The translations under genes and the position numbers were made by a program. The notes under the pieces are model-generated. The model had not been told where the DNA came from and ran no database searches. It was given only the letters and a program-made list of their open reading frames with translations. From positions 1-31,073 of IMG/VR virus record IMGVR_UViG_3300005805_000306: 31,073 nucleotides of DNA; one strand, given 5' to 3'. Positions 1 through 31,073 of the stretch are shown here, one piece after another. Each line of letters begins with the position of its first letter. Position 1 is the stretch's first letter. This DNA is from a virus. Lineage: Duplodnaviria > Caudoviricetes.

Positions 1-1459
1 ATCTGATGGCATCTGAATGAAACTGCAAAGCAACCTTTATTACATCATCGTCTGGATTGGTGATGAATTTCAGAGCTTCTGCTGATGATTTCACAGCAGC
101 CGTCTGAACATCTTTATCGGGATTTGGAATATATCGAATCACGTTGCCAGCATCCGCGCTGCTCACTGCATCCAATTGTAGTTGTTTGCTGGGATTTTTG
201 ATATATTTTATGGTTTCAGCGTCCATTCGTATTGCAAATTCTTTAATCGCTTCAGTGGGATTTTTGATATACTTCATAATCATCGGATATTCTTTTACTG
301 CCAACCACTGTAATTCCTCGCTGGGATTATCAACCCATCGTATGGCATCACTGTTACTTCTCACAGCATGACTTATAATTGTGTTGCTAGGATTGTCGAT
401 ATATTTCAATGTATTGCCATTGAGCTGCACTGCGGTCATTTGCACATATTCGCTGGGATTTTTGATCCATCGAATTGCATCACCATACGATGCTCGAACT
501 GCTCTTTCCTGTAACTCTTCCGACGGATTTGCGATATATCTGATTGCCGATGCTGTTGATCGTCTTCCAATTACAGTCGCAATAGTAAGTGGATCAGATA
601 GAAATCTAATCAATTGAGGATATTTTTCTATATATTTGAACTTGTCTTCTAATGGTAACTTTTGAATAAATCTTGCCCTCTTCTGATCGTCCAACTTACC
701 AAACTTCTTTTTGACTTCTGATCTAAATTCTAGGTCGCGTTTGGATATATTTTTGATACTTTTAACCCACTGATAGGTACCTACTGAATCCAGTATCAAT
801 CCTTGAGTGGGTTCGTTTTGGTGAATAATTCTGAGCCCAGGATCCATTACCACTTTGTATCCCAGTTGTCTCAGGATCCAGTTCCAGATCACATGCGATG
901 ATTTGTGATATTCTTCTTCCAGTAAATTACTGGTTTGCCACAACACATACCACAGCTGACCTCCGGGTCGTTTGACTCTGGTTCGTCTGGCTGATTCCTG
1001 TTGAAACTGCTGAATTTTGGATTGATTTCCAGGCGAGAGGCGAGTTACCAGATCTAGACTCAGAAGTTTTTTCACAGCTTGATCGTATGATGCACTAGTT
1101 ACTTTTTCAAGATCCAGTATTTGATCGGTGGTGAGTTTTAAAATCTGAATATAAGGAGCATCATATTGAAATGGCAAACCTCCTCGGAGAGCTCGTGCTA
1201 GGTAATACTTTCCTGGATAGAAATAAATTCCAATGGGAGTATTGTAATCTGAACCAGGATTCACACCCACTTTGGGCAATTCAGTCATAGTGACTACATA
1301 GTTGTCTAACTCTTTGGCTGGCACAGATTTCAAAAATTTCACGGCCGCTGCGTGGCCCACTTCGGCAAATTTGTCCGGTACCGATGCCTGTTCTCGATCT
1401 GATCGCCTGAGTTCGTCAATTTGCTGAGAATTTGGTGAATTTAGTTCTGTTATCTTCAT
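1..1459 (-). CDS. Partial (runs off left edge) >486 aa protein: N-terminal MKITEL, possible ADP-ribosyltransferase-like domain, C-terminal ~22-aa tandem repeats (AIRYIxNPSEELQxxAV, DUF4116-like)
   Basis: ATG at 1459 (minus). Manual translation MKITELNSPNSQQIDELRR...YNTPIGIYFYP...LGYKVVMDPGLRIIHQNEPTQGLIL...AIRYIANPSEELQERAV...HSDAIR is open to the window edge. Absent from ORF track because there is no stop in the window. TAAATA motif upstream. Confidence 0.85.
   Translation of the reverse strand, partial: MKITELNSPNSQQIDELRRSDREQASVPDKFAEVGHAAAVKFLKSVPAKELDNYVVTMTELPKVGVNPGSDYNTPIGIYFYPGKYYLARALRGGLPFQYDAPYIQILKLTTDQILDLEKVTSASYDQAVKKLLSLDLVTRLSPGNQSKIQQFQQESARRTRVKRPGGQLWYVLWQTSNLLEEEYHKSSHVIWNWILRQLGYKVVMDPGLRIIHQNEPTQGLILDSVGTYQWVKSIKNISKRDLEFRSEVKKKFGKLDDQKRARFIQKLPLEDKFKYIEKYPQLIRFLSDPLTIATVIGRRSTASAIRYIANPSEELQERAVRASYGDAIRWIKNPSEYVQMTAVQLNGNTLKYIDNPSNTIISHAVRSNSDAIRWVDNPSEELQWLAVKEYPMIMKYIKNPTEAIKEFAIRMDAETIKYIKNPSKQLQLDAVSSADAGNVIRYIPNPDKDVQTAAVKSSAEALKFITNPDDDVIKVALQFHSDAIR
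2..547 (-). repeat. At least 8 tandem 22-24 aa protein repeats (IxNP core)
   Basis: AIRYIANPSEELQERAV / AIRWIKNPSEYVQMTAV / TLKYIDNPSNTIISHAV / AIRWVDNPSEELQWLAV / IMKYIKNPTEAIKEFAI / TIKYIKNPSKQLQLDAV / VIRYIPNPDKDVQTAAV / ALKFITNPDDDVIKVAL. Confidence 0.85.
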
Positions 1460-1472
1460 AATCTCTATTGTG

Positions 1473-1479
1473 TATTTAG
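1473..1479 (-). promoter_or_regulatory. Putative T4-like late promoter (CTAAATA)
   Basis: Reverse complement ACTAAATAC lies about 14 nt upstream of ATG 1459; the same TAAATA core recurs before several genes. Confidence 0.5.
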
Positions 1480-1507
1480 TGAATATCTGCTAAAATTACT
1501 GTAAGAA

Positions 1508-1897
1508 ATGAACTTTAGACAATTAGCTAACACTATTCGAGCTCAGCAAGCAGAATACAATTCAGTCACAACACGGCTCTATACAGAACTAGAAACCACC
1601 AAACAACAGTGCAAGCACAATCAGACTGTGATTGTGTGCAGTGAAAACACTGGCAGCTATAGCTGGGACTACGACGACGCTTATCCCGAATATCGTCAGT
1701 GCTTGATTTGCGGCTTTATGGAAAGCGGCAGCCGAAAAGAAGGATTCAAAACTTTACTAAATCCAGTTAAACGACTGGAATTGGGTTACCCTCATTCCAC
1801 GAAAACTCGATACCGTGACTCGCCGCTGAACCAATGTCTAACAACACCCCTCAAAGATCTACTCCGGTGGGTAGAAAAGAACGGATACAACCTATGA
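1508..1897 (+). CDS. Hypothetical protein (CxH...CxxC, possible Zn binding)
   Basis: 129 aa ORF; stop overlaps next start (ATGA). Confidence 0.75.
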   Translation: MNFRQLANTIRAQQAEYNSVTTRLYTELETTKQQCKHNQTVIVCSENTGSYSWDYDDAYPEYRQCLICGFMESGSRKEGFKTLLNPVKRLELGYPHSTKTRYRDSPLNQCLTTPLKDLLRWVEKNGYNL

Positions 1898-2277
1898 AAC
1901 CTATTACCAATTTATGGTTAGATGATGAACGGCCTTGCTCTTACCAGGGCAACTGGACTGTGGCCAAAAATTATGACGAAGCTGTGGCAATCATGAAGAA
2001 TTACACAGTCAGACATGCTTCGCTGGATCACGACTTGGCTCCGGAACATTATGTTCCTGGTGGTTACGATAAGCCCGAAGTCTACAATAATTTCACCGAA
2101 AAGACCGGATATGACTTTGTGAAGTGGATGGAAACCAATGACGTTTGGCCGCAGTATCCGCCCATAGTTCACAGTCTGAATCCAGTGGGCGCACGTCGCA
2201 TGGCTCATGTACTGGCACGCCATTATGATTGCCGAAGTGAACATTTACTGATACCCTATCGGAAACCTCATAAGTAA
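1894..2277 (+). CDS. Cyclic-phosphate-processing receiver-like domain protein
   Basis: Motifs LWLDDER, SLDHDLA, TGYDFVKW, HSLNPVG; start moved to ATG 1894 (ATGA overlap). Confidence 0.75.
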   Translation: MKPITNLWLDDERPCSYQGNWTVAKNYDEAVAIMKNYTVRHASLDHDLAPEHYVPGGYDKPEVYNNFTEKTGYDFVKWMETNDVWPQYPPIVHSLNPVGARRMAHVLARHYDCRSEHLLIPYRKPHK

Positions 2278-2284
2278 AAACATT

Positions 2285-2827
2285 ATGCCACACACTATTT
2301 CAAAAGACTTCGAGTTCTGCTATGGACACAGAGTTTGGAGTCAGGTACTCAATGGCGAGTACAGTGATAACCTGCTGTGCGCTTGCCGCCATCTTCACGG
2401 CCACGAGGCCAAAGTCACAGTGAGTCTAACAGCTGATCAGCTGGTGGACGGAATGGTCACTGACTTCCGGCATCTGGAATGGCTCAAACGGTTCCTGAAC
2501 ACCCATGTGGATCATCAGTTTATCATTGATGCTAATGACCCACTGTTCGCCAGGCTGGTGGGTGATGTAAACCTATCACCAGTGCAGATTCCGGGCCGGG
2601 ATGAAATCGCTGGTTACACAGTGGATCTGGAAGGTGTCAATGTGTCTGGTGCTGAGCGTGAAATGCTGGAGGGGTTCTTTGTGGTGGATTTCGTTCCCAC
2701 CAGTGAGAATCTCAGTGCTTGGCTGGCCCGAGTGGTGTCGATCAAGATGCGAGATCTGGGAGTCGCAGTGAGCAACGTGGTCTGGTGGGAGTCTCCCAAG
2801 AGTCGCAGTCAGTATGATGTTCTGTAA
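2285..2827 (+). CDS. queD: 6-carboxy-5,6,7,8-tetrahydropterin synthase
   Basis: KDFEFCYGHR, CRHLHGH, GMVTDF, PTSENL, WESPKS motifs of the PTPS/QueD family. Confidence 0.9.
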   Translation: MPHTISKDFEFCYGHRVWSQVLNGEYSDNLLCACRHLHGHEAKVTVSLTADQLVDGMVTDFRHLEWLKRFLNTHVDHQFIIDANDPLFARLVGDVNLSPVQIPGRDEIAGYTVDLEGVNVSGAEREMLEGFFVVDFVPTSENLSAWLARVVSIKMRDLGVAVSNVVWWESPKSRSQYDVL

Positions 2828-3041
2828 ACTAAGCTGGATCAAATGGGCAGGCACAGCGGCCACTGCGGTGGGAGTGGCGCTGACTGCCTTTGATATAACC
2901 CCACTAAATAAACTGGTGGGCATCCTGGGCAGCATTGGTTGGTTTTGGGCTGGGTATCGAATGCGTGAACCCAGTCTGTATCTGCTCAATGCCTTGTTCT
3001 TGGTTCTGTATCTGGTGGGATTTGTGATGTCAACAAAATAG
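2814..3041 (+). CDS. Small membrane protein (about 3 TM helices)
   Basis: Hydrophobic segments IKWAGTAATAVGVALTAF, LVGILGSIGWFWAG, LYLLNALFLVLYLVGF; lies between queD and queE. Confidence 0.75.
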   Translation: MMFCKLSWIKWAGTAATAVGVALTAFDITPLNKLVGILGSIGWFWAGYRMREPSLYLLNALFLVLYLVGFVMSTK

Positions 3042-3042
3042 C

Positions 3043-3071
3043 TTGATAATTTAGAGAAACTAAAGTATAAT
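3043..3071 (+). promoter_or_regulatory. Sigma70-like promoter, probably leaderless transcript
   Basis: TTGATA-17-TATAAT, ATG 5 nt after -10. Confidence 0.7.
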
Positions 3072-3076
3072 AGATT

Positions 3077-3943
3077 ATGCACAAAATCAAAGTATCTGAA
3101 AAATTCTACAGTCTGCAAGGCGAAGGACGTTTTGTTGGTGTTCCCAGCGTGTTTTTGCGCACATTTGGTTGTAATTTTCGTTGCAAACAGTTTGGGCTCC
3201 CCGAGCCTGTGACTGGCAAGTACAATCCCGAAGTAGAATCCATTGTGAAAAACATCGACCAGTTCAAGATCTTTGATGAGCTGCCTTTGGTTTCCACTGG
3301 TTGCGACACCTACGCCAGCATCTATCCAGAGTTTCAGCATCTGAGTCCTTATTACACTGTGGAAGAACTCAGATCAGAATTCAGCAAATTGCTGGGCAGC
3401 GATGGCCTTTGGACCAAGCCCAATGGCAACGATGTACACTTGGTGATTACTGGCGGCGAACCTTTGCTGGGCTGGCAGCGGGTCTATCCTGCTCTGTTGG
3501 AGCAGGAATCCAGGTATGGCTTGCGCAATGTAACATTTGAAACCAATGGCACACAAGCAGTGAGTGCTGAGCTGGCTGATTTTGCTGACCGCTATCGCGA
3601 TGAAATTCAATTCACATTCAGCGTGAGTCCCAAGCTGAGTGCCAGTGGCGAGTCTTGGGCAGATGCCATCAAGCCCGAGGTGGTAAGTCGCTATGAAAAC
3701 TGGGGATTTACCTATCTAAAGTTTGTGGTAGACTGTCCTGCTCACTTTGCTGAGGCAGATCGTGCAGTGACTGAATATCGTGAACAGGGCTTTATGGGTC
3801 CGGTTTATGTGATGCCAGTGGGCGGTGTGGTCAGTGTGTATGACGGTAACAAGTTCAACATTGCCGAAGCTGCATTGGAACGTGGTTACTGCTATAGTCC
3901 CAGACTTCACGTAGATATCTGGGGAAATAGCTGGGCTAAATAA
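3077..3943 (+). CDS. queE: 7-carboxy-7-deazaguanine synthase (radical SAM)
   Basis: FYSLQGEG, VFLRTFGCNFRC...GCDT, VITGGEPL, FETNGT, SVSPKL, YLKFVV, SPRLH. Confidence 0.9.
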   Translation: MHKIKVSEKFYSLQGEGRFVGVPSVFLRTFGCNFRCKQFGLPEPVTGKYNPEVESIVKNIDQFKIFDELPLVSTGCDTYASIYPEFQHLSPYYTVEELRSEFSKLLGSDGLWTKPNGNDVHLVITGGEPLLGWQRVYPALLEQESRYGLRNVTFETNGTQAVSAELADFADRYRDEIQFTFSVSPKLSASGESWADAIKPEVVSRYENWGFTYLKFVVDCPAHFAEADRAVTEYREQGFMGPVYVMPVGGVVSVYDGNKFNIAEAALERGYCYSPRLHVDIWGNSWAK

Positions 3944-3951
3944 AGGACTAT

Positions 3952-4377
3952 ATGAAGATATTTCGGAAATTGTTGGGTATGCTGGAACCCACACCAGAAC
4001 CGGTGCCAGATATCACCACAGACCCACCCCGGCCTGTGCGAAAACGGCGCCCCCGCCGGGCGCCAGCAGAGGCGGCAACATTGAGTCCCAAGGAACAAGC
4101 CACAGCAGAAGGTCGACCCTGGGTCAATGTTCTGGGCCTGGAGTTTGATCCACAGAATCCCACTGTGGGCAGCTTTGAACTGGACTGGAACGAACTGTTT
4201 GTGAAACAGTTGTTGATGAGTGGATTTCAGGGTGATACCGAAGAACAAATTGTGGATCAGTGGTTCCAAAGCATCTGCCGTCATGTGGTTGCAGAAACCT
4301 GGGAGCAGGTACAGGCTGATCCAGCCAATCGAGTCTCCCGCAGGGACTTGGGTAACGGACGAATTGAAGTGGGTTGA
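3952..4377 (+). CDS. Hypothetical phage protein
   Basis: 141 aa, SD aagga upstream; FELDWNELFV...EEQIVDQWF core. Confidence 0.8.
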   Translation: MKIFRKLLGMLEPTPEPVPDITTDPPRPVRKRRPRRAPAEAATLSPKEQATAEGRPWVNVLGLEFDPQNPTVGSFELDWNELFVKQLLMSGFQGDTEEQIVDQWFQSICRHVVAETWEQVQADPANRVSRRDLGNGRIEVG

Positions 4378-4402
4378 CAACTTCCTGAAAAAATAGTAGA
4401 AT
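4374..4402 (+). promoter_or_regulatory. Sigma70-like promoter, leaderless
   Basis: TTGACA-17-TAGAAT, ATG 4409 is 6 nt after -10. Confidence 0.8.
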
Positions 4403-4408
4403 AATAGT

Positions 4409-5389
4409 ATGAATTTTCTGATTGTGGACTTGGCTAACACTTTCTTCAGAGCCCGTCATTCTGCGCATCGAGCTCAGAGTGCTGAAGAAAAAATTGGATT
4501 GGCAATTCATGTTACATTGAGCAGTGTGGCCAAATGCTGGCGTGAAAACCAATCTGAGCATGTGATTTTTGCATTGGAGGGCAGGTCCTGGCGCAAGGAT
4601 TTCTATGCTCCTTACAAGCGACATCGTGTGGAAGCTCGGGCGGCCGCCACTCCAGCTGAAGCAGCTGAAAACCAGATGTTCTGGCAGGCACATGATGATC
4701 TGATCAGTTTCTTGCGTGAGCGCACTAATTGCACGGTGCTGCAACATCCCAGTCTGGAAGCAGATGATTTGATTGCTGGATGGGTGCAAAATCATCCGGA
4801 TGACCAGCACGTTATTGTTAGCAGCGACACTGATTATATTCAGCTGTTGGCTAGTAATGTTCGCCAGTACAATGGGGTGCTGGATGAGTTGTACACACTA
4901 GAAGGGGTGTTTGATGGCAAGGGCAAACCCATCAAAGATCGTAAAACCGGTGAACCCAAGAAAACCCCAGATCCTGAATGGTTGCTGTTTGAGAAGTGCA
5001 TGAGAGGCGACACCACTGACAACATCTTCAGTGCCTATCCGGGTGTGCGCACCCGAGGTTCCCGTAATCGCGTGGGGCTGACCGAAGCCTTTGCTGATCG
5101 CAAGACCCAGGGCTTTTGCTGGAACAATCTGATGTTGACAAGATGGACAGATCACCTGGGCGAAGAGCATCGAGTTCTGGATGACTACAACCGCAATCGT
5201 GTGCTGGTGGATCTGACCCAGCAGCCTGAACCAATTCGACAGCTGATCAACACCACTGTGCAATCAGCACCGAGTCTGAACAGACCTCAGGTGGGCTCAC
5301 AGTTCCTGAAATTCTGCGGTCGTTATGAACTCAATCGGCTCAGTGATCAGGCCACTCAATGGGGCCAGATACTGAGTGCTGGTCTATAA
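4409..5389 (+). CDS. rnh: T4 RNase H-like 5'-3' exonuclease / flap endonuclease
   Basis: LIVDLAN, SWRKDFYAPYK, LEADDLIA, IVSSDTDYIQL, RGDTTDNI, NRVLVDL. Confidence 0.9.
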   Translation: MNFLIVDLANTFFRARHSAHRAQSAEEKIGLAIHVTLSSVAKCWRENQSEHVIFALEGRSWRKDFYAPYKRHRVEARAAATPAEAAENQMFWQAHDDLISFLRERTNCTVLQHPSLEADDLIAGWVQNHPDDQHVIVSSDTDYIQLLASNVRQYNGVLDELYTLEGVFDGKGKPIKDRKTGEPKKTPDPEWLLFEKCMRGDTTDNIFSAYPGVRTRGSRNRVGLTEAFADRKTQGFCWNNLMLTRWTDHLGEEHRVLDDYNRNRVLVDLTQQPEPIRQLINTTVQSAPSLNRPQVGSQFLKFCGRYELNRLSDQATQWGQILSAGL

Positions 5390-5394
5390 TTGAT

Positions 5395-5766
5395 ATGAGC
5401 AAAACTATCAAAATTTTTGACAATACTGGTCTGCTGGAAATAGCAGATTATGAGCAAGGATCAACCTCTACCTCAACAGACAGCAACCTTTGTGATGTCA
5501 AATGGGACACACAAGATAAAGTGTTTCGATATCGTTATGATAGTCTATGGTACAGTGTGCCTAACCAGATACTTTATCTGAACTGGAATCGCAGAGGTCG
5601 CGAAATCATAGAGTGGATTGAAAAGCAACAACAGCAGCAGGCGCAGTGGCGTACTCAGGCGGCAGAAAATCCTGCTGTGGCTGACGCACTCAGCAGCATG
5701 GCTGACTCACTGAGTCAGCTGATCACCATCGTGAGCCTGGCTGCAGGAACCGGAGATACTGAATAA
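5395..5766 (+). CDS. Hypothetical protein
   Basis: Likely start MSKTIK just after rnh stop; NPAVADAL coiled C-terminus. Confidence 0.7.
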   Translation: MSKTIKIFDNTGLLEIADYEQGSTSTSTDSNLCDVKWDTQDKVFRYRYDSLWYSVPNQILYLNWNRRGREIIEWIEKQQQQQAQWRTQAAENPAVADALSSMADSLSQLITIVSLAAGTGDTE

Positions 5767-5770
5767 TTTT

Positions 5771-5983
5771 ATGACTTTACTGGATCTTTTCAACGGCAAT
5801 TGGACACTGGGTCAATTGCTTTCAGAAGCCATGCCTATGTTGAGCGTGGCTTTCTTCGCTGGCCTGGCTGGCTACATCAAAGGTCTCAATCAGGGTCTGG
5901 TCAAGGCCCTGGAAATTCTGGATCAGGTGGGCCAGACTGCTATCAAAATCAAGGAGGAAACCAATGACCAAGCTAACAGCTAA
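5771..5983 (+). CDS. Small hypothetical membrane protein
   Basis: Hydrophobic MLSVAFFAGLAGYI; tight packing. Confidence 0.65.
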   Translation: MTLLDLFNGNWTLGQLLSEAMPMLSVAFFAGLAGYIKGLNQGLVKALEILDQVGQTAIKIKEETNDQANS

Positions 5984-6452
5984 AAATGTCACAGACGACT
6001 TCTGGATTGTACAGAGTAATGGACGCAAGGTAGGCAACATTCGTTTTCGCAACGATGGTGTGGAGTTCCAGAATGGCAGTCGCGTGGAGCGATTCAGGGA
6101 TCTGAACGCAGTGAATGTCCTTTATGACATTGTATGGCAGCGTATCGTCAGTAATCCTCCCCAGGATGAGCATGATGTGTTTGGGTACCCCACCAAAACC
6201 CTGCCCCACAATCCTGAATTTGACGTGCATCGTCGGCTGCCTTTGTTTACTTCCGAAACCGACAGCAAGAGCAAACAGTGTGCTGGGTATTATCTGGTGA
6301 ATCTGCACAAAAAAGGCTGGACAGAAATGTTCTGTCCCAAGCTGATCACACTGGACCGATACAGCTATTATGGCCCCTACATGGACCCAGAGCACATGCA
6401 AGCTCGGCATCAGGCCTTACAGAATGACCCCCTATATCAAACTGCTCAATGA
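5964..6452 (+). CDS. Hypothetical phage protein
   Basis: Strong SD aaggagg; 162 aa; CAGYY and FCPKLITL motifs. Confidence 0.85.
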   Translation: MTKLTAKNVTDDFWIVQSNGRKVGNIRFRNDGVEFQNGSRVERFRDLNAVNVLYDIVWQRIVSNPPQDEHDVFGYPTKTLPHNPEFDVHRRLPLFTSETDSKSKQCAGYYLVNLHKKGWTEMFCPKLITLDRYSYYGPYMDPEHMQARHQALQNDPLYQTAQ

Positions 6453-6630
6453 TCGGGTCAAGTTGCTGAATTTGAACCGATCCACCAACCTGACTCTGAC
6501 TGCCACTGAGGCCAGGATGTTGCACGCCGAAGTGTTTGCTCTGCTGGAAAAAATATCTGGTCTGCAAAATCAGTTATTGACCTCCAGACCAGCAGAGCAG
6601 GATGGGGGAGTCAGCGGCGGGACTTGGTGA
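6424..6630 (+). CDS. Hypothetical protein
   Basis: ATG 6424 (MTPYIKLLNDRVK) within ORF 6370-6630. Confidence 0.65.
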   Translation: MTPYIKLLNDRVKLLNLNRSTNLTLTATEARMLHAEVFALLEKISGLQNQLLTSRPAEQDGGVSGGTW

Positions 6631-6636
6631 TATCTC

Positions 6637-6644
6637 TATAAATA
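6637..6644 (+). promoter_or_regulatory. T4-like late promoter TATAAATA
   Basis: Exact T4 gp55 consensus in intergenic space about 21 nt before ATG 6666. Confidence 0.7.
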
Positions 6645-6665
6645 GACTTGTGAGAACCTTCAATC

Positions 6666-6950
6666 ATGAGTCGCCCAAAACCTCAAATTCTAGTAGAAAA
6701 AACATCCGGCCTGTATAAAAGCCAGCAAGTTCTGGCCAGCCAGGGAATCTGGGCAGTTTTCTATCAGGGTCAGCCCATCAATCTGCGTAGCCTGAACACA
6801 CTGATCAGTTACCCTGGGCCCAAGTATCGCAAGACTGCATTTGCCAATCCAGGGCATGCTGTGAATCTGGCTCGCAAACTGAATGCTCAGTTTGCCACCC
6901 AGGATTTCACTGTGGTATTGCTGAATCAGGGTCAACAGGTATTTCCATGA
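6666..6950 (+). CDS. Basic hypothetical phage protein
   Basis: MSRPKP...YPGPKYRKTAFANPGHAVNLARKLN; downstream of late promoter. Confidence 0.85.
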   Translation: MSRPKPQILVEKTSGLYKSQQVLASQGIWAVFYQGQPINLRSLNTLISYPGPKYRKTAFANPGHAVNLARKLNAQFATQDFTVVLLNQGQQVFP

Positions 6951-7354
6951 CCCGTGATGAATTCAGCCAGGCCATGTTTGACCATTACCGTCAGCATAAT
7001 CGATTGTGTGATCGGGTTACTGAACACAATTGTAAACGCAACTGGTGGCATGATCAACTAAACAAAAACAGCACTGGCTGGCGCTTGAGTTTATCGGGTA
7101 TTCGACAATTGTTGTGTAATCCGGTTTATGTGACTGGCACCAAATATTCCATAACTGATCAACAGATCACACTGACTCCCAGGGTAACTTTGCAAATGAG
7201 TCATCTGCCATTTCCCTGGTTTCCGGTCTATATCTATGATGTTCAAAGACGTCAAAATCTGGACAGCATCTGGCTATTTGATGACCATGCTCGCAGCTGG
7301 ATGACTCTGTGCAACAATGATTTTCAACAATTTCTGAGCAGCTGGACTGGTTAG
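6947..7354 (+). CDS. Hypothetical protein
   Basis: ATGA overlap with previous gene. Confidence 0.75.
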   Translation: MTRDEFSQAMFDHYRQHNRLCDRVTEHNCKRNWWHDQLNKNSTGWRLSLSGIRQLLCNPVYVTGTKYSITDQQITLTPRVTLQMSHLPFPWFPVYIYDVQRRQNLDSIWLFDDHARSWMTLCNNDFQQFLSSWTG

Positions 7355-7621
7355 ATGACCCAATACGATCAATATAGAATTCGCCTGTCCTGTTCAAATA
7401 GTTTACTCATCGTCAACACTGGCTGGGGTCCACGCAGGGTGCTAAACCATGCCGTAACCCAATGGTTGGATCGGTACTGTGCTGGTTGGGAGTATCGTTA
7501 TCTGGAAACCACATTCAGATCTGTGTATATATTGGACTTTTCTGAATACGAAGATTATGTGATTTTTGGGTTGTACTGGTTGGGCACCAGAGAATCAGAT
7601 GCTATTGATCCAGAGAGTTGA
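7355..7621 (+). CDS. Small paralog-family protein (divergent member)
   Basis: QWLDRYC..W...YILDFSEYEDYVIFGLYW. Confidence 0.7.
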   Translation: MTQYDQYRIRLSCSNSLLIVNTGWGPRRVLNHAVTQWLDRYCAGWEYRYLETTFRSVYILDFSEYEDYVIFGLYWLGTRESDAIDPES

Positions 7622-7647
7622 CATCAGCAGCAGATATTCGCTAAAAT
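7618..7647 (+). promoter_or_regulatory. Sigma70-like promoter, leaderless GTG start
   Basis: TTGACA-18-TAAAAT, GTG 7654 is 6 nt after -10. Confidence 0.7.
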
Positions 7648-7653
7648 ATCAGT

Positions 7654-8169
7654 GTGGATATTCTGAAACATCTGAAGTCACGTTGGTTCGATCCGGACCT
7701 GTACAACGGAGTCTGGATCGAGCCTGACGTCAGTGTCACTGTGGCTATATGGAACTGGTCTGGGCAAATAGTAGGCTATCAGAAGTATGAACCTGGTGCG
7801 CCCAGATTGCACACCAATCAAGCAGGTACCCGCTATCAAACTTATTTTAGTGAGGGAAAAATTGGTGTGTGGGGTTTGGAAACTGTGGACTGGAGAGGCG
7901 GAGATTTGTTTCTCACGGAAGGCATTTTCAATGCTTGTCGGCTTCATTGGCATGGTTTGCAAGCTGTGGCTGTGATCGCCAATGATCCCAAACATCTACG
8001 CAACTGGCTCAGTGTGTTGCCGCACCGACGCATCGCAGCTCTGGATGGTGATGCTGCTGGCATCAAGCTAGCCAAATATGCGCATCAGTCCATACAGATG
8101 CCGCCAGGTGAAGATGTGGGCAGTTTGAGTGAAATGAAATTCAAGGAGTTGTTTGCTCAATGGTTGTGA
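7654..8169 (+). CDS. TOPRIM-domain primase-like protein (no Zn-binding domain)
   Basis: GQIVGYQ, FLTEGIFNA, AVAV, LDGDAAG, PPGEDVG. Confidence 0.8.
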   Translation: MDILKHLKSRWFDPDLYNGVWIEPDVSVTVAIWNWSGQIVGYQKYEPGAPRLHTNQAGTRYQTYFSEGKIGVWGLETVDWRGGDLFLTEGIFNACRLHWHGLQAVAVIANDPKHLRNWLSVLPHRRIAALDGDAAGIKLAKYAHQSIQMPPGEDVGSLSEMKFKELFAQWL

Positions 8170-8369
8170 AAATACAAGGTGCGGCAGCCAGAAATCGCGC
8201 GATAGACTGGTGTATAGAAAATCTGAGTTCAATTGACAGTTGGAACACTCGGCTGGACAGTGCTCTGCATACTTATTCAAGTCATTGGACTTACGATTTT
8301 ATGTTTGAATCCGAAGCAGACGCAGTTTGGTTCGCACTGATACACGGCGAACATTTATATCGGGAATAA
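8160..8369 (+). CDS. Small paralog-family protein 1
   Basis: AIDWCIENL...YDFMFESEADAVWFALIHG. Confidence 0.8.
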   Translation: MVVKIQGAAARNRAIDWCIENLSSIDSWNTRLDSALHTYSSHWTYDFMFESEADAVWFALIHGEHLYRE

Positions 8370-8374
8370 TTGCA

Positions 8375-8611
8375 ATGGATAACCGATCAGGTACAGTTGT
8401 AAAGATCTTGGGTTATCAAGCTAAAGGTCTTGCAGAAGAGTGGTGTGCGTATAATTTGGGTCCAAAATGGGACTGTAGGTGGCAGCTATTCGTAGACACC
8501 TCCCGCTATTACTATTCCAATACTGACATGATATATAATTTTGTTTTTGAATCCGAAGCAGATGCAGTTTGGTTCGCACTGGTTCATGGAGAACATTTGT
8601 ATCAAGAATAA
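8375..8611 (+). CDS. Small paralog-family protein 2
   Basis: AEEWCAYNLG...YNFVFESEADAVWFALVHG. Confidence 0.8.
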   Translation: MDNRSGTVVKILGYQAKGLAEEWCAYNLGPKWDCRWQLFVDTSRYYYSNTDMIYNFVFESEADAVWFALVHGEHLYQE

Positions 8612-8618
8612 TAAACAA

Positions 8619-8825
8619 ATGACTATCAGCGTAAAAGGTCTCAATAATGCTTACGCTGCAGAACAATGGTGCAGAAAACATTTGGGTCCACGTTTTAAAA
8701 AATGGGACATAGTGATTTTGCCCATTGACCCCAATATGGGTCTGGATGATTTTCTTTACGAATTTTCATTTGCCTCTGATGTAGATATAACTTGGTTTGT
8801 GTTGGTTTACAGTAATGCACCCTAA
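8619..8825 (+). CDS. Small paralog-family protein 3
   Basis: AEQWCRKHLG...YEFSFASDVDITWFVLVY. Confidence 0.8.
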   Translation: MTISVKGLNNAYAAEQWCRKHLGPRFKKWDIVILPIDPNMGLDDFLYEFSFASDVDITWFVLVYSNAP

Positions 8826-8829
8826 TTCA

Positions 8830-9042
8830 ATGATATCCCTAAAGATTGTAGGGCTGGATCGATGTGTTGATGCATTGCTATGGTGTGAAGAAAATCTGGG
8901 ATCAAAAAATGAACGATGGCGGTATAGGATCTTTAGTGTGAGCGAATTGTCTAAACTCCATAAATTCACATACGAATTCTCATTTCAGACTGAAGCAGAC
9001 GCAATTTGGTTCTCTTTGGTTCACGGTGATTCAATCCTATGA
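8830..9042 (+). CDS. Small paralog-family protein 4
   Basis: ALLWCEENLG...YEFSFQTEADAIWFSLVHG (alternative start 8815). Confidence 0.8.
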   Translation: MISLKIVGLDRCVDALLWCEENLGSKNERWRYRIFSVSELSKLHKFTYEFSFQTEADAIWFSLVHGDSIL

Positions 9043-9278
9043 CAAAACCAAAAACATTTACAGTTCTGGTGCCGAGGGACGATGTTGAGTGCATCGATTG
9101 GTGCTGGGAAAAATTTGGTACTCCTCAGTTTTTAAGAGAAGATTTACCTGCACGATGGACCTACAATTATAATCGTGATGGGAAAGTCACCATACAACTG
9201 ATATTTTTTGCTGAAGCTGATTATCAGTTGTTCAAAGATACTGGCATGGACACATGGAGCTGGCTGAAAGATCAATAG
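9039..9278 (+). CDS. Small paralog-family protein 5
   Basis: CIDWCWEKFG...LIFFAEADYQLF. Confidence 0.8.
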   Translation: MTKPKTFTVLVPRDDVECIDWCWEKFGTPQFLREDLPARWTYNYNRDGKVTIQLIFFAEADYQLFKDTGMDTWSWLKDQ

Positions 9279-9286
9279 GGTGCAAC

Positions 9287-9514
9287 ATGAGTAGATCAAT
9301 GAAATACAGAGCCCTAATCAAGTGCAACAACAATCTGGAGTTTGAAGTGTTTGATTGGTGTTATGCACAGTTTGATTTTCCTGCCATCAGCAAAAACAGA
9401 TGGGAATGGGAGGCTTACACCTGGGATAGCTACCTGTTTGGTTTCTCTGACGCCAAGGACTTTGCTTGGTTTATGTTGAAGTTTGGAGGCGACAGATGTT
9501 CCATAATGAACTAA
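9287..9514 (+). CDS. Small paralog-family protein 6
   Basis: VFDWCYAQF...YLFGFSDAKDFAWFMLKFGG. Confidence 0.8.
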   Translation: MSRSMKYRALIKCNNNLEFEVFDWCYAQFDFPAISKNRWEWEAYTWDSYLFGFSDAKDFAWFMLKFGGDRCSIMN

Positions 9515-9741
9515 AAGTATATGGAACCCTAATAGGCTATCAGCTAAAGGAATTCAAATTCAGTGTGAGGATTAAAAACTCCGATAAAGCATACCATTGG
9601 TGTCTTGAACATTACGGCAAGGAAGGCATCCGATGGAATTGGGATATCAGTGAGGACTTTGAATACGATGTCTGGTTCTTTAAGACTGAGCAGGATCTAG
9701 TTTGGTTTATGCTGAATTGTGGAGTTGAAATTGAAAAATAA
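9496..9741 (+). CDS. Small paralog-family protein 7
   Basis: AYHWCLEHYG...WFFKTEQDLVWFMLNCG; SD ggagg 9485-9489. Confidence 0.8.
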   Translation: MFHNELKVYGTLIGYQLKEFKFSVRIKNSDKAYHWCLEHYGKEGIRWNWDISEDFEYDVWFFKTEQDLVWFMLNCGVEIEK

Positions 9742-10015
9742 GTTCGCAAGCAATCCTCAATCATTGCCTAAGTTATATAATGATGACAGCAAGAAGGAAC
9801 GATTCAAATTCTATGCGATTTTGAATCTAGTGGTAGATATAGATGACAATAATTCAAAATTTCTATCTGCGTACAAGTGGTGTGTAAATCAATACGGTCA
9901 GGAAGACGTGGGTTGGGCGTGGGATCTTACTAAGGACTGTTGTCGCGAAGTATTCTTTTTCAAAACTGAGCAAGACCTGAGTTGGTTTATGTTAAAGTTT
10001 GGAGGGGAACTATGA
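9731..10015 (+). CDS. Small paralog-family protein 8
   Basis: AYKWCVNQYG...FFFKTEQDLSWFMLKFGG; TTG start with SD ggag at 9721 (alternative GTG 9719). Confidence 0.75.
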   Translation: MKNKFASNPQSLPKLYNDDSKKERFKFYAILNLVVDIDDNNSKFLSAYKWCVNQYGQEDVGWAWDLTKDCCREVFFFKTEQDLSWFMLKFGGEL

Positions 10016-10251
10016 GTGACACAGAAGTCTATCATAGCGAATACGGCAATTGGCCAGTTAAAATCAAAGTCTTTGGCATGCCATTATTCGAAAAATACTT
10101 TTTATGGTGCGCGGAAAATTTGGGAGATCTAGGCGGTAGATGGTATTGGAGGTCTCCTTTTCATTCATCTGTATCTGTGTACATTATGTTCTTCAAAAAT
10201 GAAGCTGATTACATGTGGTTTGTGCTAAACTGTAAAGACACAGATGCGTAG
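10012..10251 (+). CDS. Small paralog-family protein 9
   Basis: FLWCAENLG...MFFKNEADYMWFVLNC; SD ggagggg. Confidence 0.8.
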   Translation: MSDTEVYHSEYGNWPVKIKVFGMPLFEKYFLWCAENLGDLGGRWYWRSPFHSSVSVYIMFFKNEADYMWFVLNCKDTDA

Positions 10252-10456
10252 AACACGTTTCACAGTCCGAGTACCATTATCCAATGATCGAGTGTTTGAG
10301 AAGCGGTCGTGGTGGAATTATCCGCTATCGCCCGAGCTAAAAACTTGGCTAGCTGAATACGGTTCCAAACCAAAATATCAAAGATATGGTGCCGATATAG
10401 TATTTGCTTTTAAGACTGAGCAGGAAGCCCTGATGTTTTCGCTGAGGTGGCTATGA
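10244..10456 (+). CDS. Small paralog-family protein 10
   Basis: LSPELKTWL...VFAFKTEQEALMFSLRWL. Confidence 0.8.
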   Translation: MRRTRFTVRVPLSNDRVFEKRSWWNYPLSPELKTWLAEYGSKPKYQRYGADIVFAFKTEQEALMFSLRWL

Positions 10457-10692
10457 GATCAACACCAGTTGACCAAAGGCACAGACACACTGTTAGGATT
10501 CCCGTAACCAACACTCAGGCTGTTTATACCATATATAATGGCGCTTCTACCCGATATCACTTGTCATCGGAAATGTATGACTGGCTTGTTGAGTACCGCT
10601 GCGATCCAGGAATTCAATATTGTAGATCATATATTGTGTTTGATTTTGGAACCGAGCAGCAGGCCATAATGTTTGCGTTGAGATGGTTGTGA
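10453..10692 (+). CDS. Small paralog-family protein 11
   Basis: LSSEMYDWL...VFDFGTEQQAIMFALRWL; ATGA overlap. Confidence 0.8.
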   Translation: MRSTPVDQRHRHTVRIPVTNTQAVYTIYNGASTRYHLSSEMYDWLVEYRCDPGIQYCRSYIVFDFGTEQQAIMFALRWL

Positions 10693-10713
10693 ACTGCAAG
10701 ATGACCAAAAGAC

Positions 10714-10742
10714 TTGAACTTTATCGGGCACCGTAGTAGACT
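10714..10742 (+). promoter_or_regulatory. Sigma70-like promoter
   Basis: TTGAAC-17-TAGACT. Confidence 0.55.
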
Positions 10743-10750
10743 TAAATCAT

Positions 10751-10830
10751 AACAGATAGAAGTTGCGGGCCACAGAACATCGTGGTTGCGGGCTTCAGAT
10801 TATCTGTTTAATTGAATCCCGAAAGGTGAA
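10751..10830 (+). promoter_or_regulatory. Structured 5' leader (long hairpin plus GAAA mini-hairpin over SD)
   Basis: AACAGATA 10751-58 pairs with TATCTGTT 10801-08; GAAG/CTTC; CCAC/GTGG; direct repeat GTTGCGGGC twice; CC-GAAA-GG overlapping AAGGTG. Confidence 0.55.
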
Positions 10831-10835
10831 AATAG

Positions 10836-12071
10836 ATGTCTAAAACTCAACAGATGCCTGTGTCACAGGCAGCCTCTTACGCGAGCCAGCGCAACCAGGA
10901 GCTCACTTCCGCACATTTCCAGAACAAGGTGTATGAAGATCTGCCCAGCCGATACTTCAACACTCTCAAGAGCAAACCCAAGGCCGTTCAAGCCGCTATC
11001 CTGAATCTGGAAGCCGGCGTCAAAAAGATCTGGGCCAAAGACGCCAACAAGAAAGACATCCGGGCGGTATCTGATATGTGCTTGCCCAGTTCCAACAACA
11101 TCAAGCTCAGTGACATCCGTATTGAAGACAGTGTGCAGCGTCAGCTGGATCTGGATCACGTTTTTCATATTGTGTCCAATTGGGATTGGGCCCAGATGGA
11201 TCCGCCCAAGGTTTACTTTGATCCGGTCGCCAAGCAGTATCTGTGCTTTGATGGACAGCATACCTCAGTGGCACACTGGTATATTATCACCCAGATCCTG
11301 AAGCTGTCTTCTAATGAAACCATCCCGGTCACCATTTACGACTACGCTGTGATGTCGCGTGTTCGCAAAGTGTTCGTCAACATCAACGACGGCAGTGGCA
11401 AGAAGAAGATTGAAGACATTGATCTGTGGCGCCAGCGAGTGTTGGCACTGCGACTGGATCAGGATCGCACCGAAGAAAATATCTGGGCCAACAGGTTGCA
11501 GGAAATCATGGAACGCTATGACCTGTTCATGACCGACGAAAAGTTTGGTGATCACATGATGCCCGGCGCATGCCATCGATTCCGCGAATGGAAAGAGTAC
11601 AGCCTGCAGGTGGCTGATACGTTTGCCCGGTACCAGATGCTGAACAAAATCAACACTCTGCGAGCTTGTGAAAGTAACGAGCAGGACATCTTGTTTGAAC
11701 TGTTTCACCAAGTTGCTAAGTCAGGAACTTCGTTTACCGACAATGATCTGACAGAATTGTTCAATTGGATGAATCAGAAATTTGGTGCTGATTTCACTCC
11801 GGCTGAAGGGCAGAAATACGCTGGCAGTAACTTCTACCGCAAGTGCAGGGCCAGTTTCGACAATTGGTGGAAGCAGTACAGCGCCAGCTTCAGTGTGACC
11901 ACCAACAAACCCCGGTTCAGCACCAAGTATTACATCTATGGCTATGTGTTCCTGACTGCCAGCATCACTGATGCCGTCCTGACCGGCAAACTGAACCTGA
12001 GTCAGTTGCCTGCAGACTGGAACTACCGCAACAATGATGGATACGTTCCGCTGAAAGGCGATCTGCTGTAA
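10836..12071 (+). CDS. ParB/Srx-superfamily (DGQHR/DUF262-like) domain protein
   Basis: VQRQLD, FDGQHT, VFVNINDG match the QR / DGQ(H/Q)R / FxxxN motif triad. Confidence 0.7.
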   Translation: MSKTQQMPVSQAASYASQRNQELTSAHFQNKVYEDLPSRYFNTLKSKPKAVQAAILNLEAGVKKIWAKDANKKDIRAVSDMCLPSSNNIKLSDIRIEDSVQRQLDLDHVFHIVSNWDWAQMDPPKVYFDPVAKQYLCFDGQHTSVAHWYIITQILKLSSNETIPVTIYDYAVMSRVRKVFVNINDGSGKKKIEDIDLWRQRVLALRLDQDRTEENIWANRLQEIMERYDLFMTDEKFGDHMMPGACHRFREWKEYSLQVADTFARYQMLNKINTLRACESNEQDILFELFHQVAKSGTSFTDNDLTELFNWMNQKFGADFTPAEGQKYAGSNFYRKCRASFDNWWKQYSASFSVTTNKPRFSTKYYIYGYVFLTASITDAVLTGKLNLSQLPADWNYRNNDGYVPLKGDLL

Positions 12072-12508
12072 TGCCTGCTCGCAAAACACTCAAACGAGTA
12101 GCTGACATCCTGAGAGAATCAGCTGATGGCAATACTTGCTGCGTTTGTGGTGCCAGTGTGACGGTGTTCACTGGCACCGGCAGTCAGGTGTTATGCGAGG
12201 AACATCAGGACAATCTTTACGTGAATGGAGGTACGGGCCGAATGGATCGGCCCCATACCTTTCACCGTAAAACCTGTTGTGACTGGTGTGGCTATGATCC
12301 CCTGAAGAATCCTGCTCTGGCTGGGATCACTGATCCCGAAGAGCTTACTCGAGTGCGTAATGCTTCCCTGGTGGGCGATCACATAATTCGACGCTCTGAT
12401 GGCGGTGACGACAGTGAACAGAATATCCAGACACTGTGTCGGAACTGCGACGCCATCAAAACCATGCTCAACAAAGATTACCTGCCTGGCGTCCAGAACA
12501 AACAATAA
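12071..12508 (+). CDS. HNH endonuclease with Zn-ribbon motifs
   Basis: CCVC..LCEEH, CDWC, DHIIRRSDGGDDSEQNIQTLCRNCDAIKT; TAATG overlap with upstream gene. Confidence 0.85.
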   Translation: MPARKTLKRVADILRESADGNTCCVCGASVTVFTGTGSQVLCEEHQDNLYVNGGTGRMDRPHTFHRKTCCDWCGYDPLKNPALAGITDPEELTRVRNASLVGDHIIRRSDGGDDSEQNIQTLCRNCDAIKTMLNKDYLPGVQNKQ

Positions 12509-12513
12509 TCTGT

Positions 12514-12768
12514 ATGAAGAACAAACGATATCTGCGTTACCTGAATCGATATCAACGTGACGTTTACCAGTACCACTGCTGGCCCACCACTTACGAAAGC
12601 TACGAAGAAGTGTTTGACTGGTGCGAACAAATGTTTGGATCCAGGCACAAGCGTTGGCAAGCTAAATATTTCAGTCATGACACTGGCGACCCTTTTGCAT
12701 ACAAAACCTTGTACATGTTCCGCAACCACAGTGACGCTGTATTGTTCAATTTGAGGTGGAACTCCTGA
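12514..12768 (+). CDS. Small paralog-family protein 12
   Basis: VFDWCEQMFG...RW...LYMFRNHSDAVLFNLRW. Confidence 0.8.
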   Translation: MKNKRYLRYLNRYQRDVYQYHCWPTTYESYEEVFDWCEQMFGSRHKRWQAKYFSHDTGDPFAYKTLYMFRNHSDAVLFNLRWNS

Positions 12769-12769
12769 C

Positions 12770-13006
12770 ATGAATACAGAGGTCTCCCAGACACTGATTG
12801 CCAATACCATGCACTATCCTGTTGAAACTTTTGATGGAGAACTAGTATTTGCAGTGGATCCCAGGATGCCAGAAACTGTCAAGTCAATGTGTGAAAATTC
12901 AGATTTACGAGAAATTGTGAAATATGCCGATGGCAGTATGCTGCTGTATGGCAGTCCAGCTCAGTTTGAAAAATTCTGGACTGTGTGGACCCTGATGACC
13001 CAATAA
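12770..13006 (+). CDS. Hypothetical protein
   Basis: 78 aa, tightly packed. Confidence 0.7.
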   Translation: MNTEVSQTLIANTMHYPVETFDGELVFAVDPRMPETVKSMCENSDLREIVKYADGSMLLYGSPAQFEKFWTVWTLMTQ

Positions 13007-13009
13007 ACC

Positions 13010-13228
13010 ATGAGACCCAATCCTTGCAAAGTCAGAATTTATTGGCCCAGCCCCTGGCTAACTAATCCCAGGTTTAGTCGCAGGCTCACACTATCGGAAG
13101 AATCTCGGAAGTTTATTTCTGAACACAACCTTGGAGATTACCGAGTGCAGAGTCACAACGGATTCGTCACAGTGATTTTTGAAAACCCCCAATCAGCAGT
13201 TTGGTTTAACCTGATCAACGGTGGCTAG
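13010..13228 (+). CDS. Small paralog-family protein 13
   Basis: KVRI...LSEESRKFI...VIFENPQSAVWFNLING. Confidence 0.7.
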   Translation: MRPNPCKVRIYWPSPWLTNPRFSRRLTLSEESRKFISEHNLGDYRVQSHNGFVTVIFENPQSAVWFNLINGG

Positions 13229-13258
13229 AGACTGAATATCATATGAATTGAAATAGAG

Positions 13259-13287
13259 TTGACAATATTTGAACACTCTGCTAGGCT
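13259..13287 (+). promoter_or_regulatory. Sigma70-like extended -10 promoter, leaderless
   Basis: TTGACA-17-(TGc)TAGGCT, ATG 13295 is 7 nt downstream. Confidence 0.7.
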
Positions 13288-13294
13288 AAAGAAT

Positions 13295-14194
13295 ATGCAA
13301 CTGACAGCTTACATCACAGTAGGGCTTCCAGCTTCGGGCAAGAGTACCTGGGCTCGAGAACATGTGGCTCAGAATCCCGACACGGTGATCGTGAACAACG
13401 ACACCATTCGCAACGATTATATGGATCGTGCCAAGATCACCAAGTGGACTTCTCAGGTAGAGGAATACGTCCGCACCCAGCGTGAACTGGCCATCAGCAC
13501 TGCCAAGTTCAAGCACCAGAATGTGGTCGTGGACAACACCCACATGAATCCCAAGACTCGCAGGCAGACTGTGGAATTCTGCCAGAATCTGGGCTACGCC
13601 GTGGAACTGGTAGACTTTCAGCATGTGAGCGTTGACGAGTGTGTGCAGCGTGACGCTCAGCGTGAAGGGCGTGCTCAAGTGGGCGAAAAGGTGATTCGCG
13701 ACATGTACCGCAAGTTTACCCCTCGTCCTGCTGAAGGCGAACTGCCGGATTGGCAGCCCAACGACCGTCTGACCAAGGCCGTCATTGTGGATCTGGATGG
13801 CACCATGGCGCAGATGACTGCTCGTGGACCGTTTGATGAGCATCTGGTGCATACTGATCGGGTGCGACTGTTTGTGCGCACCACTGTCTGGGCCTTGTAC
13901 GATGCTGGGTTTAAGGTGATTTTCATGAGCGGCCGCAGTGAACGGTGCCGCGATCTTTCCCAGCAGTGGATTGAACAGCAGTGCGGTTTTCAGGAATACA
14001 TGCTGTTCATGCGTGGTGCAGACGATCGTCGCCGCGACAGCGATGTCAAGCGTGATCTGTATCAGCAGCATGTGGAAGGCCGCTACAGTGTGATGTCGGT
14101 GTTCGATGATCGTGCGCAAGTCATCCGGGAGTGTTGGAAGCCTCTGGGCTTGCCGGTATTCCGCTGCGGGCTGATTGACGCTGACGAATTCTAA
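13295..14194 (+). CDS. pseT: T4-like polynucleotide 5'-kinase/3'-phosphatase
   Basis: P-loop GLPASGKSTW, VVDNTH, RDAQR; HAD motifs DLDGT, SGR, FMRGADDRRRD, VFDDR. Confidence 0.93.
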   Translation: MQLTAYITVGLPASGKSTWAREHVAQNPDTVIVNNDTIRNDYMDRAKITKWTSQVEEYVRTQRELAISTAKFKHQNVVVDNTHMNPKTRRQTVEFCQNLGYAVELVDFQHVSVDECVQRDAQREGRAQVGEKVIRDMYRKFTPRPAEGELPDWQPNDRLTKAVIVDLDGTMAQMTARGPFDEHLVHTDRVRLFVRTTVWALYDAGFKVIFMSGRSERCRDLSQQWIEQQCGFQEYMLFMRGADDRRRDSDVKRDLYQQHVEGRYSVMSVFDDRAQVIRECWKPLGLPVFRCGLIDADEF

Positions 14195-14197
14195 ATC

Positions 14198-14235
14198 AGC
14201 AAACGGTTGACTAGGATTCAACCGTTTGCTACACT
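14198..14235 (+). promoter_or_regulatory. Promoter embedded in a 13-bp inverted repeat
   Basis: AGCAAACGGTTGA / TCAACCGTTTGCT; TTGACT 14207 -17- TACACT 14230. Confidence 0.7.
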
Positions 14236-14266
14236 AAATCAAGTACGGAAACCCCTAAGGATTCAC

Positions 14267-14665
14267 ATGCCACTGGATTACGAAAATCTCACATCTGATA
14301 AGAAGTATGAGCTGATTACCAATGGACATTATTTTTTAAAGGCCGTGTGTAACGCGGGCGGCGCTGAATTGGCCAATGAAGTGTGGACTCAGCTGGCTGA
14401 CGTTGTGAGTCCAGTGTACCGCCAAGAGATGCTGATGCATCTGCTGACCGGGAGGATAGATCCTGTAGTGATTACTGGCGTGGGAGCCAACAAGATCAAC
14501 GCTATCAAGATCATTCGCACCTACACCAATTTGGGTCTCAAAGAATCCAAGGACATTGTTGACGACGCCCATTATCGCAACAACGGCAAGATTCAAATGC
14601 ACGATTATCGCAAGCGCGATGAGATGATTGCAGAACTCAGAGCCAATGGTTGCACGGTGCTGTGA
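14267..14665 (+). CDS. Ribosomal protein bL12 (L7/L12) C-terminal-domain-containing protein
   Basis: VVITGVGANKINAIKIIRTYTNLGLKESKDIVD...ELRANGCTV; N-terminal half is not bL12-like. Confidence 0.85.
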   Translation: MPLDYENLTSDKKYELITNGHYFLKAVCNAGGAELANEVWTQLADVVSPVYRQEMLMHLLTGRIDPVVITGVGANKINAIKIIRTYTNLGLKESKDIVDDAHYRNNGKIQMHDYRKRDEMIAELRANGCTVL

Positions 14666-15019
14666 TTGACTGAGCTGGAAAAACTCACAGAAATTCTGAC
14701 CTGGATACGCTCCTGTGGTGTCCGGGTCAGAATTCGTCAGGACCCCAGGCGTAAAGCCAAAGTCAATGGCTGTTACGAGCACAACACCATTGTGGTGTAC
14801 ACTCAGGATCGCCAGCAAGAAGCCAGCGAAATAGCCACAGCCTTGCTGCACGAATATGGGCACCACGTAGCCACCCAGTGCGTGGGGCTGTGGAACCATA
14901 CCGAGCAGGATGCTTGGGTACTGGCTGAACAGATGACTCCGTCAGATCTGCTGCCGCAGGGGTTCCACCAAACCAAAAAAATCTGCTTGGAGTCCTATGC
15001 TGCTAGAGGCCTACTATAA
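14666..15019 (+). CDS. Zincin-like metallopeptidase (HExxH, ImmA/IrrE-like)
   Basis: ALLHEYGHH...EQDAW. Confidence 0.7.
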   Translation: MTELEKLTEILTWIRSCGVRVRIRQDPRRKAKVNGCYEHNTIVVYTQDRQQEASEIATALLHEYGHHVATQCVGLWNHTEQDAWVLAEQMTPSDLLPQGFHQTKKICLESYAARGLL

Positions 15020-15029
15020 GCCCTGACAG

Positions 15030-15056
15030 CTAAGTTGTTGATTTTCAACAGGTTAG
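15030..15056. repeat. Imperfect palindrome / IHF-like site upstream of early promoter
   Basis: CTAA-gt-TGTTGA-ttt-TCAACA-gg-TTAG; left half recurs at 16062-16077, right half at 17744-17758. Confidence 0.65.
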
Positions 15057-15073
15057 AATTTTCTCAGACCAGA

Positions 15074-15111
15074 TTGACCCAGGTCAGACCATTTGCTATA
15101 CTATAAGAGTA
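15074..15111 (+). promoter_or_regulatory. Early promoter
   Basis: TTGACC-17-TATACT preceded by TTTGC and followed by ATAAGAGTA. Confidence 0.8.
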
Positions 15112-15435
15112 ATGGAGAACACCACCAAGCGCCGGGCCAAACGCAAAGATCGCACCCATGTTGTTTATCAGCTGGAAGTGCGTGGTATGCTTTACATTGG
15201 CATTACGGTCAAGAGCCGCAGCACGCCGCTCAAGAGCGTTTGGGATCGTTGGCAGAAGCACCAGAGCCGGGCTCGTATGGAAGACAAGAGCTGGCCGCTG
15301 TACAAGGCTATCCGCAAGTATGGCGCTGAAGCCTTCAGCTATAGCGTGGTGGAAGTGGTGCGTGGCAAGGCGCTGGCTCATCAGCGTGAACGCGAAATCA
15401 TTCGGGAAGTCAAGCCCAAGCTGAACTTGGCCTAG
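15112..15435 (+). CDS. GIY-YIG nuclease family protein
   Basis: VVYQL...LYIGIT, RWQKH, LYKAIRKYG, AHQREREII, KLN. Confidence 0.85.
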   Translation: MENTTKRRAKRKDRTHVVYQLEVRGMLYIGITVKSRSTPLKSVWDRWQKHQSRARMEDKSWPLYKAIRKYGAEAFSYSVVEVVRGKALAHQREREIIREVKPKLNLA

Positions 15436-15443
15436 GAGACGGT

Positions 15444-16067
15444 ATGAAAGTAATTGCTCGCAAGTGCCCAGTGACGGGCAAGCTGTTTGATAACGAGACA
15501 GGGTACCGTAAACACCTGACCAAAATTCGCAATACTCAGCAGTTGAATCGTTACCTCAGTCATGGCGTTCAGCAGGGCAATGCAGCGTTTGAATGGGCTG
15601 CCCAGAATGTGTCCAGCTCTGCTCAGTTTGAAGAATGGTTCCGCGAAAACTGGCAGAGCCTGGCGCTGCGAGGCGTGGGACGATATCCTTGGAGCTACCG
15701 GAGATTCCGTAGCATTTCACAAATTGTGATACCTGAAGTAAAGAGTGTCAAGCTAGAGGTCAGATTTGACCTTCAGGCCAACAATAGCCACAGTTGCCCT
15801 CGGAACGGCGTGACCAATTGGACCAGAGAAGCTCACAAACCCAAGGGTTATCCGGCTTGGGTGGGCCGCTTGATTTGGATTTGTGACGCACCAGAGCTCA
15901 GAAATCGTGGTGTGTATCTGGACAGTGACACGTTCAGAGACACCATAGTCAACATTGGCAGCGGCGGCGGCGACCATATCAGACATGAATACAGTGTAAC
16001 GCTGTGGGCCGACGATTGGCCTGCTTGGGATCGTAAGCGTACCTGGAATATTTTGGCCTCAAGCTAA
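15444..16067 (+). CDS. Hypothetical protein (N-terminal C2H2-like CPxTGKxF...H)
   Basis: SD aggag; 207 aa. Confidence 0.8.
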   Translation: MKVIARKCPVTGKLFDNETGYRKHLTKIRNTQQLNRYLSHGVQQGNAAFEWAAQNVSSSAQFEEWFRENWQSLALRGVGRYPWSYRRFRSISQIVIPEVKSVKLEVRFDLQANNSHSCPRNGVTNWTREAHKPKGYPAWVGRLIWICDAPELRNRGVYLDSDTFRDTIVNIGSGGGDHIRHEYSVTLWADDWPAWDRKRTWNILASS

Positions 16068-16094
16068 GTTGTTGATTCTGCTGGAAATAAAAAT

Positions 16095-16134
16095 TTGACA
16101 CCGTTTGGTCAGAATTGCTATACTAAAAGAGTAA
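16095..16134 (+). promoter_or_regulatory. Early promoter
   Basis: TTGACA-18-TATACT-AAAAGAGTAAAGGACAAC. Confidence 0.8.
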
Positions 16135-16145
16135 AGGACAACACG

Positions 16146-16376
16146 ATGAACAACTCCAACGAACTTTGCGATTTTTTGACCCAGCCCCAGGTGGAAGAGC
16201 AGTACGATGCTGAATACGACGCCTGGCTCCAGGAACTGAGCGCTGAACTGGACCGGATCGAAGCTGAGTTTGAGCTGGCTGATGACGCTCCGGGCATGCT
16301 GGAAGCGTACCCGGAATTGTGGGCTCGGATCAGCGACGTAGTGGGTTGCGACACCGAGGAAGAAACTTTGTCTTAG
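16146..16376 (+). CDS. Highly acidic 76-aa early protein (candidate DNA mimic)
   Basis: 22 D/E versus 2 R and no K; SD aagga. Confidence 0.75.
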   Translation: MNNSNELCDFLTQPQVEEQYDAEYDAWLQELSAELDRIEAEFELADDAPGMLEAYPELWARISDVVGCDTEEETLS

Positions 16377-16379
16377 TGG

Positions 16380-16408
16380 TTGACATGGGCAGGCGGGTTT
16401 GCTAGACT
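16380..16408 (+). promoter_or_regulatory. Early promoter
   Basis: TTGACA-17-TAGACT with TTTGC. Confidence 0.75.
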
Positions 16409-16448
16409 AAGAGAGTAGTAGAAAACACAACACACAACAGGAGAATTT

Positions 16449-17549
16449 ATGAGCAAGACCATTGAATCGCGTACTGTGACCATTGCCGAGGCCCGCAGCC
16501 GGGTGATGCGTTGTTTGAATGCCCGCCGCCCGGTGTTCCTGTGGGGGCCTCCCGGAGTTGGCAAGAGCGAACTGGTGGGCCAGATCGCCAGCGACTTGGG
16601 TGGCGTGATGCTGGACTTCCGGCTGGCTATCCGGCAGCCCACTGACATCATTGGCATCCCCTACTTCAACAAGGACAAGGGCGTGATGGATTGGGCGCCG
16701 CCGGTGGATCTGCCCAGCGCCGAGTTTGCTGCCAAGTATCCGGTTGTGGTGCTGTTCCTGGACGAAATGAACTCGGCTGCGCCGGCCGTGCAGGCTGCGG
16801 CGTATCAGCTGGTGCTGGATCGCCGGGTTGGCCAGTATGTTCTGCCCGACAACGTGGTGATCGTGGCTGCTGGCAACCGCGAGACTGACAAGGGCGTTAC
16901 GTTCCGTATGCCCACTCCGCTGGCCAACCGCTTCGTCCACCTGGAAGTTCGCGTGGACTTCGAGACCTGGTTCAACTGGGCTGTGGATCACAACATCCAC
17001 AAGGACATCGTGGGCTACCTGCAGTTCCGCAAGAACGACCTGTTCGACTTCGACAGCAAGAGCGCCAGCCGCTCGTTTGCTACGCCGCGTAGCTGGAAGT
17101 TCCTGAGCGACCTCCTGGAAGACGACACCATGAGCGCTGCTGAGCTCAGCGACCTGGCTGCTGGCACGGTGGGCGAAGGCATTGCGGTGCAGTTCATGGC
17201 CCACCGTAAGTATTCCGAAGACCTGCCCAACCCCAGTGAAATCCTGGACGGCAAGGTCAAGGATCTCAAGACCAAGGAGATGAGCGCCAAGTATTCGCTG
17301 GTGATTTCCATGTGCTACGAGCTCCAGGAGGCTCACAAGAAGAACGTGGGCGAGAAGCGGTTCCACGAGATGGCTGACAACTTCTTCGACTTCATGATGA
17401 AGAACTTCGAGACTGAGCTCACTGTGATGGGTGCCCGTGTGGCGCTGGTGAATTATAAGCTGCCCTTCCATCCCAGCAAGCTCAAGACGTTCGAAGAATT
17501 CCACCGCCGGTATGGTAAATATATCATCGCGGTGGGTCAGACCAAGTAG
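16449..17549 (+). CDS. MoxR-family AAA+ ATPase
   Basis: GPPGVGKS, LFLDEMN, IVAAGN, PLANRF, FATPRSW; SD aggag. Confidence 0.92.
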   Translation: MSKTIESRTVTIAEARSRVMRCLNARRPVFLWGPPGVGKSELVGQIASDLGGVMLDFRLAIRQPTDIIGIPYFNKDKGVMDWAPPVDLPSAEFAAKYPVVVLFLDEMNSAAPAVQAAAYQLVLDRRVGQYVLPDNVVIVAAGNRETDKGVTFRMPTPLANRFVHLEVRVDFETWFNWAVDHNIHKDIVGYLQFRKNDLFDFDSKSASRSFATPRSWKFLSDLLEDDTMSAAELSDLAAGTVGEGIAVQFMAHRKYSEDLPNPSEILDGKVKDLKTKEMSAKYSLVISMCYELQEAHKKNVGEKRFHEMADNFFDFMMKNFETELTVMGARVALVNYKLPFHPSKLKTFEEFHRRYGKYIIAVGQTK

Positions 17550-17580
17550 TTCTCTCAGGGTGTTGTGACCCTGCTACACG

Positions 17581-17618
17581 ATGCGGGCTTGGGCAACCAA
17601 GCCCGCATTCGTCTGTTT
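17581..17618 (+). terminator. Stem-loop, probable intrinsic terminator
   Basis: ATGCGGGCTTGG-GCAA-CCAAGCCCGCAT followed by a weak T tract. Confidence 0.7.
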
Positions 17619-17785
17619 ACCTTGCTCTGTCGTGCCCTAGAACAGCCTGACCAGTGCCAGGACATGTCTGAGTATACCCCAGCCTCTCCAGGCTGTTCTA
17701 GGGCATTCTGCGGTGTTGAAAACAAAAGGGTTAGACTCCTGTGTTTTCAACAGGTTAGCAATTGAAATTATTTTTGCTGATTTGG

Positions 17786-17824
17786 TTGACTCACTGCCAA
17801 CCATTTGCTATAATAAAAGAGTAA
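17786..17824 (+). promoter_or_regulatory. Early promoter
   Basis: TTGACT-17-TATAAT-AAAAGAGTAAAGGACAAC (near-identical to the 16116-16143 element). Confidence 0.85.
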
Positions 17825-17832
17825 AGGACAAC

Positions 17833-18333
17833 ATGACTACTGGCGCAACCCTTACCCCGGATGAGTTCAAGAAGCTGAACAATGCCCTGTGTGGTATCCG
17901 TTACACCCAACGACAGCTTCAGAGTGTATTGAATCCTGAGCTGCTCAAGAGCCTGAATGACAGCATCGAAAGCATAGAGCAGGCGCTGGCCAATTCCTAT
18001 CAGAGAGAAAGTCAGTTGTTCGATGCCCGCTCCCGCTACTACCATCAGGTAGCTGAACAGGAAGGTTTTGATTCGAACTGGAGCATTTACACGGTGGGCT
18101 CCATGTTCGAAAATCACCCCTATGAGGGCGTCAAGGAACTGGTGTACAAGACTGTGACCTCGCACCTGAACTGGACCGAGGTTGAGATTCGTGTGCCAGT
18201 TGAAGGCTGCCGTTGGCTTGACTTGTGGCGGGCGGCTGACGCTGCGATCCGGCAGAGCGGAGACCGTCATCACATCTTCATTGAAGGGTTCCAGCAGGAC
18301 CTGGAAATAGTGACCTTGGTCACTGGCAGCTAG
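17833..18333 (+). CDS. Hypothetical early protein
   Basis: Start MTTGATL after SD aagga; C-terminal WLDLWRAADAAIRQSGDRHHIFIEGF. Confidence 0.8.
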   Translation: MTTGATLTPDEFKKLNNALCGIRYTQRQLQSVLNPELLKSLNDSIESIEQALANSYQRESQLFDARSRYYHQVAEQEGFDSNWSIYTVGSMFENHPYEGVKELVYKTVTSHLNWTEVEIRVPVEGCRWLDLWRAADAAIRQSGDRHHIFIEGFQQDLEIVTLVTGS

Positions 18334-18334
18334 G

Positions 18335-18363
18335 TTGACACCCGCTGACCCGTTTGCTACAAT
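18335..18363 (+). promoter_or_regulatory. Early promoter
   Basis: TTGACA-17-TACAAT with CGTTTGC. Confidence 0.8.
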
Positions 18364-18377
18364 AATAGAGAGGACAC

Positions 18378-19664
18378 ATGAGCAACACTACCAAACCCAA
18401 GAAGAATTCTCGCAAGGCTCAGTTTGAGCTCAACTGTACTGACCAGCCCATCCCCAAGGACCTCAGCAATCGGGTTCGTGAAAAGTTGGTAACGGCCCGG
18501 ATTTCGTTGCTGCTCAAGAAACCGTTCTTTGGCAACATTGCCACCCGGTTGGTGCTGACGCCTGCAGACGAGTGGTGCCCCACTGCTGCTACCGATGGGC
18601 GCAAGTTCTACTATAATCATGCGTTCATTGACGCCTTGCGCACTCGCGAAGTGGAGTTCCTGTTTGGCCACGAAGTGCTGCATTGTGTATACGATCACAT
18701 GGAACGCCGGGGCGACCGTGACCCCCAGCTGCACAACATTGCTGCTGACTACGTGGTGAACCTGGAACTGGTGGACCAGAAGGTTGGCGAGCTGATTACC
18801 ACTGTGCCGGCGCTGTATGACCGCAAGTATGTGAATTGGAGTTCAGAGCAGGTGTACGATGACCTGTTCAAGAATGCCAAGAAGATCAACATCCAGGATC
18901 TGCTGGACCAGCTGCTGGATGATCACATGGACGGCAGCGAGGGCGAGGGTGACGGCGATGGTGATAGCAAAGAAGGACCGAAAGGTCGCCCGGGTCGTCC
19001 CAAGCTGAGCGAAGAAGAAAAGAAGGCCATCCGGGACGAGATCCGCGAAGCGGTGCTCAACGCTGCCAAGCAGTGCCAGGCTGGCGACTTGCCTGCAGGT
19101 GTTCAGCGCCTGATCAAGGACCTCACTGAGCCCAAGCTGAACTGGCGTGAGCTGCTCCGGCAGCGTATCGAAAGCACGGTGCTCAGCGATTACAGTTGGC
19201 TGGTGCCCAGCCGCAAGGGCTGGGACATGGATGCGGTGCTGCCGGGCATGATCGTGGATCAGCAGATTGACATCTGTGCGGCACTGGATATGAGCGGCTC
19301 CATTGGCGAGGCTGAAGCTCGTGACTTCCTGAGCGAGATCCAGGGCATCATGAGCCAGTTTGACGGTTACAAGATCCAGGTGTGGTGCTTCGACACCCAG
19401 GTTTACAGCCACGACACGTTTACCAACGATGACGGCCGCAGCATTGATGAATACAAGATCAAGGGCGGTGGCGGTACTAGCTTTGACGTGAACTGGGAAT
19501 GGATGAAAGAGAACAACATCGAACCCAAGTTGTTTGTTATGTTCACTGACATGTACACTGGAGACGGCTTTGGTGACCCCAACTACTGCGACACTATCTT
19601 CGTGTCGCATGGCGGGGCTGACATTGTGGCCCCGCACGGGCTGACTGTGAAGTACGAGAAGTAG
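18378..19664 (+). CDS. Metallopeptidase + VWA domain protein (DUF2201-like MoxR partner)
   Basis: TAATDG, HEVLH, NIAADYVVN; MIDAS DMSGS, GGGGTSF, FTD. Confidence 0.9.
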   Translation: MSNTTKPKKNSRKAQFELNCTDQPIPKDLSNRVREKLVTARISLLLKKPFFGNIATRLVLTPADEWCPTAATDGRKFYYNHAFIDALRTREVEFLFGHEVLHCVYDHMERRGDRDPQLHNIAADYVVNLELVDQKVGELITTVPALYDRKYVNWSSEQVYDDLFKNAKKINIQDLLDQLLDDHMDGSEGEGDGDGDSKEGPKGRPGRPKLSEEEKKAIRDEIREAVLNAAKQCQAGDLPAGVQRLIKDLTEPKLNWRELLRQRIESTVLSDYSWLVPSRKGWDMDAVLPGMIVDQQIDICAALDMSGSIGEAEARDFLSEIQGIMSQFDGYKIQVWCFDTQVYSHDTFTNDDGRSIDEYKIKGGGGTSFDVNWEWMKENNIEPKLFVMFTDMYTGDGFGDPNYCDTIFVSHGGADIVAPHGLTVKYEK

Positions 19665-19676
19665 ATTTCAAACTCA

Positions 19677-19703
19677 GCGGGAGGGAAACCTCCCGCATTT
19701 TTC
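19677..19703 (+). terminator. Intrinsic terminator
   Basis: GCGGGAGG-GAAA-CCTCCCGC-ATTTTT. Confidence 0.85.
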
Positions 19704-19704
19704 T

Positions 19705-19989
19705 ATGCAAAATGATCATCTAAAACAAATATGTCAGCACCCCAGAATAGTGGAGCGACTGCCCAGGCACTTCCAGGGTCTGGAGTTGCCCATGCAGGTG
19801 CCTGTTGACAATGCTGTAGCAGTGGCTCAGAGCATCATCAGAGACATTCTGGCTTCTACCCAGGGCCGTATTTTTGTGGATCTGAATCAGGAGCAGAATT
19901 ATGACTTGTACGTGGCGTTTGAAGAACCTGGCGATCTGGTCTACGTGACCTTGGCTTTGCCTGCGCTATTGTCTGAAAAAATTCGCTAG
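19705..19989 (+). CDS. Hypothetical protein (C-terminus resembles paralog-family motif)
   Basis: YVAFEEPGDLVYVTLAL. Confidence 0.75.
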   Translation: MQNDHLKQICQHPRIVERLPRHFQGLELPMQVPVDNAVAVAQSIIRDILASTQGRIFVDLNQEQNYDLYVAFEEPGDLVYVTLALPALLSEKIR

Positions 19990-20002
19990 GGCAGAAGTGC
20001 CG

Positions 20003-20009
20003 ATAAATA
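20003..20009 (+). promoter_or_regulatory. Putative late promoter ATAAATA
   Basis: Intergenic, before SD aaggag of the gene at 20029. Confidence 0.6.
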
Positions 20010-20028
20010 CTGATATCAAGGAGACAGT

Positions 20029-20292
20029 ATGGAAAATACTCAACCAACATTGGATCTAAATGATCTGAATATTTTGCGTGAAGTGGTGTCCCAATGTGCT
20101 ACTCGCGGAGCATTTAAAGCCGAAGAGTTCAGCGCCATTGGGCGTGTTTATGAAAGGCTAGTGGCTTTTCTGGAAGCGTCAAACGCTTTGGCTGCCACAG
20201 AGGAAGCCGATTCTGCTGATCAGCCTGCCCAGACTGACGAGCCGGTCAGCGAGGAAGTGCCGGTCCAGACTGAAGCTGCTGAAGGAATCTAA
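20029..20292 (+). CDS. Hypothetical phage protein
   Basis: LDLNDL...RGAFKAEEFSAIGRVYERL core with acidic tail. Confidence 0.85.
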   Translation: MENTQPTLDLNDLNILREVVSQCATRGAFKAEEFSAIGRVYERLVAFLEASNALAATEEADSADQPAQTDEPVSEEVPVQTEAAEGI

Positions 20293-20294
20293 CC

Positions 20295-20939
20295 ATGATC
20301 AAACATGTAGGTCGCCATGGCGACAAGAAGATTGTGATTTTGTATCGCACCGTACCTGGTGAAGATCATATGTGCTTGGTTGCCTACAGCGACCTGCTGC
20401 CCAGAACTTATCACGATGCAGTGATGAAGACTCTGGAAACTCCTGCTGGCCAGCAGGCCAAGGAATTTGCAGATGCACTGTTCCGCAACCTGTTGCCAGA
20501 TGGTCGTAACATCCTGCATACTCTGCATCGCGAAGGGTTGATCAAGAAGGTACCAACCAATCAGGTGATTGTCACGCCAGACACCAAGAGCAATGTCAGA
20601 CTGGACGAACTCAACGACATTCTGAAGAAGATGGAAGAAGGCGAGGATGCTGTGCGCAAGATGGCAGCCATGGATGCTCAGGCTGGGCTCAGAGATCCCA
20701 TCAAGAACCGCAAGATGGTGACTCCAGCTGAGCAGACTGCGGCTGTGCTGGATGATAGCAACCTGGCACAGAATCTGATGGCTCAGGCTACTCGCATGAA
20801 AGCCGAAGCTCAGAGCTTGCTGACCGAAGCAGCCAGATTGGAAACCGAAGCTCAGACACTGACCGCAGTCACTCCCAAGACTCCTGCTAAGAAAGGTCGC
20901 GGCAGAAACAGTGCGAAAAAGTCAGCTGTTGCAGAGTAA
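20295..20939 (+). CDS. Hypothetical phage protein (coiled coil, basic tail)
   Basis: 214 aa, SD aagga. Confidence 0.85.
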   Translation: MIKHVGRHGDKKIVILYRTVPGEDHMCLVAYSDLLPRTYHDAVMKTLETPAGQQAKEFADALFRNLLPDGRNILHTLHREGLIKKVPTNQVIVTPDTKSNVRLDELNDILKKMEEGEDAVRKMAAMDAQAGLRDPIKNRKMVTPAEQTAAVLDDSNLAQNLMAQATRMKAEAQSLLTEAARLETEAQTLTAVTPKTPAKKGRGRNSAKKSAVAE

Positions 20940-21219
20940 AGAACCAGTGGGTACTGATTGGGAAAAGCTCATAGACGAAATTGACAAGAAGATCATACCC
21001 ACTTTCCTGATTCGAGAAGTACATTTTATATATCCAGACTGTCCTGATGTGGTAATGGGGCTGGATCAACTGGATTCAGACACTCTGGAACTACTAGGAG
21101 CCTCTATTCGTGAACTCCGTGAAGATTCAGATGCTCGTATACGTTTAGTCATTGACGTCAATAAACTTCAAGCACACATTGAACCCTTTGTGGATCAAGT
21201 GTTGCAATCCTTACCTTGA
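20911..21219 (+). CDS. Hypothetical protein
   Basis: 102 aa, GTG start; exact start uncertain. Confidence 0.7.
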   Translation: MRKSQLLQSKEPVGTDWEKLIDEIDKKIIPTFLIREVHFIYPDCPDVVMGLDQLDSDTLELLGASIRELREDSDARIRLVIDVNKLQAHIEPFVDQVLQSLP

Positions 21220-21758
21220 TGAAATACAATAAACCAAATATCAACGTTTGTGCTATTTTTGCAACTGATCAAGATGGTGGTATGGGGTACCAGGGCCGAA
21301 TGCCCTGGCCCCATCTGTCTGATGATTTAAAAAATTTTCGACGTCTCACGCTGGGATGTCATGTGCTCATGGGCAGCAAAACCTGGACCAGCACTGACAT
21401 GAAAGCGCCGTTGCCCTTGCGTGGCAACATTGTGTGGAGTCGGAATCACAGTGTGCTGCCCAACATCACTGACAAAGTCATACAGTTTACAGGGGATCCA
21501 AAAGTTTGTCTGGAGATCTTTTCAGATCGGGAACCCCTTGCCAGTCAGATCTGGGTTATAGGCGGAGCAGAGACTCTGAAAACCTGGATGCCCTTTGTAA
21601 ACACTGTGTGGCATACTGAAATCCATCGACGTTGGGAGTGTGATACTCGCTACCATAATTCATATTGGCAATCTGAGTTTACACCTGAACCCAATCCCAG
21701 TAAATATCGTGATTATGATACAGGTATCGAGTACACCATCACTGTGTGGAATCGCTAA
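21219..21758 (+). CDS. folA: Dihydrofolate reductase
   Basis: GMGYQGRMPW, DLKNFRRLT, VLMGSKTW, PLPLRGNIV, WVIGGA, CDT. Confidence 0.92.
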   Translation: MKYNKPNINVCAIFATDQDGGMGYQGRMPWPHLSDDLKNFRRLTLGCHVLMGSKTWTSTDMKAPLPLRGNIVWSRNHSVLPNITDKVIQFTGDPKVCLEIFSDREPLASQIWVIGGAETLKTWMPFVNTVWHTEIHRRWECDTRYHNSYWQSEFTPEPNPSKYRDYDTGIEYTITVWNR

Positions 21759-21759
21759 T

Positions 21760-22602
21760 ATGGAACAACAATATCTAGATACACTGAAGAAAATATTAGA
21801 TACCGGAATCGATACTGATGACCGTACTGGAGTGGGCAGCCGTAGCATTTTTGGTGTGCAGATGCGGCATGATCTCAACGCGGGGTTTCCTGCATTAACC
21901 ACCAAGAAGCTAGCTTGGCAAGCTGTGGTAGGAGAGCTGTTGTGGTTTATTGAAGGCAGCAGCGATATTCACCGTCTGAGTGAACTAACACACGGAGTGC
22001 CTGATCGCAACACCATCTGGCATGCTAATGCTCTGGCTCCCAGCTGGTTGCCCAACGCTAAATTTGAAGGAGATGCTGGTTCTATCTATGGAGTACAGTG
22101 GCGTCGTTGGGTAGGCGACCATGGTGCAGAGATTGATCAGTTGGCTCAGTTGATTCTGGATATCAAGCAGAATCCCCACAGTCGCAGACACATTCTCACA
22201 GCATGGCAACCTGCCGAGTTAGATCAAATGTGTTTGCCACCCTGTCATATTCTGAGCCAGTTCTGGGTCAGACAAGGACGATTGAGCTGCCAGCTGTACC
22301 AGAGATCGGCCGATTTCCCCCTGGGAATCCCATTCAATATTGCCAGCTACAGTCTGCTCACTCACATGATTGCACAGGTATGCGGGCTGGGTGTAGGAGA
22401 GTTTGTGCATGTGATCGGAGACGCTCACATCTATCACAATCAATTTGATGGTGTTCGAGAGCAACTGACTCGCACTGGTTATGATTTTCCCACACTGTGG
22501 ATCAATCCAGATGTAACCAGTATATTTGATTTCAAACCACAGGATTTCAAACTGATTGGATACAAACATCATCCGGCCATCCAGTTTCCGTTCGCGACCT
22601 GA
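21760..22602 (+). CDS. thyA: Thymidylate synthase
   Basis: DDRTGVG, TTKKL, ELLWF, YGVQWR, LPPCH, YQRSAD..LGIPFNIASY, GDAHIY. Confidence 0.96.
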   Translation: MEQQYLDTLKKILDTGIDTDDRTGVGSRSIFGVQMRHDLNAGFPALTTKKLAWQAVVGELLWFIEGSSDIHRLSELTHGVPDRNTIWHANALAPSWLPNAKFEGDAGSIYGVQWRRWVGDHGAEIDQLAQLILDIKQNPHSRRHILTAWQPAELDQMCLPPCHILSQFWVRQGRLSCQLYQRSADFPLGIPFNIASYSLLTHMIAQVCGLGVGEFVHVIGDAHIYHNQFDGVREQLTRTGYDFPTLWINPDVTSIFDFKPQDFKLIGYKHHPAIQFPFAT

Positions 22603-22639
22603 TACCAGAGGAGGTCCTATGATAAATAGTTGTGAAACC

Positions 22640-22918
22640 ATGTGCTTGGAAGACTCTGCTGGTAGTACCAGATGGATCAGGATAGTGGAGTTTGATAACA
22701 ATTTATTTGCTATAGAAAGCACTGATTATGCTATACTGGAAAGAGGGTATTCAATGAAGTTCAGCGATCACGCTGAACTGTCCAACTGGATGCATCATCA
22801 GATATCATCTGGTTGGGCGGTAAGTTTCAGTACTCATCAGCCCAGTGACAACATAGATACCGACATCATTGGCCGTATTCAGTTAAATGTGTTTAACGCA
22901 TTGGCCAAAAATAAATAA
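22640..22918 (+). CDS. Hypothetical protein
   Basis: ATG 22640 after ATAAATA 22622-28 (alternative start 22619). Confidence 0.6.
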   Translation: MCLEDSAGSTRWIRIVEFDNNLFAIESTDYAILERGYSMKFSDHAELSNWMHHQISSGWAVSFSTHQPSDNIDTDIIGRIQLNVFNALAKNK

Positions 22919-22940
22919 ACAACAACAACAAGGAGAAATC

Positions 22941-24005
22941 ATGCGATTTTTATCAATTATGCTTTTGGGATTGGGTAGTTTGTTTGGCCAGACCAATCCT
23001 TTTCCCACTTTGGCACCAGCCAGTGCCACAGTGACTTATGACAAGGCTGTGGACACTGTGGTGTCTTTGCCTGGGGTGACCCTGACTGCTGGCACTAACC
23101 CGTTTTTCTACAGTGTGTTTGTGCCGGTAGAGTATTCTGCGGTGGTCACCTATGCACCCATGGTGGGCTTTCTGCCACCTGGTACCACTGGCGAAGTGCG
23201 CATGGCTGTGAATGCTCAGAGCCTGAATGTGGGTACCTACAACATTCCTGTCAGCTTTGTGCAGAACAGTCCCAATGTGATTGTGGGCTTTGGTATCACA
23301 CTGAATGTGACCGACAGTCGCACCTATGTGCTGCCTGGCGCTACTGACCGACAGATTCCTCACATTGCTGCTGGTGACAACTGGAAGACCCGAGTTCGTT
23401 TGGTGAATACTAGCTCTGCAACCAGCGTGAGTGAATTGCGTTTTTACAATGCTGCTGGTCAGAGTGAGAACTTTGCAGTGAACGGGTTCTTGACCAACTA
23501 TCTGCCGGGTGTAGCAATTCCTGCCCGAGGTTTTGTGGACCTGGTGTTGGATAATCCTGCTGGTCTCAAAACAGGCACTGCCACTGTGAAGCCCCTGATT
23601 GGCGACGTACCTGGCATCAACGTGATCTATCAGAGTGCTGCTCCAGCCTTTGAAAGCGCCGTGGAAGTCAAGCAACCCAATCGGTCCACGATGACCATTG
23701 CGTTCAACAACGTGGGTCGTAACAGCACTGGTATCGCGATCAGCAATGCACTGAACTTCAACCAGGAACTGACTTTTGAGTTCTTTGATGAACAGGGTCA
23801 GAACCTGATTCCCACCGGCACCACAGTGAACAAGGTCCGAGTTCCCCAGAACGGCCAGTACATTGCCACCATGAACACCGTTTGGCCGTTCACTGCTGGC
23901 AAGACTGGTACAGTTCGAATCACTGGAACCCAGCCTGCACTGTATGGATTTGGTTTGCAGTTTGACCTGGACAAGGGCGTGTTCTACACTCAACCAGTGT
24001 TCTAA
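22941..24005 (+). CDS. Secreted beta-rich protein (signal peptide, Ig/BACON-like plus Acidobacteriota-type PHxAxGxxWxT domain)
   Basis: SD aggag; MRFLSIMLLGLGSLFGQ signal; LNVGTY; IPHIAAGDNWKTRVRLVN; STGIAISN. Confidence 0.75.
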   Translation: MRFLSIMLLGLGSLFGQTNPFPTLAPASATVTYDKAVDTVVSLPGVTLTAGTNPFFYSVFVPVEYSAVVTYAPMVGFLPPGTTGEVRMAVNAQSLNVGTYNIPVSFVQNSPNVIVGFGITLNVTDSRTYVLPGATDRQIPHIAAGDNWKTRVRLVNTSSATSVSELRFYNAAGQSENFAVNGFLTNYLPGVAIPARGFVDLVLDNPAGLKTGTATVKPLIGDVPGINVIYQSAAPAFESAVEVKQPNRSTMTIAFNNVGRNSTGIAISNALNFNQELTFEFFDEQGQNLIPTGTTVNKVRVPQNGQYIATMNTVWPFTAGKTGTVRITGTQPALYGFGLQFDLDKGVFYTQPVF

Positions 24006-24027
24006 ACTCCTGCTGATCCTCAACCCT

Positions 24028-24053
24028 AACGGGGGCCCTAGGGCCCCCGTTTT
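24028..24053 (+). terminator. Intrinsic terminator
   Basis: AACGGGGGCCC-TA-GGGCCCCCGTT-TT. Confidence 0.85.
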
Positions 24054-24060
24054 CTGTCAT

Positions 24061-24089
24061 TTGACTTTGACATCATCGTTTGCTATACT
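24061..24089 (+). promoter_or_regulatory. Early promoter
   Basis: TTGACT-17-TATACT with CGTTTGC, followed by ATAGGAGTA. Confidence 0.8.
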
Positions 24090-24105
24090 ATAGGAGTACA
24101 AGGTC

Positions 24106-25269
24106 ATGGAACTGAACATACAGAAGTTGTTGCGTAACGATCCTGCTGCACTGGACCAGATCCAGAACATGGGCATTCAGGTCAATACTCATCCCCGATT
24201 CCCCAACCTCAAGCAGTTTGTCTACAGCATGATCGAGTCCTATGAATTCAAGGATCACCCGATCGTGTGCGAGTCCCGTGGTCTGCTGCTGAACAGTGAC
24301 GACAACTGGAACGTGGTTGCGCATCCGTTCAATCGTTTCTTCAATTTGGGCGAGCCGGGTGCTGCGGAGATCGACTGGAGCACTGCTCGAGTCCAGGAAA
24401 AGCTGGACGGTTCCCTGATGGTGATGTACTATTGGGCTGGCGCATGGCACGTGAACACTCGCAAGACGCCGGGTGCTGGTTCGCCCGTGGGCGATTGGGG
24501 CATCAACTTTGCCGACTTGTTCTGGCGCTGCTGGGATCAGCAGTACGGCGATGCTGGGTTTGATCATTTGATTCCGGGTTTTACCTACTGCTGGGAATTG
24601 ACCAGCCCCTTGAATCGCGTGGTTACCCACAATCGAGATGAGCGAATTACCTTGCTGGCGGTTCGTGATGCACAGGGCCAGGAACAGGCTGTTCAGCAGT
24701 ATCAGAACGCCTTTGATGTGGTTCGCCACTTTAAATTTGGTTCGGCTGAAGCTGCGGCGCAGGCTGCTGAGCTGCTGGATCCCATGGATCAGGAAGGCTT
24801 TGTGGTGGTGGACGCTGATTTTCAGCGTGTCAAGATCAAGAGCTCGCACTATGTGGCTATCCACCACACTGTGACCAGCTTGAACACCAGAGCCATTGTG
24901 GAGCTGATCCAGAAGGGTGAAGCTGATGAGGTAATGACTTACTTTCCCGAGATCCAGCGTGAATTCAATCGTATTGCGGGTCACATCAATCACGAAGCTG
25001 CGGAAGTTGACCGTTGGTTTGAGTTCTTGCAGCCCTGGGCTCAGCAGGTGATCCGCAATGGCGATCGTACTGCTGAATCCATCAGCCGCAAGCCGTTTTC
25101 GGCTGCTGTGGTTCAGAACGTTCCCAATCGGTATCATGCTGCAATGTTTGCTTTGGTCAAGCAGCAGGCTGGTTCGGGTCGCGAATGGCTTTTGAAGCAG
25201 GACCTGGAAACCATCATGCGCTGGATGAACTTCAAGAGCGTGAAAAATTTCCAGAAGGAGGCAGAATGA
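24106..25269 (+). CDS. rnlA: T4 Rnl1-like RNA ligase
   Basis: ESRGLL, PFNRFFNLGE, motif I EKLDGSL, WELTSP, EGFVV, RVKIKS. Confidence 0.92.
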   Translation: MELNIQKLLRNDPAALDQIQNMGIQVNTHPRFPNLKQFVYSMIESYEFKDHPIVCESRGLLLNSDDNWNVVAHPFNRFFNLGEPGAAEIDWSTARVQEKLDGSLMVMYYWAGAWHVNTRKTPGAGSPVGDWGINFADLFWRCWDQQYGDAGFDHLIPGFTYCWELTSPLNRVVTHNRDERITLLAVRDAQGQEQAVQQYQNAFDVVRHFKFGSAEAAAQAAELLDPMDQEGFVVVDADFQRVKIKSSHYVAIHHTVTSLNTRAIVELIQKGEADEVMTYFPEIQREFNRIAGHINHEAAEVDRWFEFLQPWAQQVIRNGDRTAESISRKPFSAAVVQNVPNRYHAAMFALVKQQAGSGREWLLKQDLETIMRWMNFKSVKNFQKEAE

Positions 25270-25475
25270 TCATCCCCAATCGACTCCCTGGAGTCAGTAT
25301 GCGGCAATATTGGGTCCAGGTACTGGAACAGTATGGAGCTTGGCAGGAACAAGACACTTGGTGTGTTCCTGCTTTTCCGCAAGGCAAAGAATTTTATTCC
25401 AGAACCCAGGACGTCTACTCAGCGTATGTAATGGCGTTGAATGGCGTCAATCTCAAAACTAAAAATCAAGGATAA
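25266..25475 (+). CDS. Hypothetical protein
   Basis: ATGA overlap, SD aaggagg. Confidence 0.65.
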   Translation: MIIPNRLPGVSMRQYWVQVLEQYGAWQEQDTWCVPAFPQGKEFYSRTQDVYSAYVMALNGVNLKTKNQG

Positions 25476-25477
25476 AC

Positions 25478-25825
25478 ATGCACAGCATCTGGTCTTTTCT
25501 GTTGGCATTATGTCTCACTGACACTGGTGAGATACGAGGTCGGGTTGTGAATTGTCGCAATCGCACTGTGTCCAAATTGGAGGTGTGCTACCAGACCTAT
25601 ACTGGCAATGGTATTGCACAGGCCGAAACGATGTGTACCAAGACCAACTCACAGGGTGAATTTGTTTTTGATCAGCTGGCACCAGGCACATATGGTGTCT
25701 TTATAAGCAGTGATCGTTGGCGCACCGTCAGATACCGAGATATCAAAATAGAGTCTGACAAGTCTGTGGACTTGTTTTTCAAACTGACTCCTGCGCCCAA
25801 TCAGGAATCCTGGTGTAGCCAATGA
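25478..25825 (+). CDS. Carboxypeptidase-regulatory-like (prealbumin-like) domain secreted protein
   Basis: Signal-like N-terminus; GEIRGRV, TNSQGEFVFDQLAPGTY. Confidence 0.8.
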   Translation: MHSIWSFLLALCLTDTGEIRGRVVNCRNRTVSKLEVCYQTYTGNGIAQAETMCTKTNSQGEFVFDQLAPGTYGVFISSDRWRTVRYRDIKIESDKSVDLFFKLTPAPNQESWCSQ

Positions 25826-26073
25826 AGGAAAAACATTATCCAGCCCCCACCAAAAACGAACGCATCCGTTACATGGAGGCTTTGTTACATCAGTTGAATG
25901 CCGCTCGCACCGCTGGCAATGTTGAATTCATAAGCCGGCTGCTGAATCGCATTGATGATTGGAGCTACGCACATCGCGTGGGCAATGGCGCACTCACTGA
26001 TCGTCAGCAACAGCAACTGATTCACAAAGCCTTCTGGAATAAAATTGCCGGTATTGATTATGGTGAAATGTAA
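25822..26073 (+). CDS. Hypothetical protein
   Basis: ATGA overlap; 83 aa. Confidence 0.7.
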   Translation: MKEKHYPAPTKNERIRYMEALLHQLNAARTAGNVEFISRLLNRIDDWSYAHRVGNGALTDRQQQQLIHKAFWNKIAGIDYGEM

Positions 26074-26145
26074 CAATACCGTTGTGGTAATGTAATAATT
26101 CTGTAAACCTAAAAACAGTAAGTAAACATGAGGAAAAATCAACCA

Positions 26146-29100
26146 ATGAGAACTATTTTTTTGATTTTGTTTTGTGCATCCAGCCTGTGGTCACAAACCG
26201 ATGCTGGTGCTATCTTGGGATCCATCCAGGATAGTGACCGGGCTGTGATCACAGGCGCCACGGTGTCTGTGCAAAACGAAAAGACCGGCCAGATGCGTGA
26301 AACAGTCAGCAATGAAACTGGCCTATACACCATCCCCAATCTCAGCGCCGCTAATTATACCATCAAAATTTCGGCACCTGGCTTTGCCAGTATGCAAAAG
26401 AGTGGTATCCGGCTGAATGTGGGTCAACAGATTGCTGTGAACTTTGTGATGGTACCACAAATTGTGCGTACTGAAGTGGTAGTAGAAGGTGGCGATGTGG
26501 TTGCCGTGGATACTGCCAGTGCCAAAATGGGCGTGAACGTCAGCGAGCGTGAAGTGGCCAACTTGCCACTGAACGGCCGTCAGCTTAGTCAGTTGTATCT
26601 GCTGGCTCCAGGTGCCAACACTGGCGGTGGTGGCAGCTATGACAACATTCGTTTTAGTGGTCGCAGCAATCAGCAGAATGCCATTCGTTATGATGGTGTG
26701 GAGGGAAGCAGCATTGTGGATGCCAGTCCGGGCAATCTGAACGGACAGATCAGCAGCTTCTTCCGTCTGCAAAGCAGCATGGAGAATGTGCAGGAATTCC
26801 GTGTGGAAAGCAACAACTATCCTGCAGAATACGGCACCGGCACAGGCGGTCAGATCACTGTGGTCACCAAGAGCGGTGGCAATCAGTTGCATGGCAGTGT
26901 GTTTGAATACATGCGCAACAGTGCCCTGGATGCTCGCAACTTCTTCGATGGTGCCAGTGTAAATCCGCTGAGACTGAATCAGTTTGGTGCCAGTGCTGGT
27001 GGCGCCATTGTGAAGGATCGTTGGTTTTGGTTTACGAGCAATGAGAATCTGCGCCAGCGACAGAGTATTCCGTTCCGCGAAGCTGTGCCCAGTATCAGTG
27101 CTCGAGCTCGTGCTGTACCAGCAGTGCAGCCATTATTGAGTTTGTTCCCCCAAGGCAACATTCCAACTGCTGATCCCAATGCCACTATTTTAGCAGTGGA
27201 TCGATCACAGATTGTGGATGAAGTTAGCTTTGGTTCACGTATTGACGGCAGAATCAACGATCGTTTGGCAGTTTATGCTCGTTATTTCCGTGACCAGGGC
27301 CACAGTGTTCAGCCCTTGGGCGTGACCGGCAACAGCATCGATGTCACTGCTGTTCCGCAGAATGCAGTGTTCAACACTCAGTGGATCATCAGTCCGCAGA
27401 AGATCAACGAAGCCAAGCTGGGCATCAATGCTTATAAGACTCGTGCCTGGGGTCGTGCTCCTGTAGTAAATGGTTTCAATCCTGCAGACATCAGCGTGAA
27501 TCTCACTGGTGGTGTTGCACTGGCTGGTATCAGCAGTCAGGGTGCAGGCACTGGGTTCAGCACCGCAGGCGGCTTGGTTCGCAGCAACAGCGCCACCAAC
27601 GGACGTGGCCAGCCTTACACCAACACCAGCACTGCACTGATTGATAACTTCAGCTGGATTCAGAACAATCACAACATCAAGATTGGTGGGGAATTGCGCT
27701 GGATTCGTCTGTATACTGATCGGCTGGGCGGTACCACTTACAGCTTCAGCAATGTGGAAGATCTGATCAACAACCGTCCGCTTCAGGTTCAGTTCCTGGG
27801 CGATCTCAGTGCGCCCAGTCCATTCAACAAAAACGCCATCGGCGAACGTGAACTCAATCAATACTTCGCCATTGGTTATGTGCAGGACGAATGGAAACTG
27901 CGTGAAAACATCACTGTGAACTATGGCCTGCGTTATGAGTATTACAGTGTATTCAGAGAAAAGCGTAACCTGGCTGTGAATTGGAATCCTGTGACTGGCC
28001 AGTTGTTAGATCCTGCACTACCAGTTTATCAGAGTGACCGTACCAACTTCAGTCCCAGATTCAGTACCACATGGAGCCCGTTTCGGTGGCAAGGCAAAAC
28101 TGTATTTCGTGTGGGCTCGGGGATTTATTACGGTCCGGGTCAGCCGGAAGATCTGATTCAGCCGTTTGAAAGCGACCGGATCAGCAGCACGCTGACTGGT
28201 GTGACCTATCCAGTCAATACCGCTCAGATTGCAGCCAACTACAACATCAACAGTCCCACTCTGCGATTCCAGCCACGTGCTTATGATCCTGGTTATCGTG
28301 TTCCTGAGAAAGTCTACAGTTACACTGCCAGTGTTCAGCAGCAGGTTCGGGGCAATACCGTTACCCTAGCTTATGTGGGCAGCCTGGGTCGCAACCTGTT
28401 CATCCGCACCTGGGGCAATCGCATAGTGGGTGTGAATACCAACCCAGTCACTGGTGCAGCCATAGTGGCTCGCGAGTTTGGAGACCGGTGGGCCGAAGTT
28501 GACGTCAAGACCAGCGGCGGCAATGACCACTACAATGCTCTGCAGGCCACAGCTAACCGCAAGACTCGCAGCGGCTTCAATTATGGTGTGAGCTATACTT
28601 GGGGACGTTCGATTGGCAGCAGCGGTGGTTCCAATGAAACTGTCACGGTGGCTGACAGCTACAACTGGCGGCGTGACTATGGCAACAATGCTGCTGACAT
28701 TCGTCACAATCTCAACACTGTGATGCTGTACGAAGGCAGCAAAGGTCGGCTGAACAATTGGCAGTTTGGCGGCATCCTGAACACTCGTTCGGGTCTGCCA
28801 CTGGATCCACTGATTGTGCGCAATGACGTAATTTATCGAGATCAGCGTAATGGTTTATACTACAATAACCCTGTGGTAGAAAACGGAGTGGTTCACACTC
28901 GCGCTGAAATTAACGTACCCGGAGGCGGTCAGACCAGACAGATTCGTCGTCCGGATTACGTGGCAGGTGTCAGCCCTTATGTTAAGAGCAACGGCACATT
29001 GTACCTGAATAGTGCTGCGTTTAGCACTCCACTGCCAGGTACATTTGGCAACGCATCCCGATACAGTCTGCGGGGCCCAGCTCTTTTCCAAACCGACATC

Positions 29101-29379
29101 ACGGTTCAACGCCGAATCCGACTCAGTGAACAGTTTAACCTGATTGTTCGTGCTGAATTTTACAACGTGTTCAACCGTGCAAACTTTGCTAACCCGCCTG
29201 CTCAGTTACCCAACGCTCTGCCCAGCAGACCTGGTCAGAGCAATACTGTGCAGCCCGGGCAAGCATTTGGTCCCAGCACTCAGGGTGCAGCATTTGGTGT
29301 GATTAACAGCACACTGGATCGCACAGTGGGTCTGGGCACCAGTCGACAGATTCAGTTGAGTTTGCGACTGAATTTTTAG
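26146..29379 (+). CDS. TonB-dependent outer-membrane transporter, Oar/Acidobacteriota type (N-terminal carboxypeptidase-regulatory domain, plug, barrel)
   Basis: Signal peptide, ILGSIQD...GLYTIPNL, LPLNGR, VQEFRV...AEYG...VTKSGGN, NQFGASAGG, YVQDEWK...NYGLRYE, NFSPR, RAEFYNVFN, terminal RQIQLSLRLNF (alternative start 26128). Confidence 0.93.
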   Translation: MRTIFLILFCASSLWSQTDAGAILGSIQDSDRAVITGATVSVQNEKTGQMRETVSNETGLYTIPNLSAANYTIKISAPGFASMQKSGIRLNVGQQIAVNFVMVPQIVRTEVVVEGGDVVAVDTASAKMGVNVSEREVANLPLNGRQLSQLYLLAPGANTGGGGSYDNIRFSGRSNQQNAIRYDGVEGSSIVDASPGNLNGQISSFFRLQSSMENVQEFRVESNNYPAEYGTGTGGQITVVTKSGGNQLHGSVFEYMRNSALDARNFFDGASVNPLRLNQFGASAGGAIVKDRWFWFTSNENLRQRQSIPFREAVPSISARARAVPAVQPLLSLFPQGNIPTADPNATILAVDRSQIVDEVSFGSRIDGRINDRLAVYARYFRDQGHSVQPLGVTGNSIDVTAVPQNAVFNTQWIISPQKINEAKLGINAYKTRAWGRAPVVNGFNPADISVNLTGGVALAGISSQGAGTGFSTAGGLVRSNSATNGRGQPYTNTSTALIDNFSWIQNNHNIKIGGELRWIRLYTDRLGGTTYSFSNVEDLINNRPLQVQFLGDLSAPSPFNKNAIGERELNQYFAIGYVQDEWKLRENITVNYGLRYEYYSVFREKRNLAVNWNPVTGQLLDPALPVYQSDRTNFSPRFSTTWSPFRWQGKTVFRVGSGIYYGPGQPEDLIQPFESDRISSTLTGVTYPVNTAQIAANYNINSPTLRFQPRAYDPGYRVPEKVYSYTASVQQQVRGNTVTLAYVGSLGRNLFIRTWGNRIVGVNTNPVTGAAIVAREFGDRWAEVDVKTSGGNDHYNALQATANRKTRSGFNYGVSYTWGRSIGSSGGSNETVTVADSYNWRRDYGNNAADIRHNLNTVMLYEGSKGRLNNWQFGGILNTRSGLPLDPLIVRNDVIYRDQRNGLYYNNPVVENGVVHTRAEINVPGGGQTRQIRRPDYVAGVSPYVKSNGTLYLNSAAFSTPLPGTFGNASRYSLRGPALFQTDITVQRRIRLSEQFNLIVRAEFYNVFNRANFANPPAQLPNALPSRPGQSNTVQPGQAFGPSTQGAAFGVINSTLDRTVGLGTSRQIQLSLRLNF

Positions 29380-29428
29380 TGGTGTATAATAATTGGGCTA
29401 CCTGAACTAAATAGTCTGGGTAGCCCAA
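29362..29428 (+). promoter_or_regulatory. Sigma70-like promoter followed by a hairpin enclosing a TAAATA motif
   Basis: TTGCGA-17-TATAAT; TTGGGCTACC 29393-402 / GGTAGCCCAA 29419-28 flank CTAAATA. Confidence 0.55.
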
Positions 29429-29453
29429 ACAGCTTCCCAAAGGAGTAAAATCA

Positions 29454-29915
29454 ATGACAATTCTGATACTCCTGGTAACGGCAATTCTGATCGTACTGTA
29501 CAGAAGAACGGAGAAAACCATGATCGACATCAAAGGTCTTATCGCAAAAGTAGATGCTCTAACTGCAATTGTTCCCAACATCAAGGCAGATTATGAGAGT
29601 TTGAGTGCAACTGTGGCTGAACTACAGGCCAAAGTTGCCAGCATGGAAGGAGTGGATCCTGAACTGCAAGCTCTGATCGACAGTCTGGATGCCAAGCTGG
29701 GTTCCAGCCTGGAAACACTCAAGGCTCTGGATGAAAGCGTTCCTGGCGCTGCGCCAGCAGCACCAGCAGCACCAGCTGAACCTGCTCCTGCTGAGCCTGT
29801 GATTGAAGAATCGCCTGCACCTGTTGAGCCCGAACCTGCTGTGGAAGAAACACCTGCTGCTCCTGTTGAAGAAGTGGTAGCAGAACCAGCTGCTGAAGAA
29901 AAGCCAGCTGAATAA
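29454..29915 (+). CDS. N-terminal TM + coiled coil + Pro/Ala/Glu-rich tail protein (second possible start 29520)
   Basis: SD aaggag before 29454 and ggag before 29520; PAAPAAPAEPAPAEP low-complexity tail. Confidence 0.8.
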   Translation: MTILILLVTAILIVLYRRTEKTMIDIKGLIAKVDALTAIVPNIKADYESLSATVAELQAKVASMEGVDPELQALIDSLDAKLGSSLETLKALDESVPGAAPAAPAAPAEPAPAEPVIEESPAPVEPEPAVEETPAAPVEEVVAEPAAEEKPAE

Positions 29916-29920
29916 CCATC

Positions 29921-29951
29921 AGATGGGCGGAGGATGACTTCCGCCCATCTT
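29921..29951 (+). terminator. Stem-loop, probable terminator
   Basis: AGATGGGCGGAG...TTCCGCCCATCT. Confidence 0.7.
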
Positions 29952-29961
29952 ATCATACAAG

Positions 29962-29999
29962 TTGAAACATCAGCTAAATACTGTTATAATAAAAGAGTA
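29962..29999 (+). promoter_or_regulatory. Early promoter with nested TAAATA late motif
   Basis: TTGAAA-17-TATAAT-AAAAGAGTA; CTAAATA in the spacer. Confidence 0.75.
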
Positions 30000-30173
30000 A
30001 TGGAACAGCACAAAAGAACTGTAGCCAGATCAGCCAGTTGGAGAATTACTGCAACCATAATTACTGCATTATGGACTGGCATCGAATCGGCAATTTGGAT
30101 GAATCTAATCATGACAGTGGTGCATTATCTACACGAAAGGATTTGGCTCAAGCTAGAATGGGGTAAATCTTAA
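30000..30173 (+). CDS. DUF2061-like small membrane protein
   Basis: HKRTVARSASWRITAT...HYLHERIW..LEWG. Confidence 0.8.
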   Translation: MEQHKRTVARSASWRITATIITALWTGIESAIWMNLIMTVVHYLHERIWLKLEWGKS

Positions 30174-30182
30174 TCTACAAGT

Positions 30183-30535
30183 TTGATAGGTGATGATCTA
30201 GACTGAAGGCATCGTGGACCTGGGTTCGACTCCCAGCGCCTCCACCAAAAGCACGTGGGTTCGATCCCCACCGTTCAAGGACACCCGAAAGGGACAATGG
30301 ACACTTGCGATGACTAGGGTCGTGTGCTTTTGAAGGGGGCGAAATGGTTTCGACAGGATGAGCTAGGAACGGGGAATCTATCCGGCAGACGACTACCGCA
30401 ACAGCGTGAACTTATAAATGCCAATTCTAACGAATGGTACAATCTCGGTGAATACAGCTTCGAAACCGAAGCTGGGCTAGCAGTAGCCTAACCGAATGAG
30501 TTAGATAAGCCCTCGGAAACAGAATGCTTATCACA
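30183..30535 (+). ncRNA. ssrA: Circularly permuted (two-piece) tmRNA
   Basis: Acceptor piece first: GGAC-CTGGG-TTCGACT-CCCAG-CGCCTCC-A-CCA ending at 30247. Coding piece starts GGGGGCG-AAATGGTTTCGAC at 30335. The 7-bp acceptor stem has G3.U70. Helix-2 pairings: AGGATG/CATCGT, CTAG/CTAG, TCTATC/GATAGG. Resume context ATAAAT-GCC. Outer ends are approximate. Confidence 0.92.
30420..30491 (+). other. tmRNA tag reading frame ANSNEWYNLGEYSFETEAGLAVA*
   Basis: GCC AAT TCT AAC ... CTA GCA GTA GCC TAA; terminal hairpin GGCTA-GCAG-TAGCC. Confidence 0.85.
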
Positions 30536-30536
30536 G

Positions 30537-30560
30537 AAAAGCCGCGCAAGCGGCTTTTTT
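30537..30560. terminator. Bidirectional intrinsic terminator
   Basis: AAAA-GCCGC-GCAA-GCGGC-TTTTTT between convergent units. Confidence 0.85.
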
Positions 30561-30670
30561 ATTATCTGAATAAGTAAGAAGAATTAGTTTTGCACTTATT
30601 TCTCCAACAATAGGGGACCCCTCAGTGGGTCAATGTTACCTTTTTGTACCCAATTTGACGATGACAAATT

Positions 30671-31073
30671 TCATATATCTCGCTTACTTGATTTTCCAAT
30701 CAATATAGGTTCAAATTTTGACCAAATATTGTAATGAATTGCATAATATTCCCCATGAATCAAAATTTCATGACCCATTTTCAATGCAGAAATCAAACTG
30801 TCGTTTTTCATTTTATATTTGTCTTGAAAACTTTTCAAATCATATTTAGGTGATCTACCTGTGAGTTGATCAAGATAAGGAATAAGTGGCGAGTCTGGAA
30901 AGTATTTCTTAATAATTTTTGCTGAATAGCTGTTAATCCAGGTATCTCCTTCTATCAACAATTCTAAGACTTCAGCATACACATAGTGTCTCCCAATTTG
31001 ATCATTTACATTTTTTGGTAAATTCTCTAATTTATCGATTGCGTTCTGGATTTTTTTAATTTCTTTAGTTAAT
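30671..31073 (-). CDS. Partial AT-rich hypothetical protein (5' end beyond window)
   Basis: Frame of ORF 30671-30982 stays open to the right edge (LTKEIKKIQNAIDKLENLPKNVNDQIGRHYVYAEV...). Confidence 0.75.
   Translation of the reverse strand, partial: LTKEIKKIQNAIDKLENLPKNVNDQIGRHYVYAEVLELLIEGDTWINSYSAKIIKKYFPDSPLIPYLDQLTGRSPKYDLKSFQDKYKMKNDSLISALKMGHEILIHGEYYAIHYNIWSKFEPILIGKSSKRDI

Follow-up and report, generated by a model that had tools for sequence, protein, structure and literature searches.

The window, our term for the whole stretch of DNA analysed here, is a 31-kb virus record (31,073 nucleotides) that carries an intact gene for a TonB-dependent transporter (TBDT; Table 1). The open reading frame (ORF) at this place runs from 26128 to 29379 on the + strand (1083 aa), with an alternative ATG at 26128. 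Because all relatives align from Met7, we keep the start at 26146 and a protein of 1077 aa, as in the initial annotation, which had described an intact transporter of about 1080 aa with a signal peptide, plug, barrel and C-terminal Phe. Each of these parts was recovered, the barrel with 22 strands.

Table 1. Features at and around the transporter gene, in window coordinates
Feature	Position	Strand	Basis and remarks
Closest upstream copy of the sigma-70-like promoter, before the RNA ligase gene	24059..24091	+	D1/D2 repeats, promoter scan
Third Pho-box-like unit, in register	26068-26078	+	Repeat register
Pho-box-like direct repeat ATGTAATAATT CTGTAAACCTA	26090..26111	+	56 nt upstream of the ATG; matrix hit; function predicted
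Shine-Dalgarno-like GAGGA	26130..26134	+	11 nt before ATG 26146; conserved in L007 and L002
TBDT gene, 1077 aa	26146..29379	+	ORF, PF13620 and PF25183, relatives' Met7, AlphaFold2/Foldseek
Signal peptide MRTIFLILFCASSLWSQ	26146..26196	+	By inspection; helix 5-20 in the AlphaFold2 model
CarboxypepD_reg beta-sandwich, aa 29-108	26212..26451	+	Pfam PF13620, E 7e-19; model strands 27-108
TonB-box-like motif TEVVVEG, aa 114-120, in a disordered linker	26467..26487	+	Conserved in the phage clade
Plug domain, aa ~135-250	26530..26877	+	Weak Pfam Plug match, conservation, fold
22-strand beta-barrel, 11 extracellular loops, Phe end	26878..29376	+	PF25183, model strand list
Downstream gene, 153 aa: N-terminal membrane anchor, coiled coil, Pro/Ala/Glu-rich tail	29454..29915	+	Translation
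Strong hairpin, 11 pairs	29921..29950		Scan and sequence

The protein opens with a hydrophobic N-terminus that ends in A/S-Q before TD in 9/9 phage-clade and 5/5 sister rows of our alignment. The motif TEVVVEG, a candidate TonB box, belongs to the pattern [KR]TE[IV][IV][VI][ED]GG, found in 9/9 phage-clade rows, and lies in a linker (residues 111-134) modelled with pLDDT below 50. Pfam Plug matches at E 0.0015 over profile positions 21-104 of 107, its 19.5 bits falling under the cut-off of 23.9. The Pfam family OMP_b-brl_4 (PF25183) covers residues 327-1076 (E 1.2e-130), and the chain closes on ...LRLNF, with the aromatic Phe last. An NCBIfam search returned no equivalog, and a sequence-profile search of the PDB found no relative.

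Structure prediction gave an AlphaFold2 model (pLDDT 76.5, pTM 0.71) in which an N-terminal helix, a beta-sandwich, the disordered linker, the plug and the barrel follow one another, the 22 strands being read from the strand list. Foldseek against the PDB yielded 216 matches at E <= 0.001, and all 47 of the matches listed are TonB-dependent transporters, FusA (4zgv) leading with E 6.8e-24; the alignments span about 1000 columns and include the plug part. The model shares the plug-in-barrel fold of FusA, YddB (6ofr), PfeA and the SusC-like proteins 5fq6 and 6z9a (Foldseek probability 1.00), and with SusC-like proteins it also shares the N-terminal CarboxypepD_reg domain, whereas sequence identity to solved TBDTs is about 10%. 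No SusD-like partner gene was seen adjoining the TBDT.

The initial annotation had also mentioned phage-style regulatory elements. A repeated sigma-70-like promoter (TTGAC, ~17 nt, TGCTATACT) stands upstream of genes seven times in the window, with the repeat families D1 and D2 in seven copies each. Generic scans did no better than shuffled sequence, either for promoters (11 versus 7.7 +/- 2.8) or for terminators (7 versus 7.2 +/- 3.5). A transcription unit likely runs from the closest upstream promoter copy through the TBDT, whose co-transcription it would bring about, and likely ends at the hairpin beyond the downstream gene; as that hairpin is without a T-run on the + strand, termination there is something that we infer. 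Contigs from RNA libraries match parts of the TBDT in five runs of four studies (X15, X16, X18, X19 and X20). DNA carry-over may account for them, and such contigs give no expression level; stretches that the RNA libraries leave bare (such as 24080-24349 and, in X17-X20, 25400-26095) were excluded as evidence.

Phage context, inheritance and selection

Phage genes flank the transporter on both sides, as had been claimed. Of the candidate ORFs in the window, 24/58 have a PHROG match, including QueD/QueE, an exonuclease, primase, polynucleotide kinase, DHFR, thymidylate synthase and RNA ligase. In relatives that extend further, the right flank holds a homing endonuclease, a 2OG-Fe oxygenase, phrog_11259 and collagen-like tail fibres, and reaches a virion protein longer than 4888 aa. 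The carrier is a large freshwater phage. Upstream lies P0122, a small CarboxypepD_reg protein whose BLASTP similarity to the TBDT N-terminal domain is not significant and which has no homologue among the ORFs of the related phage locus L007. The downstream gene in Table 1 is 78% identical in L007/L008, without a homologue found in L002 or a Pfam family; no Pfam family matches P0123 and P0127, the genes downstream of the TBDT.

Could the transporter not be a phage gene at all, but prophage-adjacent host DNA, a product of chimeric assembly or a decaying passenger? It has no PHROG family match, and the window ORFs directly to its right match PHROGs weakly or not at all. We nevertheless regard this explanation as so improbable as to be negligible. 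At least four sequence variants from independent assemblies carry the gene in an unchanged position, flanked on either side by phage genes: positions 16354 to 30538 of the window are collinear with L001/L002, where TBDT DNA identity (78%) sits within the range of its neighbours (65-83%), and syntenic copies in other assemblies are 99% (L006), 91% (L007/L008) and 85% (L002) identical. Copies of the 85% class also occur on contigs of 206,534 and 243,876 bp. In other runs, contigs span both borders (X5 at 25007-27501 and 29194-30007; X2 at 29343-30019), which together with the collinear copies excludes the assembly chimera raised in the initial annotation. The full-length copies examined contain zero stops and zero frameshifts. 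Composition follows the carrier, with TBDT and rest-of-locus GC at 51.6/48.1, 53.6/51.6, 49.4/44.6 and 33.8/32.0% in four phages, against 55-64% for cellular copies. At least 72% of sampled words are present in 14 DNA runs from eight studies, and the family is widespread in freshwater metagenomes.

The same rival is opposed by the substitution pattern. The TBDT has a dN/dS of 0.07 (window versus L007) and 0.09 (window versus L002), the lowest of eight syntenic genes, the others ranging from 0.10 to 0.24 at similar dS. Judged from these sequence comparisons, strong purifying selection maintains the gene in the phage lineage. The plug is the most conserved region (mean identity 93% among phage-clade members and 89% between phage and cellular sister), and loop lengths equal those of cellular relatives.

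In the tree, all five phage-context rows (5/5) fall, with six rows of undefined context, in a phage-only clade (SH-aLRT 100, stem 0.36) nested in Bryobacteraceae/Terriglobia TBDTs beside P0013/P0014; P0014 is attributed to a Bryobacteraceae MAG and is labelled 'TonB-dependent receptor [Bryobacteraceae bacterium]'. The check by BLAST and phylogeny that had been proposed for acidobacterial homologues thus places the phage proteins inside this group. Since the nearest cellular relative is at most 63% identical and the composition is fully phage-adapted, the putative capture from Acidobacteria likely happened long ago. The gene has apparently also been exchanged between phages. Two T4-like lineages (B and C) carry the TBDT next to Hsp20, DNA polymerase and UvsX, and between L170 and L172 the TBDT is 96.7% identical, in contrast to 44.7% for DNA polymerase and 30% for UvsX, a pattern which indicates movement from one phage lineage to another; at least three phage backbones carry the gene. 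As expected of an auxiliary metabolic gene, this is a host-derived gene inside a phage genome, kept by selection in the phage lineage.

An upstream repeat and its phosphate-linked counterparts

Upstream of the transporter gene lies a direct repeat resembling a Pho box. We evaluated it with a matrix trained solely on the upstream regions of cellular TBDT orthologues, its seed having been picked after the sequences had been seen. In 12/12 evaluable cellular upstream regions, a CTGTAAC/CTGTCAT repeat recurs with an 11-bp period, and under leave-one-out scoring each region's score was reached by 0 to 10 of 200 shuffles. The matrix's top match in the whole window, over both strands (about 62,100 positions), is at 26090, and in L007 a higher-scoring match at the same place ranks first of 20,454. 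The motif is degenerate in L002, where sites near the TBDT start all score <= 8.6, and weak in the two T4-like lineages, whose scores of 7.3-8.3 are reached by 3-5% of background windows.

One cellular orthologue adjoins pstS-pstC-pstA-pstB-phoU, all over curated cut-offs; two further loci hold a pair with PhoB and PhoR/PnpS as best matches, under equivalog cut-offs; and of the remaining phosphate-linked loci, one has a polyphosphate kinase and the other an acid-phosphatase-like gene, which makes 5/14 cellular orthologue loci with a phosphate-related neighbour. Upstream of pstS in other genomes, the same matrix scores at least 11.2 in 5/9 regions, against a 99th percentile of 10.5 in 1048 background windows, and finds no scoring match in the other 4/9. 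What is new here, as read from sequence, is this combination of pst/pho neighbours and Pho-box-like repeats at some cellular orthologues with a matching repeat upstream of the phage TBDT. PhoB likely controls the phage gene; its binding at the repeat and the timing of expression are predictions. Cyanophages offer a precedent, in that the PhoBR system of the host governs their pstS and phage promoters are bound by PhoB, and the same source calls in-silico Pho boxes of phage genomes unreliable (PMC10976474).

An importer with no phosphate tie has to be weighed against this. The transporter could bring in another limiting nutrient (a carbon source, iron or a cofactor) during a long infection, the repeat being chance or a relic, and the evidence for an intact, selected transporter fits equally. 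Phosphate-related neighbours are absent at 9/14 cellular loci, and the mixed neighbourhoods include M20 peptidases as well as genes for sugar acids and rhamnose; L002 and the T4-like lineages have a weak motif; the phage neighbourhood holds Radical-SAM and 2OG-Fe(II) enzymes, which require iron; and the published phage TBDTs are interpreted as carbohydrate or iron/heme importers (10.1101/2021.07.26.453748; 10.64898/2026.05.02.722434). We consider this alternative unlikely, though deserving of serious weight, given that the best matrix match of the window lies directly upstream of this very gene, with rank 1 in L007, that one orthologue adjoins pstSCAB-phoU and that 5/9 pstS upstream regions score with this matrix as well.

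Transport, receptor function and published systems

The earlier suggestion of an auxiliary nutrient-uptake gene gains support because the gene is intact, phage-inherited and under the strongest purifying selection of its neighbourhood, and because plug, TonB-box-like motif and loop lengths have been kept. The explanation that we put forward, and consider an even call, is a PhoB-controlled, phage-borne nutrient importer that serves phage replication. On this view, the phage would have acquired the gene long ago from a Bryobacteraceae-like acidobacterium, where it belonged to the phosphate-starvation regulon. In phosphate-starved infected cells, the host regulator PhoB would turn it on, and its product would be exported and then built into the outer membrane. 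Power would come from the host TonB system, on which the phage protein presumably depends; a TonB C-terminal domain (TonB_C) was not found in five phage records, all of them fragments. The cargo, possibly a phosphorus-bearing nutrient, would then feed phage replication, to the putative benefit of the phage.

A bolder reading, which we offer tentatively and with more doubt than confidence, is that non-cyanobacterial phages hijack the host phosphate-starvation switch and refit the outer membrane. A PhoB-wired TBDT cassette would hop between jumbo and T4-like phages that are unrelated but have hosts in common, and would make starving infected cells scavenge phosphorus for viral DNA synthesis.

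The initial annotation had alternatively proposed receptor remodelling or superinfection exclusion, with a phage copy that replaces or masks a receptor TBDT and thereby blocks rivals or protects progeny. TBDTs are common phage receptors (10.64898/2026.05.02.722434), the phage copy corresponds to one specific orthogroup among the 215-269 TBDT-family matches per acidobacterial genome, and divergence from the cellular sister is greatest in the N-terminal domain (37% identical) and the linker (39%). Other observations speak against this reading. Extracellular loops are conserved like strands (65% versus 58% identity, phage against sister) and not shortened, with median lengths within one residue of the sister clade and L11 differing by three from more distant relatives; and the best-conserved parts, plug and TonB-box-like motif, are relevant to transport and not to masking. 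An added receptor by itself excludes nothing, and no exclusion protein is known to be a whole TBDT. Remodelling or exclusion thus finds no support here, and we judge it improbable.

Returning to the importer, its closest counterparts are chromosomal: the uncharacterised Bryobacteraceae/Terriglobia orthogroup (for example, P0014) is alike in architecture, length and loop lengths, with a plug identity of 89% and an overall identity of 62-63% (P0011-P0015) or 49-59% (genome copies), and it has the Pho-box-like repeat upstream in common with the phage gene. The phage TBDTs differ in forming their own long-stemmed clade, in phage-like GC and gene neighbours, and in a diverged N-terminal domain and TonB-box linker.

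Phage-borne TBDTs have already been published, and the window adds a further well-documented case of a phage helper gene. [quoted passage not shown] Their TBDT subfamilies and host groups differ from those considered here, and tblastn of the window TBDT against 50,697 deposited phage records gave a single match, 23% identical. Our literature search found no function test of a phage-encoded outer-membrane transporter. Being intact, strongly selected and present in several phage backbones, with a predicted PhoB site just upstream, this family is a clean test case.

In cyanophages, pstS and phoA have a host Pho box upstream and are induced in phosphate-starved hosts (PMC10976474). The resemblance lies in a host-derived uptake gene carried by T4-like phages with a Pho box upstream (PMC10976474). 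Unlike cyanophage pstS, the present gene encodes an outer-membrane, TonB-dependent component and not a periplasmic binding protein, the host would be non-cyanobacterial, and PhoB control is predicted. If true, our explanation would extend the paradigm of host Pho control over phage uptake genes to a further phylum as well as to a component of the outer membrane.

Host of the phage

Acidobacteriota are a phylum with few known phages, and the transporter had been put forward as a clue to an acidobacterial host. As a statement of origin, this holds: the closest cellular homologues are from Bryobacteraceae/Terriglobia, and 78/80 genome loci are labelled Acidobacteriota. As a host call it is weakened by the age of the capture, the movement of the gene among phages, the failure to find a spacer-like match and an unlike tmRNA. 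The CRISPR check suggested earlier, in which window positions 1-20000 were compared with 401 genomes from the order that includes the acidobacterial genome G008, found no spacer-like match. Nor did this comparison find near-identical DNA; the matches that it gave were weak and at gene level (best 71% over 209 nt).

The phage tmRNA is permuted (RF04321, 104.7 bits), whereas three acidobacterial genomes have a one-piece tmRNA (RF00023 above cut-off in 3/3, RF04321 in 0/3), and its tag, ANSNEWYNLGEYSFETEAGLAVA, differs from their ANNTQFAYAA and ANNDAQFAFAA; an acidobacterial host is therefore unsupported by the tmRNA. Such a host is still plausible, and the transporter serves as a lead, not proof, to Acidobacteriota as hosts of large freshwater phages. 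Shine-Dalgarno-like 4-mers precede 20/56 candidate starts, compared with 7.0 +/- 2.5 at random positions, an excess that argues mildly against a Bacteroidota host.

An intact transporter gene and its phage setting

The initial annotation proposed an intact TonB-dependent transporter (TBDT) gene in phage DNA, and its reading frame, Pfam domains, structural model, Foldseek search and terminal Phe all bear this out. Alignment with 70 relatives places the start of the homologues at Met7 of the longest frame, and GAGGA stands 11 nt before that start. The Pfam Plug profile gives a near-full-length match below its cut-off (E 0.0015; 19.5 versus 23.9 bits). An AlphaFold2 model built from 71 sequences (pLDDT 76.5, pTM 0.71) runs from a signal-peptide helix through a beta-sandwich, a disordered linker (residues 111–134) and a plug to a barrel with 22 readable strands. 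Searched with Foldseek against the PDB, the model gave 216 matches with E ≤ 0.001; all 47 of the matches listed are TonB-dependent transporters, with FusA (E 6.8e-24) and YddB on top. The linker contains TEVVVEG, conserved in all nine phage-clade rows, which we take to approximate the TonB-box consensus.

The window is an entire virus record of 31,073 bases (completeness estimate 9%), and 24 of its 58 candidate ORFs match PHROGs, including QueD/QueE, an exonuclease, a primase, HNH and homing endonucleases, polynucleotide kinase, DHFR, thymidylate synthase and RNA ligase. Two IMG/VR contigs (L001 and L002) are collinear with it across the gene and both flanks, at 78% DNA identity in the TBDT and 65–83% in the surroundings. 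Further copies lie in identical gene order on metagenome contigs at 99–100% (L006, L009, L013) and 91% (L007, L008) identity. In longer relatives, the right flank continues into phage genes encoding a homing endonuclease, a 2OG-Fe(II) oxygenase, a phrog_11259 protein (E 1.6e-69) and two collagen-repeat tail-fibre proteins. Both borders of the gene are spanned by contigs from independent sequencing runs, which, together with the collinear relatives, show the assembly to be sound where a chimera had been considered. At least 72% of the stretch's sampled words occur in 14 DNA runs of eight studies, with labels that for the most part read freshwater, lake or aquatic. Completeness estimates of 9–14% for 31–50 kb suggest a phage genome of ~350 kb; the longest contig bearing a protein of the 85% TBDT cluster measures 243,876 bp, and one neighbouring gene has its closest counterparts among deposited phages in the jumbo phages PA5oct (46.6%), Phosso and Atu_ph07.

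The same flank of the longer relatives includes a giant virion ORF (L003, joined with L002) of >4888 aa with an open 5' end, matching virion structural proteins phrog_10938 (E 1.5e-178) and phrog_701 and, as a baseplate wedge subunit, phrog_708. Next to it, a 1585-aa protein matches no family.

Coordinates of features in the window and, where named, in related loci
Feature	Position	Strand	Detail
Left-end ORF, running off the record	2–1459	−	486 aa
Duplicated small ORFs	8160–10692		~ten ORFs, 69–98 aa
Sigma-70-like promoter copies	13257–13289, 14205–14237, 15072–15104, 16378–16410, 17784–17816, 18333–18365, 24059–24091		directly before genes
Conserved domain (phrog_26927)	14465–14570		in ORF 14207–14665
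Region collinear with L001/L002	16354–30538
Stand-alone CarboxypepD_reg protein	25478–25825	+	115 aa; Pfam E 2.1e-10
Third Pho-box-like repeat unit	26068		in register
Pho-box-like repeat	26090–26111		ATGTAATAATT CTGTAAACCTA
Longest ORF of TBDT gene	26128–29379	+	1083 aa
TBDT gene	26146–29379	+	1077 aa
CarboxypepD_reg domain of TBDT	aa 29–108		Pfam E 7e-19
OMP_b-brl_4 barrel of TBDT	aa 327–1076		Pfam E 1.2e-130
Gene 3' of TBDT	29454–29915	+	153 aa
Hairpin	29921–29950		strong
Related sigma-70-like copy	29962–30012		before tmRNA
Permuted tmRNA	30185–30491	+	RF04321, 104.7 bits (gathering score 47); ARAGORN 30155–30582
Strain-variant stretch within intervening part of tmRNA gene	30248–30334		87 nt
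Counterpart of gene 3' of TBDT, L008	3787–4368		194 aa
TBDT, GH19 lysin and 216–218-aa protein, L170/L172	7944–12582
Giant virion ORF	L003 1–12600 with L002 21133–23244		G002:C1:2-14665

Origin, constraint and exchange of the gene

Among 5.8 billion clustered proteins, relatives fall into identity steps of 100%, 85–88%, 70–73%, and then 62–63% and below; P0014 lies at the 62–63% step and by its source name comes from a Bryobacteraceae MAG. An Acidobacteriota label is carried by 78 of 80 TBDT loci in species-representative genomes, the best being 58% (Terriglobia) and 54, 53 and 51% (Bryobacteraceae) identical. In trees from FastTree (86 rows) and IQ-TREE (42 rows) alike, one clade (support 100, stem 0.31–0.36) takes in all rows of known phage context (the window, L007, L002, and L012/L172 and L170 from two T4-like lineages), as well as six rows without visible gene context, and is nested in TBDTs of Bryobacteraceae, Bryobacterales and Terriglobia. 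The amino-acid composition of five sister rows resembles that of high-GC cellular genes and weakly suggests that these rows are cellular. Three acidobacterial genomes hold 215–269 TBDT-family matches each, with one apiece at 54–59% identity and the next at 31–33%, so the phage gene comes from one particular orthogroup. With 12 candidates scored per genome, at least 11 of the 61 genomes sampled from the order possess this orthogroup.

By the Nei–Gojobori method, the TBDT has the lowest dN/dS of eight syntenic genes (0.07 for the window versus L007 and 0.09 versus L002; others 0.10–0.24), at dS values of 0.69 and 1.19 that lie within its neighbours' range; it has therefore been strongly constrained while diverging in step with the phage backbone. 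GC content follows the respective phage genome (51.6/48.1, 53.6/51.6, 49.4/44.6 and 33.8/32.0% for TBDT/rest of locus, with a GC3 of 14% in the last), and cellular copies have 55–64% GC and 62–87% GC3. Conservation within the protein peaks in the plug (93% in the phage clade, 89% to the sister), extracellular loops are conserved as strongly as strands with their lengths kept, and the N-terminal domain (37%) and TonB-box linker (39%) have diverged most from the sister. A decoy or remodelled receptor, as in the earlier proposal of receptor remodelling or superinfection exclusion, misfits the conserved plug, loops and loop lengths; the pattern fits a working transporter.

An alignment-based scan found the gene at eight IMG/VR loci, six of them in the two T4-like lineages, whose genomes are ~175–185 kb by completeness estimate. 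There it sits between Hsp20/thioredoxin on one side and GH19 lysin, T4-type DNA polymerase and UvsX on the other. Between L170 and L172, identity is 96.7% for the TBDT, 44.7% for the DNA polymerase and 30% for UvsX, which points to recent exchange between divergent phages as a cassette beside the polymerase gene. In the same two loci, the GH19 lysin is 81% and a 216–218-aa protein 65% identical.

Whole TBDT genes in phages have been published as presumed auxiliary genes (10.1101/2021.07.26.453748), and another report describes six more in phages of ammonia oxidisers (10.64898/2026.05.02.722434). Among 50,697 records of deposited phages we found no close relative (one match, at 23% identity), and in the literature on phage TBDTs we found no functional test of one. 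To this, our sequence comparisons add a phage-only TBDT clade under strong selection and a cassette-like exchange between unrelated phage backbones. They also yield a specific, testable prediction: that the host phosphate regulon controls the phage TBDT.

A predicted phosphate link and transcription

One of 14 cellular orthologue loci places the TBDT back to back with pstS-pstC-pstA-pstB-phoU, all over NCBIfam curated cut-offs, with a PhoR-like kinase next. At two of the 14, a response regulator and kinase adjoin it (best matches PhoB and PnpS/PhoR, below equivalog cut-offs). A polyphosphate kinase occurs at one further locus and an acid-phosphatase-like gene at another; the remaining nine have no phosphate-related neighbour. 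The classical Pho box consists of direct repeats with an 11-bp period, and all 12 evaluable cellular orthologues have such upstream repeats (CTGTAAC/CTGTCAT). In leave-one-out scoring of these 12 regions, the observed score was reached by 0 to 10 of 200 shuffles per region, for a matrix trained on cellular TBDT upstream regions only, with a seed picked after the sequences were seen. The matrix scores at least 11.2 upstream of pstS in five of nine regions from other genomes, against a 99th percentile of 10.5 in 1048 background windows.

Its top match in the window (both strands, ~62,100 positions) lies 56 nt upstream of the TBDT start. L007 has the same site with a higher score (18.5, rank 1 of 20,454) and that of L006 is identical; the L002 site is degenerate, with nothing near the TBDT start scoring >8.6, and the T4-like lineages score weakly (7.3–8.3). 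A cyanophage paper (PMC10976474) reports that the host PhoBR system controls phage pstS and that PhoB binds phage promoters, and cautions that a Pho box predicted in a phage genome cannot be relied on unless binding assays confirm it.

A sigma-70-like promoter family (TTGAC, ~17 nt, TGCTATACT, then AAAGAGTAA) has seven copies directly before genes of the nucleotide-metabolism block, and a related copy precedes the tmRNA; the family probably represents phage early promoters. The TBDT itself has no copy immediately in front of it; the closest one on its upstream side, at 24059, precedes the RNA ligase gene. Given that promoter and the strong hairpin downstream, the TBDT may be read from the early promoter plus a predicted PhoB-dependent one of its own. 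RNA-library contigs match parts of the gene in five runs of four studies, some without any difference; in two of these libraries, cover along the stretch is very uneven, which speaks for an RNA origin. The contigs prove neither transcription nor levels. The deepest such cover of the stretch falls on the tmRNA.

Host, tmRNA and other genes

The annotation also took the TBDT as a host clue. Gene origin, canonical promoters and moderate Shine–Dalgarno use (motifs before 20 of 56 starts versus 7.0 ± 2.5 at random positions) fit an acidobacterial host and count mildly against a Bacteroidota one. Against this, capture of the gene appears old and it travels between phages, which weakens host inference from origin; with window 1–20000 as query, 401 genomes of the order hold no near-identical or spacer-like DNA; and the tmRNA type differs, the three acidobacterial genomes with the closest orthologues having one-piece tmRNAs (tags ANNTQFAYAA or ANNDAQFAFAA). 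The clue is thus supported as one of gene origin, and an acidobacterial host is plausible, not shown. Some match to the same query occurs in 140 of the 401 genomes, for the most part at 14465–14570, where ~100 nt are 70–76% identical to DNA of many of these genomes and form a conserved domain.

The phage-encoded permuted tmRNA has a 23-residue tag, ANSNEWYNLGEYSFETEAGLAVA, ending in LAVA, and recurs in L006, L008 and L013 with variant tags. Contigs of five runs (X2, X5, X15, X16, X19) have 10 nt (TAAAACTTAT) in place of 87 nt inside the intervening part of its gene; this strain variant is at DNA level and not processing, because DNA and RNA libraries alike contain it.

Two genes upstream of the TBDT, the stand-alone CarboxypepD_reg protein has a hydrophobic, lipobox-like N-terminus. 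It is 56% identical in L002, has no homologue among L007 ORFs, and shows no significant BLASTP similarity to the TBDT N-terminal domain. The product of the gene 3' of the TBDT, with a membrane anchor, coiled coil and acidic Pro/Ala/Glu-rich tail (lengthened by repeats in L008), looks like a periplasm-spanning protein; it matches no family and has no TonB C-terminal domain. The ~ten small ORFs, with DNA blocks repeated every 226–437 nt (repeat families D4–D6, D8, D11, D13, D20), are a tandemly duplicated gene family without PHROG match. The left-end ORF contains DNA repeats of 66-nt period (D3, D9) and matches phrog_5925, phrog_17056 and, weakly, DUF4116.
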